Below the pieces are notes generated by a model. That model searched no databases. It saw only the letters and a program-made list of their open reading frames with translations, and was not told the DNA's origin. A program made the position numbers and the translations under genes. This document shows, piece by piece, positions 1 through 64,000 of a stretch of 64,000 nucleotides of DNA (its first letter is position 1; each line of letters opens with the position of its first letter). The stretch spans positions 7,604-71,603 of the forward strand of contig JAZDFD010000016.1 in assembly GCA_043808155.1 (NCBI GenBank). Reading direction: 5' to 3'. This stretch comes from Candidatus Iainarchaeum sp. GTDB lineage: Archaea > Iainarchaeota > Iainarchaeia > Iainarchaeales > JAZDFD01.

Positions 1-387
1 GGAGTTAAATTTGAATTTTGTTTAAGCCCAGTTGCAATTATGGGTGATAAAAAAGTTGAAAAAGTAAAATTCCAAAAAAATAAAGTTTGTGAAGTTCCTG
101 GTTTGTCAAAACCTGAAATTAAACCAATTGATGAGTTTGTTGAATTTGGGGCAGATTCAGTTATAATTGCAGTTGGGGAAAAACCCAGTATGACCTGCTG
201 GCAGGATGTGATGTTAAAATTCAGTGAAAAAGGACTGCTTATTGTAAATAGTGAAATGCAAACCAATGTAAGGACTGTTTATGCCTGCGGAGATTTAGTC
301 ACAGGACCTATAAACATTGGGTCTGCAGTTAAAACTGGGATGCAGGCAGCGCAAAGTATAATCAAAAAAGCCTCAGAATCTAATTAA
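1..387 (+). CDS. C-terminal part of an FAD/NAD(P)-binding oxidoreductase (glutamate-synthase small-subunit / pyridine-nucleotide-disulfide oxidoreductase-like); 5' end outside window
   Basis: Frame 1 is open from base 1 (GVKFEFCLSPVAI precedes the tracked Met at 40). The C-terminal VYACGDLVTGPINIGSAVKTGMQAA resembles the FAD-binding GD motif region of this family. Confidence 0.6.
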   Translation, partial: GVKFEFCLSPVAIMGDKKVEKVKFQKNKVCEVPGLSKPEIKPIDEFVEFGADSVIIAVGEKPSMTCWQDVMLKFSEKGLLIVNSEMQTNVRTVYACGDLVTGPINIGSAVKTGMQAAQSIIKKASESN

Positions 388-429
388 TGTCGTTGATTGC
401 CGTTATAACTCCGTACAAATAACGAAATA

Positions 430-437
430 TTTATAAA
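430..437 (+). promoter_or_regulatory. TATA-box-like element upstream of the mevalonate gene string
   Basis: TTTATAAA lies about 50 nt upstream of the ATG at 486, ahead of the first gene of a long co-directional string. Confidence 0.35.
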
Positions 438-485
438 GGTTTGAATGCAAAAGTTATAGGATATCGCAGTCGGAGATGCGTGATT

Positions 486-1772
486 ATGCAAAGTGAAAAA
501 ACCTCAGAATTGGAAAAATTTTATTCTAAAAGTCTAGATGAAAGAATGAAAACTGTTTCCGAATTTGCAGAATTAAGTGAAAATGAAATTGCAGAATTGA
601 AAACCTGCATTCAAAACACTGAAAAAGCAGATAAAATGTCTGAAAATGTTATTTCATCAACTTTTTTTCCTTTGTCAGTTGCAACTAATTTCAAAATCAA
701 TGGAAATGATTATCTCGTTCCAATGGCAATCGAGGAAGCCTCAGTTGTTGCTGCAGCGTCAAATGCTGCAAAACTTTGCAGAACATCTGGGGGATTTGAA
801 GCAAAAGCATCTGAACAAATAATGATCGGACAGGTTCAGATTGTGAATGTTAAAAACACTGCACAGGCAAAAACCAAAATTATGACAAACCAAAAAGAAA
901 TTCTGAAACTTGCAAATGCACAGGATAAAACATTAGTGAGTTTTGGCGGCGGTGCTAAAAAAATCGACGTGAAAGTTTTCAGAAAGCACAAAATGATTGT
1001 GGTTTATTTGTATGTTGACGCTAAGGATGCAATGGGTGCAAACGCAGTAAATACAATGGCAGAAGCAGTTGCACCAAAACTTGAAGAATTAAGTAAAGGA
1101 GAAGCGAGATTAAGAATCCTGAGTAATTTAGCGACTGAAAGAATTGTAAAAGCAAAAGCAGTTTGGACAAAAGAAATTCTTGAAAAGAATTCAAAAAATG
1201 AGCTAAGCGGACCTGAGATTATTGAAAGAATTTTAGACGCGCATAAATTTGCAGAATTAGATGTTTATAGAGCATGCACTCACAATAAGGGAATTATGAA
1301 TGGAATTGATGCAGTTGCAATTGCAACTGGGAATGATTTCCGAGCGCTTGAGGCAGGTGCGCATTGTTATGCTTCATTGGAAGGAAATTATAAACCACTA
1401 ACTAAATTCCATAAAAATAAAACTGGTGATTTAGTTGGTGAAATTGAAATTCCATTAGCAGTTGGAATTGTTGGTGGTGCAACCAAAACACACCCAATTG
1501 CGAAAATTGCAATGAAAATTTTAGGAATTCAAAGTGCAAAAGAACTTGGATGTGTTATGGCGTGTGTTGGTTTAGCACAAAATTTTTCTGCATTGCGTGC
1601 ATTAGCAAATGACGGAATCCAAAAAGGACATATGAGTTTGCATGCGAGGAATATTGCGATAATGGCAGGTGCAACTGAACAGGAAGCAGATAGTGTTGCA
1701 GAAAGAATGATTAATGAGAATAACGTTAAAGTTGACTCTGCAAAAGAAATATTAATGGAAATTAGAAGGTGA
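486..1772 (+). CDS. hmgA: HMG-CoA reductase (class II type)
   Basis: ATG at 486; the track ORF begins at an upstream TTG at 441. [44 protein letters not shown] and [14 protein letters not shown] are typical of HMG-CoA reductase. Confidence 0.9.
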
Positions 1773-1776
1773 AAAT

Positions 1777-2820
1777 ATGGCTGGTATTGTTGGTTATGGT
1801 GCGTATATTCCGATTTTGAGAATTAAAGTTGAAGATATTGCAAACGTCTGGGGCAAAGACGGAAAGAAAATTGCTGAAGGCCTCGGAGTTAAGGAAAAAG
1901 CAGTTGCTTCAATGGATGAAGATGCCTGTACAATTTCAGTTGAAGCTGCGAGAAAGGCACTGGAAGTTTCAGGAATTGATGCACAGAGTATAGGTGCAAT
2001 TTACGTTGGTTCAGAATCACACCCCTATGCAGTAAAACCTACTGCTTCAATAGTTGCAGATTCAATTAATGCAGGTCCGGATTTAACTGCTGCAGATTTG
2101 GAATTTGCATGCAAAGCAGGAACTGCAGGAATTCAAATGTGCATGGGTCTTGTTGATTCAGGAATGATTGATTATGGTTTGGCAATTGGTTCAGACACTG
2201 CTCAGGGAAGACCAGGTGATGCATTAGAATACACTGCAGGTTCTGGCGGAGCTGCTTTCATCATCGGAAATAAAAAAGAAGAAGTAATTGCAGAAATTGA
2301 TTTAACTTACTCATTTACAACTGACACTCCTGATTTTTGGAGAAGACAACATGCGGAATTTCCAAGACATGCCGGAAGATTCACTGGAAAACCTGCTTAC
2401 TTCAAACATGTTTCAAGTGCTGCAAAAAAGTTAATGGAAAAAGCAGGAACAACACCTGATGATTACAAATATGCGGTTTTCCATCAGCCAAATGCAAAGT
2501 TCCCGCAGACAGTTGCGAAAATGCTTGGTTTTAAAGAAGAAAAAATCAAACAGGGTTTATTAGTGCCCTTTATTGGAAACACATATTCAGGTGCTGCAAT
2601 GATTGGTTTAGCATCAGTTCTTGATGTTGCAAAACCAAATGATAAAATCTTAGTTGTGAGTTATGGCAGCGGTGCAGGAAGTGACGCATTCAGTTTAACA
2701 GTAACTAAAAATATTGAAAATAAACGAGCAGAAGTTCCTTTGTTTGAAATGATTAAAGAAAAGAAATATCTGGATTATGCAAACTATGCAAAACATAGGG
2801 GAAAATTAAAATCTTTGTAG
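1777..2820 (+). CDS. HMG-CoA synthase (archaeal type)
   Basis: The N-terminus [22 protein letters not shown] and the thiolase-fold Cys region [11 protein letters not shown] fit this family. It starts 4 nt after the HMGR stop. Confidence 0.9.
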
Positions 2821-2828
2821 GTGTTGTG

Positions 2829-3914
2829 ATGAGAAGTGTATCGATAATTGGTGTTGGATTCGATAATTGTTTCACACCAAAAAGTTCATCGGAAATTAGG
2901 TCACCAACTCATTTATATGCTGAAAATTATTCAAATTATAATATGCAAATTTCTAAATTTCGTTTGATTAGAGCTACGCAGAAATTGCCAAACGATGCAT
3001 CTTCTAGAGAAATTGCAACAGCAGCAGGATATAAATCACACAAAATAATTAATATTTATTTTGAATCTTTAGAGCAACTCAAGACACAAGCTGGAACTCT
3101 GGAATCAAATAAAGATGAAGTTAATCAAGTTTTTCCACAAATTGAATTTAGTTTGCAGGACATTTCGAGAGGAATTCAAATTCCTCTTGATATAACACCA
3201 CTTTTAGCAGAGGAAATTGGATGGCATATAGGTGATGGTTGTATTCCAAATAACAAAAATGGGAATGCAATATACCAACTTGGTGGAGATCCAAATGAAG
3301 AAAGAGAATTCTACGAAAATTATATCAAAAAGACTTTCAAAGCATTATACAACTATAATGCGAAACCTAACTTTTTGGCAAAGGGTAATCTATTTGGGAT
3401 AACTTTTGCATCAAAAGCAATTTTTGATTTCAAAACAAAAATTTTAGGATTCCCAATCGGTAAAAAATCTCATATTATAAGGATTCCTGACGCAATAATG
3501 TTTGGTGATGATGAAAACAAAAAAGCAGTTATTCGCGGAATTGCAGACACTGACTTTTCAGTCACATTTCAAAAAAAACATAAAAATTTCCATTATTATC
3601 CTGCAATTATAGGCAGCACCGTCTCTAAGACATTAGCCACTCAATTAAAGTCACTTTTAATTCAATTAGGTTTTAAACCAAAAGTACAAGTCTATTTTAG
3701 AAAAAGAACACAACATAACGAATATTTGATTAGACTAATGGGTAAAAATCAATTAGAAAAATGGTTTGATATTATTGGTAGTAATAATCCAAAACACATA
3801 ACAAAATACAATGTATGGGCAAAAGTCGGATTTTGTCCTCCTTATACGAAAATTGTTCAAAGACAGAAGATTATAGAAGGGCATCTAAATCCGAAAAAAT
3901 TTTATGGTGGTTAA
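2829..3914 (+). CDS. Free-standing double-motif LAGLIDADG homing endonuclease with a thiolase-derived 10-residue leader
   Basis: Two LAGLIDADG-type motifs (LAEEIGWHIGDGCI, AVIRGIADTDFSV) and an HTH-like segment SSREIATAAGYKSHKIINIYF. The N-terminus MRSVSIIGVG copies the thiolase start. It ends with TAA inside the thiolase start region. Confidence 0.75.
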   Translation: MRSVSIIGVGFDNCFTPKSSSEIRSPTHLYAENYSNYNMQISKFRLIRATQKLPNDASSREIATAAGYKSHKIINIYFESLEQLKTQAGTLESNKDEVNQVFPQIEFSLQDISRGIQIPLDITPLLAEEIGWHIGDGCIPNNKNGNAIYQLGGDPNEEREFYENYIKKTFKALYNYNAKPNFLAKGNLFGITFASKAIFDFKTKILGFPIGKKSHIIRIPDAIMFGDDENKKAVIRGIADTDFSVTFQKKHKNFHYYPAIIGSTVSKTLATQLKSLLIQLGFKPKVQVYFRKRTQHNEYLIRLMGKNQLEKWFDIIGSNNPKHITKYNVWAKVGFCPPYTKIVQRQKIIEGHLNPKKFYGG

Positions 3915-3915
3915 T
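2829..3915 (+). mobile_element. Homing-endonuclease cassette inserted at the 5' end of the thiolase gene
   Basis: A 1.09-kb insert sits in an otherwise tightly packed operon. It is bounded by two diverged copies of the first 10 thiolase codons (2829-2858 and 3916-3945). Confidence 0.65.
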
Positions 3916-5076
3916 ATGCGTAGTGTATCTGTAATAGGGGCAGCTGTAACAAAATTTGGCGAACACTGGGACAAAAGTTTCCGTGAGTTAATTGCAGAAG
4001 CAGGAATTAAAGCAGTTGCAGATTCCGGTGTTGAAGGAAATAAAATTGAAGCAATTTATGGCGGGTGTATGGCATCTGGAAGATTCATTGGTCAGGAACA
4101 CATAGGTGCACTAATTGCAGACCAGCTTGGTTTGAATCCAATCCCCTCTACAAGATTAGAAGCGGCATGTGCGTCTGGTGGTGTAGCACTAAGAACTGCA
4201 TATCTGTCAATTGCAGCTGGCGTTTATGATATTGTTGCAGTTGGCGGAATTGAAAAAATGACTGAAGTAAGTACGGAAGAAGCAAGTTTTGCATTAGGCG
4301 GTGCAGGTGATGAAGAAACAGAATTGTTTCATGGTGCAACATTTCCTTCGTTGTATGCACTTCTTGCACGTTCACACATGAAAAAATTCGGAACAACTGA
4401 AGAACAAATGGCAATGTGTGCAGTTAAGAATCATAAAAATGCAACAAAGAATCCTTATGCACAATTTCAAAGAGAAATTACTGTTGATGATGTAATGAAT
4501 TCAGGTTATGTTTCCACACCACTTAAACTTCTGGACTGCTCACCAATAACTGATGGTGCTGCTGCATTAATTTTGTGTGAAACAGAAAAAGCAAAACAGA
4601 TTACTCATAAAGCAGTTGAACTTGTTGGTTCAGGACAAGCGTCGGATTCACTTGCACTTGCCGGCAGAAAAAGTTTGACAGAATTAAGCGCAACAAAAAT
4701 TGCTGCTGAGCAGGCATATAAACAATCTGGTTTGAATGTAAAAGATATTGATTTTGCAGAAGTACATGATTGTTTTACAATTGCAGAAATTCTTGCAATT
4801 GAAGATCTTGGATTTTTCAAAAAAGGAGAAGGCGGAAAAGCAACTGAAAAAGGTAAAACTCAGCTGGATGGTGAAATACCAATCAACACTTCTGGTGGAT
4901 TGAAAGGTAAAGGCCACCCTGTTGGTGCAACTGGTGTTGCACAGGCAGTTGAGGTTTTTTGGCAATTAAATAATGAAGCGAATCAAAGACAAATTAAAGA
5001 TGCAAAAGTTGGTTTAACACACAATGTTGGTGGTTCAGGAGCAACAGCTGTTGTTCATATATTTAAAAAAGCATAA
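3916..5076 (+). CDS. Acetyl-CoA acetyltransferase (archaeal thiolase)
   Basis: MRSVSVIGAAVTKFGE start, active-site region RLEAACASGG, and C-terminal GHPVGATG and NVGGSGA motifs. The track ORF starts 12 nt earlier at 3904. Confidence 0.9.
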   Translation: MRSVSVIGAAVTKFGEHWDKSFRELIAEAGIKAVADSGVEGNKIEAIYGGCMASGRFIGQEHIGALIADQLGLNPIPSTRLEAACASGGVALRTAYLSIAAGVYDIVAVGGIEKMTEVSTEEASFALGGAGDEETELFHGATFPSLYALLARSHMKKFGTTEEQMAMCAVKNHKNATKNPYAQFQREITVDDVMNSGYVSTPLKLLDCSPITDGAAALILCETEKAKQITHKAVELVGSGQASDSLALAGRKSLTELSATKIAAEQAYKQSGLNVKDIDFAEVHDCFTIAEILAIEDLGFFKKGEGGKATEKGKTQLDGEIPINTSGGLKGKGHPVGATGVAQAVEVFWQLNNEANQRQIKDAKVGLTHNVGGSGATAVVHIFKKA

Positions 5077-5084
5077 GTGATTTT

Positions 5085-6263
5085 ATGAACTACGAAGAAG
5101 AATCTCTGAAGATTCATGAACAAGATAAAGGAAAAATGGAATTAGTTCCCAAAAGAAGAATTACAAATATTGATGAACTTTCAGTTTTGTACACTCCGGG
5201 AGTTGCAGAACCTTCACGTAAAATTGCAGAAAACAAAGAAGATGTTTACAAATATACAATGAAAGGAAATGCAATTGCAATAGTAACAGATGGTTCAGCT
5301 GTTTTGGGTTTGGGAAACATAGGTCCTGAAGCAGCGCTTCCTGTAATGGAAGGGAAATCATTACTGTTCAAACAGTTTGCAAATATAGATGCATTTCCAA
5401 TTTGTGTAAAAACACAGGATGCAGATGAGATTGCAATGATTGTGAGAAATATTTCACCTGCATTTGGTGCAATCAATCTGGAAGACATTTCTGCACCGCG
5501 TTGTTTTGAAGTAGAAGAAAAACTTGCAGATTTGGGAATACCTGTTTTTCATGATGATCAACATGGAACTGCAATCATAACACTTGCAGCACTTATCAAT
5601 GCTGCAAAACTTTCAGACAGAAAGTTAGGTGAATTAGAAATTGCAATTAATGGTGCAGGTGCTGCCGGGACTGCAATTACAAAACTTCTGAAGAATGAAA
5701 AACTGCGTGAATTTGGTCTGGAACCGGTAAAAGAAATCATACTTTGTGATTCAAAAGGAATTATCTATTCAGGGAGAGAGGGGCTGAATAAGTACAAACA
5801 GGAAATTGCGGAATTCACAAACACAAAAAATTTACAGAGCACGTTAGCAGATGCAATGCTGAACAAAGATGTTTTTATTGGGGTTTCAAAAGCAAATCTT
5901 GTGGATGAAGAAATGATTAAATCAATGAATGAAAATCCCATTGTTTTTGCAATGGCAAATCCAATACCTGAAATCATGCCTGAAAAAGCAAGACATGCAG
6001 GTGCGAAAATAATTGCAACAGGGCGAAGTGATTATGCAAATCAGGCAAATAATGTTCTTGCTTTCCCTGGTGTGTTAAGAGGTGCATTAGATGCGCGTGC
6101 TACTAAAATTACTGAGGAAATGAAAATCGCTGCTGCAATCGCATTAGCAGATTACGTAGAAAATCCGAGTGTTGAAATGTTTATTCCAAATCCATTGGAT
6201 GAGAAAGTTGCTTACTTAGTTGCTGAACGCGTAGCAGAAACCTGGAGGAGATTCAATGAGTGA
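5085..6263 (+). CDS. NAD(P)-dependent malic enzyme (short prokaryotic form)
   Basis: Motifs YTPGVAEPSRKI, DGSAVLGLGNIGPEAALPVMEGKSLLFK and the Rossmann motif NGAGAAGTA. Confidence 0.9.
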   Translation: MNYEEESLKIHEQDKGKMELVPKRRITNIDELSVLYTPGVAEPSRKIAENKEDVYKYTMKGNAIAIVTDGSAVLGLGNIGPEAALPVMEGKSLLFKQFANIDAFPICVKTQDADEIAMIVRNISPAFGAINLEDISAPRCFEVEEKLADLGIPVFHDDQHGTAIITLAALINAAKLSDRKLGELEIAINGAGAAGTAITKLLKNEKLREFGLEPVKEIILCDSKGIIYSGREGLNKYKQEIAEFTNTKNLQSTLADAMLNKDVFIGVSKANLVDEEMIKSMNENPIVFAMANPIPEIMPEKARHAGAKIIATGRSDYANQANNVLAFPGVLRGALDARATKITEEMKIAAAIALADYVENPSVEMFIPNPLDEKVAYLVAERVAETWRRFNE

Positions 6264-6657
6264 TAATTTACCCCTGCATTGGAGACGATATCCTGAAAGA
6301 TATTATCTGAAAGGAACATTGTGTGAAATATGTAATACTGCATATTTTCCGCCAAGACAAGTGTGTCCAAAATGCAGACGAAAAGGAAAAATAAGAGATG
6401 AAATAATGCCAAAAACTGGAAAAATAATTACTTATACTGAGTTAAGCGTAGGGCCAATGGGATTTGAGCATGAAACACCTTACTTCTTGGCATTGATTGA
6501 ACTGGATAATGGTGCAAAACTTCTAAGTCAGGTTGTAGATTCAAAAAAAGAAAAAATAAAAGAAGATGCAAGAGTAAAAAAAGTCTTCAGAAAAATCGCA
6601 GACAACGATGCAGAAGGTGCAATCTCATATGGTTTTAAGTTTAAAGTTGTTGAATAA
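6256..6657 (+). CDS. DUF35-type Zn-ribbon/OB-fold protein (scaffold of the archaeal thiolase/HMG-CoA synthase complex)
   Basis: Zn ribbon CEICNTAYFPPRQVCPKCRRKG followed by an OB-fold-like C-terminal half. It overlaps the malic enzyme stop by 8 nt. Confidence 0.85.
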   Translation: MSDNLPLHWRRYPERYYLKGTLCEICNTAYFPPRQVCPKCRRKGKIRDEIMPKTGKIITYTELSVGPMGFEHETPYFLALIELDNGAKLLSQVVDSKKEKIKEDARVKKVFRKIADNDAEGAISYGFKFKVVE

Positions 6658-6672
6658 TAACTAGGTGATAAA

Positions 6673-7608
6673 GTGGGTTCTGGAAAAGGATATGGCAAAT
6701 CAATTTTGTTCGGGGAACACTTTGTTGTTTATGGTTTGCCTGCGATTGCAAGTGCACTTGGAGATTATACTGAAGCAAAAGTTGAATTAACTGAAGGCAC
6801 TGGCTGGGAATTACAAGATGAACGTCTAGCAACCCCTGGCTATAAAAAAGAAAAATATGATGAACAGGTAGATTCAATCAACCGCGTTATTGACGCTGCG
6901 GGAATTGATTTGAGTGATAAGAAACTCAAAATTTGGTTTGGCGGAAATTTAAAAGCTGCTTCTGGCGTTGGTGCAAGTGCTGCAAGCTGTGCTGCATTAG
7001 CACGTGCATTAAATGAAGAATTTTGTCTAGGATTTGATGATGATAAAATAAATGAATTAGCTTATGAAGGTGAAAAAGGTTATCACGGAACCCCTTCAGG
7101 AATTGATAATACTGCCGCAGTATTTGGCGGGCTGATTTGGTTCAAAAAAAATCTAGAAGGCGGAGCAAACACAATGGATAAAATGAAATCAAATGCTTTC
7201 AAAATTGTAATTGGAAACACGGGTAAAACGTCATCAACAATTAAAGTTGTCGGGGATGTTAAAAAACTCAAAGAAACTGATGAAGAAAAATTCGCGCGTA
7301 TTCTTGGACAGTATGACGAAGTTGCAAATCGTGCAAAGAAAGCTCTTCTTGCAAATGATTTGGAAAAAGTCGGAGTACTGATGAATAAAAACCATGAACT
7401 GCTTCAAAAAATTAATGTGTCTTGTGATGAGTTAGATTTAATGGTTAAAACTGCAAGAACTGCAGGTGCATTGGGTGCAAAACTGACTGGCACTGGCAGA
7501 GGCGGATTAATGATTGCACTTGTTACAGATTCAAAAACTCAGACTAAAGTTGCAGAAGCAATTGAAGCTTTGGGTTTTGACACAATGAAAATGGATGTAG
7601 GTATCTGA
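6673..7608 (+). CDS. mvk: Mevalonate kinase
   Basis: GKSILFGEHFVVYG N-terminal motif, GHMP-kinase motif KAASGVGASAAS, and KLTGTGRGG. Confidence 0.9.
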   Translation: MGSGKGYGKSILFGEHFVVYGLPAIASALGDYTEAKVELTEGTGWELQDERLATPGYKKEKYDEQVDSINRVIDAAGIDLSDKKLKIWFGGNLKAASGVGASAASCAALARALNEEFCLGFDDDKINELAYEGEKGYHGTPSGIDNTAAVFGGLIWFKKNLEGGANTMDKMKSNAFKIVIGNTGKTSSTIKVVGDVKKLKETDEEKFARILGQYDEVANRAKKALLANDLEKVGVLMNKNHELLQKINVSCDELDLMVKTARTAGALGAKLTGTGRGGLMIALVTDSKTQTKVAEAIEALGFDTMKMDVGI

Positions 7609-8159
7609 TGAAATTAATTATTGGAATTTCAGGAGCTAGCGGAGCTCATTATGGTGTTGAATTACTTAAAGCACTTAAGGAAAAGAAAATTGAAACACAT
7701 TTAATTCTTAGTGAATGGGCTGAGAAAATTCTTGAAATTGAAACTGATTATAAAATTGAAGATGTGAAAAAACTGGCAACTAAAGTTTATGACAACAAAG
7801 ATATGAGTGCAAGAATTTCAAGTTCTTCATTTTTAGTTGACGGGATGATTGTAATGCCATGCTCAATAAAAACAGTTTCAGAAATTGCTAACGGAAGCTG
7901 TTCAACTTTAATCACCAGATCGGCAGATAATGTAATGAAAATGAAAAAAACACTTCTTGTTGGTGTAAGAGAAACGCCTTTGAGCACTGCTGTGCTTGAG
8001 AATCTGAAGAATATTTCTCTCTATGGGGGTATTGTGATGCCTTTAAGCCCTGGATTTTATCATAAGCCGAAGGAAATAAAAGACTTAAATTCCTTTATTG
8101 TAGGGAAAGCATTAGATGTTTTTGGAATTGAAAACAACAACTTCAAAAGGTGGGATTAA
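7608..8159 (+). CDS. ubiX: UbiX-type flavin prenyltransferase
   Basis: IIGISGASGAHYGVELLKAL and MPCSIKTVSEIANG. The start overlaps the mvk stop by 1 nt (TGATG). Confidence 0.85.
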   Translation: MKLIIGISGASGAHYGVELLKALKEKKIETHLILSEWAEKILEIETDYKIEDVKKLATKVYDNKDMSARISSSSFLVDGMIVMPCSIKTVSEIANGSCSTLITRSADNVMKMKKTLLVGVRETPLSTAVLENLKNISLYGGIVMPLSPGFYHKPKEIKDLNSFIVGKALDVFGIENNNFKRWD

Positions 8160-9460
8160 TGGGCTTGCAGGAATTTATTCAGAAATTAAAAGATGAAAAT
8201 AAAATCACAGAAATTAATACGTCTGTTTCTAAAAATCTTGAAATAGCCGGAGTTCTGAAAGAACTTGAACCAATGCCGGTTTTATTTAATTCTGTAAAAG
8301 AATCTGATTTCAAAGTTGTCGGAAATTTATTTTCTTCAAAACAGCTTATTGCAGATTATCTCGGTGTCGAAGTAAAAAATATAACACAAAAAGTTCTAAA
8401 CGCAATTGAAAATCCATCAAAACCTGCTGAAGTTAAACACGGAAGCTGTCAGGATGTTGTAATTGATGATGTTAATTTGGATAAACTTCCAATACTGAAG
8501 CACTGTGCAAAAGACGGTGGAAATTACATCAGTTCAGGAGTTTTTTTTGCAAGAGATTCTGAATTAGGTGAAAATTTATCATTTCATAGGTGTATGCAGA
8601 TTTCAAAAAATGAATTTACAGTAAGAATTTTGCAGAGGCATCTGGATCATTTCATTACTAAAAATAGCGGAAATTTGGATGTTGCAATTGCGGTTGGACT
8701 AACCCCAAATTTACTTTTAGCGGGTGCAACTTCGATTGGGTTAGGCTGTGATGAATCCGAAGTTGCAAACACTCTTGAAAAAGTTAAGCTTGTGAAAGCA
8801 AAAACTTGTGATGTGATGGTTCCTGCAGATGCGGAATTTATTTTGGAAGGAACACTAACAAGTGAAATGAAAGATGAAGGTAAATTTGTTGATTTAACTG
8901 CGACTTATGATTTTGTAAGAAAACAAAGAGTTTTCAAAATTAAGAAAATAACACATAGAAAAAATGCACTATGGCATGCACTGCTCCCAGGGGGAATGGA
9001 ACACAGAGTTTTAATGGGTATGCCCAAAGAACCAACAATTTTCAGAGAAGTAAATAAAGTCTGCAAATGTGTTGATGTTAATGTCAATCCCGGCGGATGC
9101 AGCTGGCTTCATGCAATTGTAAAAATTAAAAAAGAAAAAGAAGATGACGGAAGAAAAGCAATTGAAGCTGCGTTTGCAGGCCATAATTCTTTGAAGCACG
9201 CATTTGTTGTTGATGATGATATTGACATTAACGACCCTTATGATGTTGAATGGGCAATGTCCACGAGATTTCAAGCTGGAAAAGATTTCATTGACATGGG
9301 TCGAAAAAAAGGATCAAGTCTGGATCCGAGTTCAGATGAGAAAACAAGAGAAACAGACAAGCGCGGTTTTGATTTAACAAAACCTGTGAATGCAGATCCT
9401 GATAAATTTGACAAAGTTGAATTCCCGAAAATCAATCTGAAGAAGATAATGGGTGATTAA
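8150..9460 (+). CDS. UbiD-family decarboxylase, probable trans-anhydromevalonate 5-phosphate decarboxylase
   Basis: A 436-aa protein whose size is compatible with UbiD-family decarboxylases; no diagnostic motif was read. It overlaps ubiX by 10 nt and is followed directly by the AcnX-type dehydratase pair, so the functional call is contextual. Confidence 0.75.
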   Translation: MGLMGLQEFIQKLKDENKITEINTSVSKNLEIAGVLKELEPMPVLFNSVKESDFKVVGNLFSSKQLIADYLGVEVKNITQKVLNAIENPSKPAEVKHGSCQDVVIDDVNLDKLPILKHCAKDGGNYISSGVFFARDSELGENLSFHRCMQISKNEFTVRILQRHLDHFITKNSGNLDVAIAVGLTPNLLLAGATSIGLGCDESEVANTLEKVKLVKAKTCDVMVPADAEFILEGTLTSEMKDEGKFVDLTATYDFVRKQRVFKIKKITHRKNALWHALLPGGMEHRVLMGMPKEPTIFREVNKVCKCVDVNVNPGGCSWLHAIVKIKKEKEDDGRKAIEAAFAGHNSLKHAFVVDDDIDINDPYDVEWAMSTRFQAGKDFIDMGRKKGSSLDPSSDEKTRETDKRGFDLTKPVNADPDKFDKVEFPKINLKKIMGD

Positions 9461-9463
9461 AAA

Positions 9464-10648
9464 ATGAAATTGACTTCTGAAGAAAAAGAAATGCTTGAAG
9501 GACAACACGGGAATGCAGTAAAAAAGAGCATGGAAATTATAGTTGCACTTGGTGAAATCTTCGGTGCAGAAAAATTAATTCCCGTAACATCAGTTCAGAT
9601 TGCAGGAGTTTCCTACAGCAATTTAGGTGAAGCTGGTTTAGAGTTTTTAGATGAAATGGCAAAAGATGGGAAAGTAAAAGTTTTCACAACATTAAATCCT
9701 GCCGGCATGGACATGGAAAACTGGGAAGCTCTTGGAATTTCACCAGAGTTTGCGAAAAATCAGAAAAGAGTTATTGATGTTTTTGCAAAAATGGGTGTTG
9801 TTACAACCTGCACTTGTACACCTTATTTGATTGGAAATTTGCCGCATTTTGGCCAGCATATTTCATGGAGTGAAAGTTCAGCAGTGGCTTTTTCAAATTC
9901 GGTTTTGGGAGCACGTACAAACCGAGAAGGGGGACCAAGTGCATTGGCAGCTGCAATAACTGGCAGAACAGCAGAATTTGGCTATCATCTGGATGAGAAC
10001 AGAAAACCAGTGATTACAGTTGATGTTAATGCCGAAATGAAAGAAATTACTGATTTTGGTGCACTGGGTTTAGTAATTGGAAAAAAGATTGGAAACAAAG
10101 TTGCATACATCAGAGGAATTAAAGAAGTGTCAATTGAACAGCTTAAAAGTTTCTCTGCGTCAATTGCAACTTATGGCGGAACTGCTTTATATCATATTGA
10201 AGGAATTACTCCTGAAAAATATAAAGCTCCGAGCAAAAAAATTGAAGTAACTAAAAATGATATTGATGACGCAAAAAAATCAATGACTGATAAAGGCGAA
10301 GAAGTTGATTTAATTTCAATTGGTTGTCCGCACTGTACGCTTTCAGAAATTCAGAAAGTTGCAGAACTTTTAAACGGTAAAAAAGTTAAGAAAGAACTTT
10401 GGATTTGCGTTGCACGCCCAATTAAAAAAATGGCAGACCAGATGGGATACTCAAAAATTATTGAAGATTCGGGTGCGAAGTTTGCGTGTGATACCTGTAT
10501 GGTAGTTGCACCGTTGAAAAGCAGATTTAAAACACTCGCAACTGATTCTGCAAAAGGTTGCTATTATGGCAGGGGAAAAAATAATTTCAAAACAAGATTT
10601 GCAAAAATTGAAGATTTAGTTAAAATTGCAACGGGTGAACTTAGATGA
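9464..10648 (+). CDS. AcnX-type (DUF521) large subunit, probable phosphomevalonate dehydratase
   Basis: The N-terminus LTSEEKEMLEGQHGNAVKKSMEIIVALGEIFGAEKLIPVTSVQIAG is typical of DUF521/aconitase X. It is paired with a DUF126 gene. Confidence 0.8.
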   Translation: MKLTSEEKEMLEGQHGNAVKKSMEIIVALGEIFGAEKLIPVTSVQIAGVSYSNLGEAGLEFLDEMAKDGKVKVFTTLNPAGMDMENWEALGISPEFAKNQKRVIDVFAKMGVVTTCTCTPYLIGNLPHFGQHISWSESSAVAFSNSVLGARTNREGGPSALAAAITGRTAEFGYHLDENRKPVITVDVNAEMKEITDFGALGLVIGKKIGNKVAYIRGIKEVSIEQLKSFSASIATYGGTALYHIEGITPEKYKAPSKKIEVTKNDIDDAKKSMTDKGEEVDLISIGCPHCTLSEIQKVAELLNGKKVKKELWICVARPIKKMADQMGYSKIIEDSGAKFACDTCMVVAPLKSRFKTLATDSAKGCYYGRGKNNFKTRFAKIEDLVKIATGELR

Positions 10649-11037
10649 AACTCAAAGGAAGAAAAATCTCCGCAGGCAGTGCAGAAGGAATTGCATTAGT
10701 TTCCGTAAAACCAATCTCATTTTACGGCGGAGTTGATCCTGATACGGGAAAAGTTACTGAAAAAGATCATGATTTGGAAGGCAAAAGCATCACGGGAAAG
10801 ATTTTAATATTTCCGCGAGGTGCTGGTTCAACTGTTGGTTCTTATACAATGTACAGATTAAAAAAACAGGGTACTGCGCCTTTGGCAATTATTCTTGGCG
10901 AATGCGAGCCAATAGTTGCAGTTGGTGCAATAATTTCTGAAATTCCGTGTGTCGATAAAATTGATATTTCAAAAATAAAAAACGGAATGAAATTAAAAGT
11001 TGATGCAACAAACGGAATTGTTGAAGTTTTAGAATAA
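10645..11037 (+). CDS. AcnX-type (DUF126) small subunit, probable phosphomevalonate dehydratase
   Basis: GRKISAGSAEGIALV and FPRGAGSTVGSYTMYRL. ATGA overlap with the large-subunit gene. Confidence 0.8.
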   Translation: MKLKGRKISAGSAEGIALVSVKPISFYGGVDPDTGKVTEKDHDLEGKSITGKILIFPRGAGSTVGSYTMYRLKKQGTAPLAIILGECEPIVAVGAIISEIPCVDKIDISKIKNGMKLKVDATNGIVEVLE

Positions 11038-11055
11038 TTTCACACTTTTAAAAAG

Positions 11056-11706
11056 GTGTTTTTTTTGGAAAATGTAAAAGCAATTATTTTTGATTGGGAT
11101 GGCACTATTGTTGACAGCATGCCCACACATATCGAAGCATATCTGAAAGCTTTGGCAAAGTTTGGAATTAAAGCTAACGCACAGGATATTTTGGATTTGG
11201 TCGGGACACCTACTGAACTGCTTGCAGAAGAAGTTGCAAATAAATATGGTGTTAAAACTAAAGGCAAAGAAATTGCAAAAGAGAAAATTAAAAATTATAT
11301 TGAGTTTTCTAAAAGTAAAAATTTGATTTTTGATGGGGCACTGGAAATATTGCTTGCATTAAAACCACACTATAAACTTGCCTTGCTAAGTGGTTCCACG
11401 AGAAAACAACTTGATAATTATAAAGAAATTCTTGAACTTTTTGAAATTACAGTCGCAGGAAAGGAAGCATCAAAACCAAAGCCAAATCCTGATGCTTTGT
11501 GGGATATTGCAGATAAGCTTGATTTGGTGCCTAGTGAATGTGCATATATTGGTGATTTTTGGCAGGATATGATGGCTGCAGAGAAGGCTGGCATGTGGGC
11601 AATCGGTATCCGAAACAGATATGTTTCAGATAAAGAGCTAACTGATGCAGGGGCAGATATAATTATTAATAACCTAAATGAACTTCTTACTACAGGGCTT
11701 TTATGA
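11056..11706 (+). CDS. HAD-superfamily hydrolase (phosphatase-like, subfamily IA)
   Basis: Motif I IIFDWDGTIVDS and motif IV IGDFWQDMMAAEKAGM. Confidence 0.8.
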   Translation: MFFLENVKAIIFDWDGTIVDSMPTHIEAYLKALAKFGIKANAQDILDLVGTPTELLAEEVANKYGVKTKGKEIAKEKIKNYIEFSKSKNLIFDGALEILLALKPHYKLALLSGSTRKQLDNYKEILELFEITVAGKEASKPKPNPDALWDIADKLDLVPSECAYIGDFWQDMMAAEKAGMWAIGIRNRYVSDKELTDAGADIIINNLNELLTTGLL

Positions 11707-12509
11707 AACTAATTATTTTGAAATCGGGTGGCAGTGTCTGCACTGAAAAGGACAGAAATAAAGTAAAAGCAAAAATTCCAGTAATAAAACGAGTTGCGAG
11801 TGAAATTAAAGCTGCTCAAAGAAAACAAAAATTCAAACTTGTTTTAGTGCATGGTGCAGGACCTTTTGGACATCAATTTGTTCATAATTATGGAGTGAAA
11901 AACGGGGTAAAAAAAACAAACAAAAAACAAATTGAAGGTTTTGTCAGAACTCACAATTCAATGGAAGATTTGAATAAGATTTTTATGGATGTTTTTCGAA
12001 AAGAGGGTTTGCTTGGTTTCCCAATACAAACTAGTGCATGTGTTGTTCAAAAAAATAAAACAATTTCCAAATTTGACACAGCAATAATAAAAGAACTTCT
12101 GAAATTTGAAAATGTGATTCCCATCATGTACGGCGACATGGTAATCGATACTGCCAAAGGTGCGACAGTTGTTAGCGGAGATGCTTTAATTTCATTTCTT
12201 GCAAAAAAACTCAATGCAGATTTAGTTTTGCTTGGTGCTGATTTGGATGGCATATTCACTGCAGACCCCAAGAAAAACAAAAAAGCAAAGCTTATTGAAA
12301 AAATCAATTCAAAAAACTTTAAGGAAGTGCTGAGTTATGTGAAAGAAGCATCAACTATTGATGTAACCCGCGGTATGAAAGGAAAACTTCTTGAAATTAA
12401 AAAAATTGCAAATAAAAGAAAAGTAATTGTTTTCAATCTGAACAAAAAGAATTATTTGTATAATTTGCTCATTGGAAAAAAAGTCATTTCAACTGAAATA
12501 AAATTGTAG
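11703..12509 (+). CDS. ipk: Isopentenyl phosphate kinase
   Basis: Amino-acid-kinase fold motifs ILKSGGSV, LVLVHGAGPFGH and VVSGDA. ATGA overlap with the HAD gene. Confidence 0.85.
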   Translation: MKLIILKSGGSVCTEKDRNKVKAKIPVIKRVASEIKAAQRKQKFKLVLVHGAGPFGHQFVHNYGVKNGVKKTNKKQIEGFVRTHNSMEDLNKIFMDVFRKEGLLGFPIQTSACVVQKNKTISKFDTAIIKELLKFENVIPIMYGDMVIDTAKGATVVSGDALISFLAKKLNADLVLLGADLDGIFTADPKKNKKAKLIEKINSKNFKEVLSYVKEASTIDVTRGMKGKLLEIKKIANKRKVIVFNLNKKNYLYNLLIGKKVISTEIKL

Positions 12510-12516
12510 TGATATT

Positions 12517-13560
12517 ATGAGAAAAACAAAAAGTGTGAAAAAAACAAAAAGCAGGAAATTGGAACATATTAAAATTTGCTTAAATCAGAATGTTCAGTTC
12601 AGAGAAAAAACAACTGGTTTCGAAAGAATGGATTTTGCAGCAGTTGATTTGACATACAAAGCACTCCCTGAAATTAACAAAAAAGAAATTAATACTGAAA
12701 CTAAATTTTTGGGAAAAAAGTTTTCTGCTCCTTTAATGGTTACTGCAATAACTGGCGGAGTACCAGAAGCAAAAACAATTAATCTCGACATTGCAAAAGC
12801 ATGTCAGGCACTTGGTTTGGGCATGGGTCTCGGAAGTCAGAGAGCAATGCTTGAGGATAAAAAAGTTTCAAATACTTACAAAGTCAGAGATATTGCACCT
12901 GATATTTTTATTGCAGGAAATATTGGTGTTTTGCAAATTCAGGAATATTCTGTTTCAGATATTAAATGGATGTTGGATGAGGTTGAGGCTGATGCTTTAG
13001 CAATTCACATTAATGCAGCCCAAGAAGCTCTTCAGAAAGATGGCGCAACAACCTTTAAAGGGGGGTTACGCGGAATTAAAAAACTTGCAAAAAATCTGAA
13101 AAAACCAGTTTATGTTAAGGAAGTAGGTCATGGAATTTCAGCAGATGTTGCTAAGCTCCTCTCAGACACTGGAATTAAAGCAATTGATGTTGCAGGTGCA
13201 GGCGGAACTTCATGGATTGGAGTCGATTCTTTACGTGGAAATAAGGAAAGCGGAGAAGTATTTTGGGATTTCGGAATCCCTACCCTGGAGAGTCTGATTC
13301 AGGTTAAAGAGAGTTTCAAAGGCCAGATAGTCGCATCTGGGGGCATAAGAAATGGCTTGGAAATGGCAAAAGCATTGGTTTTAGGTGCGGATATGTGCGG
13401 AATTGCATTGCCTGTTTTGAAGGCTCAGAACGCAGGTGGTAGTGCAGGTGTTGAGAAATATTTGAGAATGCGGATTGAAGAATTGAAAACAGCAATGTTT
13501 CTCACTGGTGCTAAAAATATCAAAGAATTAAAGCAACAGAAAGTTGTATCTTATACATAA
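12517..13560 (+). CDS. fni: Type 2 (FMN-dependent) isopentenyl-diphosphate isomerase
   Basis: Motifs FSAPLMVTAITGG, GSQRAML, VKEVGHGIS and DVAGAGGTSW. Confidence 0.9.
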   Translation: MRKTKSVKKTKSRKLEHIKICLNQNVQFREKTTGFERMDFAAVDLTYKALPEINKKEINTETKFLGKKFSAPLMVTAITGGVPEAKTINLDIAKACQALGLGMGLGSQRAMLEDKKVSNTYKVRDIAPDIFIAGNIGVLQIQEYSVSDIKWMLDEVEADALAIHINAAQEALQKDGATTFKGGLRGIKKLAKNLKKPVYVKEVGHGISADVAKLLSDTGIKAIDVAGAGGTSWIGVDSLRGNKESGEVFWDFGIPTLESLIQVKESFKGQIVASGGIRNGLEMAKALVLGADMCGIALPVLKAQNAGGSAGVEKYLRMRIEELKTAMFLTGAKNIKELKQQKVVSYT

Positions 13561-13596
13561 CTTGATTAATAAAAAAAGAAAATAAAAGGGCAAAAA

Positions 13597-13860
13597 TTAC
13601 CCTGAGAATTCTGCTAATTCATTTTCCAAGTCAGAACCTAAATCGTCATATTCTGCTAATTCATTTTCTAATGCAGCATATGCTTCGGCTTCTGTTCCGT
13701 AATCCTGAATTTCCAGTCCGCCAGTGTCACCATCATCCACTGTTGTACCATGTTCTGAATCATTGTCATTTGTTGGCGTAATTGGTTCTGTTGGCTGTGT
13801 ACATCCAAAAGAAATCAACACAACAAGAATCAAAACTGAAATGATTATTTTTGTTTTCAT
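13597..13860 (-). CDS. Small acidic secreted protein with lipobox-like signal
   Basis: MKTKIIISVLILVVLISFGC signal followed by a D/E-rich mature part. GGAG lies 7 nt upstream of the ATG. Confidence 0.5.
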   Translation of the reverse strand: MKTKIIISVLILVVLISFGCTQPTEPITPTNDNDSEHGTTVDDGDTGGLEIQDYGTEAEAYAALENELAEYDDLGSDLENELAEFSG

Positions 13861-13864
13861 CTAA

Positions 13865-14023
13865 TCACTCCGTATCCTGCCCTTCTTGGTTTTGTTCCTG
13901 ATTCTGTTCTTGGTTTTCATTTCCTTCGGTGTTTTCTGTGTCCTCTGTTTCAGTATGCTCAACTTCTTCGATGTTTCCATTTGCATTGACTCTGACGGCT
14001 TTGAGTTCTTTTGCTGATTTTAC
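13865..14023 (-). other. In-frame, stop-free 52-codon extension downstream of the TAA of the 14024-14824 gene
   Basis: After the TAA at 14024-14026 the same frame reads VKSAKELKAVRVNANGNIEEVEHTETEDTENTEGNENQEQNQEQNQEGQDTE, ending at the TGA at 13865-13867. Confidence 0.5.
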
Positions 14024-14824
14024 TTACATTATTTGTTTCCCGTTTACTGTTCTTATTCTGCAGTGTGCTAACTGTGGATTTGCCTCACACAAACCTTTCA
14101 AATATTCCTCACATCTGCTATCCTGTGAGTTTCTCAAACAATATTCTTTTTGCAATGCTTTACATTTTGCATCTTCTGAATTGTTTTCGCAGAAATCCGA
14201 AACTCTTGCTTTGCATTCTTCTGCATTTCCGCAGTCAACAACTTTTTTGCATAATACATTGTCTGAATTTTCTCCGCAGTATTCTCCTACTTTCTGTGCA
14301 ACTTCAACTGGCTTCAATGTTCTTGCTATTCCAAGGAAATATGCATTATATTCTGCGTCACTCAAGGTTAATGAACCCGCCCAAACATTTCTTCCGGGTC
14401 TTTCGTATTTATTTAAAGTGAAATCGCCAACTTGGTTTTCACCTGTGTTGTCATAAATGTCTGCTGTTAATTTTCCATCTTCAAGCATAACATTTTTCAG
14501 TCTGTATTTATTGTCGTCAAGTGTTAGAACACCTAAACTTATTTCTTCTACGCTCCTTGAATTTCTTACTCTGACAATTCCCGCAGCTACTTGTGCACTC
14601 ATAAACTCCATTGGGTCAGCTGTGTTTATTACTAAACCATGGCCAACTAAATGTAATTTTTTTACTGGCATTTTTACAACGTTTGCTGAAATTAAAGCAG
14701 GTGTTGCAGTTGTAATTGTGTCTGCTGTTGCAACAGTTGTTTCAACTGCATCTGTTTCTTCTGCTACTGCAAAAGCTGAAAATGCAATCAAAACAACAGC
14801 TAAAAGCAAGTACATTTTCTTCAT
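14024..14824 (-). CDS. Secreted protein with Cys-rich C-terminal half
   Basis: Signal peptide MKKMYLLLAVVLIAFSAFA. Ten Cys lie in the last ~90 residues. The antisense track ORFs here are low-complexity artefacts. Confidence 0.6.
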   Translation of the reverse strand: MKKMYLLLAVVLIAFSAFAVAEETDAVETTVATADTITTATPALISANVVKMPVKKLHLVGHGLVINTADPMEFMSAQVAAGIVRVRNSRSVEEISLGVLTLDDNKYRLKNVMLEDGKLTADIYDNTGENQVGDFTLNKYERPGRNVWAGSLTLSDAEYNAYFLGIARTLKPVEVAQKVGEYCGENSDNVLCKKVVDCGNAEECKARVSDFCENNSEDAKCKALQKEYCLRNSQDSRCEEYLKGLCEANPQLAHCRIRTVNGKQIM

Positions 14825-14906
14825 ATTTCATCTCCTCCAAAAGATTTATTTGAATAATAAGGTAATATATGATTAGTTTAATTAAAAACTTTAATAGTTT
14901 GGAAAA

Positions 14907-16211
14907 CTAACATGTGTTTAGAACAATATTTACGTTTTCACAGGATTTTTTAATTACAATAAACAAATCCCCGTTTTTATTGAAAAACTCAGCCAAGCCT
15001 CTATCAGCATTTAAAATCTGCCAGTTTTTTATTTTTTTATTAGTCTTAATCTGCAAAGTTAAACCTTCAAGCTCAGTATCAGAACTAATCTCTAACTGAT
15101 ATCCTTTAGGTGTTTTTCTCAGGTTTATTTGTGCATTGTTTCTGTTATTCCACCATTCCGAAATCTCTGTTCCAGATGCAAACCATGCTTTTCCTTCTTT
15201 CTTAGCAAATTCTAAAAGGTCCCAGAACAGGTCTGAGCCTCTAAGCAGACCCCTATCAAATTTTGACTCAAATAATTTCTTGGTTTTCTTATTCTCAAAT
15301 GACAGAGGGTGCCATAAAAGTCCAATCATTCCATTTTTGGAAATAACTTCGAAAATGAGTTTTTTTGATTCCGTGAGGGCTTCTTTATAATTGAAATCAT
15401 TATTTTGAGAAAGCGGGAGTGAAACATCCATTAAAGTTACAGGCAATTCTAACAGCTCAATGCATTCATTTTTTTCATAATCAAATGTTTCAAAAGGCAT
15501 ACATGTTCCATTACTGAATCCTGCTAAATCATTAAACAAACAGGTTGAATCATAAGTCAATCCTGACTTTTTTTGAATCTGCCATGTGCTGGGATATGTG
15601 CATTTTAATCTGTGCTGTCTGGCTCCTGTGATTTTAATGCCTGCTACTTTCTCAAGATTTGTCTTTTGAAGTTTCATCTGCTCAGTATTTTCTGAAGTTT
15701 GAAAACCAGAATGCAGTGCAATTTCAAAATCCATTTCTTTTAATTCATCAATTATCTGTTTCGTAAATTTACTTTTGAGTGAGTATGAACTGTCTCGTAG
15801 TGAGCAGTTATCTAAAAAGAAAAAGCTTGGTTTTATTCCTGCAATTTCCTCAGCTTTTGCAAGCTCAATTATTGTGAACCACGGATCTGTCTGCAATTTT
15901 TCATATTTTACATTGTTTAAAAATTCAGTAAAATCAATTTTGCCTGAAACAACTGATTTTAATGCAGAAAATGAATAGCGAAAACAGAGTTCTGTTTTGT
16001 TCAAAAATTCTTTAATGTTTAAATATGCCAAATCTCCCAATGCACGCATGAAAAGTAAATGGGGGGGCATTACTAATGCATCCACATCATGGGAAACAAA
16101 AACTGAAAAATCATTAGCATTTGGCCATAACCATTTCCGCACTAATAAATTATTTGTTTTTTTTTGCAGAATTTTCATGGAGTGTGAAAATTTTTTCAGC
16201 AATAATGTCAA
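14907..16211 (-). CDS. Hypothetical protein, possibly polysaccharide-deacetylase-like; may be the 3' part of a frameshifted longer gene
   Basis: A 434-aa ORF in the glycan cluster. The VFVSHDVDAL segment is only weakly reminiscent of carbohydrate-esterase folds. It overlaps the upstream ORF by 62 nt around a T9/A9 run. Confidence 0.4.
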   Translation of the reverse strand: MTLLLKKFSHSMKILQKKTNNLLVRKWLWPNANDFSVFVSHDVDALVMPPHLLFMRALGDLAYLNIKEFLNKTELCFRYSFSALKSVVSGKIDFTEFLNNVKYEKLQTDPWFTIIELAKAEEIAGIKPSFFFLDNCSLRDSSYSLKSKFTKQIIDELKEMDFEIALHSGFQTSENTEQMKLQKTNLEKVAGIKITGARQHRLKCTYPSTWQIQKKSGLTYDSTCLFNDLAGFSNGTCMPFETFDYEKNECIELLELPVTLMDVSLPLSQNNDFNYKEALTESKKLIFEVISKNGMIGLLWHPLSFENKKTKKLFESKFDRGLLRGSDLFWDLLEFAKKEGKAWFASGTEISEWWNNRNNAQINLRKTPKGYQLEISSDTELEGLTLQIKTNKKIKNWQILNADRGLAEFFNKNGDLFIVIKKSCENVNIVLNTC

Positions 16212-16653
16212 ACTGCGGTTTGGAATGCATTTTTGTTTTAAAAAGTAAAGATTCTTTTCCGATAACTCTGCCTAATTTATCTTTTTTCCCAAGAAGTTTT
16301 GAATTTTTTTGGTATGGGAACAAAAAGTCTCCACACTGCAAAAACAGATTTTCTTCAATATATTCTATGTGTCCTTTTCCGGAATTAAATTCATTTCTTA
16401 AAAGTTCATTTAATTCATTATTATTGGATTTTCCAATTTTAATTAATGTGCCGCCTTTCCCAATGAAATTTTTTAGTACTGAAAAATTGATATCCGCATC
16501 TGTGTTTTCAGGAATTACAACTGAAGATATATTTTGAAGATTAGATTTAGAGTTTAAACTATCCGTGAATTCAAAACAAAATCCGATTTGTTTGTAGACC
16601 TGGGCAATTACGTGTTTAGCAAGCCCTTGTGTTTTGCACAATATTAAAATCAT
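16150..16653 (-). CDS. Hypothetical protein; possibly the 5' part of a gene continuing in 14907-16211
   Basis: A 167-aa ORF ending ...HENSAKKNK just after an A9 run (T9 at 16157-16165 on the plus strand). A one-base shift there would join the downstream ORF. Confidence 0.4.
   Translation of the reverse strand: MILILCKTQGLAKHVIAQVYKQIGFCFEFTDSLNSKSNLQNISSVVIPENTDADINFSVLKNFIGKGGTLIKIGKSNNNELNELLRNEFNSGKGHIEYIEENLFLQCGDFLFPYQKNSKLLGKKDKLGRVIGKESLLFKTKMHSKPQFDIIAEKIFTLHENSAKKNK
16157..16165. repeat. T9/A9 homopolymer at the junction of two overlapping ORFs
   Basis: gtttttttttg read directly. A length change of one base (+1 or -2, depending on direction) would fuse 16150-16653 to 14907-16211. 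Confidence 0.8.
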
Positions 16654-16662
16654 AAAAATAAT

Positions 16663-17121
16663 TTATTTTTTTGAGAGTGCGTCTCTCTTGCCTATGACTT
16701 TTGCAGGATTTCCGGCAACAACTGAATTTGCAGGGACATCTTTCGTAACAACTGCACCTGCACCAATAAGTGAATTTTTTCCAATTTTTACCGGGAGTAA
16801 AGTTACGTTAGAGCCTATTGAAACATTTTCTTCTATAAGTGTTTCTTTCCAGTCTCCTCCGGAAGGTGGATTTAAATCATTGATAAACATTACACCATGG
16901 CCGATGAAGACATTGTCTTTAATTTTAACTTTACTGCAAATGAAAGTATGTGACTGAATTCTGCAGTTGTCACCAATTTCAACATCTGACTGAATCTCAA
17001 CAAAAGAACCAATCATGCAGTTCTTTCCTATTTTGCAGCCGTAAATATTTACGCAGTGCCATATTTTTGTGTTTTCCCCAATTTCTGCATCTTTTATAAT
17101 CTGGTACTGACCGCTAGCCAT
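16663..17121 (-). CDS. Left-handed beta-helix (hexapeptide) sugar N-acetyltransferase, WbpD-like
   Basis: Hexapeptide repeats IGENTKIW..IGKNCMIGSFVEIQSDVEIGDNCRIQSHTFI..IKDNVFIGHGVMF and C-terminal VVAGNPAKVIG. Confidence 0.85.
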   Translation of the reverse strand: MASGQYQIIKDAEIGENTKIWHCVNIYGCKIGKNCMIGSFVEIQSDVEIGDNCRIQSHTFICSKVKIKDNVFIGHGVMFINDLNPPSGGDWKETLIEENVSIGSNVTLLPVKIGKNSLIGAGAVVTKDVPANSVVAGNPAKVIGKRDALSKK

Positions 17122-17125
17122 TCAA

Positions 17126-18223
17126 TCACCTCTTTGTTGCATCCAAAAGCGTATCGCAAACAAATTCAATTTCTTCTTTTTTAAGTTCAGGGAACATTGG
17201 CAAAGAAACAATCTCACTGCATATTTTTTCTGCAACTGGAAATTTCTGTTTTGTGTCAATTAAATATTTTAATGCATTTTGCGTGTGTAATGGTTCTGGA
17301 TAATGAATTCCTGCGCCAATTCCCTGTTCTTTAAGTTTGTTTATTATTCTGTCTCTGTTTTTAACACGCACAACATACAAATGGAAAACAGATTTGCAAT
17401 TTGCGTCACTTGCAGGAACAACTACTTCTGAATCCTGAAGAAGTTCTGTGTATATTTTTGCATTTTTAATTCTCATGTCTGTCCATTCTTCAAGATGTTT
17501 AAGTTTGACATCTAATATTGCTGCTTGTAAAGCATCAAGTCTTGAGTTATATCCTATAAAATCAGACTGGAATTTATTTGATCTTCCGTGATTTCTGAGC
17601 ATTTTAGCTTTGTCATAAATTTCAGAATCATTTGTTACTATTGCACCACCGTCTCCAAAAGCACCTATATTTTTTCCCGGGAAGAAACTGAATGCACCTG
17701 CTGTGCTTATTGGAACTCGTTTTCCTTTGTATTCTGCGCCGTGTGACTGACAGCAGTCTTCAAGAACTAAAAGATTGTGTTTTTCAGCAATTTCATTTAT
17801 TACCTGCATTTCTGCAGGTCTGCCATATATATGCACAGGAATAATTGCCTTTGTTTTGGGCGTGATTTTTTTTTCAATTTGGTTTACATCAATATTAAAC
17901 GTTTCATCAGCATCAACAAGCACTGGTTTTGCCCCAAGCTGTACAACTGGCTCCACTGTTGCGAAAAAAGTATGTGTAGGTGCAAGTACTTCGTCACCTT
18001 TTGAAAGGCCCATGCATTCTAATGCGAGTTTTAATGCATCTGTTCCGTTTCCAACACCAACTGCATATTTTGCATTACAGAATTTTGCAAAGTTTTGTTC
18101 AAATTCTTCAACTGGCTTTCCAAGAATAAAAGATGTGTTTTCTATTATCTCGCTCATTGCAGAATCAATTTCTTCTTTTATGCTTTGATACTGTCTTTTC
18201 AGATCAACTAATGGGATTTTCAT
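17126..18223 (-). CDS. DegT/DnrJ/EryC1/StrS-family PLP aminotransferase, WbpE-like
   Basis: VDLKRQYQSIKEEIDSAM, the VGVGNGTDAL motif, and length (365 aa). Confidence 0.9.
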   Translation of the reverse strand: MKIPLVDLKRQYQSIKEEIDSAMSEIIENTSFILGKPVEEFEQNFAKFCNAKYAVGVGNGTDALKLALECMGLSKGDEVLAPTHTFFATVEPVVQLGAKPVLVDADETFNIDVNQIEKKITPKTKAIIPVHIYGRPAEMQVINEIAEKHNLLVLEDCCQSHGAEYKGKRVPISTAGAFSFFPGKNIGAFGDGGAIVTNDSEIYDKAKMLRNHGRSNKFQSDFIGYNSRLDALQAAILDVKLKHLEEWTDMRIKNAKIYTELLQDSEVVVPASDANCKSVFHLYVVRVKNRDRIINKLKEQGIGAGIHYPEPLHTQNALKYLIDTKQKFPVAEKICSEIVSLPMFPELKKEEIEFVCDTLLDATKR

Positions 18224-19269
18224 TTTCCACCACCCAATTTACTATGTTTTGGTTCAAATTTAAGAAAAATTTCTCTGCCTGATGCTGCAGATTCGTAAAG
18301 TGCATTTATCAGTTCAATTGATTTTCTTGCCTCATTGCCGTCAATAACTGCTTTTTTATCATGCAAAATGCAGTCTACAACATTTTCAAAGAACTTTGCG
18401 TGATTGTATGCAAAAACATTTGGATTTTGTTTAAAATCTTCGTCAATTTTATATGCTCCGTCTTCAAATTGCCAGATATCTAATTTATCTGCTGAAAACC
18501 CCCCGACAATAACTGTTCCGCCTTCGCCCAAGACGCTTATTGAACCCTCCAGATCTTTTGGACGTGTTGCAGTTGTGGCTTCTATTATTCCCAGTGCGCC
18601 ATTTGAAAATTTTATTATTGCAACTGCAGTGTCGTCTGCTTCGATGTCTGCTAAGCGCGTTGCAGTTTTGCACATAACACTTTCTATGTCACCCATTAAC
18701 CACTGAAGTAAATCAATGTGATGATTTGCCTGATTTGAAATAACTCCGCCATCCATTGCCCATGTCCCACGCCAGTCAACTGCATCATAATAATCCTGTT
18801 TTCTTGTCCATCTCATTCTTGCAGTCGCAATTACAAATTTTTTGAATTTACCCGAATCTATTGCTTCTTTAAGTTTTACAATTGGTTTGTTAAATCTGTT
18901 TTGTTTAACTTCAAAAAGTTTGACATTATTTTTTTTACAGGCCGCTATTACTTTGTCTGCATCTTTTAATGTCAGGGCCATTGGTTTTTCAACAACAACG
19001 TGTTTTCCTGCATTTGCAGAGTCTACTGCAGGTTCCCAGTGCAGTCCGCTTGGTGTAATTATACTTACTGCATCAATATCTGCTTTTTCCAGCATTTCTT
19101 TGTATGATGCAAACCATGGTACATTGTTCTCTTTTCCTGTTTTTTCTGCCAGTTCTTTTTTCAGGTCGCAAACTGCTGTGAGTTCCGCATTTTGAGTATT
19201 TTTTATGGCTGTAATGTGCTTTTTGCTGATTTTTCCGCAGCCAATCAATCCAAATCTTACTGTTTTCAT
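18220..19269 (-). CDS. Gfo/Idh/MocA-family NAD-dependent sugar oxidoreductase, WbpB-like
   Basis: N-terminal Rossmann motif VRFGLIGCGKISKKH. There is a 4-nt overlap with the aminotransferase gene. Confidence 0.85.
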   Translation of the reverse strand: MKTVRFGLIGCGKISKKHITAIKNTQNAELTAVCDLKKELAEKTGKENNVPWFASYKEMLEKADIDAVSIITPSGLHWEPAVDSANAGKHVVVEKPMALTLKDADKVIAACKKNNVKLFEVKQNRFNKPIVKLKEAIDSGKFKKFVIATARMRWTRKQDYYDAVDWRGTWAMDGGVISNQANHHIDLLQWLMGDIESVMCKTATRLADIEADDTAVAIIKFSNGALGIIEATTATRPKDLEGSISVLGEGGTVIVGGFSADKLDIWQFEDGAYKIDEDFKQNPNVFAYNHAKFFENVVDCILHDKKAVIDGNEARKSIELINALYESAASGREIFLKFEPKHSKLGGGK

Positions 19270-19311
19270 GCTAACAACTCAAATGTGCTATAAACCTCTT
19301 TTAAATGTTTT

Positions 19312-20538
19312 TTAGGCTTTAGAAGCTATTTTATAGGCTTCTAAAAAATCATCTGCTACTTTTGCATATGTGAATTTTTCAGTTATTGTTTTTCTGGCAT
19401 TCTGTTCTAATTTCTTTCTAAAATCGTCTTTTGTTAGTATTTTCTCAAGCGCTGCTGAAAGTTCCTTCACATCTCCTGTTTTGTAAATTATTCCATTTTC
19501 ATTGTTTTTTATGGCTTCAAATGCACCTGGAATATCTGAAGATATGACTGCTTTTCCTGAAGCCATTGCCTCAAGAACTATATTTGAAATCCCTAAATTT
19601 GGGGCTGAAGCTGACACAAAAACATCTGAGTCTGACATCATTTTGGAAAGTTTTTCATGTGAAACATTTCCTTCAAAATGTACTTTTTTTTCAAGGCCTA
19701 GTTTTTTTGCAAGTTTTTTCAGGTTTTTTTCTTCTGCACCATCACCTGCCAGTGAAAATTCTGTATCAATTCCTTTTTTCTGTAAAATACTCATTGCATT
19801 GATTATATCATCAAACTTTTTCCATTTCTCAAATCTTCCACCGCTTACAATTTGTTTAATCTGCTTTTGTTTTTTTGTAGTGGGTTTGAATTTTTCTGCG
19901 TCAACCCCGTAATGTGTTTTGAATATTTTTTTTTCATTTACTTTTTGTTTTATTAGTAATGATTTACCGTGTTTTGTTGTTGGAAGAATTAAATGGAAAA
20001 TTTTAAAGTAAAGTTTTTGAATTTTGAGTGCTAGTTTTATACTTGCAGAATTTAATTTCCAGCTTTCTTCAATTCCCTGCTCTGCTGAAAAACCTTTTAT
20101 TTTTGACCGTGTTGCAATTTCATATGCTAAGTCTCCGCAGTAACGTAAAAGAAATTTTTTTCTTAGTAATAATGGTCGGGATAATAAACATGTGACTGCA
20201 CCAAAAGAAAGATCCATTGCATGCACAATTTTTACTTTGTGTTTAAATGAAACATAACTGAGAGTTAGTGCTCCTAAAATGCCTGCGATTACCCATGTAA
20301 TAACATTGTTTTTATGAGGATTGAAAAAAGGTGCATTTGCTCTGTAAACATTCATTCCGTCTATTACCTCAAAAGATTTGCTTTTTGTAGTGTTTAATGT
20401 GACAACAGATATGTTGTGTCCGCGTTTAACAAGTTCCTTACCTGTGTAAAAAACTACTGAGGGTACGCCTCCAACTTCAGGAGGAAAACCACGTGTAACA
20501 AAACATATATTCAAAAAAGCACACCTTTCAAAACTCAA
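19312..20538 (-). CDS. Glycosyltransferase family 4 (GT-B)
   Basis: N-terminal FVTRGFPPEVGGVPSVV and C-terminal LEAMASGKAVISSDIPGAFEAI..NGIIY motifs. Confidence 0.8.
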   Translation of the reverse strand: MSFERCAFLNICFVTRGFPPEVGGVPSVVFYTGKELVKRGHNISVVTLNTTKSKSFEVIDGMNVYRANAPFFNPHKNNVITWVIAGILGALTLSYVSFKHKVKIVHAMDLSFGAVTCLLSRPLLLRKKFLLRYCGDLAYEIATRSKIKGFSAEQGIEESWKLNSASIKLALKIQKLYFKIFHLILPTTKHGKSLLIKQKVNEKKIFKTHYGVDAEKFKPTTKKQKQIKQIVSGGRFEKWKKFDDIINAMSILQKKGIDTEFSLAGDGAEEKNLKKLAKKLGLEKKVHFEGNVSHEKLSKMMSDSDVFVSASAPNLGISNIVLEAMASGKAVISSDIPGAFEAIKNNENGIIYKTGDVKELSAALEKILTKDDFRKKLEQNARKTITEKFTYAKVADDFLEAYKIASKA

Positions 20539-20649
20539 ACAAGCAATTTATTTGCCACTTAATATATATTATATATTCGGATTATTAAAAGAAGTTTGGT
20601 ACAATTCTCAAAATTGCTGCATTCTCTATAAGTGGTGCAAATCTCAAAA

Positions 20650-21390
20650 TCATTCAAATCGATATACTCTGAGCAGATTTTTTGCATTTCTCAGCATTAT
20701 TGGCAGAATAAGGTTGATTTTGTATTTCCATCTGAGATGAAGTTTTCTGTCTTTTTTTTCAATAAATTTTGCACCAATGCCTGAAAGCATTTCTTCAAGT
20801 TCTTTTTCTGTTAGGAATGATACAATTATATATTTGTGCACATAAAGGAAAGGAATACTTATGTTCCATTTGAAACAGATTTTTGTTACGTTGAAGATTA
20901 ATTTTGAAGTGAATTTTGAACCCATTACTTCCTCATAAAACATCAAATACGCTTTTGGTTTAGCAACGCGTTTAATTTCTTTTAGTGCTTTAACTGCAAC
21001 CTTCTTTGAGTCCTCTTGCGTGTCTCTTACAATGTGATGCAGAAGGTCTTTGAAAATCACGACATCAAAAGAATTATTTTCAAATGGCAGATTCAACACA
21101 TCGCCCTTCTGAAAATTAATCTCCGGGTTTTGTCTTTTTTTTGCTTCATTTATTAATTTTTCAGTTAAATCAATTCCGTAAAGTTTTGTTTTGGGATATC
21201 TTTTTTTTATACTTCCTAAAAGATAGCCTGAGCCACAGCCTACGTCAAGCACGCGTTCATTTCCTTTAAATGCAGTTTCTAAAAAGGGCAGAAACGGATT
21301 AAGTTTCTCTTCATTTAATTCTGCTTCACGTTTTGAATAATGATTACTTCTGTGTTCAAAATGCTTCTCAACTGAGTCCTTAACTTTCAA
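20650..21390 (-). CDS. Class I SAM-dependent methyltransferase
   Basis: Motif I VLDVGCGSGYLL and the post-I region YGIDLTEKLI. Confidence 0.8.
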   Translation of the reverse strand: MKVKDSVEKHFEHRSNHYSKREAELNEEKLNPFLPFLETAFKGNERVLDVGCGSGYLLGSIKKRYPKTKLYGIDLTEKLINEAKKRQNPEINFQKGDVLNLPFENNSFDVVIFKDLLHHIVRDTQEDSKKVAVKALKEIKRVAKPKAYLMFYEEVMGSKFTSKLIFNVTKICFKWNISIPFLYVHKYIIVSFLTEKELEEMLSGIGAKFIEKKDRKLHLRWKYKINLILPIMLRNAKNLLRVYRFE

Positions 21391-21451
21391 TTAAACCACA
21401 ATATACTTTTGAGTCATCATCTTTTATATTTGCTCTTTAATGGGTCTGAGG

Positions 21452-21539
21452 GTATTCTTTTTAACGGAAGTCACACCATTCCACTATTCAGATATTTGAC
21501 GTATTCTTTTTACCGGAAGTTTGCATTCTTCCACTATTC
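21452..21539. repeat. Imperfect 38-39 bp tandem duplication (period 49 bp) spanning the 3' end of the DTD2 gene
   Basis: gtattctttttaacggaagtcacaccattccactattc (21452-21489) versus gtattctttttaccggaagtttgcattcttccactattc (21501-21539). The gene's TAG stop lies in the distal copy. Confidence 0.7.
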
Positions 21540-22326
21540 GCATAATTCTTTCTTTTTCAGTTCCTAAGCCTTTGTAATCCAACACGATTTCCTGGACAGG
21601 CTCTAAACTAGACTTGATTGCTTTTTGTAACATCACTTCATCAAAATTTTCAAGTGCATATTTTGGGCAAATATGTCCTATCGCATAATTTGTTTTCAGC
21701 ATTAGTTTTGTAAATTCTTTATGGTAATGCGGTCCGCCAATCCCAATTGCAGTTTTGTAATTTCCTATTTTTGTTTCGTGAATATTAGTTTCAAGTATAT
21801 TAGTTTCATGCATAATTGTTTCTGCAATTGCAAGTGCTGCGTTTTCATCTGTCCACTCGGTTTCAGAACTCCCCACCTCAATGTAAATTGATGGTTTTGT
21901 AAGAAATGCTCCGTGGTGTGTTACCTCTGCAATCACTTCGTAATTAAGTGAATTTTTTTCTTTTTGTTTCTGCAATCCCACTAAATAATTTTTCACAAGA
22001 GAAGGCACTGCGGGAACTAATGTTCTTGGTTTCCCGCCCATTTCAGCAGTATTTCCCCAGTTACCAATGCAGTGTGTAGTTAATGATGGTGTACCTTTCT
22101 CAGAAGAATGGCGCGATGCGAAAATTAAAATTTCTTCTCCCAATTCATCCAAATAGTCTGCGTAAATCTGCAAATCATTTATTGTGTAAAGGTTGAAATT
22201 TTCAAAAGTGTAAATTTCATTATTCTTGTACTGTTTGTCAGTTTCTTTAAAATCAAAGTTGCCCAAAAGCTGTTTTTTTATTGCAAGACCTGCAGTATCT
22301 ACTGTGGAAACAATTATCGCATACAC
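21484..22326 (-). CDS. dtdA: D-aminoacyl-tRNA deacylase, archaeal type (DTD2)
   Basis: MYAIIVSTVDTAGLAIKKQL start, and FASRHSSEKGTPSLTTHCIGNW and GIGGPHY segments characteristic of the archaeal tRNA_deacylase family. Confidence 0.8.
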   Translation of the reverse strand: MYAIIVSTVDTAGLAIKKQLLGNFDFKETDKQYKNNEIYTFENFNLYTINDLQIYADYLDELGEEILIFASRHSSEKGTPSLTTHCIGNWGNTAEMGGKPRTLVPAVPSLVKNYLVGLQKQKEKNSLNYEVIAEVTHHGAFLTKPSIYIEVGSSETEWTDENAALAIAETIMHETNILETNIHETKIGNYKTAIGIGGPHYHKEFTKLMLKTNYAIGHICPKYALENFDEVMLQKAIKSSLEPVQEIVLDYKGLGTEKERIMRIVEECKLPVKRIRQISE

Positions 22327-22335
22327 GTTAATCAG

Positions 22336-22824
22336 CTATGCTTCTCTTTGTTTATAGTTTTCTGAAAGTTTAATCATCACTTCTTCAATTGAATTGAGTG
22401 ATTCATTAATCGGTGTTTTAACCCAGTGGGAAAAACTTTCTTTCAAATTATTTGGTTCTGTTGTTGGGTTGTTGTTCAGGTAGTATCTGTTCCTTTTTCT
22501 TAGAATCAGATTCACATTCATCAGTCTGTTCAAATGATAGCGTGTGAGTTTTTCTGAGATATTTTTGTTGGTTTTATCAAGCACAAATGTCTGGATTTCC
22601 TTAGTTGTGGGATTGTGCTGTTTTGTAAGCAAGAAATAAAATAAACCATCAAGTACGTCCAGCACAGTTGCTCTTGATTCCTGTTCCGAAATAAGCCCAA
22701 ACGAAAGCGCAAACCATCTCAGCATTGAACGCTTAGTCATCTGTACAGAGGGGGGAAGATCCATTTTTCTAATAGTAAATGTATTTCTTACAAGTTCTGA
22801 TTCTGGAAATGAAACTTTTGGCAT
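22336..22824 (-). CDS. Hypothetical protein, possible winged-helix DNA-binding regulator
   Basis: A 162-aa ORF. The central segment VLDVLDGLFYFLLTKQHNPTTKEIQTFV...LTRYHLNRLMNVNLILRK looks wHTH-like. Assignment is weak. Confidence 0.4.
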   Translation of the reverse strand: MPKVSFPESELVRNTFTIRKMDLPPSVQMTKRSMLRWFALSFGLISEQESRATVLDVLDGLFYFLLTKQHNPTTKEIQTFVLDKTNKNISEKLTRYHLNRLMNVNLILRKRNRYYLNNNPTTEPNNLKESFSHWVKTPINESLNSIEEVMIKLSENYKQREA

Positions 22825-23029
22825 TTGATCATCTCTTCTACATAATACTTCTACTAATATTTAGGAAACACTTTTTTTCCTTTGGACATATATTATTTGC
22901 AAAGTAGTATATAATTGTTTTTAGTGTCCATTAGGTTTTGATTAATTAGTTATGTTTGCTTAAATTTCAGGAAAGGTTTTTAGAAACAATTGCATGAAAA
23001 TAAATATTACGAAATAAATTTCGGGGAGC

Positions 23030-23395
23030 GTGGATAATATGGTCAAGGTTATGTCAAATTTCACACCTTTAAGAATGAAACTTTCAAGAAGGACACCAGT
23101 ACAGTTATATGTTGAGGTTTCAAATGACGAAGCTGAAAACAAAATGGTTTCATTGTACATTAATTTAAGCAAAGATATCAGTTTTGAAAAGGGCGGGTTC
23201 AAAACAGATACTGTTGAAAGACTGTCTTCATTAAAGCCAGGTGAAACCAAACGATTCTATTATGAGTTACACCCCAAACCACATCTTAATTATGGTGAAC
23301 ACAATGTGAAAGTTACTCTTTTAGATCATTATATTTCGTTTGATAACGTTAAAAATGAAAAAATAAGAAATATGTCTTTAATGGTTGAGGAATAA
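23030..23395 (+). CDS. Hypothetical small beta-rich protein
   Basis: A 121-aa ORF. GGAG lies upstream of the internal ATG at 23039, which is the more likely start. No recognisable motif. Confidence 0.4.
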   Translation: MDNMVKVMSNFTPLRMKLSRRTPVQLYVEVSNDEAENKMVSLYINLSKDISFEKGGFKTDTVERLSSLKPGETKRFYYELHPKPHLNYGEHNVKVTLLDHYISFDNVKNEKIRNMSLMVEE

Positions 23396-23400
23396 TTCAT

Positions 23401-24282
23401 TTATTTCTCTTCCAAATAAAGCTCTGCTTTGTCAATTAGTACATTCCATAATCGTACTGTAAAGTTTCCCCGTTCCCAGTCGTCTTTTAATGGAATTTCA
23501 AGCCAGCCTTCAAAATCTTTTTCAATTTCCTCTGCAGATTTGCATTCAGAAGGTATGGTTGTGTCTTTGCAGATTGAATTGTCTTTATAGAAATAATACA
23601 AATCATAGTGATATCTGTTGTCCTTTCTGTATGCGCCTTGTTTTACAAATAATCTGAGAGTTGCATCATAATTATCCGAATCATACTCTGAAGTATCAAA
23701 TTCAAGTGCTAATGAATCAAAATATTTGCCTGATGTTGACGTTAAGAAATATTCTCTTGGGACGGTTCCGCATGGTTCTTTGCTTGAGCAGTTTGGTGCG
23801 AAAATGTCATCTAATTCAGAAACATCATCTAAAACATCAAATTCTTTAGTTCCTGTTCCGTCCTGATCCTGGATTGCTTCTGCTTTTACGGGTTCTAATG
23901 TGATTTTATTATTTGTGATATTTTGGTTTCCAGTATTTTCTGAATTTTTATTTGAAGCAAAATTGTCAATAGAAAGATATTCTCCAGAAAATAATCCTGT
24001 TATTTGTGAATCATTTGCCTGCGCATTCAAATTAAGAGCAAACACAAGAACCCCAATCATGGTCAATGCGAGTGCGAGAAGTAAAAATGATGAAACAAGT
24101 CCTTGTCCTGAATCAATGGACTCTTTTTTCTTATCTATTTGACCTTTTGAACCTGCAATTTGACCCTTAGATGAATCAATGGATCCTTTAGAAGAATTAA
24201 TCTGTCCGTCTGAACCTGCAATTTGACCCTTAGATGAATCAATCTGTCCTTTAAATTTACTAGGTTTAGTTCCTTCTCCCAT
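23401..24282 (-). CDS. Membrane-anchored protein with N-terminal (S/K)GQI repeat region
   Basis: N-terminus KGQIDSSKGQIAGSDGQINSSKGSIDSSKGQIAGSKGQIDKKK, then a TM helix LVSSFLLLALALTMIGVLVFAL and an extracytoplasmic domain. Confidence 0.5.
   Translation of the reverse strand: MGEGTKPSKFKGQIDSSKGQIAGSDGQINSSKGSIDSSKGQIAGSKGQIDKKKESIDSGQGLVSSFLLLALALTMIGVLVFALNLNAQANDSQITGLFSGEYLSIDNFASNKNSENTGNQNITNNKITLEPVKAEAIQDQDGTGTKEFDVLDDVSELDDIFAPNCSSKEPCGTVPREYFLTSTSGKYFDSLALEFDTSEYDSDNYDATLRLFVKQGAYRKDNRYHYDLYYFYKDNSICKDTTIPSECKSAEEIEKDFEGWLEIPLKDDWERGNFTVRLWNVLIDKAELYLEEK
24149..24243. repeat. 63-bp period direct repeat inside the 5' part of the 23401-24282 gene
   Basis: gaacctgcaatttgacccttagatgaatcaat occurs identically at 24149-24180 and 24212-24243. 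Confidence 0.85.
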
Positions 24283-24311
24283 ATCAAATTTGCATCTAAC
24301 CAGTATATATA

Positions 24312-24322
24312 TGTTATGTATA
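24312..24322 (+). promoter_or_regulatory. TGTTATGTATA motif copy upstream of the radical SAM gene
   Basis: Exact tgttatgtata about 120 nt upstream of the TTG start at 24441. Confidence 0.35.
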
Positions 24323-24440
24323 CCTTATTTTCACACGCTTTCTTGGACGGATTCAAATTCCATTACAAAATTACATTTTTTTCACATGTCTGTCAATAGA
24401 ATTTTAAGGATACCTCCTAATGATTATTTAGTGATTTTTT

Positions 24441-25853
24441 TTGAATCAAAGAGTATTGCTAATTTATCCAACTTATAAAATTTTGATGGTTGCAGATGAT
24501 GTTGTAAGTGCACCTGTAGTCGCACCTAATCTTGGTTTAGCATATGTAGCTGCATCTCTGGAACAGAATAACATTCCTGTGGACCTTCTTGATGCAAATT
24601 CTTTACAATCTACATTACCTGAAATACTTGACAAAGTTCGGGAATTTAACCCTACTATTATCGGTCTGGGATGTATAACACCTACTGCAAAAATTTGTGT
24701 AGAACTTACAAAAAGACTGAAAGAATCCTTTCCAAACATAAAAATTGTTATTGGCGGGGTTCATGCTTATTTTAAAGCAGATGAACTTATTCAGGAAAAA
24801 ACTATTGATTTTGTTATTAGAGGAGAAGGGGAGTACGTTTTCCCTCAACTAGTAAACGCTCTTGATAAAAAAATGCCACTTGGCGGTGTTAAAGGACTTG
24901 TTTACAAATCCGGGGGTAAAGTGTTTGATAATGGTTTTGCAGATAGAATAATCGATTTGGATAAATTACCATTTCCAGCGAGACATTTACTACCAAATGA
25001 ACTTTACAGTTCTCCTGGTTTGATAAAAGTCGGAGGAAAACCATTTGGGAGTATGATAACTTCAAGGGGCTGCCCCTTTTCATGTAATTATTGTGCTTCA
25101 GCAGAATTATGGAAAAGAAAAGTAACATTTCATTCTGCAGATTACGTGTTAAAAGAATTAGATCAAATGGTTGAAACTCTCAAAATAAAATATTTGCATT
25201 TTTATGATGACACATTTAGTGTTAGACCTGACCGTGTTATGGACATCTGTAATGGGATGATTGACAGAGATTATAATTTGAAATGGGCAATTGAATTGAG
25301 AGTAAAAGGCGTAGATGAAAAAATGCTTGAAAAGTTAAAAGAAGCTGGCTGCGTAGGACTTTACTTTGGAATTGAGTTTGGTTCACAAAGAATTCTTGAT
25401 CTTACAGAAAAAGGAATTACTATTGAAGATATTAAAAAAATGATGACATTAGTTGACAAAGTTGGCGGTTTTAATGTACAGGGATTTTTTATGATGGGTT
25501 ATCCAACTGAAACAAAAGAAGAAATATTGCAAAGTATTGAACTTGCAAAGAGTTTGAATTTCCACAGTATTGGATTTTCTATAGTGACTCCTTTTCCTGG
25601 TACACATCTTTATGATTATTGTGAAAAAAATAATTTGCTTGTTTCAAAAGATTGGAATAAATATAATCTTAAAGTCCCCAGAATGCTTATTAAAAATCCA
25701 AATTATACTGAAGAAGAACTAAAAGCCCTTTTTTCAAAAGGTTATCATGATTTTTATATAAGACCATCTTACATTGCCAAAATGATTGCATCAATCAGAA
25801 CAATAGATGAAGCAAAATACTATTTCTCACAGGGCATGAGAATGATAAAATAA
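24441..25853 (+). CDS. B12-binding-domain radical SAM enzyme
   Basis: N-terminal cobalamin-binding-like domain (RVLLIYPTYK...IVIGGVHA) and the radical SAM cluster motif SRGCPFSCNYCAS. Confidence 0.85.
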   Translation: MNQRVLLIYPTYKILMVADDVVSAPVVAPNLGLAYVAASLEQNNIPVDLLDANSLQSTLPEILDKVREFNPTIIGLGCITPTAKICVELTKRLKESFPNIKIVIGGVHAYFKADELIQEKTIDFVIRGEGEYVFPQLVNALDKKMPLGGVKGLVYKSGGKVFDNGFADRIIDLDKLPFPARHLLPNELYSSPGLIKVGGKPFGSMITSRGCPFSCNYCASAELWKRKVTFHSADYVLKELDQMVETLKIKYLHFYDDTFSVRPDRVMDICNGMIDRDYNLKWAIELRVKGVDEKMLEKLKEAGCVGLYFGIEFGSQRILDLTEKGITIEDIKKMMTLVDKVGGFNVQGFFMMGYPTETKEEILQSIELAKSLNFHSIGFSIVTPFPGTHLYDYCEKNNLLVSKDWNKYNLKVPRMLIKNPNYTEEELKALFSKGYHDFYIRPSYIAKMIASIRTIDEAKYYFSQGMRMIK

Positions 25854-25862
25854 ATACACAAA

Positions 25863-26450
25863 TTATTGGACACTATTTTTCCATTCCTTAATTTTATGTT
25901 CCAATTCCAGTTGTTTAGCTGCAAGTTTATCAATTTTGCTTTCCATAGGTTTTTCAGAGTATTCTGCAGCTTTTCCTAAATACTGTTTAATTTTTTCAAA
26001 ATTGTCCTCAAAAGGAAAATTGCAAGCTTTTTGTGCTATTGCAAGATCTGCTAAAGTTTCCGCAACTTCAATGTGCAACTCATACATCCTATCTTTTTTT
26101 GCTTTTGGACTTTCATACAATAAAATATGATGTTCTGCCATTTCTGAACTGTTTCTAAACATTTTCAAAGCTGATGGGTAATCCCCTATTTTCATGTAAT
26201 GCAAACCTGATTTTCTAAAATGTTCAGCAGACTCTTTAAGCAACTCTAAATTAGTCTGATGACCCCCTCTTGCAAACCAAACATCATGTAGCAATTCGCC
26301 ACTTGCCCTGTAATGTATTGCAGCACTATGAGAATCATTATGTTGAGGCAGTTCTGCAATGTGCGCTTTGCTTGCATATTCTGTTGCATGATTTAGTGCA
26401 AGTTTACAGTGTTTAGCGGACCTTTCCATCGGACATCTACTTATTATCAT
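25863..26450 (-). CDS. Hypothetical helical, His-rich protein
   Basis: A 195-aa ORF with a helical-repeat appearance and no diagnostic motif. Confidence 0.4.
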   Translation of the reverse strand: MIISRCPMERSAKHCKLALNHATEYASKAHIAELPQHNDSHSAAIHYRASGELLHDVWFARGGHQTNLELLKESAEHFRKSGLHYMKIGDYPSALKMFRNSSEMAEHHILLYESPKAKKDRMYELHIEVAETLADLAIAQKACNFPFEDNFEKIKQYLGKAAEYSEKPMESKIDKLAAKQLELEHKIKEWKNSVQ

Positions 26451-26502
26451 AAAATCACCATTACAATTATTGCACTACTCTTAATTTAATTATGGTTCGA
26501 TA

Positions 26503-26529
26503 GTTATGTATACTAATCTTATACATAAC
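26503..26529. promoter_or_regulatory. Perfect inverted pair of the GTTATGTATA motif between divergent genes (candidate bidirectional promoter/operator)
   Basis: gttatgtata-ctaatct-tatacataac lies between the minus-strand start at 26450 and the plus-strand start at 26576. Confidence 0.5.
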
Positions 26530-26575
26530 AAACACCTCAAATAACCTTAAATTCCTTCTGTTTTATGATATTTTA

Positions 26576-26929
26576 ATGGATATTGACGGTACTGTGAATG
26601 AGCTCTGGAAAAAGGGCTATAACTGCGCTGAATGCGTATTTATGGTACTTTCAAATGAGCTTAATTTTGAGCTATCTCCGCAAATACTGAAAATGGCTAA
26701 AATCATGGGTTCTGGCTACTATTCAGGCTGTATCTGCGGCAGCCTTTCTGCCTCAATTTCCTTCTGTGCGATTTACAAAGAACCAGATTCAAAATTGGCA
26801 AAAACATTGTATGGCAAGTTCACGGAAAAGTTTGGCGCGAGTTGCTGTCGTGTGATTAGAAAGCAATGTTCGTGCACTGACAAAATCACATTCTCAATAA
26901 ACTCTGTTTTGGAAGAACTGCAGAAATAG
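26576..26929 (+). CDS. C_GCAxxG_C_C-family putative redox protein
   Basis: GYNCAECVFMVL near the N-terminus and later Cys pairs (GCICGS, ASCCRV). Confidence 0.7.
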   Translation: MDIDGTVNELWKKGYNCAECVFMVLSNELNFELSPQILKMAKIMGSGYYSGCICGSLSASISFCAIYKEPDSKLAKTLYGKFTEKFGASCCRVIRKQCSCTDKITFSINSVLEELQK

Positions 26930-27224
26930 CACAATTCCTCTGTCTTCTACATAACATTATTCTCGCCATTTCACGCCACTTTTGATTATTCCACACCACT
27001 TCTCAAAATGTCCAGAATACGCCTCTAGGGGCTGTTTTAGAAAAAGTGCATTTTTTAAGGTTTTGTGAAAATCCACGAAGGAATTTTGCGGTATAAGATA
27101 GATTATATCGCATTTGGGCTGTTTTTTGAAGCATTTTTATGCCAATACTGCCATTTCAAGTGGATGCGTGGGGGTTAGTTGGTCAGATGACTGAGTGCGA
27201 TATTTGAAGAGAAGTAGAGTTGTT

Positions 27225-27236
27225 TGTTATGTATAT
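27225..27236 (+). promoter_or_regulatory. TGTTATGTATAT motif copy in the 26930-27295 non-coding stretch
   Basis: Exact tgttatgtatat, preceded by a G-rich box (27154-27175 tttcaagtggatgcgtggggg). The arrangement is collinear with 35021-35078. Confidence 0.35.
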
Positions 27237-27295
27237 TCTTTATCGCATTTTGAAGGTTTTTAACTTTTTTATATCCTTTTTACAGATTTAATAAA

Positions 27296-27805
27296 TCAAT
27301 TGCTTTTTTCAGGTCTGGCTCTAGCAGATTCGATTCTGTCTTTGCCTAAAGGTTTTTTATGAACATCTGAGGATGTTGCATCCTTTCTTCTTTCTCTAAA
27401 TAGAATATGCCCAGGCTCGCTAAGCTCATCTTGATCACGGATAAAATTACCTATATTTTTGTGTATTTCATTTGGCTTTAAAAATCTCTTTTCTTTATGT
27501 AACTCATAATGTTCTTTTGTAAGATCCGATTTTAATAAAAATTCCATATTTTTAGTAAGTTCGTGCCTTGATCTCGTCTCTAATATCTTAAGCTCATTTT
27601 TCTTCTTAAGTATTTCCTTTCGCATGTCTTCTCCGCTAGCTTGTCTTTTTTGTAAACTACTAAGTCCATTTACCACACGTTTAAGTGGTTCCACGTGTTC
27701 AAACCATCTAAAATCTCCCCAAGGTATCAAAATTCCTTTGCCACCATTTCTAAGTTCGACAATAGTGCCGCGTTGTCTACAACGTCTATTTATAAAACGA
27801 GTCAT
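27296..27805 (-). CDS. Hypothetical basic protein (orphan; candidate DNA-binding)
   Basis: A 169-aa K/R-rich ORF. It is flanked upstream by two tandem TGTCCAAC boxes and downstream by repeat-family sequence. Confidence 0.4.
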   Translation of the reverse strand: MTRFINRRCRQRGTIVELRNGGKGILIPWGDFRWFEHVEPLKRVVNGLSSLQKRQASGEDMRKEILKKKNELKILETRSRHELTKNMEFLLKSDLTKEHYELHKEKRFLKPNEIHKNIGNFIRDQDELSEPGHILFRERRKDATSSDVHKKPLGKDRIESARARPEKSN

Positions 27806-27886
27806 TTATCTTCACAATATTAATGTGTTTTAGAACTTTAAATATGTTTTGTTATTCGTTCTAAACGTGTTATTATTGTGAATTTT

Positions 27887-27939
27887 TGTCCAACAATTTG
27901 TGTGTTTGATAAAAAAGTGTCCAACAAATTGTGAGTTTA
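27887..27939 (+). promoter_or_regulatory. Two tandem TGTCCAAC-AA-N-TTGTG-N-GTTT boxes upstream of the 27296-27805 gene
   Basis: tgtccaacaatttgtgtgtttga (27887-27909) and tgtccaacaaattgtgagttta (27918-27939). Related copies lie at 35224-35244 and 35367-35389. Confidence 0.5.
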
Positions 27940-28022
27940 TTTGCAATAACTTAATAATGGAAAAATACATTATTCTTTAATGGTAATTAAACGAATAAAA
28001 GACTTTTTTGATTTGGAAAATC

Positions 28023-28772
28023 TTATTCCACAATCAACCCAGTGCATCGCCAGTTAATTTCTGCGGTTCCTGTTTCTTCACTTACAACACAAGCAGGGTT
28101 ACAGCCTTCTTTTTCCAGATTTAAATTAATCCACCATGTTTTTGTGACTTCATTATATGAAATTTCATCTGTTAAAGTTCCCTCTGCTATGCATTCGCTG
28201 GCTTCCGCAATTTCTATCGCGCTAGATTCACTTAAATGTTCAATTTCATGCATTTCACCCGCTGGAACACAATATCCCAAAGCATCTGCTATTCCTGAAG
28301 GCATTTTACAAGTATATCCTCCGGGGCATCCAAAGCCTGCAATTCCGCCGCATTCGCAAAGTTCTGCGCAAACAGTTGGGCATGCAATATCAAATCTTCC
28401 CTGATTATCAATTCCGCATTTACTTGAACATTCATTCCAATGTCCGCCAAAACCATTGCAGAATTCTTCTGACATTTCAATTACTTCTGTAAATGAATTT
28501 CCAGAAACAGGATCTCTGCACTGCCGTGGATAACTCTCCATTACAGGGTTTCCTGCTGCAGCGCATTCATCAAAATTTGTTATTTCCTGAGTTTCACATG
28601 GTTCTTCCCATGTTCTCAGACATTTCTGCTTAGCTTCGCACCAAGAATAACCCGCGCTTCCAATGCAACCATGTTCATCCTTGTCTCCGCCAACTATTTG
28701 GTTATCCGGTGTCTGAACACAGCCACTGAAAATCAATGCAAATGCTAATATTCCAATTATTAGTGCCTTCAT
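28023..28772 (-). CDS. Cys-rich secreted lipoprotein-like protein
   Basis: Lipobox-like MKALIIGILAFALIFSGC with many paired Cys throughout. GGAGGTG lies upstream of the ATG. Confidence 0.6.
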   Translation of the reverse strand: MKALIIGILAFALIFSGCVQTPDNQIVGGDKDEHGCIGSAGYSWCEAKQKCLRTWEEPCETQEITNFDECAAAGNPVMESYPRQCRDPVSGNSFTEVIEMSEEFCNGFGGHWNECSSKCGIDNQGRFDIACPTVCAELCECGGIAGFGCPGGYTCKMPSGIADALGYCVPAGEMHEIEHLSESSAIEIAEASECIAEGTLTDEISYNEVTKTWWINLNLEKEGCNPACVVSEETGTAEINWRCTGLIVE

Positions 28773-28883
28773 TTTTGCACCTCCCTTTGTGGATGAAATA
28801 ATAATCAGATTAAGTATATTTAAAGAAATTCTTATTATTTGGAAATTTCCTAAGCAATAATTCCCTAATCTGTAGTTGTCTAA

Positions 28884-29345
28884 TCAGCGATATTTTTCTG
28901 CTTCACTAACTCTGATTGTTGCATAACCAAAGTCAGAATCCGGGTTAGGTCTGGTTCTCTTTCTTCTGAATTTGAAAATCATTTTTCCCATGAAACTCCC
29001 AAAGAACAACCCGAAAAGAATGCTCAGAACAACCACTAATATTGTCAGAATAATCTTCACTGGATCAAGTCCAAAAAAGCCAGAAAGCACAAAAGCAGCA
29101 GCTACTGTCCCAATAATAAAGAAAACAAATCCGCTTATAACTGCCCAGAAACTGGACATGAAAATATTCCCAAATTCTCTAACTACGCCCATAGCTTTAA
29201 TGTGACTCAAAACATTATTTATTGTTTCGCTTGTTATCATCTGAATGCCAGCACTAGTTAAACAAAAAAAAGTGAAAAGACCAAAGCTAGTACGAATTGA
29301 TTTGGATAAACCAATTGCAGAGCTTGTGAGCAAAAGTGACCACAA
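28884..29345 (-). CDS. Small polytopic membrane protein
   Basis: Hydrophobic segments and a basic C-terminal tail FKFRRKRTRPN. An internal Met (MITSETINNV at 29240) would avoid the 100-nt overlap with the divergent gene. Confidence 0.4.
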   Translation of the reverse strand: MWSLLLTSSAIGLSKSIRTSFGLFTFFCLTSAGIQMITSETINNVLSHIKAMGVVREFGNIFMSSFWAVISGFVFFIIGTVAAAFVLSGFFGLDPVKIILTILVVVLSILFGLFFGSFMGKMIFKFRRKRTRPNPDSDFGYATIRVSEAEKYR

Positions 29346-29781
29346 AACATTAGGTATCTGGGCAGCTGACTGTGCTGAGCGAGTATTACATTATTTTGAA
29401 GAAAAATATCCCGAAGATAATCGCCCACGAAAAGCCATAGACGCACTCTGCACATGGGTCCAGGATGGTGTGTTTAAAATGGCAGATATACGTGGAGCGT
29501 CACTTTCAGCTCATGCAGCAGCCCGTGAAGTGAAAGAAAATGATGATGCAGCTCGCTCTGCTGCCCGTGCTACTGGTCAGGCTTTGGCGACTGCACATGT
29601 GCCTACTCATGCCATCGGCGCTGCTGTTTACGCAGCCACTGCTGTTCGTGATGCAACCGACTCCAGTGATGCCACTAGCAAGGAACGAGATTGGCAATAT
29701 CAACACTTGCTCAATATGAACAAAACAGCTGGTGCAACCAATCCTGAAAAGCGAACGCTCTGGAGAGGCAGGAAAAAATAA
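29245..29781 (+). CDS. Ala-rich helical protein resembling bacterial putative immunity (Imm-5-like) proteins; compositionally foreign
   Basis: LGIWAADCAERVLHYFE...DNRPRKAIDALCTWV...AHAAAREV...AARSAARATGQALATAHVPTHAIGAAVYAATAV. It is visibly more G+C-rich than its neighbours. Confidence 0.45.
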   Translation: MPALVKQKKVKRPKLVRIDLDKPIAELVSKSDHKTLGIWAADCAERVLHYFEEKYPEDNRPRKAIDALCTWVQDGVFKMADIRGASLSAHAAAREVKENDDAARSAARATGQALATAHVPTHAIGAAVYAATAVRDATDSSDATSKERDWQYQHLLNMNKTAGATNPEKRTLWRGRKK

Positions 29782-29880
29782 AACAAGATGATTTTAGAGG
29801 AAATCTACTCTGCAAGCATTTTAAAGAGTTTAGTATGATAGTATAATAAATAATCTATTAATTATGAAAAAGGTGATTTA

Positions 29881-30165
29881 TTGAAGGTAAAAGATTTAAA
29901 GGCACGAGCCGAAGTTGATGAAATTACTTTGGAAATTGTTTCAAAGGCAGAACCAAGAGAATTTACAAATGACAGAGGGTCAGGAAGAGTTTGCAGCGCA
30001 GCTGGTAAAGATAGTACTGGCGAAGTTAGCATAACACTCTGGAACGAGCAGATTGACCAGGTTGAAGAAGGAAATAAAATAAAGATTGAAGGTGGCTGGT
30101 GTTCTGACTATCAGGGCAATTTGCAGGTTAGTACTGGTAGAAAGGGCAATCTGACTGTTTTGTAA
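29881..30165 (+). CDS. Single OB-fold nucleic-acid-binding protein (SSB/RPA-like)
   Basis: A 94-aa protein with TTG start preceded by AGGTGAT. The pattern EITLEIVSKAEPREF...GRVCSAAGKDSTGEVSITLWNEQ...GNKIKIEGG is typical of small archaeal OB-fold proteins. Confidence 0.65.
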   Translation: MKVKDLKARAEVDEITLEIVSKAEPREFTNDRGSGRVCSAAGKDSTGEVSITLWNEQIDQVEEGNKIKIEGGWCSDYQGNLQVSTGRKGNLTVL

Positions 30166-30204
30166 TTCCAAACTGTTTTATTCTTGTTAGGCACTTACAT
30201 TAGT

Positions 30205-30420
30205 ATGTGCCTTGCTCTTACTTGTGAAGTTATTGCAGTAACTGAAAAAGAACTAATTGTGGATTTCGCAGGGGAAAAGAAAAAAGCCCTGAATTTAACT
30301 AATGCTAAACCAGGCGACTTTGTAATTGTACAGCAGGGAATTGCAATTGAGAAAGTAAACAAAAAAGAAGCAAAAGAAAGAAAAAAAATCCTTGCAAAAG
30401 CTAAGAAACGAATTAATTAA
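30205..30420 (+). CDS. hypC: Hydrogenase maturation chaperone HypC/HupF family
   Basis: Starts MCLALTCEV (the essential Cys2 of HypC). The OB-fold core is followed by a K-rich tail. The track ORF starts 21 nt earlier at a TTG. Confidence 0.7.
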   Translation: MCLALTCEVIAVTEKELIVDFAGEKKKALNLTNAKPGDFVIVQQGIAIEKVNKKEAKERKKILAKAKKRIN

Positions 30421-30482
30421 GTGCTAAAAGAAAACTAATTATTGCTATAATCTAATTAATTGCTATAATTGCTAAAAGAGAA

Positions 30483-31190
30483 TTAATTAATCGCTTCTAA
30501 ATTGTTTATTGTGACTTTTTTCAGAGTTTCTAATTTTTTTGTGTTTAATTTCTCGCAAAATGACTCCCAGTGAAAAGAAATCATATCTCCCTGAACAATT
30601 TCATCACCAAAATAGTTGCGAATTTGCTTTTTAGTATCATTTCCAAACACAAATTTTTCATTTTCTAAAACTATTGGAGTGTATGAAATTTCTAGTGTGT
30701 TTGCTCTACCCCTCAAAACCTCACCCCATGAGATTTTGCATTTGTCCAGATTTTCTATTACAGTCGGTACCTTTTTTGTTAATGAGTTAATGTTAAACAC
30801 ATGAAATGAATGGTGTGCCGTTACATTTTCAGGAACTTTTTCAACTAATTTTGCTGAAATCTCAGATCCTAAAAATTCAGGTTTTGAAAACTTATTTAAA
30901 ATCAAATTTCTAATATCTTTCGCATAAACATTTTCCAATAATTCATTCCCAATCCAGTAAGCTTCTGCAACTCTGTAATCAAACCAATGCATTTCATTCT
31001 TTTCAGCAATCAATCTCAGATATGCGCCCAATGCTTCAAACTTTGAAAGTGAATTTAAAATCTGCTCACCAACAAAAGAATCTTTTCCTGAAATGTACTC
31101 CTGAATCAAATCACTTATATTTGAGGGTCCGCAGTAACCAAGTTTATTTGGCATGAATGAATAGCGGGACAAAAACTCAATATTATCCAT
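30483..31190 (-). CDS. Hypothetical protein
   Basis: A 235-aa ORF overlapping the upstream EamA gene's stop by 1 nt. No motif recognised. Confidence 0.4.
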   Translation of the reverse strand: MDNIEFLSRYSFMPNKLGYCGPSNISDLIQEYISGKDSFVGEQILNSLSKFEALGAYLRLIAEKNEMHWFDYRVAEAYWIGNELLENVYAKDIRNLILNKFSKPEFLGSEISAKLVEKVPENVTAHHSFHVFNINSLTKKVPTVIENLDKCKISWGEVLRGRANTLEISYTPIVLENEKFVFGNDTKKQIRNYFGDEIVQGDMISFHWESFCEKLNTKKLETLKKVTINNLEAIN

Positions 31191-32104
31191 TATTTTTCAC
31201 GTGCAAGTAATTTCACTGGCATTTTTATCAATGAAATAAATTGTGAAATTCCCAGAACTAAAAGAACACCAACTAAAAGAAGTAAAAATCCAGCTGCCTG
31301 TATTATTGTAATTCCAGTTCCCAAAAATGCAAAAGAAAGTAATGCAGTAATTGGTTGCCCTAAAAGTAAAATTACTGCTGCTTTTGAAACATCAATATAT
31401 TTCAAACCTGAATACCATGAAATAACATACAAAAACAGCAAAGCAGATGTTAAAAGAACCCACTGAATCTGCATAGTTCCTAATTCAAAAATCAAATTAA
31501 ACTGATTTGTAACAATCAAAAAACCAATCATAAACAAAGAGCCAAAAAACATCCTTCCAAATGCAACTTGTGTTGCTTTAAGCTCCGTCAATACATGCTT
31601 ACTCAGAACATTTTCCCCTGCCCAGAATAAAATTGCAATAAAAATTAAAATCTCTGCAAAACCAAATTCAGAAATATCTGAAAATAAAATTAAATTCCCT
31701 GCAAATAGCAAACACGCACCAATTAAGAAATTCTTACCCATTTTCTCTTTCAAAAGTACAAATGCGAACAACCCGATGAAGAGAAACATTGACTTGTGAA
31801 TGAATCCCGCATTTATTGCAGACGTCATATTCAAAGCATAAAAGTAAAGCAAAAAGGGAATGCTCCCGCCAATTAATCCAATCGCCATTAGTTTAATCCA
31901 TTGAGCCTTGCTCATGGCTACCAACTTACGCCATTCTTTCAGAAGAAAAATTAATGAAATTAAAAATACACCCACAACTAGATTTTTCATTGTAGCAAAA
32001 ACAAAAGGATTCATCTCTGAAACCCCGAATTTATTAATGAAAATAGACATTCCTGAAACTAAGGCAGTTATTAAAACTAAAATAAGCCCCTTATTTTGAC
32101 TCAT
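31190..32104 (-). CDS. EamA/DMT-superfamily transporter
   Basis: About 10 TM helices in two homologous halves. The pattern is typical of the EamA family. Confidence 0.8.
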   Translation of the reverse strand: MSQNKGLILVLITALVSGMSIFINKFGVSEMNPFVFATMKNLVVGVFLISLIFLLKEWRKLVAMSKAQWIKLMAIGLIGGSIPFLLYFYALNMTSAINAGFIHKSMFLFIGLFAFVLLKEKMGKNFLIGACLLFAGNLILFSDISEFGFAEILIFIAILFWAGENVLSKHVLTELKATQVAFGRMFFGSLFMIGFLIVTNQFNLIFELGTMQIQWVLLTSALLFLYVISWYSGLKYIDVSKAAVILLLGQPITALLSFAFLGTGITIIQAAGFLLLLVGVLLVLGISQFISLIKMPVKLLAREK

Positions 32105-32155
32105 GCAAACAAATAGAAGTGAACTTTATTAAAAGCTTTAGCCAATGTTTTAGCA

Positions 32156-32542
32156 ATGAAAACCATACTAGTTTTTGGAAATCCTTTAGTAACTGAAGAT
32201 GCACTGGCTCTGAAAATCGCAGACAAACTCAGCACACGTCCTGAAGTAAATGAAAAATTCAGATTTATAAAAACAGATTCTTTGGACAATTTAGAAGAAT
32301 ACGGTGAAAATCTTCTGATTTTAGATGTTGCAGCAAATATAAAAAAAGTTGAAATAATAACTGATTTGAAGATGCTGGAGCAGAATAAAATTTACTCAAT
32401 GCACGATTTTGACCTGGGTTTTAATTTGAAACTTCTGAAGAAATTAGGGAAAATAAAATCCGTGAAAATAATCGCAATTCCAATGAATTATTCTGAAAAA
32501 CAAGCACTCACTGAAATAAAAGAAAAACTCAACTCCATTTGA
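32156..32542 (+). CDS. [NiFe]-hydrogenase maturation endopeptidase (HycI/HoxW-like)
   Basis: ILVFGNPLVTEDALALKIADKL matches the GNxLxxDD metal-binding N-terminus. It lies next to the hydrogenase large subunit. Confidence 0.7.
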   Translation: MKTILVFGNPLVTEDALALKIADKLSTRPEVNEKFRFIKTDSLDNLEEYGENLLILDVAANIKKVEIITDLKMLEQNKIYSMHDFDLGFNLKLLKKLGKIKSVKIIAIPMNYSEKQALTEIKEKLNSI

Positions 32543-32576
32543 AACTTAAAATCTTCAAATCGTTCTGAAACGAAAT

Positions 32577-33848
32577 TTAACTCCATTTAACTTTCAAAAA
32601 GTGTGTTGCACAGCTCATACAGGGATCATAAGCCCTAATAAGCTTTTCAAGTTCTAAATTGATTTCTTTTTTCTTTTTATGCAGTATTGTTGGAATTAAT
32701 TGTCTAATGTCCTGTTCAATATTGAAAACATTTTGTGCTGTTGGAATAACAACAATCTCTTTTGTTACATTCCCGTTGTTATCAAAATGCATTTCATGGT
32801 ATAATGTACCGCGCGGCGCTTCTGTTACACCATACCCAACCTCATCTTTAATTTCTAATTTAGGGATTGATTCATTCACAAATCCTGCATTCAATAAATC
32901 AATTGAATAATCAATACAATGCAAAATCTCAATTGCCTGCGCTAAATTGTTTCTAAACGGTGAAATTGAAGGGAATAATTTTAATGCATTTGTGGAGTCT
33001 TTCTGAGTTTTTTTGTGCAAATTTTTCATATTCAAATTAATTCTTGCGAGTGCACCAACCATGTATTCTCTGTCATTGTGTTTAAACCCGTTTGCAGTGG
33101 AGTATGAGACACCGAATTTTCTAAAGTGTGAACCATAGGTTGTTTCCGGAACGCACATTCCGCAAGTATCTCTGATTTCCCCGTCTAAGAAATTATAATC
33201 CTCATTAACCATCCCCACAAAACAAGTTGGGCGTTCAAAAGGTTCTTTGTATGATGCAAACAAATTAATTGTTTCCACAGCCACAGGCCGTATCTGCTTC
33301 AAATATATTAACATTTCTTTAACTTTTTTATCCTCTGGAAATCTCAGAAAGCCACCAACACTTACAAATGCAGGATGTACTGAACCCCCGCCTATCAAAG
33401 TGCATAAATCATTCCCTGCTTTTTTCAAATCCAGTGCATTATGAAGGTGTTTGTGGTATTTTCCTTTGAAATCAAGTGCACTTTCAACTCCCAAATAATC
33501 CGGCAAAGAGAAAAAATACAAATGTAATGCATGATCTCTTATTTGCATTGCGTTTTGCAGTAATTTTCGCATTCTGATTGTTTGTTCAGATGCTTTAAAA
33601 TGTGCAGCGCGTTCAACTGCTTCTATTGCTGTTAAAAGATGTGCAACACTGCAGGTACCGCAAATCCTTGAAAGAATACTCGGAGCAATCATGAATGACT
33701 TCCCAACCACAATATCCTGAAAATACCGCTTACTTTCTGAAATTTGCAGTTTAACAGTCTCAACCTTTTTGTTTCTGATTTTAATATTCAGGTTTGCATG
33801 CCCTTCTATTTTTGAAATATTCTCAAGTGTTATGTCTCCTGAATGCAT
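32577..33848 (-). CDS. [NiFe]-hydrogenase large subunit (cytosolic group 3-like)
   Basis: N-terminal RICGTCSVAH and C-terminal DPCMSCATH Ni-binding motifs, followed by a short cleavable tail FLKVKWS. Length 423 aa. Confidence 0.9.
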   Translation of the reverse strand: MHSGDITLENISKIEGHANLNIKIRNKKVETVKLQISESKRYFQDIVVGKSFMIAPSILSRICGTCSVAHLLTAIEAVERAAHFKASEQTIRMRKLLQNAMQIRDHALHLYFFSLPDYLGVESALDFKGKYHKHLHNALDLKKAGNDLCTLIGGGSVHPAFVSVGGFLRFPEDKKVKEMLIYLKQIRPVAVETINLFASYKEPFERPTCFVGMVNEDYNFLDGEIRDTCGMCVPETTYGSHFRKFGVSYSTANGFKHNDREYMVGALARINLNMKNLHKKTQKDSTNALKLFPSISPFRNNLAQAIEILHCIDYSIDLLNAGFVNESIPKLEIKDEVGYGVTEAPRGTLYHEMHFDNNGNVTKEIVVIPTAQNVFNIEQDIRQLIPTILHKKKKEINLELEKLIRAYDPCMSCATHFLKVKWS

Positions 33849-34490
33849 TCAATCACCTAATGATTCGTTATTTACGAGTTTTCTTACAAGTTTAATGAAT
33901 TCTTCTCCTTTTGGAGGGCAGCCATGCAATAAATGTTCAACTTTGATGTGCTCATGAATTGGTTTTACATCAATTTGTTTAAATTTTTCAATCATTGGCT
34001 TAATTTTTTCTTTGAGTTGCGGGGAAATATCATTTCTCATTTTTGGATAGCCGCCAGTTGTTGCACAGCTCCCTATTGAAATCACTTTTTTTGCCTGTTT
34101 TCTGATTTCCTTCAGTTTGGGGAGTTCTTTTTTGCTTGAAATTGCACCCTCTACAAATGCAACATCCATTTTAGGGCTTTTTTTAGTGCTTTTAAGCAAT
34201 CTCATTGAAACAATCTCAATATCATCAAGAAGTTTAAAGAATTCGTAATTCTGTGCAAGAATCTCGATTTGACAGCCTTCACAGCCTGTAAAATCAAAAA
34301 ATCCAATCTTTAATTTCTTCTTCAAGCCACTCTTTACTTTCTTTTTCACGGCTTGCTTCTTCTGGTTCTTCTCTAAGCTCTTTTTCACAGCTTTCTTCTT
34401 TACGTTCTTCTTCACTTGCTTCTTTACGCTCATTCCAATTAATAAGAGCGTTGAAATTAATAAATAATGACTCACAATACTGCTTTTCAA
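33849..34490 (-). CDS. [NiFe]-hydrogenase small subunit with Lys-rich N-terminal extension
   Basis: Proximal-cluster Cys motifs FTGCEGCQ, IGSCATTGGYP and HGCPP, preceded by KKQVKKNVKKKAVKKSLEKNQKKQAVKKKVKSGLKKKLK. Confidence 0.85.
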   Translation of the reverse strand: MKSSIVSHYLLISTLLLIGMSVKKQVKKNVKKKAVKKSLEKNQKKQAVKKKVKSGLKKKLKIGFFDFTGCEGCQIEILAQNYEFFKLLDDIEIVSMRLLKSTKKSPKMDVAFVEGAISSKKELPKLKEIRKQAKKVISIGSCATTGGYPKMRNDISPQLKEKIKPMIEKFKQIDVKPIHEHIKVEHLLHGCPPKGEEFIKLVRKLVNNESLGD

Positions 34491-34696
34491 TATCTCTTTT
34501 TTCTAACTTCGTCACTTGCAAGTTTAGGGAGTATGAAGAATGAAAAAACACCAGTGACACCCATTATCACTGCAAAAGAAAGCCAGTCAATCCACATAAA
34601 TAGAAATAGTATGAATGAAATAACAAGCACAATAACAAGAAGAGTAGCTATTGCTTTCAAAATAGTAAAATAATCCATGCTATAAGCAATGTGCAA
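34487..34696 (-). CDS. Small two-TM membrane protein in the hydrogenase operon
   Basis: A 69-aa ORF with two hydrophobic helices. Its stop overlaps the small-subunit start (ATGA). Confidence 0.4.
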   Translation of the reverse strand: MHIAYSMDYFTILKAIATLLVIVLVISFILFLFMWIDWLSFAVIMGVTGVFSFFILPKLASDEVRKKRY

Positions 34697-34703
34697 CCAA
34701 TTA

Positions 34704-34961
34704 TTAAATAATTCCTGGGAAAACCCATGGGAGTATCAGCACTAAGATGAATAACAGGATTCCCTGATCCAAGTCACGCCACATCACAGGGATTGCAAGC
34801 CCCATAAGCAAAAAGTAAAAAACACTTGTTTGAGTCATAGATAGATAATATCCAAATAAGGCCCCAATAAAGAAGAACATAATCAGAACTGAACCAATCT
34901 TCCTCAACAGAACAGGGATGCCATCAATAATTCCTTTGAAAAAATTATAAAATAGACTCAT
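34704..34961 (-). CDS. Small three-TM membrane protein in the hydrogenase operon
   Basis: An 85-aa ORF with three hydrophobic segments, lying 7 nt upstream of the next ORF. Confidence 0.4.
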   Translation of the reverse strand: MSLFYNFFKGIIDGIPVLLRKIGSVLIMFFFIGALFGYYLSMTQTSVFYFLLMGLAIPVMWRDLDQGILLFILVLILPWVFPGII

Positions 34962-35066
34962 ATAGACATAATCTTAGTTCATGAGCTTTAAGTACTTTTT
35001 GGTTAGCGAGTTTTTCTTTTGCTAGTGGGCAGTTAAGTGGCGGGCAGTAGTTGTTGATTGGTTTAT

Positions 35067-35146
35067 TGTTATGTATATTCATTATTTGGCTGATTTTTAA
35101 TTATGTAGTAGGTTATGTATACGTATTTAGGCATATTATGTATAAG
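35067..35146 (+). repeat. Cluster of four TTATGTA(T/G)A motif copies
   Basis: tgttatgtatat 35067-35078, ttatgtag 35101-35108, gttatgtata 35112-35121, ttatgtataa 35137-35146. All are on the same strand. Confidence 0.7.
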
Positions 35147-35203
35147 TTGAATTTTGAAATTACCCACCAATATAGTAATTATGTTTCTTACCATTTGTGA
35201 AAT

Positions 35204-35332
35204 CTAGTAATTTTCTGAAATTTTGTCCAAAAAAGTGTGAATTCGCTCATACTCCCAAGTATCCCCAAAAACCCCTATGCAACAGATCTTCTCCTCCCTA
35301 GCCCTATTCAAAATATGGCCTTCTGGAGTCAT
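35204..35332 (-). pseudogene. 42-codon ORF, possibly a truncated paralogue of the 27296-27805 gene (or a genuine small gene)
   Basis: MTPEGHILNRAREEKICCIGVFGDTWEYERIHTFLDKISENY weakly parallels MTRFINRRCRQRG...GILIPWGDFRWFEHVEPLKRVV. GGAG lies upstream of the ATG, and the same TGTCCAA box family is upstream. Confidence 0.25.
35224..35244 (+). repeat. TGTCCAA-N-TGTG box copy
   Basis: tgtccaaaaaagtgtgaattc, related to the boxes at 27887-27939. Confidence 0.5.
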
Positions 35333-35366
35333 CTTCTCCAAAAAAATAGTGTGATTTGAAAAATTC

Positions 35367-35389
35367 TGTCCAAGAAAATGTGTGTTTTA
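35367..35389 (+). repeat. TGTCCAA-N-TGTG box copy
   Basis: tgtccaagaaaatgtgtgtttta. The flank agtgtgatttgaaaaattc aligns with attgtgaattttt at 27875-27886. Confidence 0.5.
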
Positions 35390-35605
35390 AAATTTAAATT
35401 GCTAATTTTGCCTGTTTTGGAAACTTAGGGCTTAATTTAGACCCAAAATGAAAAATAAACCAAAAATAGGGTTTTTAGTTGATAAATTGAACCTTTTTTA
35501 TGGATTTTATTAGTAAATCCAAACCATTTTCACGTTTTTTTGATTTTTTACTGTCTAGGGTAGGGGTTTATAGGCAAAAAACCCTCAAAAAAGCAATTTT
35601 TTCTG

Positions 35606-35765
35606 GGAAAAACAATTAGTTTTTAAGAAATAAATTCATTCCTAATGTGTTATGTATATAAAATCCACATTATTTGACCTAGTCTAGGTCTATTTTGGCA
35701 ATTATATTATAAGGAAAAACTTTTTTTCTTTAAGCAATAAACTATTCCTTGTGTTATTTAAAACC
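35606..35765 (+). repeat. Imperfect ~55-nt direct duplication (period ~106 nt) ending in the TGTGTTAT(GTATA) motif
   Basis: ggaaaaacaattagtttttaagaaataaattcattcctaatgtgttatgtatataaaatcc versus ggaaaaactttttttctttaagcaataaactattccttgtgttatttaaaacc. Confidence 0.6.
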
Positions 35766-42786: not shown

Positions 42787-45654
42787 GTGGTGTTGATGAA
42801 AAAGGTATTGTTAGCCGTATTTGTACTGTTTTTACTTATTGCATTCACTTCATCCGCATTCGCAATCCAGCAGTTAATGGCACTTCACGGACAGGTTACT
42901 GATACTGGAAACCCAATAGTGAGCGGAAATTTAAGAGTTTACATTTATGATGATCCCACTGCAGGAAACCTAATTTATGATTCAGCTTCAGATTATGATG
43001 GGTCAATTGTAAATGGAATTTTTGATGTAATGCTTGGAGATAATACAACACTTGACCTTAACTACGGAACTCATTACTACATGGATTTAGCTGTTGATGG
43101 AACTGATTTAGATTTTGGTGCAAATGAAAGACAAAGATTTGAATCATCACACGGACTAGTACGAACAAATTCAATTATGGATGGTACAATTGCAAATGCA
43201 GACATTGCATCAGATGCTGCAATTGCCTGGTCAAAAGTTTCAAAAACTGGTTCAAATCTTTCTGACATTGGCTGGGATTCTGATTTTAATACTGCATTTG
43301 TTACAGAAGCAGATGGAAATAATTTATATGTTCTTCAAACAGATGGAAACACTTGGTATTACAATAGAACAGATGTGAATTCACTTTTTGTTAAACAAGC
43401 AGATGGAAATGTATGGTATCCGCGCTTAACAGAAAGTGAAACAATAACTGGAACTTGGGACTTTACAAACTCAACAACTTTTTCAGGTGGCTTTGGAAGT
43501 AATGGTGCAACAATCCAAGATGGAATTCTTTACGTACAATCAATTGTAATTGTAAATGATTTCAATGCTGCAACTGTTCAGGGAATTGACATTAACGGAC
43601 ATCACACTCCTTCAATTGACAACACATGGGATTTAGGTTCTGATACAAAAACTTGGAGAACAATTTACGGAACAGATGCAAACTTCACAACAATTTCAGT
43701 TCCTGCAGATGCAATCACTTGGACATTTGTAAATAAATCAGGGAGTAACTTAACTGACATCGAAACCCGAAACCATAATGATTTGCAGAGCATGGATGGC
43801 GGAACAACTGCAGAATATTATCACTTAACAAACACGCAACACTCTAACTTAACTGCATTAAATGGTGTATGGGTTACAATAAATTCCAATTCAGGGTCAA
43901 CTTCTGCAAACGCATTCCCTGACACATTAAACATTTATGGTTCTGACGACATTAATGTTTCAATTTCAGGAGACACAGTCACAATTGATTACAATGGTTC
44001 TGTTGCTGGTTCAATAACTGACACAAATTGGTCAACCTCATGGTCAGTATTTGATACAAATTTAAGTAATTATTACTGGAAACAATCTGATTTGAATGCA
44101 TATCTCCCACTAACTTATTACACTCAAACAGATGCAAACAATGTATTTGTAAAGATTTCAGATACTAACAACACAGGCAGATTAACCTACACAGTAATCG
44201 CAGACGCACCATGGACTACATCTGACACAACAGGAATCCTGTGGGCAGAACTGGATGCACTGACACCATGGGCAGATGGAAACGTAGCAGATGACATTAC
44301 ATTAACAAATCTGACACAAATAACAACAAGAGCATACAGCGATTTACAAGGAACGCCATACATTCCAACAGAAGCAGCAATAGATGCAAACGCACAAGCA
44401 CTAATTAACGCATCTGACACAAACGCAGCAACAGCATGTGATAATCAGGAAGTACTCCTAGGTGACGGAACATGCCTGAGCAGATTCACATTAGACACAA
44501 ACATCGCTGCAGGCGCAACAGGAATCCTGTGGGCAGAACTGGATGCACTGACACCATGGGCAGATGGAAACGTAGCAGATGACATTACATTAACAAACAT
44601 TTCACAAATCACAACAAAACCAATCTGGTCATTAGGCAATGTAGCAGATCTAAACCTCGTATTTGTAAAACAAAGTGATGGAAATACATGGTACATAAAA
44701 ACCGCAGACGCAAACACAGCAGGAAGATTAACATACACAGTAATCGCAGACGCACCATGGACTACATCTGACACAACAGGAATCCTGTGGGCAGAACTGG
44801 ATGCACTGACACCATGGGCAGATGGAAACGTAGCAGATGACATTACATTAACAAACGTAACCCAAATAACAAACAGAAACATATGGGACATGACAAATGT
44901 CAGCGATTTAGCAATTGACACAAACGCAGCAACAGCATGTGATAATCAGGAAGTATTGCTGGGTGACGGAACATGCCTGAGCAGATTTGTACTGGACACT
45001 AATATAGCGGGGGGTAGCTCAACCGATAGTAATGTTTGGACAGATAAATTCTTAGATGATACAAATAAATTAGTTGCAGATTGGAATGCAGGAAATGTGG
45101 AACTTGAGGTTAGAGATATAAGTGTAGGAACTAATATAACTGTAAGAGGAAACATTAGTGCAGTTGGAGATCTAGATGTTATAGGAGATGCAAATATTGG
45201 AACTTACTCTGCACCAAACCAACCAATGTTTAGAGCGTTTATGACTTCTGCAATGTCGGATCTAACTAATAATGTATGGACCGAAGTGAATATTGATGAT
45301 GACAGTGGTACTGTTGGATTTGACCCCAAAAATAAGTTTAACACTACAACTCATGCTTATACTCCTGTAGAAGAGGGATATTATTTAGTTTATGGTCAGG
45401 CTTATTGGAGCACTAATATTACAACTAACAAAAGATACAATTGTTCCATCTATAAAAATGGTGCATCTGTATCATTGGATAGTGTACATTCAAGTGATGC
45501 TGCTGCTTATCTTATGTGCAGAGTTACAGATTTAATTTATTTAGATAGTAACGATTACATTGAATTCTATGTTAGATCATTATCTGGAGACAATACTGCG
45601 GATATTGCAGGCGGAACAACAGCAACATATTTCTTTGCCCACAAGATTTCATAA
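42787..45654 (+). CDS. Fibre-like surface protein (955 aa) with C-terminal C1q/TNF-like head domain
   Basis: Signal peptide. A fibre-type N-terminal module follows (LHGQVTDTGNPIVSGNLRVYIYDDPTAGNLIYD...NGIFDVMLG...YYMDLAV), then internal repeats. The C-terminus FRAF...GYYLVYGQAYW...SIYKNG...DYIEFYV...TYFFAHKIS follows the C1q jelly-roll pattern. Confidence 0.7.
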   Translation: MVLMKKVLLAVFVLFLLIAFTSSAFAIQQLMALHGQVTDTGNPIVSGNLRVYIYDDPTAGNLIYDSASDYDGSIVNGIFDVMLGDNTTLDLNYGTHYYMDLAVDGTDLDFGANERQRFESSHGLVRTNSIMDGTIANADIASDAAIAWSKVSKTGSNLSDIGWDSDFNTAFVTEADGNNLYVLQTDGNTWYYNRTDVNSLFVKQADGNVWYPRLTESETITGTWDFTNSTTFSGGFGSNGATIQDGILYVQSIVIVNDFNAATVQGIDINGHHTPSIDNTWDLGSDTKTWRTIYGTDANFTTISVPADAITWTFVNKSGSNLTDIETRNHNDLQSMDGGTTAEYYHLTNTQHSNLTALNGVWVTINSNSGSTSANAFPDTLNIYGSDDINVSISGDTVTIDYNGSVAGSITDTNWSTSWSVFDTNLSNYYWKQSDLNAYLPLTYYTQTDANNVFVKISDTNNTGRLTYTVIADAPWTTSDTTGILWAELDALTPWADGNVADDITLTNLTQITTRAYSDLQGTPYIPTEAAIDANAQALINASDTNAATACDNQEVLLGDGTCLSRFTLDTNIAAGATGILWAELDALTPWADGNVADDITLTNISQITTKPIWSLGNVADLNLVFVKQSDGNTWYIKTADANTAGRLTYTVIADAPWTTSDTTGILWAELDALTPWADGNVADDITLTNVTQITNRNIWDMTNVSDLAIDTNAATACDNQEVLLGDGTCLSRFVLDTNIAGGSSTDSNVWTDKFLDDTNKLVADWNAGNVELEVRDISVGTNITVRGNISAVGDLDVIGDANIGTYSAPNQPMFRAFMTSAMSDLTNNVWTEVNIDDDSGTVGFDPKNKFNTTTHAYTPVEEGYYLVYGQAYWSTNITTNKRYNCSIYKNGASVSLDSVHSSDAAAYLMCRVTDLIYLDSNDYIEFYVRSLSGDNTADIAGGTTATYFFAHKIS
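44176..44855 (+). repeat. Near-identical intragenic repeat family A (three copies)
   Basis: Copies at 44176-44309 and 44722-44855 (134 bp, 2 mismatches at the 5' end) and a partial copy at 44518-44597 (80 bp). They encode (GRLTYTVIADAPWTTSDT)TGILWAELDALTPWADGNVADDITLTN. Confidence 0.9.
44415..44988 (+). repeat. Intragenic repeat family B (two copies, period 502 bp)
   Basis: gacacaaacgcagcaacagcatgtgataatcaggaagta...ggtgacggaacatgcctgagcagatt at 44415-44486 and 44917-44988. They encode DTNAATACDNQEVLLGDGTCLSRF. Confidence 0.9.
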
Positions 45655-45671
45655 TTACTGAAGGTGATAAA

Positions 45672-46076
45672 ATGAGTGATGAATTAAAAGTTTCAAAAAA
45701 GAAAATAACATTAGCATTAGTGATTTTAGGAGCGTTAGTAATTGGTTTTGTTGCAGGAACATTTTTTGCACCAACTGCACCCGTTTCTGAAATTCAATCG
45801 CAAACATACAACTTAACAGAAGAAGATAAACAATTCCTTCGGAATTTAGCAAATACAGAAGTTTCAGCAATTATCTCCCAATCCGCTCAAACTGATTGGT
45901 GCACAGTAAATGGCGGAATATGGAATCAAAGCACAGACGAAGGTTTCTTTGAGATAAATAAAGAAATTTCAGATGAATTAAAATCACAAGGTGTTACAAT
46001 CACAGAAACCGAAGGCAAATATTTTGCACCAGTAAGTTTTGTAAAAAGAGACGGATGTATCATTCCAAAAAAGTGA
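45672..46076 (+). CDS. Small N-terminally anchored extracytoplasmic protein
   Basis: AGGTGAT SD; TM helix ITLALVILGALVIGFVAG; two Cys in the ectodomain. Confidence 0.5.
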   Translation: MSDELKVSKKKITLALVILGALVIGFVAGTFFAPTAPVSEIQSQTYNLTEEDKQFLRNLANTEVSAIISQSAQTDWCTVNGGIWNQSTDEGFFEINKEISDELKSQGVTITETEGKYFAPVSFVKRDGCIIPKK

Positions 46077-46080
46077 TTGA

Positions 46081-46857
46081 ATGAAAAAAATACTCCTGAT
46101 ATTTGGATTGCTTATTGTAATGAACTTTGCATTAACTGATGATTCAAATTCAGGAGGTACTAATTCACTCCCTGACTTTAATGTAGAGGATTACAACATC
46201 CCGGATTTCAATATCCCCGACTTAAATGTGTCCAATACAAACATCATTGACTTCAACATTCCAGATTTAAACATCATTAATCCAATCCTTGACTTAAATG
46301 CAATTGATTTCAATTCAATGTCTTTTGAATGCGAGTCACTTTCAATTTGTGATGAAAACACAATAATTTACTTCAATTGCTCTGATTTGAATATTTCAGA
46401 CTTAAACTGCATTTGGATAAATCAGTTAGATGATTTGAATTACACGCATTACCTTGCTCAAGATGCATGTATTGAAGACCAAGGTTATGAAATTGAAGAA
46501 ATTTCTGAAGATGGAAATGAAGAAGACACAAATGAATTGGAAGATGCAGCAACAACTGAAGACAAAACAGACAATTTAGAAAATGAAACATTAGACATTG
46601 AAGAAACAGCTGACAAAACTATAGATGATACGAACACATTAAACTGGCTATTAAACGGGATTTTAGAAATTATTGAAGAAACAATTGATACTTTTGTTGA
46701 CGAATTAATAACGCCCATTGTTGAAGCAATTTCAGGAGTTCCAGCACCAAAAGAATTCAAACTTGCAGAAAAAGACGTTCAGGTTGATGGAAAGTCTGCA
46801 AAATGCTTTGGAGTTGCATGTGATAGAATTCCAAAAAATTTAGGTGGTTCTGAATGA
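46081..46857 (+). CDS. Secreted acidic protein with DFNIPDLN-type short repeats
   Basis: Signal MKKILLIFGLLIVMNFAL, repeats DFNVEDYNIPDFNIPDLNVSNTNIIDFNIPDLNIINPILDLNAIDFN, and a D/E-rich centre. Confidence 0.5.
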   Translation: MKKILLIFGLLIVMNFALTDDSNSGGTNSLPDFNVEDYNIPDFNIPDLNVSNTNIIDFNIPDLNIINPILDLNAIDFNSMSFECESLSICDENTIIYFNCSDLNISDLNCIWINQLDDLNYTHYLAQDACIEDQGYEIEEISEDGNEEDTNELEDAATTEDKTDNLENETLDIEETADKTIDDTNTLNWLLNGILEIIEETIDTFVDELITPIVEAISGVPAPKEFKLAEKDVQVDGKSAKCFGVACDRIPKNLGGSE

Positions 46858-47171
46858 GGAAAGGACTAATAGTGTTGACATTGTTAGGTTTTCTTCTGTT
46901 TGGATGCTTACAAAATGCTCCTGAAAAATCAACTGATGAAAAAATATCAGAAGTCTTTAAAATAATGAGTGAAAAATATCCGAAGGATGAAATTCCGCAA
47001 ATCACATTAATTGAAAATGCAGATGAATTAAAATCACAACAGCAAGTAATTTACAAAAATGCAGAAAACGGAATGTTCATTGTGCAGTGGCCTGACTTGT
47101 TAGTAATTTATGATTATGAAAATCAAGAAGTTGTGCAAGAACTTGCAATAACAAATGTAAATTTAGGTTAG
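46854..47171 (+). CDS. Small lipobox-containing secreted protein
   Basis: MRKGLIVLTLLGFLLFGC signal. There is a 4-nt overlap with the upstream gene. Confidence 0.5.
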   Translation: MRKGLIVLTLLGFLLFGCLQNAPEKSTDEKISEVFKIMSEKYPKDEIPQITLIENADELKSQQQVIYKNAENGMFIVQWPDLLVIYDYENQEVVQELAITNVNLG

Positions 47172-47190
47172 TGTTTATTGAGTTGAATTA

Positions 47191-49320
47191 ATGATTTTTG
47201 AGTTGAGTTTAATGAGAAAATTTTTTTTAGTGTGTGTATTATTGCTGTTTGCATCTAATTGTTTAGCTTACACTGGTTCTGGTGGATCAATTGACCTGAA
47301 CTTTGGACATGAATCTGACATTGGTTATTATGATGCTAATGGTGGAAATATTGACACTAATTTTATTGCAGGAGATGCACCAACAGGTATTTGGGTGGAT
47401 GAAAATATTACTGCACGAGTGGGTGTTTATTTCGGTGCAAATGCTGCACCAACGGTAACAATAACTGCACCTGATGCAAATTATAGCACCACTAACACCA
47501 CTGTAACAATGACTTATGTTGGAACTGACAGTGACAGTTCAATTGCAAAATATTGGGTGAAATTAGATTCTTCTGACTGGGTTAGCAATGGAACTAATTT
47601 GAGTTATGATTTCATTGCATTAATAGTGGGTGATCACACACTCTATGTAAAAGCAACTGACACTACCGATATCAATTCCTCTGAAGCAAGCGTAGATATA
47701 ACAATCACTGAAGAACTCTGTGGCAATGGAACTTGCGATACAGGAGAAGACAGCACTTCATGCCCTGCTGATTGTGACGCTGGTGATGGAGGCGGCGGAG
47801 GCGGCGGAGGCGGCGGCGGCGGAGGAATCCCAAACCTCACTTTAAATGTCACAGGAGTTTGTGCAGGCTACCCAATAACTGCACTTGTGCTTGACAGAAA
47901 ACAACTGCCAGTTGAAGGTGCAGAAGTAATTTTAAGAATAAACATTGGTGAACTAATAACAAAACTCACTGATGAAGAAGGAAAAGCATATTTCACATTA
48001 GATTCCGGAACATACACGATTTGGGCTAAAAACGGATCTCAAACTACGCCCCCACAAAATCTAACAATTATTGATTGTGAAAGCGGTGCTAAGCCTACAA
48101 CTTTTGCAGTTCGACCTGAAAATATTAATGTTAGATTAAGACAGGGCGAAAGAAAAAGTGATTTTATTTATGTAAAAAATATAAGTGATGATACTCTTGA
48201 AATGACAATTGATTTATCTGATTTGCAAGGGTTTGTTCGTTTCATTGGCGGATTAAGTGAATACGATTTTCAAATTGATGTAAATCAGGAAAAAATATTC
48301 GAATTAGAATTTAATATTTCCCAGGAAACAACACCAGGAAACTATGTAAAACAAATTATAATATCTAATGGAACAACTATCCAAGTAATTCCTGTTGCAA
48401 TGAATATAAGTTCAGGCGGGGCATTATTTGATGTCTCAGTAGAGATTCCAGGAAAATACAAAACAATTTCTGCAGGTGAAGAACTTCTGGTGCAAGTTGA
48501 ATTGTACAATTTAGGAAAAACAGGAAGAATAGATGCATTAATTGATTATGAATTAAAAGACATTTTTGGAAACACGCATTTGATTTCTCAGGAGATGCTT
48601 GCTGTTGAAACTAAGATGGCATTCACAAAATTTTTAATAATTCCATTTGATTCTGCACCAGGTGACTATTTCATTGTAATCACAGTTTCATATGATGATG
48701 AGTTAGCAGTTGCAAGTGATAGTTTTTCAGTTACTGAGCCAATAGACGAAGAATTTGACATAATGCCTACTGTAACATTTGTTGGTTTAGCCATCGGAGT
48801 ATTTATGATCTTGCTCTTCTTTTGGAGAAAAAGAACAAGCATCATAGACTTTATTTCTGAAAACATCAAAAAATTAAAAACAATAAAACACAGAAAATCA
48901 ATTGAGAAAAAAATTGAGAAAAAAGCAATTATAAAATCCATGTCTGCAAAACCACCAGTTGCAGAACCCATGCCAGAAACAAAACCAAAAGAAATTAATC
49001 TGGAAAACATTTCAGAAAATCTGAGCATAGTTCATGATGCATATACTCACAACTTAATAACCCATGAAAACTATCTAAAAGATATCAATAACATAATCTC
49101 TGATTTGGAAAGAGTAATAATGTTAAACTTCATGGAACAGGTAGACTTAAAGAAAACAAAATACGAATCTGAACATCCAGAGTATGAATTACAACTCATG
49201 AAGCTTCTCCAAATGCAAAGAAGTCTTGTTGCAATTAGAGATGCATATGATTTACATCTAATAACTCTTGATTCATTTGAACCACACATAGCTGAGCTTA
49301 TTGAGGAATTAAGCAGTTAA
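47191..49320 (+). CDS. Surface protein with Cys-knot-like CGNGTCD motif, poly-Gly linker, CARDB-like beta-sandwich repeats, TM anchor and cytoplasmic tail
   Basis: Signal; CGNGTCDTGEDSTSCPADC; a 13-Gly run; ISAGEELLVQVELYNLGKTGRIDALIDYELKD (CARDB-like); TM helix TFVGLAIGVFMILLFFW. Confidence 0.6.
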   Translation: MIFELSLMRKFFLVCVLLLFASNCLAYTGSGGSIDLNFGHESDIGYYDANGGNIDTNFIAGDAPTGIWVDENITARVGVYFGANAAPTVTITAPDANYSTTNTTVTMTYVGTDSDSSIAKYWVKLDSSDWVSNGTNLSYDFIALIVGDHTLYVKATDTTDINSSEASVDITITEELCGNGTCDTGEDSTSCPADCDAGDGGGGGGGGGGGGGIPNLTLNVTGVCAGYPITALVLDRKQLPVEGAEVILRINIGELITKLTDEEGKAYFTLDSGTYTIWAKNGSQTTPPQNLTIIDCESGAKPTTFAVRPENINVRLRQGERKSDFIYVKNISDDTLEMTIDLSDLQGFVRFIGGLSEYDFQIDVNQEKIFELEFNISQETTPGNYVKQIIISNGTTIQVIPVAMNISSGGALFDVSVEIPGKYKTISAGEELLVQVELYNLGKTGRIDALIDYELKDIFGNTHLISQEMLAVETKMAFTKFLIIPFDSAPGDYFIVITVSYDDELAVASDSFSVTEPIDEEFDIMPTVTFVGLAIGVFMILLFFWRKRTSIIDFISENIKKLKTIKHRKSIEKKIEKKAIIKSMSAKPPVAEPMPETKPKEINLENISENLSIVHDAYTHNLITHENYLKDINNIISDLERVIMLNFMEQVDLKKTKYESEHPEYELQLMKLLQMQRSLVAIRDAYDLHLITLDSFEPHIAELIEELSS
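47788..47826 (+). repeat. GGA/GGC trinucleotide tract encoding 13 consecutive Gly
   Basis: ggaggcggcggaggcggcggaggcggcggcggcggagga read directly. It is a G+C island in an AT-rich gene. Confidence 0.9.
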
Positions 49321-49369
49321 TTATAAACTGAAAAGCATGTGTAATTTTTCAAAAATTCTGTATTTCCAA

Positions 49370-50011
49370 TCAATATTTCAATTTAAAATTAACAACTGAC
49401 GCTACCAGCAGCAATAATCCGAAAATTAAGAAATAAAAATTTCCTAATCCCGTATCTTCAAAGTAATCTAATTGATAACTCATTACATTGGATTCTTTAT
49501 TAAAAGCAAGATTGTAGGCGCCTATGGGTGCATTGATTGTGGTCGTGATTATTTTGTTATATCCTGCAGCGAAATCCGTGTAAGTAAAAACCAAACTTTC
49601 CGCAGTTTCAGCAGACAAAGTCACTTTCTGTCCGACTGGTGCAACTGCCACTCCCCAAAGACTGTCTCCGTTGTTAACTGCAACTCCCTTAACAGTATAA
49701 GATGCGATTATCTCATTATTGAATTCGTCAACATCCACATCCAAATCTTCAATTTGAATTGGTTGATTTTCCGGTTTAAAAATTCTCGCATAAGTATTTA
49801 GGTTGGGGTACTGTTGCTTAAAAAGATTAAATGCGCTTGTAGTGAACGAAATTTGTTCATTAACTCTAGCGTCACCGTTTGACAAAATATTTATAGTGGA
49901 TTTTTCATTCATTTCAAGCGAAACAGGATTTTCAGTTTCCAAAGCAAAAACACTGCTGGATAATAAAATCAAACTAACTGAAAGCAAAAGTGCTCTGTTC
50001 ATTGTCATCAC
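49370..50011 (-). CDS. Secreted protein with C-terminal TM anchor
   Basis: Signal MNRALLLSVSLILLSSSVFA and C-terminal FYFLIFGLLLLVASVV. Confidence 0.5.
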   Translation of the reverse strand: MMTMNRALLLSVSLILLSSSVFALETENPVSLEMNEKSTINILSNGDARVNEQISFTTSAFNLFKQQYPNLNTYARIFKPENQPIQIEDLDVDVDEFNNEIIASYTVKGVAVNNGDSLWGVAVAPVGQKVTLSAETAESLVFTYTDFAAGYNKIITTTINAPIGAYNLAFNKESNVMSYQLDYFEDTGLGNFYFLIFGLLLLVASVVNFKLKY

Positions 50012-51630
50012 GCTCCCACCACAAATGTTACAGCAATATCTTCCAACTCATTCATTGCAGTTTGTGTATTTGGATTCAATGTATCATACAGAAATGCAAA
50101 TCCATAATTCCCTGCTTCAAAATATTTACCCACACCTTTACCTGTTTCTCCAGTAAAAGCCTGAAAGTTATAAGTTACGACAACTCCGTTATAATAATTG
50201 GAAATATTTTCCTGACTGACCGATGTTGATTGCACATAACCAACAGTTGATAAAGCTGCTTCAACATAAGTACGCATGTTTTCTTTTGTTTCATTTGGTT
50301 CCCAACTAACTAAAAACTCACTTTTAGTGTCAGGAGACTGAACAAGAACTTCCCCCTCAACAGCGTGGTGAATTACCCAGTCAGAAGGATAAGTAATAGC
50401 CCATTCAGGATTAGCATTTTGGTAAACCCGCATATTTTCTCCAACAATATCCGAAGCACCATCTGTATTAGATTGCCCTCCTGAAGTTGAATGTGTCTGA
50501 GTAAGTGTGTCTTTTACATTCCATTGCTCAAAAACATTTTCCGGTAATGTCTCCAATTGCGGAGGTGTGATTCCTGCTATTTGCAGAGACTTAATGTCCA
50601 CTAAAATATTTGGACCCTGCATTGCATTATTGAATACTTGTTCCCCAACTTCAAGTGCTGTCTGAAAACTGGCGTGCTCATTTAACTGAGTAGATTCAAT
50701 TATAACGATGTTTCCGCTTTCAGGAAGTCTTACTACAGGAAATGCGTGGCCTGGCATTAAAATAACATATGCGTCAAGACCCTGCGAAAGTGCAAGAGAT
50801 GCAAAAAACAATGCAGTGTCAATGCACGTGCCTGATTTTTCTTTTAATACGTCCCTCGGATATTTAATAAATTGAGAGAATTTACCAGTCCAAAAAGCTT
50901 CGGGTTCGGTTTTATAAGCAATGTCATTTGCAACCGATAATGTCCACATTCCTTCAAGACTTCTAATCGCATCTTCATCAGACAATCTCGCTGCTGTACC
51001 ACCTGCAAGAGCATTACCCGCGTCAGCAAATTTCATTATTACTGGGTCTGAAGGAGTTGCCCATGCAGCCAGCAAGGGATAGTTACTTGCAACATCATAA
51101 AATGAACCAGTACTTTCTTCCGGAGGAATGCTTGAGAAAATAAAATCATGAACTCCTAAAATGGAAACTGATTTACTGCCGGTTAATTCTTTTTCTTCAC
51201 CATCTTTGTTTTTAGAATATGTAAATTTTACATTAATCTTTGAAGGAGTCGGACTTGTTAAATTTGTTAAGTCACTGGACAAAATAGGATAATACAAATC
51301 CACAACCGTGCTACCGGGTAATAACATAGGATAAGTCTGTGTTTCACTCCAATCAGAATAGCCTGCTACATTATACTGCGGTTTCACGTTGTACAATGGC
51401 CTGTCACCAGTATTTGAAATAATTGTTTTCGCAACCCACTGACCAAGCTTTTCATTGCTATAAATTTTATATGTGGCAGAAACAATATGTTCAGGAGTCA
51501 ACATTTCATAAGAAAGTTTTCCTTCCCCCATAGGTTCGGAAGGTAAAAATGCAAAAATCAAAAAACAGAAAAGCGCAAGCAAAACCAAAAAACCAGACAC
51601 AATATTTCTAAGGTCAATTTTATGAATCAA
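50008..51630 (-). CDS. N-terminally anchored protein with transglutaminase-like (Cys protease-fold) core
   Basis: TM helix IVSGFLVLLALFCFLIFAF. The segment KSGTCIDTALFFASLALSQGLDAYVILMPGHAFPVV matches the Cys...His core of transglutaminase-like domains. Confidence 0.6.
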   Translation of the reverse strand: MIHKIDLRNIVSGFLVLLALFCFLIFAFLPSEPMGEGKLSYEMLTPEHIVSATYKIYSNEKLGQWVAKTIISNTGDRPLYNVKPQYNVAGYSDWSETQTYPMLLPGSTVVDLYYPILSSDLTNLTSPTPSKINVKFTYSKNKDGEEKELTGSKSVSILGVHDFIFSSIPPEESTGSFYDVASNYPLLAAWATPSDPVIMKFADAGNALAGGTAARLSDEDAIRSLEGMWTLSVANDIAYKTEPEAFWTGKFSQFIKYPRDVLKEKSGTCIDTALFFASLALSQGLDAYVILMPGHAFPVVRLPESGNIVIIESTQLNEHASFQTALEVGEQVFNNAMQGPNILVDIKSLQIAGITPPQLETLPENVFEQWNVKDTLTQTHSTSGGQSNTDGASDIVGENMRVYQNANPEWAITYPSDWVIHHAVEGEVLVQSPDTKSEFLVSWEPNETKENMRTYVEAALSTVGYVQSTSVSQENISNYYNGVVVTYNFQAFTGETGKGVGKYFEAGNYGFAFLYDTLNPNTQTAMNELEDIAVTFVVGA

Positions 51631-51719
51631 ATAATCGCCATCTTAACAAGTTCTTTTTTAAATTATTAAAGTTATTTTTTAATTTGATATTTAATTCAAT
51701 AAACTATTAACTGGTTAAT

Positions 51720-51805
51720 AAAACTTGCTATTATCTAAAACTTGCTATTATATTATGTCCAATTGGACATCTGGCTGAAATTCATTATTATGAAATTCAT
51801 TATTA
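51720..51805. promoter_or_regulatory. Regulatory region: two short tandem duplications flanking a 16-bp perfect palindrome
   Basis: aaaacttgctattat occurs twice (51720-51734, 51737-51751). atgtccaattggacat is at 51755-51770. gaaattcattatta occurs twice (51777-51790, 51792-51805). All lie upstream of the minus-strand gene starting at 51630. Confidence 0.55.
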
Positions 51806-51816
51806 AAATTACACAA

Positions 51817-60152: not shown

Positions 60153-60800
60153 ATGGCATGGGTAATTTCAAATTACAATACATTTAAAGAGAAATTAAAT
60201 GGCACAAATTTTGATGATAATAATCCGCTTTCAAAAGCCCTTCAGCATCATTTCTCAAAAAAAGGTGTAATCTCAATAAAATCAAAAGACAAGGGGTTCC
60301 CAATTTTAACCTATCCTTCAAAACCAATTCTTAAATCAAAAATCTTAGTATTAACTGAAAGAAAAAAATCACTGCAAAAACACCAGGCAAAATGGAAACA
60401 AAAAAGATTAGAAGCAAAATCATATCACTTAACAAACAATGTGAAAAAACTCACATCTCCGTTATACTGGAAACATGTCGCAAAATGTGCAACAAATAAA
60501 GATTACAAAAGTGATTCTGATAAAGTTCAGCTCCCGGCTCACTTAGTTACTGACCCGAGATGGGAACCAATGATTAAAACGTTCATAAATGACGAGGATT
60601 ACAGAAAACAATTAACAGAAACAGTTGACAAATCAATTGTTTACCAAAAAGATAAAAAAGTCGCACGCTTTGCAGATGATTTAAGAAACTTCAGAATCAT
60701 AGAATCAGATAAAAAAATTGAAGAAATTGAAAGCAAATTAAATGAAATAAGAGAAGACTTGTTTTCATTAAACGAACTCCTGAAATGGAGCAATAAATAA
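60153..60800 (+). CDS. Hypothetical protein
   Basis: A 215-aa K-rich ORF with no motif recognised. Confidence 0.4.
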   Translation: MAWVISNYNTFKEKLNGTNFDDNNPLSKALQHHFSKKGVISIKSKDKGFPILTYPSKPILKSKILVLTERKKSLQKHQAKWKQKRLEAKSYHLTNNVKKLTSPLYWKHVAKCATNKDYKSDSDKVQLPAHLVTDPRWEPMIKTFINDEDYRKQLTETVDKSIVYQKDKKVARFADDLRNFRIIESDKKIEEIESKLNEIREDLFSLNELLKWSNK

Positions 60801-60881
60801 TTTTGCATAAAGTTCACCGGAAATCTACTCTTACGTTTTGCTTTATAAATGCCCAAAACTTCTTTCTTCCGAGGTGATAAA

Positions 60882-60938
60882 ATGTTTGGTTCAAGTTTAT
60901 GCAGGTTCGTGGAAGCTTATGGACAAAAAAATATGTAA
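60882..60938 (+). CDS. 18-codon upstream ORF ahead of the helicase gene
   Basis: GAGGTGAT lies 3 nt upstream of the ATG. CTTTATAAAT is at 60841-60850. Product: MFGSSLCRFVEAYGQKNM. Confidence 0.3.
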   Translation: MFGSSLCRFVEAYGQKNM

Positions 60939-60983
60939 GCTCATTTTTCTCTCTTTTTAATATTTCCATTCGGGTAATTTCAT

Positions 60984-63900
60984 ATGGTAAAAAACTTCTC
61001 ACAAATCCCTGAAAAGGAATTGCTGGAAAAAATTCTAAAATTAAATGAAATTGATAGTTTCAACCCAATGCAGGAAAAAGTGCTCTCCCAAAATCTCTTC
61101 AATTCAAATATTGTGGTTTCAGCACCCACTGCTTCAGGAAAAACATTAGTTTCGGAAATTGCAGCTCTAAATTCAATAATAAATAACAGAAAAAAAGTTG
61201 TTTACACCTGCCCTTTGCGTGCATTAGCAAATGAGCATTATACTGAATTCAAAAGAAAATATTCTGATTCCCTGAATATCAAAGCAACGATAAGCACAGG
61301 GGACTTTGATTCAAGTTCAAAACACCTGCAAAATTACGACATTATTTTCACTACGCATGAAAAATGTTTACCTTTTGATGAATACATCGTATGCAAGGAT
61401 GATAACAATTTGAGAATAGTTAAGATTGGTGAGTTTTTTGAGGAAATTTATCATAATGCAAAAATTATTAAAATGAAAAATAAAATTACCCTCATCCCAA
61501 AAAAGAAATATTTTTCTGTTTCCTTTGATTTTAATAAAAAGGAACCTGTTTTTTCTGAAATAGAAGCAGTAACTAAAAGCGCTAACAAAGATAAATTACT
61601 AGAACTTAAGCTTCAGTCTGGCAGAATGCTGACAACTACTTCTGACCATACACTCTTTCGTCTTCAAAATGCTGAGCTGGAAAAAGTGTCTGCAGAAGAT
61701 TCTTTGGGCTCTTATTTAACTGCTCTATCAGATTCGTCTATTTTACTAAAATCAAAAATTAATCATTTTAATGTTTTTGAACAGTTCGTTGAAAATAATC
61801 TTGATAATTTATTTTATGTAACTTTTTCCTCTGTTAATTTCGAAGAACTGACAAATGTAATGGTCACTAAAAACAGAACCAAAAGAAAGGCAAAAGAGCT
61901 GGCAAAGCGTTACCTGAAAAATAAGCGTATGCCCGCTAGCATAGCAAAAAAACTTAAAAATATTAAAATTCATAAAATTACACTGCAAAGAAGTGATTCT
62001 TACCACCAACTAAATTCTAAAATCAAGTTGTCCAAATCTTTTGGAAAGATTTTAGGTTATTTTATTTCCGAGGGTTCTTATTCTACTGTCTCAAAAACTC
62101 ACGGCTACTATGTGCTGAGATACCCTGTAATAAACAAATGGATTAAAGATGATTTGATTAAATCCTTAGAAAAAGAAAAAATCCCTTTTAAGTTACATGA
62201 AAAAAATAATGAATTAGCTGTTAAAAGCAAAATTTTATATCACCTATTCAAAAGTTTTGGCATTGGAAAAGCTGCAAATAAAAAATTACCTGATTTTGTG
62301 TTTTTTGCCCCTAAACCATTTTTGATTGGTTTATTACAAGGCCTATTTAATGGTGATGGCGGCGTAAATCCAAGCTCAATTGATTATTCTACTAAAAACA
62401 AAGAATTAGCATATCAAATATCTTTACTTTTAACTCGTTTTAGAGTGCAGACCTATATTTACCCACAAAAAGTTAAGGGCTATAAAGATACTTATTGGCG
62501 GCTTAATATGTATGGTGGAAAAAATATTGAAAGATTTTTATATCTTGTGCAAGAATTGAGACCAAATTTAATGAAAAAGGCAATTGAGCTTGCCAGTTCT
62601 AAAGAAAAAAGAGATAGTATGTTCAATAATCTGCCTGCCAGACCACTTTTCAAAAAGAACCAATTGCACAGCATGAAAAAGCTAGATAGGGCTGTTTATT
62701 CTGGATGGTATTCTAATAATAGGGTTTCAAAAACTTTGGCAAAGAGTTTTTCGTTAAAATATAATCTCAAAGAGGCTTTAGCTATATGCAATTACCCTCT
62801 TGGTTTTTTAAAAGTCAAAACCACGACAACAGCAAAATCCAAAAAATTTGTTTACAATATTAAAACAAAGGCTGGAAATTATTTTACTGGAAATGGAATT
62901 CTAATTAAAAATTGCGATTCTCTGCAAAGACACAATGCAGAATGGCTTCAGGATGTGGGACTCCTAATCCTTGACGAAATCCATGATTTGGATTCCGGAA
63001 GAGGACCAACACTTGAAATAGTAACAACGAAATTCCTCTTCATAAACCCAAAAATCCAGATTCTCGCATTAAGTGCAACAATTCCCAATTGTAAAGATAT
63101 TGCAGACTGGCTCAATGCAGAACTCATAGAATCTGATTACCGCCCAATGAAACTAAAAGAAGGAGTCTTTTTTCAGAATGAAATCACTTACAATACTAAT
63201 TCTGAAGAACTCCTCTCACATGATGATTCACTTTCATCAATAATAACTGATACTTTAGAAAACAAAAAAAAGCAGGCCCTAGTTTTTGCAAACACAAGGA
63301 GAAATGCAGAAGCTTCAGCAAGAAAACTTTCTGAAATAACATATTCACTTCTCACAGAAAAAGAAAAAGCAGAATTAGAAAAAGCCTCGAAAAAAATCCT
63401 TGATGTTCTGGAAGCTCCGACTGAACAATGCAAAAAAATTGCAGAACTCCTGAAAAAAGGTTCATGTTTCCATCATGCAGGTTTAATGCAAAAACAAAGA
63501 ACAGTTATTGAAGATGAATTCAAAAAAAATAATTTAAAAGTAATTTCCGCCACGCCGACTTTGGCTGCGGGAATTAATTTGCCCGCGCACACAGTAGTAA
63601 TAAGTTCAGTTTACAGATACGCAGATTCCGGAATGGAAAAAATCCCAGTAAGAGATTATAAGCAAATGGCGGGTAGAAGTGGAAGACCAAAATACGACAC
63701 AGAGGGGCGTGCAATAATGATTGCAAAAAATGCACTGGAAGCAGAAGATTTATTTGAGAGATACGTGAATGGACGTGTTGAAGAAGTTTCCTCTCACTTA
63801 GGCATTGAATCTGTTTTAAGAATGCACCTGCTTTCTTTAATTGCAAACAATTTCGTTTTTGATTTGGATAGCATGGAAAAATTCTTTTCAAAAACATTTT

Positions 63901-64000
63901 ATGCAAACCAATTTGGGAACTTAAATGAAATTTACAGCAAACTCCAGTCACTGCTTCTTGAACTGCAGGAAATGGAATTTGTAACTGCAGATGAAAAATA
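60984..64000 (+). CDS. hel308: Hel308/Ski2-type superfamily-2 DNA helicase, interrupted by an intein; 3' end outside window
   Basis: The frame is open from the ATG at 60984 to the window end, so it is absent from the track. Motifs: I SAPTASGKT, Ib TTHEK/CDSLQRH, II LDEIH, III SAT, V TPTLAAGINLPA, VI QMAGRSGRP. Confidence 0.9.
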   Translation, partial: MVKNFSQIPEKELLEKILKLNEIDSFNPMQEKVLSQNLFNSNIVVSAPTASGKTLVSEIAALNSIINNRKKVVYTCPLRALANEHYTEFKRKYSDSLNIKATISTGDFDSSSKHLQNYDIIFTTHEKCLPFDEYIVCKDDNNLRIVKIGEFFEEIYHNAKIIKMKNKITLIPKKKYFSVSFDFNKKEPVFSEIEAVTKSANKDKLLELKLQSGRMLTTTSDHTLFRLQNAELEKVSAEDSLGSYLTALSDSSILLKSKINHFNVFEQFVENNLDNLFYVTFSSVNFEELTNVMVTKNRTKRKAKELAKRYLKNKRMPASIAKKLKNIKIHKITLQRSDSYHQLNSKIKLSKSFGKILGYFISEGSYSTVSKTHGYYVLRYPVINKWIKDDLIKSLEKEKIPFKLHEKNNELAVKSKILYHLFKSFGIGKAANKKLPDFVFFAPKPFLIGLLQGLFNGDGGVNPSSIDYSTKNKELAYQISLLLTRFRVQTYIYPQKVKGYKDTYWRLNMYGGKNIERFLYLVQELRPNLMKKAIELASSKEKRDSMFNNLPARPLFKKNQLHSMKKLDRAVYSGWYSNNRVSKTLAKSFSLKYNLKEALAICNYPLGFLKVKTTTTAKSKKFVYNIKTKAGNYFTGNGILIKNCDSLQRHNAEWLQDVGLLILDEIHDLDSGRGPTLEIVTTKFLFINPKIQILALSATIPNCKDIADWLNAELIESDYRPMKLKEGVFFQNEITYNTNSEELLSHDDSLSSIITDTLENKKKQALVFANTRRNAEASARKLSEITYSLLTEKEKAELEKASKKILDVLEAPTEQCKKIAELLKKGSCFHHAGLMQKQRTVIEDEFKKNNLKVISATPTLAAGINLPAHTVVISSVYRYADSGMEKIPVRDYKQMAGRSGRPKYDTEGRAIMIAKNALEAEDLFERYVNGRVEEVSSHLGIESVLRMHLLSLIANNFVFDLDSMEKFFSKTFYANQFGNLNEIYSKLQSLLLELQEMEFVTADEK
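61365..62912 (+). mobile_element. 516-codon intein with LAGLIDADG homing-endonuclease domain inside helicase motif Ib
   Basis: It starts CLPFDE after ...IFTTHEK. Block B is TTTSDHTLF. LAGLIDADG motifs are ILGYFISEGSY and LIGLLQGLFNGDGG. It ends FVYNIKTKAGNYFTGNGILIKN, followed by extein CDSLQRH. Confidence 0.85.

What the first reader, a model, noticed from the sequence alone, without database searches (positions are those of the whole stretch)
2826..3945. Free-standing LAGLIDADG homing-endonuclease gene inserted at the very 5' end of the thiolase gene, with the thiolase start duplicated and recoded
Between HMG-CoA synthase (stop at 2820) and the thiolase sits a 361-codon ORF. Its first residues, (M)MRSVSIIGVG, repeat the thiolase N-terminus MRSVSVIGAA, which reappears 1.09 kb downstream at 3916. 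The two 30-nt copies (atgagaagtgtatcgataattggtgttgga versus atgcgtagtgtatctgtaataggggcagct) differ mostly at synonymous or conservative positions, so the copy in front of the functional thiolase looks recoded. The body of the ORF has an HTH-like segment and two LAGLIDADG-type motifs (LAEEIGWHIGDGCI, AVIRGIADTDFSV). The ORF ends with TAA inside tatggtggttaatATG, so it is not an intein. My interpretation is a homing-endonuclease cassette that uses the host gene's ribosome-binding site, start codon and first ~10 codons. At its 3' end it restores an intact, probably cleavage-resistant thiolase start. Archaeal LAGLIDADG enzymes are classically found in inteins and rRNA/tRNA introns. An in-operon copy fused to a host-gene leader inside a core lipid-biosynthesis operon is unusual. 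The window also holds a second LAGLIDADG element, the helicase intein.
Basis: partly seen in the sequence, partly recalled or inferred. Interest (0 to 1): 0.78.

Follow-up and report, generated by a model that had tools for sequence, protein, structure and literature searches.

The report
Homing endonuclease hijacking thiolase gene start
A selfish DNA-cutting-enzyme gene sits inside the first codons of an essential lipid-pathway gene of a tiny archaeon; it appears to borrow that gene's start signal and supplies a replacement start, so the host gene still works without any intron or intein.

Summary
ORF 2829-3914 is a two-domain LAGLIDADG endonuclease: Pfam hit above threshold, AF2 pLDDT 90.8, Foldseek matches to I-DmoI, I-Tsp061I and intein endonuclease domains, both catalytic Asp conserved.

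Its first 10 codons (MRSVSIIGVG) are the normal thiolase N-terminus. A complete thiolase restarts at 3916.

This is not a one-off. I found 12 distinct loci from Iainarchaeia (Diapherotrites) and one other DPANN lineage with a homologous gene at the same place. Eleven preserve the upstream junction, and all eleven start with a thiolase-type leader. About 75 related loci have HMGS abutting thiolase with no insert.

- In nine loci with an intact fusion the leader stays in frame with the endonuclease. It has a Shine-Dalgarno-like motif in most of them.
- The endonuclease's last codons carry the thiolase's ribosome-binding site.
- "Recoding" is only partly supported. It is confined to Arg2 (AGA to CGT, which creates the endonuclease's overlapping TAG stop) and codon 10 at the junction. 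Codons 5-11 overall are no more diverged than among insert-free alleles.
- Two copies are decaying. Endonuclease and host divergences do not track each other, which fits a mobile element.

Nuclease activity, the target site and translation from the leader are inferred. The closest precedents are fungal-mitochondrial elements. I rate it a new variant of a known kind.

The parts
1777..2820 (+). HMG-CoA synthase gene, the upstream operon neighbour (stop TAG 2818-2820)
   Evidence: Pfam HMG_CoA_synt_N/C and ACP_syn_III_C. In about 75 related loci this gene is followed directly by thiolase.
2819..2823 (+). Shine-Dalgarno-like AGGTG, 5 nt before ATG 2829. It is the thiolase's original ribosome-binding site and now precedes the endonuclease ORF.
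   Evidence: Sequence. Most homologous loci have a GGAGG/GGTG-like motif before the leader ATG and none before the conserved internal Met.
2829..2860 (+). Captured thiolase leader: ATG plus codons 2-10 (MRSVSIIGVG) plus 2 nt of codon 11, fused in frame to the endonuclease
   Evidence: 10/10 aa identical to the L012 thiolase N-terminus. The DNA matches the insert-free L005/L010 starts through ..GGATT and is then unrelated. AF2 predicts residues 1-21 as disordered.
2829..3914 (+). Free-standing LAGLIDADG homing-endonuclease ORF (361 aa, stop TAA 3912-3914)
   Evidence: Pfam LAGLIDADG_3 27.1 bits, above the 22.5 cutoff. AF2 pLDDT 90.8. Foldseek hits to 7qsu, 2dch, PI-SceI and I-DmoI. 100% identical to an NCBI Diapherotrites MAG protein.
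2961..3098 (+). Helical, HTH-like N-terminal module (residues ~45-90). Homologues carry two copies of this repeat; the window copy has lost the first.
   Evidence: Alignment A1. AF2 helices 59-65, 73-77 and 81-88. Only a sub-threshold TetR_N hit on a homologue (E 0.002).
3204..3242 (+). LAGLIDADG motif 1, LAEEIGWHIGDGC, with catalytic Asp136 (3234-3236)
   Evidence: G135-D136-G137 are invariant in 32 sequences.
3525..3563 (+). LAGLIDADG motif 2, AVIRGIADTDFSV, with catalytic Asp242 (3552-3554). It has Phe where the usual Gly follows.
   Evidence: D242 is conserved in >=90% of sequences. F243 is invariant in the thiolase clade, whereas tRNA-adjacent relatives have DTDG.
3789..3911 (+). Conserved C-terminal tail (..NPKHITKYNVWAKVGFCPPYTKIVQRQKIIEGHLNPKKFYGG) shared with tRNA-adjacent relatives
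   Evidence: Alignment A1. The pattern GFCP[PA][KYH]T retrieved 80 related loci.
3906..3910 (+). GGTGG Shine-Dalgarno for the thiolase, encoded by the endonuclease's last two Gly codons
   Evidence: Sequence. Equivalent purine-rich motifs lie in the endonuclease 3' ends of the homologous loci shown.
3912..3923 (+). Endonuclease stop region: TAA (3912-3914) followed two codons later, in frame, by TAG (3921-3923) inside thiolase codons 2-3 (ATGCGTAGT)
   Evidence: In L001, L003, L165, L166, L167 and L170 the endonuclease ends at this TAG, giving an 8-nt stop/start overlap.
3916..3948 (+). Replacement thiolase 5' end (codons 1-11, MRSVSVIGAAV), inferred to be carried by the element. It has Arg2 = CGT and codon 10 = GCT.
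   Evidence: CGN at Arg2 in 9/10 endonuclease-bearing vs 0/7 insert-free alleles. Codon 10 is GGT/GCN in 9/11 vs 1/9. From 3949 on (acaaaatttggcgaaca) the sequence is identical to insert-free L005.
3916..5076 (+). Intact acetoacetyl-CoA thiolase gene (386 aa)
   Evidence: Pfam Thiolase_N and Thiolase_C_1. NCBIfam PRK06064 at 572 bits and archaeal AcCoTHIOL at 566 bits.

Best explanation
A free-standing, two-motif LAGLIDADG homing-endonuclease gene is inserted inside the 5' end of the archaeal mevalonate-pathway thiolase gene, after codon 10 (GxG|LTKFGEHW).

The mobile unit is inferred to be the endonuclease body, followed by an SD in its last codons, followed by a new ATG and thiolase codons 1-10.

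After insertion:
- The host's original SD, ATG and first ~10 codons become an in-frame leader that initiates translation of the endonuclease.
- The element-borne start rejoins the host gene at codon 11. An intact thiolase is therefore still made in the HMGR-HMGS-(endonuclease)-thiolase operon, probably by translational coupling. Ancestrally there was an 8-nt ATGCGTAG stop/start overlap; in the window there is a 1-nt gap.

Inferred: the enzyme cuts insert-free thiolase alleles around codons 7-15, and double-strand-break repair copies the cassette in.

The occupied allele escapes cutting for two reasons. The upstream copy is interrupted at the junction, and the downstream copy differs at the junction codon (GGA/G/C to GGT/GCN).

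Shown: fold, catalytic residues, position, leader homology, open frame, presence/absence polymorphism, decay states.

Inferred: nuclease activity, target site, translation from the leader, and which repeat copy is element-borne.
For: **It is a LAGLIDADG enzyme**
- Pfam LAGLIDADG_3 scores above its gathering threshold.
- The AF2 model has pLDDT 90.8 and pTM 0.85.
- Foldseek matches monomeric LAGLIDADG enzymes: 7qsu at 1e-10, I-Tsp061I at 1e-7, and I-DmoI with target-normalised TM about 0.7.
- D136 is invariant and D242 is conserved in at least 90% of 32 homologues.

**Same site in many genomes**
- Twelve distinct loci carry a homologue directly 5' of thiolase: the window, L001, L003, L004, L086, L160, L165-L170.
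- In about 75 other archaeal and bacterial loci HMGS abuts thiolase with a 5-30 nt gap.

**Leader**
- All eleven loci whose upstream junction is preserved begin with a thiolase-type leader (L165 is cut by its contig end). Examples are MRSVSI.. in Iainarchaeia and MKKVAIIGV in the different host lineage of L169.
- In the window, L167 and L169 the leader sits in the native position right after the HMGS stop.
- Leader codons use AGR for Arg2, as insert-free alleles do.

**Translation signals**
- SD-like motifs precede the leader ATG in most loci, and none precedes the conserved internal Met.
- There are no stops in frame 0 between the leader and the internal Met in 9/9 loci, against 0-8 in each other frame (one frame in L168 has none).

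**Junction signatures**
- Arg2 is CGN in 9/10 endonuclease-bearing alleles against 0/7 insert-free alleles (p=4e-4).
- Codon 10 is GGT/GCN in 9/11 against 1/9 (p=0.005).
- The endonuclease's TAG stop lies inside ATGCGTAGT in six loci.

**Selfish-element life cycle**
- L167 is frameshifted. L169 has an in-frame stop and a closed leader. The window copy lacks the first HTH repeat.
- Endonuclease and thiolase divergence are uncorrelated (r=0.06).
- The L169 endonuclease is 40-45% identical to the others although its thiolase is only 48-55% identical.

**Not an intron**
- No RNA family or intron model matches.
Against: - No biochemical or expression data exist, so activity, the target and the initiation site are inferences.
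- Motif 2 has Phe instead of the near-universal Gly after the catalytic Asp, invariant in this clade. This could impair or alter cleavage.
- A conserved internal Met 17-33 codons into the ORF could be the real start; P0006 was annotated from it.
- The thiolase tree is too poorly resolved (internal bootstraps below 55%) to exclude one ancient insertion followed by vertical descent and many losses.
- The Fisher tests ignore phylogenetic non-independence.
- The downstream thiolase copy still encodes an intact codon 7-15 region. Immunity therefore rests on a few substitutions that I could not test. One endonuclease-bearing allele (L165) has the insert-free-type GGA TTG.
- No closely related (>95% identity) pair with and without the insert was found.
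Confidence: 0.7

Rival explanations
1. Domesticated LAGLIDADG/HTH DNA-binding protein (WhiA-like), co-opted as a regulator or operon component of the mevalonate genes. It would be inherited vertically and no longer act as a mobile nuclease.
For: - Fixed position in an essential operon across hosts whose thiolases are only 65-83% identical.
- Extra N-terminal HTH-like repeats.
- Motif-2 Gly to Phe is invariant in the clade.
- WhiA appears among the Foldseek hits (8dy9_I, 1.3e-5).
- The thiolase tree cannot exclude monophyly of the endonuclease-bearing hosts.
Against: - Both catalytic Asp residues are conserved, unlike WhiA as I recall it.
- Most Iainarchaeia and all other lineages sampled lack the gene.
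- Two copies are pseudogenised and one is N-terminally deleted.
- Endonuclease and host divergence are uncorrelated, and one copy is in a distant DPANN lineage.
- The nearest relatives are typical selfish genes next to tRNA genes.
Confidence: 0.12
2. The leader is only a scar. The endonuclease initiates at its own internal start (the conserved Met about 17-33 codons in; possibly Met39 in the window), and the duplicated thiolase codons are a by-product of the insertion with no role in expression.
For: - A conserved Met precedes the first HTH repeat in the full-length homologues with two HTH repeats (about 390-420 aa), and P0006 was annotated from it.
- AF2 predicts residues 1-21 as disordered.
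- Leader residues beyond codon 5-8 drift freely between loci.
- In L169 the leader is closed by a stop, yet an endonuclease ORF with its own ATG remains.
Against: - There is no SD-like motif before the internal Met in any locus, whereas most leader ATGs have one.
- The frame is open from the leader ATG in 9/9 intact loci, while the other frames carry 0-8 stops each over the same stretch, with only one frame in one locus free of them.
- The L169 copy, whose leader is disconnected, is also the one with an in-frame stop, i.e. it is decaying.
Confidence: 0.2
3. The cassette was inserted in the HMGS-thiolase spacer, upstream of the native start, and brought or duplicated a thiolase-like leader. On this view the downstream start is the native one and the upstream copy is element-borne, and the enzyme targets the intergenic/start region.
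For: - The two readings are topologically equivalent: a short tandem duplication with the endonuclease in between.
- tRNA-adjacent relatives abut the 5' ends of their neighbour genes without inserting into them and without duplications.
- The CGT signature could have evolved after insertion simply to terminate the endonuclease.
Against: - In the window, L167 and L169 the leader copy keeps the native spacing to the HMGS stop, and its SD and codon usage (AGR) match insert-free alleles.
- No remnant of an HMGS stop or spacer lies between the endonuclease and the thiolase. Instead there is an endonuclease-encoded SD and a stop/start overlap.
- The leader follows the local host type in L169 (MKKVAIIGV).
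- The region from the HMGS end to codon 10 is intact in the window, so a target lying wholly there would still be cleavable.
Confidence: 0.12
4. Degenerate intein or intron-encoded endonuclease remnant within the thiolase gene.
For: - NCBIfam's weak hits are to intein-bearing proteins, through their endonuclease domains.
- The best structural match is an intein endonuclease domain.
Against: - No Hint/Intein_splicing domain is found; the helicase intein in the same window is detected readily.
- The ORF ends with a stop, and the thiolase restarts at codon 1 rather than continuing at codon 11.
- No Rfam intron model matches.
- Eleven homologues show the same architecture without splicing motifs.
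Confidence: 0.01

Closest known systems
[quoted passage not shown]
   Same: - A LAGLIDADG endonuclease-bearing insertion inside or at the end of a protein-coding gene is compensated by a duplicated, diverged copy of the interrupted gene segment.
- Some endonuclease ORFs are fused in frame to host coding sequence.
- Gain and loss of the element can swap part of the host gene.
   Different: - Those are organellar and mostly associated with group I introns or with 3'-end/exon duplications.
- Here the host is a cellular archaeal chromosome and no intron RNA is detectable.
- The duplicated piece is just the translation-initiation region (SD, ATG and ~10 codons).
- The host start is re-used to translate the endonuclease, and a stop/start overlap couples the thiolase.
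Free-standing homing endonucleases of T4-like phages (seg/mob genes; 'intronless homing') (PMC2988022, PMC2790892)
   Same: The endonuclease has no intron or intein. It lies between or next to conserved genes, cuts the endonuclease-less allele nearby, and spreads by co-conversion of flanking DNA.
   Different: - The phage genes belong to the GIY-YIG or HNH families and are intergenic with their own expression signals.
- From memory, they do not capture the neighbour's start codon or carry a replacement gene end.
- Here the family is LAGLIDADG and the insertion is inside the coding sequence.
Archaeal intron- and intein-encoded monomeric LAGLIDADG enzymes (I-DmoI, I-Tsp061I, PI-SceI and TliVMA endonuclease domains)
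   Same: Same two-domain fold, and paired LAGLIDADG helices each with an acidic residue.
   Different: - Sequence identity is only 13-22%.
- This gene is free-standing.
- It has extra N-terminal HTH-like repeats and a conserved C-terminal 'FGFCPPxT' tail.
- Motif 2 has Phe in place of Gly.
tRNA-adjacent free-standing LAGLIDADG genes of DPANN and other uncultured archaea
   Same: - They are the nearest sequence relatives (30-42% identity) and share the C-terminal tail.
- The endonuclease 3' end abuts or overlaps the start of the neighbouring gene.
   Different: - The neighbour is a tRNA gene.
- No duplicated piece of the neighbour lies upstream and there is no captured leader.

Membership tests
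LAGLIDADG homing endonuclease (monomeric, double-motif) | Significant match to a LAGLIDADG profile | tested here: met
   Pfam PF14528 LAGLIDADG_3, E 4.9e-6, 27.1 bits against a 22.5 cutoff, residues 231-317.
LAGLIDADG homing endonuclease (monomeric, double-motif) | Two alpha-beta-beta-alpha-beta-beta-alpha domains related by pseudo-symmetry | tested here: met
   AF2 pLDDT 90.8; the secondary structure shows two alpha/beta repeats. Foldseek to I-DmoI, I-Tsp061I and PI-SceI: probability 1.00, target-normalised TM 0.65-0.75.
LAGLIDADG homing endonuclease (monomeric, double-motif) | An acidic catalytic residue at the end of each LAGLIDADG helix | tested here: met
   D136 (IGDG) is invariant and D242 (DTDF) is conserved in >=90% of 32 sequences. 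Caveat: the Gly after D242 is replaced by Phe.
LAGLIDADG homing endonuclease (monomeric, double-motif) | Site-specific double-strand cleavage of the insert-free allele | not testable with these tools
   Needs an enzyme assay.
LAGLIDADG homing endonuclease (monomeric, double-motif) | Presence/absence polymorphism at one conserved genomic site, with signs of mobility and decay | tested here: met
   12 occupied loci against about 75 empty ones at the same junction. Two copies are decayed. Endonuclease and host distances are uncorrelated. A recent homing event was not shown.
Intein | Hint splicing domain, continuous reading frame with the host protein, and a nucleophile at the +1 extein position | tested here: not met
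   No Intein_splicing/Hint hit. A TAA stop at 3912 is followed by a fresh thiolase ATG.
Intron-encoded endonuclease (group I/II or archaeal bulge-helix-bulge intron) | Intron RNA structure, with the downstream exon continuing the interrupted codon series | tested here: not met
   No Rfam match in 2500-4300 at E<=1. The downstream gene restarts at codon 1 with its own SD. A bulge-helix-bulge motif was not searched for specifically.
Endonuclease element with compensating host-gene-end duplication (fungal-mitochondrial type) | A duplicated, diverged copy of the interrupted host-gene segment flanks the endonuclease gene | tested here: met
   Leader 2829-2860 against thiolase 3916-3948. The same is seen in all eleven homologous loci that preserve the upstream junction.
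Endonuclease element with compensating host-gene-end duplication (fungal-mitochondrial type) | Organellar genome or group I intron context | tested here: not met
   The contig is an archaeal chromosome fragment from a Diapherotrites MAG. No intron model matches.
WhiA-like domesticated LAGLIDADG regulator | Loss of catalytic acidic residues and universal vertical conservation in the lineage (features of WhiA recalled from memory) | tested here: not met
   The catalytic Asp residues are retained. The gene is absent from most related genomes and pseudogenised in two.

The most novel reading that the evidence does not exclude
This clade may represent a general way for a homing endonuclease to colonise an essential protein-coding gene in a cellular chromosome without an intron or intein.

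The element inserts about 10 codons into the gene. It takes over the host's ribosome-binding site and start codon for its own translation. It carries a replacement SD, ATG and first codons that are translationally coupled to its own stop (ATGCGTAG).

On this reading it arose from tRNA-flanking endonuclease genes and has moved horizontally between DPANN lineages.
Probability: 0.5. Interest if true: 0.65.

Novelty: new variant of a known kind. Interest (0 to 1): 0.55.

Why it matters
Homing endonucleases are thought to survive inside essential genes only when hidden in self-splicing introns or inteins. Otherwise they stay intergenic.

Here a LAGLIDADG gene appears to live inside the coding region of an essential archaeal lipid-pathway gene. 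It does so by swapping the gene's start: the host's initiation signals serve the parasite, and the parasite supplies new ones for the host.

If the enzyme is active, three things follow.
- There is a third, splicing-free solution to the problem of inserting into essential genes.
- There is evidence for DNA exchange and homing among DPANN archaea, whose gene flow is poorly understood.
- It would be a new meganuclease scaffold with extra HTH modules and an inferable ~20-bp natural target.

It also shows that short N-terminal "duplications" next to annotated hypothetical genes can mark mobile elements.

Tried and rejected
- **PDB sequence search.** phmmer of the ORF gave only chance hits. Structure prediction was needed.
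- Both were redone with A2 and A3.
- **Same trick in the tRNA-adjacent relatives.** I looked for a duplicated piece of the neighbouring tRNA upstream of the endonuclease. Nothing exceeded generic tRNA-tRNA similarity, so this was rejected.
- **Other captured leaders.** Among all fetched endonuclease loci, only the thiolase clade shows one.
- **General recoding of the resident start.** Rejected. Only codons 1-4 (Arg2) and codon 10 differ systematically.
- **Thiolase NJ tree.** Meant to separate homing from vertical descent, but internal support is too low, so it is inconclusive.
- **Exact-protein look-ups.** I used the window's thiolase and HMGS to find near-identical insert-free strains. Neither is on record.
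- **Larger HMGS-thiolase gaps.** In L009-L011, L041, L069, L078 and in several endonuclease-bearing loci the gaps hold small membrane or basic ORFs, not endonuclease remnants. They are host variation and not part of the element.
- **Rfam scan for intron RNAs.** Negative.
- **Taxonomy look-up of the L079 host name.** It failed.
- **Literature searches for an archaeal thiolase or DPANN case.** Nothing found.


Full report
**1. What is in the window**

The plus strand carries, in order:
- HMG-CoA reductase (486-1772)
- HMG-CoA synthase (1777-2820)
- a 361-codon ORF (ATG 2829 to TAA 3912-3914)
- thiolase (3916-5076)
- a malic enzyme (5085-6263)
- the DUF35/ChsH2 OB-fold protein (6256-6657)
- mevalonate kinase and a flavoprotein

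The ORF starts MRSVSIIGVG and the thiolase starts MRSVSVIGAA 1087 nt downstream. The two 30-mers are 20/30 identical. The ORF stop lies in tatggtggtTAAtATG. The ORF is 100% identical to a protein that NCBI names 'LAGLIDADG family homing endonuclease' from a Candidatus Diapherotrites (Iainarchaeia, DPANN) MAG.

**2. Is it a LAGLIDADG enzyme? Yes**

- Pfam LAGLIDADG_3 passes its gathering score (27.1 against 22.5 bits).
- NCBIfam matches only the endonuclease domains of intein-bearing proteins.
- An AlphaFold2 model built on a 32-sequence alignment is confident (pLDDT 90.8, pTM 0.85). The exception is residues 1-21, the leader.
- Foldseek against the PDB returns monomeric LAGLIDADG enzymes: the TliVMA intein endonuclease domain (1e-10), I-Tsp061I (1e-7), PI-SceI, and I-DmoI with target-normalised TM about 0.7. 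WhiA also appears.
- Both helix-end acidic residues are conserved: D136 is invariant and D242 is in at least 90% of sequences.
- One oddity: in this clade the Gly that normally follows the second catalytic residue is an invariant Phe (DTDFS).
- N-terminal to the core lies a helical HTH-like module. Homologues carry it twice. Only a sub-threshold TetR_N hit supports the HTH label.
- There is no Hint domain and no Rfam intron model.
- By contrast, the window's DEAD-box helicase intein (60978 to the window end) is detected readily. It is unrelated to this gene.

**3. The leader is real and recurrent**

The closest homologues (40-71% identity among themselves, 42-52% to the window ORF) were traced to their contigs.

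- Twelve distinct loci (the window, L001, L003, L004, L086, L160, L165-L170) all have the gene directly 5' of a thiolase gene, on the same strand.
- Eleven of them preserve the upstream junction (L165 is cut by its contig end). In all eleven the ORF or its upstream remnant begins with a thiolase-type N-terminus. Examples are MRSVSIIG.., MRSISIIG.., MRGVSV.. and MRSVQ... In L169, which comes from a different host lineage, it is MKKVAIIGV.
- A scan of GTDB species representatives with the thiolase returned 80 loci. In nearly all that retain upstream sequence, HMGS is followed by thiolase after 5-30 nt. These are the insert-free alleles.
- Their N-termini read MRSVSIIG(x)GLTKFGEHW. L012 matches the window leader 10/10.
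- At DNA level the window leader follows the insert-free L005 and L010 starts through ..GTTGGATT and then becomes unrelated. The junction therefore lies after codon 10 plus 2 nt, between GxG and LTKFGEHW.
- From codon 12 on, the window's functional thiolase (acaaaatttggcgaaca) is identical to L005.

**4. Expression logic (inferred from sequence)**

- In the window, L167 and L169 the leader occupies the native position right after the HMGS stop.
- Most leader ATGs are preceded by GGTG- or GGAGG-like motifs.
- The conserved internal Met 17-33 codons downstream has no such motif.
- Frame 0 has no stop between the leader and that Met in 9/9 loci, while each of the other two frames has 0-8 (only one frame in L168 is also free). 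This favours translation of the endonuclease from the former thiolase start.
- At the 3' end, the last endonuclease codons (..Y-G-G / ..G-E-K-N-A) encode the thiolase's SD.
- In six loci the endonuclease ends at a TAG embedded in ATG-CGT-AGT, an 8-nt stop/start overlap typical of translational coupling.
- The window keeps this TAG in frame (3921-3923) but has gained a TAA two codons earlier.

**5. 'Recoding'**

I compared thiolase starts from endonuclease-bearing loci with insert-free alleles.

- Only codons 1-4 are more different than insert-free alleles are from each other (0.69 against 0.82 identity). Codons 5-11 are not (0.58 in both comparisons).
- Arg2 is CGT or CGA in 9/10 endonuclease-bearing loci and AGA or AGG in 7/7 related insert-free alleles and in every leader (Fisher p=4e-4).
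- Codon 10, at the junction, is GGT or GCN in 9/11 against 1/9 (p=0.005).
- The Arg2 change is explained by the overlapping TAG stop.
- The codon-10 change is a candidate immunity substitution at the presumed cleavage centre.
- These tests ignore shared ancestry, so they are suggestive only.

**6. Which copy is native?**

The leader has native spacing to HMGS and native codon usage, and in L169 it follows the local host type. The endonuclease-thiolase junction contains no trace of an HMGS stop or spacer.

I therefore favour insertion after codon 10, with the element carrying the new SD, ATG and codons 1-10. The mirror-image reading is kept as a rival.

**7. Selfish or domesticated?**

Evidence for a selfish element:
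- The distribution is patchy.
- L167 is frameshifted. L169 has an in-frame stop and a closed leader. The window copy lacks the first HTH repeat.
- Endonuclease and thiolase pairwise identities are uncorrelated (r=0.06). L001 and L168 have thiolases 83% identical but endonucleases 52% identical. L003 and L165 show the reverse, 68% against 63%.
- The L169 endonuclease is 40-45% identical to the rest. Its thiolase is only 48-55% identical to theirs, and its nearest thiolase relatives (L078, L079) are insert-free.

Caveats:
- An NJ thiolase tree places endonuclease-bearing and insert-free alleles interspersed inside one clade with 100% support, but its internal nodes are weak. A single old insertion with many losses is not excluded.
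- No near-identical insert-free strain was found.

**8. Family context**

A metagenome scan with the clade alignment gave 80 loci. The 30-42% identical relatives share the C-terminal W-K-FGFCPP-T tail. In more than 60 of 78 loci they lie within 0-30 nt of, or overlap, a tRNA gene. They have no duplicated tRNA fragment and no captured leader. The thiolase clade thus looks like an offshoot of tRNA-flanking endonuclease genes that acquired a new target and the start-swap architecture.

**9. Comparison with known systems**

- Free-standing phage endonucleases (PMC2988022, PMC2790892) share intronless homing, but they are intergenic and belong to other families.
- The nearest precedents are fungal-mitochondrial elements with duplicated host-gene ends and in-frame endonuclease fusions (PMC7315562, PMC7902536).
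- Three literature searches found no archaeal or DPANN description.

**10. Verdict**

This is a real, well-supported feature and a new variant of a known kind. It is of moderate to good interest. The biochemistry and the initiation site remain to be shown.

Noticed in passing
Loci L087-L164 (e.g. L088 3782-3882, L092 2965-3082, L138 3734-3817, L146 3766-3842): The wider endonuclease family (30-42% identity, same C-terminal FGFCPPxT tail) almost always lies directly next to a tRNA gene. Often the ORF's 3' end overlaps the tRNA 5' end by 10-70 nt, or it abuts a reverse-strand tRNA 3' end. Many of these tRNAs carry predicted introns or odd anticodon calls. No duplicated tRNA piece was found upstream of the endonuclease.
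   Followed up: partly
window 60978-63998 (+, runs off the window end): A DEAD-box/Helicase_C protein is interrupted by an intein (Intein_splicing plus LAGLIDADG_3, E 2e-16). Its endonuclease is unrelated to the thiolase-associated one (24% identity, E 0.09).
   Followed up: yes
window 5085-6263 (+): A malic-enzyme gene (Malic_M and malic domains) sits between thiolase and the DUF35/ChsH2 OB-fold gene. In L003, L004, L165 and L167 thiolase is followed directly, or after a <100-aa ORF, by DUF35. The window's operon therefore has a second, different insertion.
   Followed up: partly
L001 3648-4037, L003 3309-3914, L004 3577-4001, L166 1977-2501; insert-free L009, L010, L011, L041: Variable small ORFs, either hydrophobic/membrane-like or very basic, occupy the HMGS-thiolase spacer in some lineages whether or not the endonuclease is present. 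They have no Pfam assignment and their function is unknown.
   Followed up: partly
L169 1922-1969 and 3160-3250; L167 2501-3722: These are decay states of the element. In L169 the captured leader is a 15-codon mini-ORF (MKKVAIIGVVEAKVI*) and the endonuclease has an in-frame TAG before its C-terminal tail. In L167 the endonuclease is split by a frameshift into 281-aa and 127-aa ORFs.
   Followed up: yes
window 3552-3557 (D242-F243): In LAGLIDADG motif 2, Phe replaces the near-universal Gly after the catalytic Asp (DTDF against DTDG). It is invariant in the thiolase clade only. This might alter second-strand cleavage.
   Followed up: no
window 38450-42655 and 42787-45654 (+): Two very large ORFs (1401 and 955 aa) have no Pfam match at E<=0.001.
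   Followed up: no
window 1-64000: ARAGORN finds no tRNA gene in the whole 64-kb window (GC 34.7%).
   Followed up: no

What the first reader, a model, noticed from the sequence alone, without database searches (positions are those of the whole stretch)
30184..34961. Two-subunit [NiFe]-hydrogenase operon with no recognisable redox partner, a Lys-rich small-subunit extension and two tiny membrane proteins
The large subunit (423 aa) has RICGTCSVAH and DPCMSCATH motifs plus a 7-residue tail, consistent with endopeptidase processing. Its size and motifs resemble cytosolic group 3 enzymes. The small-subunit core (KIGFFDFTGCEGCQ ... IGSCATTGG ... HGCPP) shows only the four Cys of the proximal cluster. 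That core is preceded by about 60 extra residues: a short hydrophobic stretch followed by KKQVKKNVKKKAVKKSLEKNQKKQAVKKKVKSGLKKKLK. No diaphorase, FrhB-, MvhD/HdrA- or sulfhydrogenase beta/gamma-type partner gene is adjacent. Instead the operon begins with two polytopic mini-proteins of 85 and 69 aa, and the second one's stop overlaps the small-subunit start. HypC and a HycI-like protease flank the locus, but hypA/B/D/E/F are not in the window. The electron acceptor or donor, and the roles of the basic tail and mini-membrane proteins (membrane tethering?), are open questions.
Basis: partly seen in the sequence, partly recalled or inferred. Interest (0 to 1): 0.6.

Follow-up and report, generated by a model that had tools for sequence, protein, structure and literature searches.

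The report
Minimal archaeal hydrogenase without HypDEF helpers
A tiny archaeon carries an intact two-subunit nickel-iron hydrogenase of a type already noted in ultra-small bacteria. Its lysine tail and two mini membrane proteins are local add-ons, but the genes beside it (HypC, a HypC-like DUF6390 protein and a transporter) stand where the supposedly indispensable HypD/E/F genes stand in close relatives.

Summary
The genes and motifs are real. The 423-aa large subunit has complete Ni-Fe ligands and a 7-residue tail. The small subunit has exactly four Cys, enough for the proximal cluster only.

- The hydrophobic N-terminal segment is an artefact of the far TTG start. The start conserved with a 90%-identical relative is ATG 34433.
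- The Lys-rich tail is an in-frame 102-nt expansion that this relative lacks.
- The two mini-proteins are real and under purifying selection, but occur only in a narrow clade. None was found in 80 other loci.

The enzyme is group-3b-related and matches the 'hyd2' clade described in CPR bacteria (Jaffe 2020). No beta/gamma partner genes were found in the 88%-complete genome.

The more important point lies inside the reported interval. HypA/B/D/E/F were not found in the genome. Instead, HypC, DUF6390 and an EamA transporter flank the enzyme.
- In 201 related genomes, 47 of 50 hydrogenase carriers have this cassette and 2 have HypD/F. None has both.
- Two genomes of one genus with 95%-identical large subunits carry one cassette or the other.
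- DUF6390 is a HypC paralogue that keeps HypC's Cys and His.

This scan has noted the same cassette before on other DNA.

The parts
34704..34961 (-). mini85: 85-aa small membrane protein with 2-3 hydrophobic helices; first gene of the string
   Evidence: ORF. No Pfam or NCBIfam match. Three 85-aa homologues at 71-78% identity. dN/dS of 0.13-0.22 against L014 and L101. The order PLD gene, gap, mini85, mini69 is kept in L101. Absent from the other 80-odd loci.
34487..34696 (-). mini69: 69-aa two-helix membrane protein with a basic C-terminus (63 aa if it starts at ATG 34678)
   Evidence: ORF. Conserved in L014 (dN/dS about 0.3) and in L101/L102, where it is called as 61 aa from MDYFTIL. Two close homologues (70% and 54% identity) among 1.8 billion representative proteins; a third, weak hit is to a 553-aa protein.
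33849..34433 (-). Small subunit, 194 aa from the conserved ATG. Four Cys only, for the proximal [4Fe-4S] cluster. No domain for medial or distal clusters.
   Evidence: Pfam Oxidored_q6 96 bits. Aligns to residues 3-145 of the P. furiosus SHI delta subunit, 261 aa. Cys positions. Start codon argued from the alignment with L014.
34311..34433 (-). Lys-rich N-terminal tail of the small subunit: 41 residues, about 48% Lys
   Evidence: In-frame 102-nt excess over L014, whose small subunit starts MCAKKKLKIGFF. Tandem periods of 12 and 24 nt. Short basic N-termini (MKKLKIGWF and the like) are common in the family. L043 has an independent tail of about 38 aa.
32577..33848 (-). [NiFe]-hydrogenase large subunit, 423 aa, group-3b-related ('hyd2'-like)
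   Evidence: PF00374 102 bits; NCBIfam sulfhyd_HydA 257 bits, below its cut-off of 880. PDB: SHI alpha 241 bits against Mvh 134 bits. L1 and L2 motifs, EGH and PRGT are invariant in 19 relatives. dN/dS of 0.09 against L014. It is the only NiFe large subunit in the genome. A GGTGAT Shine-Dalgarno-like sequence lies 5 nt before its ATG, which directly follows the small-subunit stop.
32156..32542 (+). Probable large-subunit C-terminal endopeptidase (HycI/HoxW type), convergent with the large subunit
   Evidence: TIGR00072 33.7 bits (cut-off 47.45) and Pfam HycI 19 bits (cut-off 23), both sub-threshold. A homologue sits in the same place in 78 of 85 loci.
31190..32104 (-). EamA/DMT-family permease, coupled to the DUF6390 gene by a TAATG overlap
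   Evidence: PF00892 136 bits. Overlap shown. Orthologues at 38-59% identity occur in 62 of 201 related genomes. These include all 55 genomes with DUF6390 and none of the 5 with HypD/HypF.
30483..31190 (-). DUF6390 protein, 235 aa: a helical N-domain without a structural match, joined to a HypC-like OB barrel
   Evidence: PF19927 146 bits. AF2 model with pLDDT 93.5. Foldseek matches only the barrel, to HypC structures 3vyr, 2z1c and 3vyu. hhalign against HypC: probability 95.9%, with C151 aligned to HypC Cys2. Invariant residues: C20, H127, C151, H207 and W208; H126 and H130 are nearly invariant (at least 90%).
30205..30420 (+). HypC chaperone, 71 aa from the internal ATG (MCLAL...). It has Gln where HypC normally has its conserved His.
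   Evidence: PF01455 51.7 bits. All homologues in the fetched loci begin MC.

Best explanation
This is a functional 'hyd2'-type, group-3b-related [NiFe]-hydrogenase reduced to a heterodimer, in a 1.08-Mb DPANN-type archaeon.

Shown:
- The large subunit has every Ni-Fe ligand and a short C-terminal tail.
- A dedicated endopeptidase gene sits next to it.
- The small subunit can hold only the proximal [4Fe-4S] cluster.
- No beta/gamma diaphorase genes were found in the genome.
- HypA/B/D/E/F and HydG were not found.
- The genes HypC, DUF6390 and EamA flank the enzyme. Across relatives they are found with [NiFe]-hydrogenases and never together with HypD/HypF.

Inferred:
- The HypC-DUF6390-EamA cassette does the job of the missing Hyp proteins. 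DUF6390 is a HypC paralogue that keeps the Fe-binding Cys and His and adds a Cys/His-rich helical domain. I propose that it is the iron scaffold. The His-less HypC would be its partner or the delivery chaperone. The permease would import either a metal or a precursor that the cell cannot make.
- Electrons leave or enter directly at the exposed proximal cluster, to a soluble carrier. The most likely carrier here is ferredoxin reduced by the genome's two 2-oxoacid:ferredoxin oxidoreductases, which would give fermentative H2 release. In some relatives the partner is a thioredoxin-reductase-like flavoprotein, fused to or next to the small subunit.
- The Lys tail is a translated, strain-level low-complexity expansion. 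The two mini membrane proteins are a clade-specific addition of unknown role.
For: Enzyme identity and integrity.

Clade: DPANN and CPR sequences interleave in the large-subunit tree. The traits match those Jaffe et al. gave for hyd2: a truncated small subunit of about 164 aa, hypC nearby, and no beta/gamma.

No partner genes.

Thioredoxin-reductase-like partner in relatives: it is fused in L012, L015, L018 and L026 and lies adjacent in L024, L031, L032, L063 and L093. All of these have a CxxC(D)G motif.

PFOR-type genes in the window's own genome.

Missing Hyp and HydG.

Cassette statistics:
- In 201 genomes of the same phylum sample, 50 have the hydrogenase, 55 have DUF6390, 62 have the EamA orthologue, and the same 5 have both HypD and HypF.
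- Of the 50 hydrogenase carriers, 47 have EamA, 2 have HypD/F, and none has both.
- The closed genome G001 (99% complete) has the hydrogenase and the cassette but no HypD, HypE, HypF or HydG.
- Five of five carriers that lack a PF19927 match have a short DUF6390 form. That form is homologous to the long one (hhalign probability 98.8%).
- In 50 further carrier genomes across DPANN, CPR and Nitrososphaerales, 7 have HypD. None of those has DUF6390.
- The same cassette also sits beside group-4 Mbh-type [NiFe]-hydrogenases.
- G028 (HypA-C-D-E-F) and G139 (HypC, short DUF6390, EamA) have large subunits that are 95% identical.
- HypDEF status changes at least 4 times on the large-subunit tree.

DUF6390 anatomy. 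The HypC His is present in all HypCs from HypD genomes and in none from cassette loci, while DUF6390 keeps it.
Against: - There is no biochemical or expression evidence.
- The source of the CO and CN ligands and of nickel is unknown.
- The substrate of the EamA permease is unknown.
- The window's genome is 88% complete, so absence there rests on the pattern in relatives.
- Co-occurrence and mutual exclusion among related genomes are not independent samples, and they do not prove functional replacement.
- The redox partner in this organism is a guess. Its only TrxR scores like a housekeeping enzyme (159 bits against 276-446 for the hydrogenase-linked type).
- Translation of the Lys tail is inferred from frame conservation with one relative.
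Confidence: 0.6

Rival explanations
1. The cassette handles nickel only. EamA would import Ni or a Ni complex, and DUF6390 would be a Cys/His nickel chaperone replacing HypA/HypB. The Fe(CN)2CO unit would be made by other, unidentified proteins.
For: No NiCoT or CbiM transporter and no HypA/HypB were found in the genome. DUF6390 has a His-rich PHHSFH motif and two invariant Cys. In G028 the alternative cassette includes HypA as well.
Against: This does not explain the strict exclusion with HypD and HypF, which make the iron unit. The conserved part of DUF6390 is the HypC barrel, with the iron-binding Cys and His. No EamA-family nickel importer is known to me (own knowledge).
Confidence: 0.15
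2. The mini-proteins and the Lys tail tether the soluble heterodimer to the membrane. This would give it a membrane-side electron partner.
For: The two mini-genes lie directly upstream on the same strand, in the window and in L014, and are under purifying selection. A poly-Lys tail could bind acidic lipid head groups (inference). L043 has an independent Lys tail.
Against: L014 has the mini-proteins but no tail, so the two features are not coupled. No comparable small membrane ORFs lie upstream in 80 other loci. No homology to any hydrogenase membrane subunit. No quinone- or haem-binding motif is evident.
Confidence: 0.12
3. The enzyme cannot be matured in this organism. It would be a decaying relic, or it serves a non-catalytic role.
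For: Every known route to the Fe(CN)2CO unit is missing.
Against: All ligands and catalytic residues are invariant across the family. dN/dS is 0.09. The protease, HypC and the cassette are kept in dozens of streamlined genomes of about 1 Mb. A dead enzyme would not retain a dedicated endopeptidase.
Confidence: 0.07
4. The hyp genes exist but were missed because the genome bins are incomplete.
For: G000 is 88% complete in 35 contigs. hyp genes often cluster, so one gap could hide them all.
Against: A single-contig genome at 99% completeness (G001) and others at 96-99% lack HypD, HypE, HypF and HydG. 48 of 50 carrier genomes lack HypD and HypF. The positive controls (G028, Nitrososphaerales) were detected.
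Confidence: 0.03

Closest known systems
CPR 'hyd2' group-3b-related [NiFe]-hydrogenases (Jaffe et al. 2020, BMC Biol 18:69, PMC7304191)
   Same: The large subunit is of 3b type. The small subunit is truncated (mean 164 aa in hyd2; here a 153-aa core). hypC lies nearby and there are no beta/gamma subunits. PF07992 flavoproteins lie near some members. CPR and DPANN sequences interleave in one tree.
   Different: The host here is an archaeon. The small subunit has a 41-residue Lys tail and two clade-specific mini membrane genes lie upstream. The paper left function open. It did not report the HypDEF absence or the DUF6390/EamA linkage.
Group 3b sulfhydrogenase I of Pyrococcus furiosus / Thermococcus kodakarensis (PDB 9nez, 9e15, 5yxy)
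   Same: It is the best-scoring solved relative of both subunits (241 and 89 bits). The L1 and L2 motifs are the same, and so are the proximal-cluster ligands.
   Different: SHI is an alpha-beta-gamma-delta tetramer with an NADPH/FAD gamma subunit and a 261-aa delta subunit carrying three clusters. Here there is no beta or gamma, and the delta ends after the proximal-cluster domain.
HypC/HybG/HupF chaperones and the HypC-HypD scaffold of the HypABCDEF pathway (review PMC12134894)
   Same: The C-terminal half of DUF6390 is a HypC-type OB barrel. Its Cys aligns with HypC Cys2, and a His stands at the place of HypC's conserved His. A separate HypC with the MC start is also present.
   Different: The Cys is internal, preceded by a 150-residue helical domain with no structural match. 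No HypD, HypE or HypF is present. The review states that all six Hyp proteins are necessary and mentions no exception.
HoxY-type small subunits of group 3d NAD-reducing hydrogenases (PDB 5xf9 chain C, 189 aa)
   Same: Similar short overall length: the 189-aa HoxY chain aligns with the small-subunit core. That HoxY carries a single cluster is my own knowledge.
   Different: HoxY works within a HoxFUYH complex that includes a diaphorase. No such genes are present here. The sequence match is weaker (50 bits against 89 for SHI delta).

Membership tests
[NiFe]-hydrogenase large subunit (PF00374) | N-terminal RxCGxCxxxH and C-terminal DPCxxCxxH/R Ni-Fe ligand motifs | tested here: met
   RICGTCSVAH at residues 61-70 and DPCMSCATH at 408-416. 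Invariant in 19 relatives. PF00374 scores 102 bits against a cut-off of 25.8.
[NiFe]-hydrogenase large subunit (PF00374) | C-terminal extension removed by a specific endopeptidase | tested here: inconclusive
   A 7-residue tail follows His416. The adjacent protease-like gene is sub-threshold in both libraries, but its position is conserved in 78 of 85 loci. Cleavage itself cannot be tested with these tools.
Group 3b (sulfhydrogenase/NADP-coupled) hydrogenase | Large subunit closest to 3b references | tested here: met
   Best NCBIfam models are HydA and ShyA. Best PDB match is SHI alpha at 241 bits, against 134 bits for group 3c. It is far below the equivalog cut-off (257 against 880), so it is a relative rather than an orthologue.
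Group 3b (sulfhydrogenase/NADP-coupled) hydrogenase | Heterotetramer with beta (FeS) and gamma (FAD/NAD(P)) subunits, and a three-cluster delta subunit | tested here: not met
   No Fer4_22 hit in the genome. The only gamma-type hit is PyrK, in the pyr operon. The small subunit lacks the C-terminal cluster domain.
CPR 'hyd2' clade (Jaffe 2020) | Truncated small subunit of about 164 aa, hypC in the context, no beta/gamma nearby | tested here: met
   The small-subunit core is 153 aa, plus the tail. HypC lies within 2.2 kb. No beta or gamma gene was found.
CPR 'hyd2' clade (Jaffe 2020) | Phylogenetic placement with the CPR hyd2 sequences | tested here: inconclusive
   CPR sequences with the same traits (Gracili-, Peregrini-, Sacchari-, Parcubacteria) interleave with DPANN ones in the tree.
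HypC/HupF family (PF01455, TIGR00074) | About 70-90 aa OB barrel beginning Met-Cys | tested here: met
   PF01455 scores 51.7 bits. MCLAL from ATG 30205.
HypC/HupF family (PF01455, TIGR00074) | Conserved His in the GDxVLVH(A/V)G motif (His51 of E. coli HypC; own knowledge) | tested here: not met
   The window has VIVQQG. The His is absent from all cassette-type HypCs and present in all HypCs from HypD genomes.
DUF6390 (PF19927) | Pfam profile match over the full length | tested here: met
   146 bits against a cut-off of 25, covering residues 6-235.
EamA/DMT permeases (PF00892) | Two EamA repeats, about 300 aa, polytopic | tested here: met
   136 bits, two stretches.
Canonical HypABCDEF maturation system | HypD, HypE and HypF present in the genome | tested here: not met
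   No HypD hit. HypE and HypF give only sub-cut-off paralogue hits (58 bits against 251; 39 bits against 466). There is no HypB, and HypA is below its cut-off.

The most novel reading that the evidence does not exclude
HypC + DUF6390 + EamA is a complete second way to equip a [NiFe]-hydrogenase with its Ni-Fe(CN)2CO centre without HypD, HypE and HypF. DUF6390 would act as a single-chain HypC/HypD-like iron scaffold. The permease would bring in a ligand precursor or a ready-made iron unit that these host-dependent cells cannot synthesise.
Probability: 0.35. Interest if true: 0.9.

Novelty: new variant of a known kind. Interest (0 to 1): 0.66.

Why it matters
Current reviews state that six Hyp proteins are needed to build every [NiFe] active site (PMC12134894). 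Here an intact enzyme under purifying selection sits in genomes, including a closed one, that lack five of the six. The genes that stand in for them are identifiable, small and portable.

Two genomes of one genus with 95%-identical catalytic subunits carry either the classical cassette or the alternative one. This gives a ready-made experiment on how the Fe(CN)2CO unit can be made or acquired. The anaerobic source of its CO ligand is a long-standing open question in the same pathway.

The heterodimer is also among the smallest [NiFe]-hydrogenase formats, which is of interest for engineering.

For ecology, the result bears on whether DPANN and CPR cells really cycle H2 and what they must take from their hosts to do so.

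Tried and rejected
- Sigma-70 promoter and terminator scan: counts equal to shuffled sequence, and uninformative for an archaeon.
- Rfam on the window: nothing.
- A gamma-subunit lead (a DHODB_Fe-S_bind hit on C14) turned out to be PyrK in the pyrB-C-D-K-E-F operon.
- The genome's thioredoxin reductase was tested as a specific partner. It scores like a generic TrxR (159 bits, CATCDG), not like the hydrogenase-linked type.
- I looked for unrelated small membrane ORFs upstream of the small subunit in 83 loci. Only scattered single-helix ORFs appeared, with no pattern.
- My first iterated HMMs merged HypC with DUF6390, because of natural fusions and real homology. I rebuilt them as separate long-form, short-form and HypC profiles.
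- PF19927 alone misses the short DUF6390 form.
- Literature searches for DUF6390, for hypD with DPANN, for EamA with hypC, and for HydG with HypC and CPR returned nothing.
- Model coordinates are not exposed, so I could not measure whether C20, H126-130, C151 and H207 cluster in the AF2 model.


Full report
WHAT IS THERE. On the minus strand, from 34961 down to 32577, lie four tightly packed genes:
- an 85-aa ORF and a 69-aa ORF;
- a NuoB-like small subunit;
- a 423-aa [NiFe] large subunit.

The large subunit matches PF00374. Its closest curated models are the group-3b sulfhydrogenase alpha subunits (257 and 208 bits). Both scores are far below the equivalog cut-offs, so it is a relative and not an orthologue. 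It carries RICGTCSVAH (residues 61-70) and DPCMSCATH (408-416), followed by FLKVKWS. In an alignment of 19 relatives these motifs, the EGH glutamate and the PRGT arginine are invariant.

The small subunit has four cysteines in all (C51, C54, C123, C172). It aligns only with residues 3-145 of the 261-residue P. furiosus SHI delta subunit, so the domain for the medial and distal clusters is missing.

Convergent with the large subunit is a 128-aa protein with sub-threshold hits to hydrogenase endopeptidase models. A homologue occupies the same place in 78 of 85 related loci. Further on lie an EamA permease gene and a DUF6390 gene joined by a TAATG overlap, and a divergent HypC gene. The window encodes aCPSF1 (854 bits), so the host is an archaeon. 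Its genome is 1.08 Mb in 35 contigs and 88% complete.

START CODON, HYDROPHOBIC SEGMENT AND LYS TAIL. A metagenomic contig, L014, encodes a large subunit that is 90% identical. There the small subunit begins MCAKKKLKIGFF.
- Between the stop of the 69-aa gene and this ATG the two sequences differ by one nucleotide (53 against 52 nt).
- The frame that in the window gives MKSSIVSHYLLISTLLLIG is closed by TAA in L014.
- Downstream of the shared ATG (window 34433) the window is longer by exactly 102 nt.

So the upstream stretch is a non-coding spacer. The hydrophobic segment comes from choosing the farthest TTG, and there is no stop/start overlap. The Lys tail (41 residues, about half Lys) is in frame and shows 12-nt and 24-nt tandem periods. 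It looks like a slippage expansion of the short basic N-terminus that most family members have, such as MKKLKIGWF. One other member, L043, has an independent Lys-rich tail of about 38 residues on a full-length, three-cluster small subunit. The tail is therefore probably translated, recent, and not a defining feature.

THE MINI-PROTEINS. Both are conserved in L014. mini85 has three further 85-aa homologues at 71-78% identity. dN/dS is 0.13-0.22 for mini85 and about 0.3 for mini69, against 0.09 for the large subunit. A third lineage, L101, keeps the order PLD gene, gap, mini85, mini69.

They are thus real genes. However, an exhaustive HMMER search found only two close relatives of mini69 among 1.8 billion representative proteins. 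Neither protein occurs in 80 other hydrogenase loci. No analogous small membrane ORFs lie upstream of the small subunit elsewhere. L014 has the mini-proteins without the Lys tail. Their link to the enzyme rests on adjacency alone.

WHICH ENZYME. The best solved relatives of both subunits are the group-3b SHI enzymes, at 241 bits against 134 for group 3c. Thousands of close homologues come from DPANN archaea. A scan of species-representative genomes found 551 relatives in DPANN, CPR bacteria and Nitrososphaerales. In the 85 loci held, a small subunit of about 160 aa, the large subunit and the opposite-strand protease are nearly universal.

This matches the 'hyd2' clade that Jaffe et al. [quoted passage not shown] CPR and DPANN sequences interleave in my tree. 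I could not include the paper's own labelled sequences.

REDOX PARTNER. The genome has no beta-type Fer4_22 protein. Its only gamma-type hit is PyrK, inside the pyrimidine operon.

Relatives give a lead. In four genomes the small subunit is fused to a thioredoxin-reductase-like flavoprotein with a CVSCDG redox motif. As far as I can read the sequence, it lacks the HRR NADPH motif. In five more loci a closely related stand-alone gene (276-446 bits) lies in the cluster, twice directly upstream of the small subunit. The window's genome has only one TrxR, and it scores like a housekeeping enzyme. It does have two 2-oxoacid:ferredoxin oxidoreductase genes. My best guess is therefore ferredoxin-linked H2 release at the exposed proximal cluster. 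This is an inference.

MATURATION GENES. No HypD and no HypB were found in the genome. HypA, HypE and HypF give only weak paralogue hits below their cut-offs, and there is no HydG. This is a property of the family and not of this bin.

In 201 genomes sampled from the phylum:
- 50 carry the hydrogenase;
- 5 carry HypD, and exactly the same 5 carry the HypF zinc finger;
- 55 carry DUF6390;
- 62 carry an orthologue of the window's EamA at 38-59% identity.

All 55 DUF6390 genomes have the EamA gene, and none of the 5 HypD/F genomes has either. Of the 50 carriers, 47 have EamA, 2 have HypD/F and 1 has neither. A single-contig genome at 99% completeness (G001) has the hydrogenase flanked by protease, EamA, DUF6390 and HypC. 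It has no HypD, HypE, HypF or HydG.

Five carriers without a PF19927 hit all have a shorter protein in the same slot. That protein is homologous to DUF6390 (hhalign probability 98.8%, E 5.5e-17).

In 50 further carrier genomes from three superphyla, 7 have HypD and none of those has DUF6390. The same EamA-DUF6390-HypC set also sits beside group-4 Mbh/Mrp-type hydrogenases whose large subunits keep both CxxC motifs. It therefore follows [NiFe] enzymes in general, not one class.

The sharpest case is in one genus. G028 has HypA-HypC-HypD-HypE-HypF next to the enzyme, whereas G139, G064 and G115 have HypC, short DUF6390 and EamA. The large subunits of G028 and G139 are 95% identical. The HypCs of the two cassette types (G028 against G064) are only 39% identical. 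On the large-subunit tree the HypDEF state changes at least four times.

WHAT DUF6390 IS. The AF2 model (pLDDT 93.5) shows a helical domain (residues 1-151), a beta barrel and a final helix. Foldseek finds only HypC structures and ribosomal S17-type OB folds, for the barrel, and nothing for the helical domain. Profile comparison aligns residues 151-230 with HypC 2-66 and places C151 on HypC's Cys2.

C20, H127, C151, H207 and W208 are invariant across 40 sequences; H126 and H130 are nearly so. The short form keeps the matching Cys, Cys and His.

The stand-alone HypC of every cassette locus lacks the His of the VLVH(A/V)G motif. Every HypC from a HypD genome has it. From my own knowledge, Cys2 and that His are the residues tied to Fe(CN)2CO carriage in E. 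coli HypC. DUF6390 is therefore the better candidate for the iron carrier.

HOW IT MOST LIKELY WORKS.
Shown: an intact minimal heterodimer, with a protease, with the cassette, and without HypDEF.
Inferred:
1. DUF6390, together with HypC, holds the iron unit and passes it to the large subunit.
2. The permease supplies something the cell cannot make, either nickel or a ligand precursor or iron unit. This would fit host-dependent cells.
3. After nickel insertion the protease removes the FLKVKWS tail.
4. The heterodimer then exchanges electrons with ferredoxin or a flavoprotein.

The rival readings are a nickel-only cassette, membrane tethering by the mini-proteins, a dead enzyme, and missed genes. 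They are weighed in their own sections.

KNOWN OR NEW. The enzyme class is described (hyd2), so the window adds an archaeal member with local embellishments. I found no paper on DUF6390, and none linking EamA with hypC or reporting HypDEF-less [NiFe] systems in DPANN or CPR. A 2025 review lists six Hyp proteins as necessary and gives no exception. The library does not cover subscription journals.

Within this scan, other agents have already noted the same cassette, the His-less HypC, the TrxR fusion and the HypC-HydE/HydG variant on other genomes. I saw those notes after reaching the same reading, and I tested each point here on this genome's relatives.

LIMITS. All functional statements rest on comparative genomics. 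Related genomes are not independent samples. Most genomes are bins. There are no expression data.

Noticed in passing
L057:4796-7428 and L025:1049-2305 (Peregrinibacteria / Patescibacteria loci): Directly upstream of the same hyd2-type small and large subunit genes lies a HypC-HydE fusion (TIGR03956 267 bits, cut-off 254.6). In L057, HydG follows it (TIGR03955 566 bits, cut-off 312). These genomes have neither HypD nor DUF6390. This is a third, mutually exclusive accessory set, which borrows [FeFe]-hydrogenase radical-SAM maturases.
   Followed up: partly
L012:6506-8014, L015, L018, L026; also L024, L031, L032, L063, L093: The small subunit is fused to, or directly preceded by, a thioredoxin-reductase-like flavoprotein with a CxxCDG motif. 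This suggests H2-linked disulfide or thioredoxin reduction in those relatives.
   Followed up: partly
L095, L096, L097 (genomes G025, G050, G009 of the same order): The EamA-DUF6390-HypC set lies next to a group-4 Mbh/Mrp-type [NiFe]-hydrogenase whose large subunit has intact RxCGICxxCH and DPCMSCxNR motifs.
   Followed up: yes
Small-subunit genes of L015-L094: The first proximal-cluster motif varies. The window has the canonical GCEGC. Most relatives have TCCEDS (second Cys replaced by Ser, with an extra adjacent Cys). Others have TCDEGC or TGDEGC, which may provide an Asp ligand.
   Followed up: no
L045, L046, L061, L075-L077, L091, L092, L094: Nitrososphaerales (the ammonia-oxidiser lineage) carry this minimal hydrogenase type. 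In the genomes tested they also have HypD. Where a HypC was found in the locus, it is 98-110 aa with a C-terminal extension containing a CxxC (WKCxRCEIVxEC).
   Followed up: no
window 34962-35981: A gene-free stretch of 1 kb lies between mini85 and the divergent PLD-family gene. The same gap (about 900 nt) is kept in L101. An earlier first-reader note lists repeats in it.
   Followed up: no
window 24441-25853 (+): A B12-binding radical-SAM enzyme (HpnJ/BchE-like, 217 bits, below cut-off) lies 4.3 kb from hypC, with unrelated genes between. I found no evidence that it belongs to the hydrogenase set.
   Followed up: no
L011:11562-13163: A Rad51/RadA gene interrupted by an intein with a LAGLIDADG domain lies next to hypC in a Diapherotrites contig.
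   Followed up: no

What the first reader, a model, noticed from the sequence alone, without database searches (positions are those of the whole stretch)
42787..45654. Fibre-like archaeal surface protein with tail-fibre-style N-terminal module and a C-terminal C1q/TNF-like head
After a signal peptide the protein begins with a module (LHGQVTDTGNPIVSGNLRVYIYDDPTAGNLIYD...NGIFDVMLGDN...YYMDLAVDG...ERQRFES). Its pattern resembles the N-terminal domain of bacterial tail-fibre-like or collagen-like surface proteins. Next comes a long T/N/D-rich repetitive shaft with very many N-x-S/T sequons (NLT, NVS, NGS, NWS, NIT ...). The last ~140 residues (PMFRAF...VGFDPKNKF...HAYTPVEEGYYLVYGQAYW...CSIYKNGASV...NDYIEFYV...TATYFFAHKIS) follow the C1q/TNF jelly-roll consensus, which is a trimeric receptor-binding head. 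No phage structural, terminase or integrase genes are nearby, so this looks like a cellular fibre rather than a prophage tail. For a small, possibly episymbiotic archaeon, such a fibre is a strong candidate for host or substrate recognition. I am not aware of a characterised archaeal C1q-headed fibre.
Basis: partly seen in the sequence, partly recalled or inferred. Interest (0 to 1): 0.72.

Follow-up and report, generated by a model that had tools for sequence, protein, structure and literature searches.

The report
Phage-like surface fibre in a DPANN archaeon
A tiny uncultured archaeon encodes a secreted, phage-tail-fibre-like protein tipped with a C1q/TNF-type binding head, most likely a cell-surface fibre for gripping other cells or surfaces, a device so far characterised only in bacteria and viruses.

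Summary
The ORF at 42787..45654 (+) encodes 955 aa; NCBI starts it at ATG 42796, giving 952 aa, a hypothetical protein of a Candidatus Diapherotrites/Iainarchaeum MAG.

Three independent tests confirm that the last ~143 residues are a C1q/TNF jelly roll:
- 38 of 103 homologues hit Pfam C1q.
- A family profile hits human C1q (E 8.4e-6).
- An AlphaFold model (pLDDT >90 in the domain) matches C1QL3 (TM 0.83), and phage C1q-type fibre tips more strongly (E 7e-13).

The conserved N-terminal ~345 aa occur only in Iainarchaeal genomes and always follow a Sec signal peptide. This module contains shaft motifs homologous to a solved cyanophage fibre (8i4m, E 3.9e-7). Its first ~100 residues form a generic beta-sandwich with no specific match. 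Family members carry different C-termini (tip swapping); only this one has the C1q head.

All loci are chromosomal, with no viral genes. A type-I membrane protein gene is a conserved neighbour and a candidate anchor.

Verdict: an archaeal counterpart of a known kind of fibre. Adhesin function, trimer state and anchoring are inferred, not shown.

The parts
42787..42864 (+). Sec-type signal peptide (residues 1-26, ...SSAFA|IQQ). The real start is probably the ATG at 42796.
   Evidence: Hydrophobic segment 1-33. Sequence shown. NCBI's model starts at residue 4. Equivalent signal peptides occur in all full-length homologues.
42865..43164 (+). N-terminal beta-sandwich domain (residues 27-126), the most conserved part of the family. 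Proposed cell-proximal docking domain.
   Evidence: AF2 pLDDT ~65-86 for model residues 1-100, all-beta. Only weak generic Ig/filamin/CBM20-like matches, none at E<=1e-3. Invariant columns cluster here.
43165..43821 (+). Conserved proximal shaft (residues 127-345). Contains the motifs IxNADIxxxAAIxWSKVSKTGSNLSD, D-G-N-x-W-Y repeats, ...DLGSDTKTWRTIYG... and HNDLQxxxGGxxxEYYHLT.
   Evidence: Family profile A4 hits the fibre protein gp28 of cyanophage P-SCSP1u (8i4m_e, E 3.9e-7) and weakly the T5 L-shaped tail fibre. Weak PHROG tail-fibre, tail-spike and minor-tail hits. The monomer model has low confidence here.
43822..45222 (+). Variable, repetitive distal shaft and neck (residues 346-812). 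Three repeats have an identical 26-aa core GILWAELDALTPWADGNVADDITLTN (44233-44310, 44521-44598, 44779-44856). Two Cys-pair repeats DTNAATACDNQEVLLGDGTCLSRF lie at 44416-44487 and 44917-44988. A short helix precedes the head.
   Evidence: 82 nt 100% identical in three copies; 122 nt identical in two. One search gives Cys positions 551/563 and 718/730. One search shows a helix at model residues 2-15. Not shared with family homologues beyond ~residue 500.
45223..45651 (+). C-terminal C1q/TNF-like jelly-roll head (residues 813-955). Proposed trimeric ligand-binding tip.
   Evidence: 2,837 representatives at E<=1e-3. 38 of 103 homologues hit Pfam C1q and 29 hit BclA_C. Profile versus PDB: human C1q 8.4e-6, collagen X NC1 2.7e-4. 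AF2 pLDDT >90. Foldseek: C1QL3 E 3.4e-8, TM 0.83. Phage C1q-domain proteins E 7e-13.
45672..47171 (+). Three small co-directional genes (134 aa with an N-terminal TM, 258 aa secreted, 105 aa lipobox-like) between the fibre and partner genes.
   Evidence: ORFs. Hydrophobic N-termini. Homologues of the 134-aa and 258-aa proteins sit directly upstream of the partner homologue in L001.
47191..49320 (+). Conserved neighbour: a 709-aa type-I membrane protein. It has a signal peptide, a conserved ~190-aa N-domain with an Ig-like fold, a poly-Gly linker, Ig-like domains, a TM at residues 522-547 and a cytoplasmic tail. Candidate membrane anchor for the fibre.
   Evidence: Weak Pfam Big_1/Y_Y_Y/Big_7 hits. 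TM. Homologues lie immediately downstream of fibre genes in L003/L004/L008 and L015, and ~9 kb downstream in L001. Analogous type-I membrane proteins lie next to the fibre genes in L006 and L010.

Best explanation
The gene encodes a secreted fibre built like a phage tail fibre and used by the cell itself, a Diapherotrites/Iainarchaeum (DPANN) archaeon.

Shown:
- The parts, in order, are a Sec signal peptide, a lineage-specific beta-sandwich, a shaft with phage-fibre sequence motifs, a recently duplicated repeat region and a C-terminal C1q/TNF jelly-roll head.
- The head belongs to a subfamily found mainly on phage fibre tips.
- The N-terminal ~345 aa are conserved in a small Iainarchaeal family, while the C-terminal tips differ between members.
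- The gene is chromosomal and usually sits beside a type-I membrane protein gene.

Inferred:
- The C1q head trimerises and nucleates a homotrimeric fibre.
- After export, the conserved N-terminal domain docks on the cell envelope, most plausibly on the conserved ectodomain of the neighbouring membrane protein.
- The head projects outward and binds a surface ligand, probably a glycan, on another cell or on a substrate.
- Exchanging tips and changing repeat number alter specificity and reach.

Functionally this would be an archaeal counterpart of the Bdellovibrio 'mosaic adhesive trimer' (MAT) fibres.
For: Head:
- C1q/BclA_C/TNF Pfam hits in its homologues.
- Profile hits to human C1q, collagen X NC1, C1QL and Eiger.
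- A confident model matching C1QL3, EDA, TWEAK and phage knobs, and phage C1q-domain proteins at E 7e-13.

Viral affinity of the head subfamily:
- PHROG tail-fibre families.
- 193 IMG/VR contigs encode relatives.
- Phage baseplate context around P0012.
- Only 13 of 139 head-bearing representatives have a hydrophobic N-terminus.

Phage-fibre-like shaft: 8i4m fibre gp28, E 3.9e-7.

Cellular, exported protein:
- A signal peptide in every full-length family member.
- Nine loci, all in Iainarchaeum or unclassified archaeal MAGs.
- The N-terminal module was not found in IMG/VR.
- Housekeeping neighbours here and at the homologous loci.

Tip swapping: homologues align only over residues ~1-300/500, and none of their ORFs carries the head.

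Conserved membrane-protein neighbour.

Recent repeat expansion.

MAT precedent: a signal peptide, a conserved ~130-aa beta-rich N-domain, swappable tips including TNF/C1q-like ones, and glycan binding (PMC10769870).
Against: - Nothing here shows trimerisation. Only monomer models could be made, and the shaft models poorly.
- Nothing shows retention on the cell. There is no C-terminal TM, PGF-CTERM or lipobox.
- The fibre-partner interaction rests only on gene adjacency. In one locus the partner is ~9 kb away, and in L006 the neighbour is only analogous, not detectably homologous.
- Only one family member carries the C1q head.
- The N-terminal beta-sandwich has no specific structural relative. 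Its homology to the MAT N-domain could not be tested.
- The lifestyle of Iainarchaeota (symbiotic or free-living) is unresolved, so 'host recognition' is speculative.
- All data come from MAGs.
Confidence: 0.6

Rival explanations
1. It is a virion, tailocin or eCIS fibre (receptor-binding protein) of an integrated archaeal virus or phage-tail-like particle, not a cellular surface structure.
For: The head subfamily is predominantly viral. The shaft motifs match a cyanophage fibre. Conserved N-terminus with variable C-terminus is the classic tail-fibre layout. Spike proteins of enveloped archaeal viruses can carry signal peptides (my own knowledge, not tested here).
Against: A Sec signal peptide is present in all full-length family members, which does not fit cytoplasmically assembled tails. 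No capsid, terminase, portal, baseplate, sheath or integrase hit appears among the ORFs scanned across the 64-kb window or in the homologous loci. The N-terminal module was not found in IMG/VR. The homologous loci whose flanks were examined sit among housekeeping genes, with AMMECR1 recurring upstream.
Confidence: 0.07
2. It is a secreted fibre or lectin that is not tethered to the producing cell, or that binds abiotic or polymeric substrates or matrix (biofilm, polysaccharide capture) and does not mediate cell-cell or host recognition.
For: A signal peptide is present but no recognisable covalent or membrane anchor. C1q/TNF domains commonly act as soluble trimeric ligands or lectins (PDB hits). 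Iainarchaeota are not demonstrated symbionts.
Against: The strongly conserved N-terminal domain with variable tips is what a docking module predicts. A soluble lectin gives no obvious reason for it. The conserved adjacency to a type-I membrane protein suggests a cell-bound partner.
Confidence: 0.2
3. It is an ordinary S-layer or envelope structural protein whose C-terminal beta-sandwich merely resembles C1q.
For: It is a large, secreted, T/N/D-rich archaeal protein with many potential N-glycosylation sites, in a cluster of other secreted and membrane proteins.
Against: No S-layer family hit in Pfam or NCBIfam. No C-terminal anchor. The head is a true C1q/TNF family member by sequence profile as well as fold. 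Homologues have unrelated C-termini, which is not expected of a lattice-forming protein. The shaft is homologous to a phage fibre.
Confidence: 0.05

Closest known systems
Bdellovibrio bacteriovorus MAT (mosaic adhesive trimer) fibres, e.g. Bd2439 and Bd2734 (PMC10769870)
   Same: A cellular, signal-peptide-bearing protein of ~1,000 aa. A conserved beta-rich N-terminal domain directly follows the signal peptide. The shaft is long and phage-tail-fibre-like. C-terminal tips are swappable and include TNF/C1q-like domains. The proposed role is recognition of other cells' surface glycans.
   Different: The organism is an archaeon (DPANN), not a bacterium. Homology of the N-terminal domain to the MAT N-domain was not testable here. 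No S74 chaperone was seen in this family; one homologue ends in a Hint domain instead. A conserved type-I membrane protein neighbour is seen here and is not reported for MATs. Only 1-2 copies per genome were seen, against 21 in B. bacteriovorus.
Phage tail fibres and receptor-binding proteins with C1q-like tips (uncultured Caudovirales 'C1q domain containing protein', phi812 central spike knob 9eul, cyanophage A-1(L) short fibre 8ke9, P-SCSP1u fibre gp28 8i4m)
   Same: The head has the same fold and is closest in sequence to this subfamily. Shaft motifs are shared with 8i4m. The layout is a conserved N-terminus with a variable C-terminus.
   Different: It has a Sec signal peptide, lies in a chromosomal housekeeping context with no virion genes, and its N-terminal module was not found in viral contigs.
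eCIS tail fibres with C1q domains (eBAP2 class; PMC12923769)
   Same: A prokaryotic fibre ending in a C1q domain used for target-cell binding.
   Different: No eCIS, baseplate or sheath genes are in the window. The N-terminus is a secreted beta-sandwich, with no evidence that it is an eCIS baseplate-attachment (eBAP) domain; this was not compared directly.
Bacillus BclA exosporium filament (collagen-like stalk plus C1q-like BclA_C head)
   Same: A cell- or spore-surface hair with a trimeric C1q-like C-terminal head. 29 of 103 head homologues hit Pfam BclA_C.
   Different: There is no collagen GXY stalk and no Collagen Pfam hit (sequence). The anchoring differs, and the organism is an archaeon.
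Metazoan C1q/TNF family (C1q, C1QL1-3, collagen VIII/X NC1, adiponectin, EDA, TWEAK)
   Same: The same jelly-roll fold (TM 0.8-0.84 normalised to the target) and detectable profile similarity. The domain is C-terminal after a fibrous stalk.
   Different: Only ~14-16% identity. The stalk is not collagen. The nearest relatives are viral, not metazoan.

Membership tests
C1q/TNF superfamily (Pfam C1q PF00386 / BclA_C PF18573 / TNF PF00229) | Compact ~130-150-aa jelly-roll beta-sandwich fold | tested here: met
   AF2 model with pLDDT >90 across the domain and all-beta strands at model residues 62-201. Foldseek prob 1.00 to C1QL3, C1QL1, C1q, EDA, TWEAK and 4-1BBL, with target-normalised TM up to 0.84.
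C1q/TNF superfamily (Pfam C1q PF00386 / BclA_C PF18573 / TNF PF00229) | Statistically significant sequence relationship to family members | tested here: met
   The query alone gives no Pfam hit. However, 38 of 103 direct homologues hit PF00386 (best 2.8e-17) and 29 hit PF18573. The family profile hits human C1q at 8.4e-6 and collagen X NC1 at 2.7e-4.
C1q/TNF superfamily (Pfam C1q PF00386 / BclA_C PF18573 / TNF PF00229) | Assembly into a homotrimer (or heterotrimer) about a three-fold axis | not testable with these tools
   Only monomer prediction is available. Trimerisation is inferred from the family.
C1q/TNF superfamily (Pfam C1q PF00386 / BclA_C PF18573 / TNF PF00229) | Placed at the C-terminal end of a fibrous stalk | tested here: met
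   The domain ends at the last residue of the protein. It lies within 10 aa of the C-terminus in 118 of 152 head-bearing representatives.
MAT-type cell-surface mosaic adhesive trimer fibres (Bdellovibrio) | Signal peptide followed directly by a conserved beta-rich N-terminal domain of ~100-130 aa | tested here: met
   Signal peptides and a conserved beta-sandwich occur in all family members. This shows the same layout only.
MAT-type cell-surface mosaic adhesive trimer fibres (Bdellovibrio) | Sequence or structure homology of the N-terminal domain to the MAT N-domain | not testable with these tools
   No MAT N-domain sequence or structure was available. The PDB holds only MAT C-terminal fragments, and the fold search gave no significant hit.
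MAT-type cell-surface mosaic adhesive trimer fibres (Bdellovibrio) | Intertwined trimeric beta-helix/prism shaft related to phage fibres | tested here: inconclusive
   Shaft motifs are homologous to the trimeric cyanophage fibre 8i4m (E 3.9e-7). The monomer model of the shaft has pLDDT <50, and no multimer test was possible.
MAT-type cell-surface mosaic adhesive trimer fibres (Bdellovibrio) | Family members share N-termini but carry exchanged C-terminal tip domains | tested here: met
   Homologues align only over residues ~1-300/500. Their C-termini differ (Hint, Phage_depo_C-like, others). No other member has the C1q head.
MAT-type cell-surface mosaic adhesive trimer fibres (Bdellovibrio) | Located on the producer's cell surface and binds target-cell glycans | not testable with these tools
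   This needs microscopy and binding assays.
Phage/virus tail fibre (virion receptor-binding protein) | Encoded in a viral genome or provirus beside tail, baseplate or capsid genes | tested here: not met
   No viral hallmark families among the ORFs scanned in the window or in the homologous loci examined. The N-terminal module was not found in IMG/VR.
Phage/virus tail fibre (virion receptor-binding protein) | Cytoplasmic assembly, hence no secretion signal | tested here: not met
   A Sec-type signal peptide occurs here and in all full-length homologues. Only 13 of 139 head-bearing representatives have one.
Phage/virus tail fibre (virion receptor-binding protein) | Fibre shaft motifs and a C-terminal receptor-binding domain shared with phage fibres | tested here: met
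   shaft; head.
BclA-type collagen-like surface filament | Collagen G-X-Y triple-helix stalk | tested here: not met
   No Collagen Pfam hit and no G-X-Y runs in the sequence.
Archaeal S-layer protein | S-layer family domains and a C-terminal membrane or lipid anchor | tested here: not met
   No Pfam or NCBIfam S-layer hit. The only hydrophobic segment is the N-terminal signal.

The most novel reading that the evidence does not exclude
Iainarchaeal (DPANN) cells carry domesticated phage tail fibres as a dedicated two-part recognition organelle. A type-I membrane protein serves as the socket. A secreted trimeric fibre plugs into it through a lineage-specific N-terminal domain. The fibre's tip, here a phage-derived C1q/TNF head, is exchanged by recombination with the viral gene pool to retarget the cell to new hosts or partners. 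This would be the first molecular host-recognition device proposed for this phylum, and an archaeal parallel to Bdellovibrio MAT fibres.
Probability: 0.35. Interest if true: 0.75.

Novelty: new variant of a known kind. Interest (0 to 1): 0.55.

Why it matters
How DPANN archaea recognise and attach to partner cells is largely unknown. For Diapherotrites/Iainarchaeota it is not even settled whether they have hosts.

This work provides a concrete, testable candidate:
- a secreted phage-like fibre with a confidently modelled C1q/TNF binding head;
- a lineage-specific docking module;
- a conserved candidate membrane anchor.

The head can be expressed and screened on glycan arrays or against co-occurring cells. 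The fibre could also be looked for by cryo-ET in enrichments.

It also extends two known patterns to Archaea. One is the recruitment of tail-fibre modules for cellular adhesion, known from Bdellovibrio MAT fibres. The other is virus-to-cell exchange of C1q-type receptor-binding tips.

The limits are clear. The parts are all of known kinds, only one member carries this head, and every functional step beyond domain identity is inferred from MAG sequence.

Tried and rejected
- Direct family assignment of the whole protein, the N-terminal part and the head against Pfam, NCBIfam and PDB sequences gave nothing. Assignment needed homologue-based profiles.
- The exact-sequence contig look-up for the protein found no record.
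- Searching the 5.8-billion-protein index with the head alone gave only 3 hits because of the word filter.
- Taxonomic placement of head homologues by cluster names gave almost no names.
- The GTDB genome scan for the head failed twice. Alignment A2 was too diverse to give a search pattern. With A5, 95 pattern matches were found but none was confirmed. How widely the head occurs in cellular genomes therefore remains unknown.
- The fold search of the N-terminal model gave no hit at E<=1e-3, only generic Ig-like noise.
- A diversity-generating retroelement was considered because of the near-identical internal DNA repeats. It was rejected: the three copies share an 82-nt core that is 100% identical, with differences confined to the flanking sequence, which points to recent duplication or gene conversion and not to DGR-type mutagenesis. 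I did not test the flanking differences for adenine-specific substitution, and no reverse transcriptase appeared among the scanned ORFs.
- Sequon enrichment was tested and found not significant.
- A provirus, eCIS or tailocin context was rejected after scanning 46 window ORFs and the genes called at the homologous loci examined.
- Collagen-like (BclA) and S-layer readings were rejected.
- The bacterial promoter/terminator scan was uninformative for an archaeon.


Full report
**1. The observation**

The window has an ORF at 42787..45654 on the + strand encoding 955 aa. It is 100% identical to an NCBI entry, 'MAG: hypothetical protein V1672_02925 [Candidatus Diapherotrites archaeon]', 952 aa. 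NCBI's start is the ATG at 42796, three codons inside the GTG reported by the ORF lister.

The N-terminus is a typical Sec signal: MKK, a hydrophobic core, then AFA|IQQ, with hydrophobic residues 1-33. The mature protein is T/D/N-rich (13.0, 10.4 and 9.1%).

It is genuinely repetitive:
- Three ~60-aa repeats contain an 82-nt core that is 100% identical in all three copies (44228, 44516, 44774).
- A 122-nt stretch is identical in two copies.
- There are two 24-aa repeats, each with a Cys pair.

One detail does not hold. There are 23 N-x-S/T sequons, against 17.0 +/- 3.6 in composition-preserving shuffles, and 129 of 2000 shuffles reach 23. Composition therefore explains most of the sequon richness.

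**2. The head**

The protein, and its last 146 aa alone, give no Pfam, NCBIfam or PDB-sequence hit. An exhaustive phmmer search of the last 203 aa against 1.84 billion representatives found 2,837 relatives at E<=1e-3 and 273 at E<=1e-10. In 118 of 152 retrieved proteins the domain lies within 10 aa of the C-terminus.

Four lines then identify the fold:
- Of 103 short relatives, 38 hit Pfam C1q (best 2.8e-17), 29 hit BclA_C and 3 hit TNF.
- A 40-sequence profile (A2) hits human C1q (8.4e-6), collagen X NC1 (2.7e-4), C1QL1-3 and Eiger among PDB sequences.
- An AlphaFold2 model of the last 203 aa has mean pLDDT 87.6, above 90 through the beta-domain.
- Foldseek matches C1QL3 (E 3.4e-8, target TM 0.83), C1q, EDA-A1, TWEAK and 4-1BBL. 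It also matches the phage phi812 central spike knob and the cyanophage A-1(L) short-fibre binding domain.

The C1q/TNF assignment is therefore confirmed. Trimerisation could not be tested because only monomer prediction was available.

**3. Where the head comes from**

Matches are stronger against predicted viral structures. C1q-domain proteins of uncultured Caudovirales reach E 7e-13. The list also includes virion proteins of the haloarchaeal tailed viruses HSTV-1 and HRTV-4 and of Halorubrum virus CGphi46.

Other evidence points the same way:
- Head relatives hit PHROG families annotated as tail fibre, virion structural protein or minor tail protein.
- Relatives occur in Pelagibacter phage HTVC026P, Methylophilales phage MEP401 and a Caudoviricetes record annotated 'c1q globular head like domain containing protein'.
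- 193 IMG/VR contigs encode relatives.
- The best-scoring relative (P0012, with 8 tandem copies) sits among myovirus baseplate genes. Another relative (P0036) sits in a phage-like gene array.
- Only 13 of 139 head-bearing representatives have a hydrophobic N-terminus.

The head is thus a member of a predominantly viral fibre-tip subfamily.

**4. The N-terminal module and the family**

Full-length homologues are few, and where named they are all 'Candidatus Diapherotrites', 'archaeon' or similar. A scan of GTDB species representatives found nine loci. All are in Iainarchaeum or unclassified archaeal MAGs, and one genome holds two copies. No relative was found in IMG/VR.

Homologues align with the query only over residues ~1-300 to ~1-500, at 37-56% identity over these aligned spans. 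Their C-termini are unrelated: a Hint domain in P0009, a weak Phage_depo_C beta-sandwich in P0007, and others. None of the ORFs in their loci carries the head. All full-length members begin with a Sec-type signal peptide.

An AlphaFold2 model of mature residues 1-319 (13-sequence alignment) is confident only for the first ~100 residues, which form an all-beta sandwich with pLDDT ~65-86. The rest is below 50, as would be expected for a chain that folds only as an intertwined oligomer. The sandwich has no significant PDB match, only weak generic filamin/Ig/CBM20-like hits.

The family profile does hit the fibre protein gp28 of cyanophage P-SCSP1u (8i4m, E 3.9e-7). The match runs through the 'IxNADIxxSAAIxxSK' motif and the '...P..nNtyDLGs.s.RWr.vY' motif. 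It also hits the phage T5 L-shaped tail fibre weakly. PHROG hits of family members are weak but all tail-related.

The 'tail-fibre style' therefore lies in the proximal shaft, not in the first domain.

**5. Context**

The window is ordinary archaeal chromosome:
- a complete-looking archaeal mevalonate pathway cluster at 441-13560;
- sugar-modification and glycosyltransferase genes at 17-21 kb;
- [NiFe]-hydrogenase subunits, an EamA transporter and AMMECR1;
- FttA/aCPSF1, a proteasome subunit and FKBP26.

No tRNA or Rfam hit was found, and no viral hallmark family appeared in any ORF scanned. Homologue loci are likewise chromosomal, with enolase, DHDPS, RNase HII, a T2SSE-family ATPase and large Laminin_G_3 surface proteins. 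AMMECR1 recurs a few kb upstream in three of them.

The fibre gene heads a co-directional, tightly packed set of genes. These are 134-aa, 258-aa and 105-aa small membrane or secreted proteins, then a 709-aa type-I membrane protein. That protein has a signal peptide, a conserved N-domain, a poly-Gly linker, Ig-like domains, a TM at residues 522-547 and a cytoplasmic tail.

Homologues of this 709-aa protein (36-39% identity over the first ~160-200 aa) lie in three places:
- immediately downstream of the fibre gene in L003/L004/L008;
- immediately downstream of the fibre gene in L015;
- ~9 kb downstream in L001, preceded by homologues of the 134-aa and 258-aa genes.

In L006 and L010 the adjacent gene is a type-I membrane protein of the same design, with a low-complexity G/S linker, a TM and a basic tail. 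Every locus with readable flanks therefore pairs the fibre with such a membrane protein.

**6. Mechanism**

Shown:
- export signal;
- domain order;
- C1q/TNF head;
- phage-fibre shaft motifs;
- lineage-restricted conserved N-module with variable tips;
- recent internal duplications;
- chromosomal location;
- conserved membrane-protein neighbour.

Inferred:
- The head trimerises, as C1q/TNF domains do, and registers a homotrimeric fibre.
- The conserved N-domain holds the fibre on the envelope, most plausibly on the conserved ectodomain of the neighbouring type-I membrane protein.
- The head binds a ligand, likely a glycan, on another cell or surface.
- Tip exchange and repeat-number change tune specificity and reach.

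The Bdellovibrio MAT fibres are the best characterised analogue. They have a signal peptide, a conserved ~130-aa beta-rich N-domain thought to bind a surface element, trimeric shafts and swappable tips. Those tips include TNF-like Bd2439, which binds GlcNAc, and Bd2734, whose closest structural matches include a C1Q-like protein (PMC10769870). C1q domains on bacterial eCIS tail fibres are also documented (PMC12923769).

**7. Rivals**

- A virion, tailocin or eCIS fibre is disfavoured by the signal peptide, the context and the failure to find the N-module in viral contigs.
- An untethered secreted lectin or matrix fibre cannot be excluded, because no anchor is demonstrable.
- An S-layer protein is disfavoured by the lack of S-layer domains or an anchor and by the variable tips.
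- A DGR explanation for the internal repeats is rejected.

**8. Novelty and score**

Full-text searches found no paper linking C1q with DPANN, and none describing a cellular archaeal C1q-headed fibre. This covers only the held library.

All building blocks are of known kinds, and the architecture has a bacterial precedent. What is new is an archaeal, DPANN-specific family with its own N-terminal docking module and a conserved membrane-protein partner, one member of which has captured a phage-type C1q tip.

I rate it a new variant of a known kind, interest 0.55. Confidence is ~0.85 for the structural description and ~0.5 for the adhesin-on-anchor mechanism, 0.6 overall.

Noticed in passing
window 441-13560 (+): A co-directional cluster that looks like a complete archaeal-type mevalonate pathway: HMG-CoA reductase, HMG-CoA synthase, thiolase, GHMP kinase, UbiX-like flavoprotein, UbiD-like decarboxylase, AcnX, amino-acid-kinase-family (isopentenyl phosphate kinase-like) and an FMN-dependent dehydrogenase (IDI2-like). 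A malic enzyme and a HAD hydrolase are interspersed.
   Followed up: partly
window 2826-3914 (+): A 362-aa ORF between the HMG-CoA synthase and thiolase genes whose only Pfam hit is a LAGLIDADG_3 homing-endonuclease-like domain (E 5e-6). This is an odd occupant of that position.
   Followed up: no
window 38450-42655 (+): A 1,401-aa protein just upstream of the fibre gene. It has an N-terminal hydrophobic segment ending in a lipobox-like LVSGC, a C-terminal TM plus basic tail, and a low-complexity S/E/L/K-rich body. It has no Pfam, NCBIfam or PHROG hit and no homologue next to the other fibre genes. It lies in the lowest-GC stretch of the window (0.31-0.32).
   Followed up: partly
window 50008-51630 (-): A 540-aa protein with an N-terminal hydrophobic segment. 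It shows partial similarity to the NCBIfam anti-phage protein ProA model (E 1.7e-15, 55.6 bits, far below the 1500-bit cut-off).
   Followed up: no
window 47191-49320 (+), around 47740-47790: The 709-aa partner protein contains a run of 13 consecutive glycines. The run reads as poly-proline in a spurious antisense ORF (47643-47852). Homologues in L001, L010 and L015 also have G-rich linkers at the same place.
   Followed up: partly
window 44228-44309, 44516-44597, 44774-44855: An 82-nt segment is 100% identical in three copies inside the fibre gene, synonymous sites included. This implies very recent duplication or ongoing gene conversion. It is also a possible source of assembly collapse or expansion in a MAG.
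   Followed up: yes
L006 1554-5141 (protein P0009): A family member (1,195 aa) ends in a Hint/intein-like autoprocessing domain instead of a binding head. This may be an analogue of the self-cleaving S74 chaperone of phage and MAT fibres.
   Followed up: no
L097 10001-16435 (protein P0012); also P0013: Phage tail-fibre proteins with 8-10 tandem copies of the same C1q-like domain in a single chain of 1,750-2,150 aa. P0012 lies next to Baseplate_J, Sheath_initiator and Mu Gp48 genes. Tandem C1q arrays in one chain are unusual.
   Followed up: partly
proteins P0010, P0167-P0172, P0183: The ~35-aa motif 'IxNADIxxxAAIxWSKxSKTGSxLxDL' from the fibre's proximal shaft recurs as tandem repeats in many unrelated metagenomic proteins and in cyanophage fibre gp28 (8i4m). 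It appears to be a widespread, unnamed fibre repeat.
   Followed up: partly
BFVD entries R9QT70 (HSTV-1), R4TKF4 (HRTV-4), R9TQ80 (CGphi46): Predicted structures of virion or uncharacterised proteins of haloarchaeal tailed viruses match the C1q-like head (E ~4e-11 to 4e-9). This suggests C1q-type receptor-binding tips already circulate among archaeal viruses.
   Followed up: no
window 17126-21390 (-): A DegT-type aminotransferase, a GFO/IDH/MocA oxidoreductase, a GT1/GT4 glycosyltransferase and a methyltransferase lie together. This is a surface-glycan biosynthesis cluster that could supply glycans for the many secreted proteins nearby.
   Followed up: no
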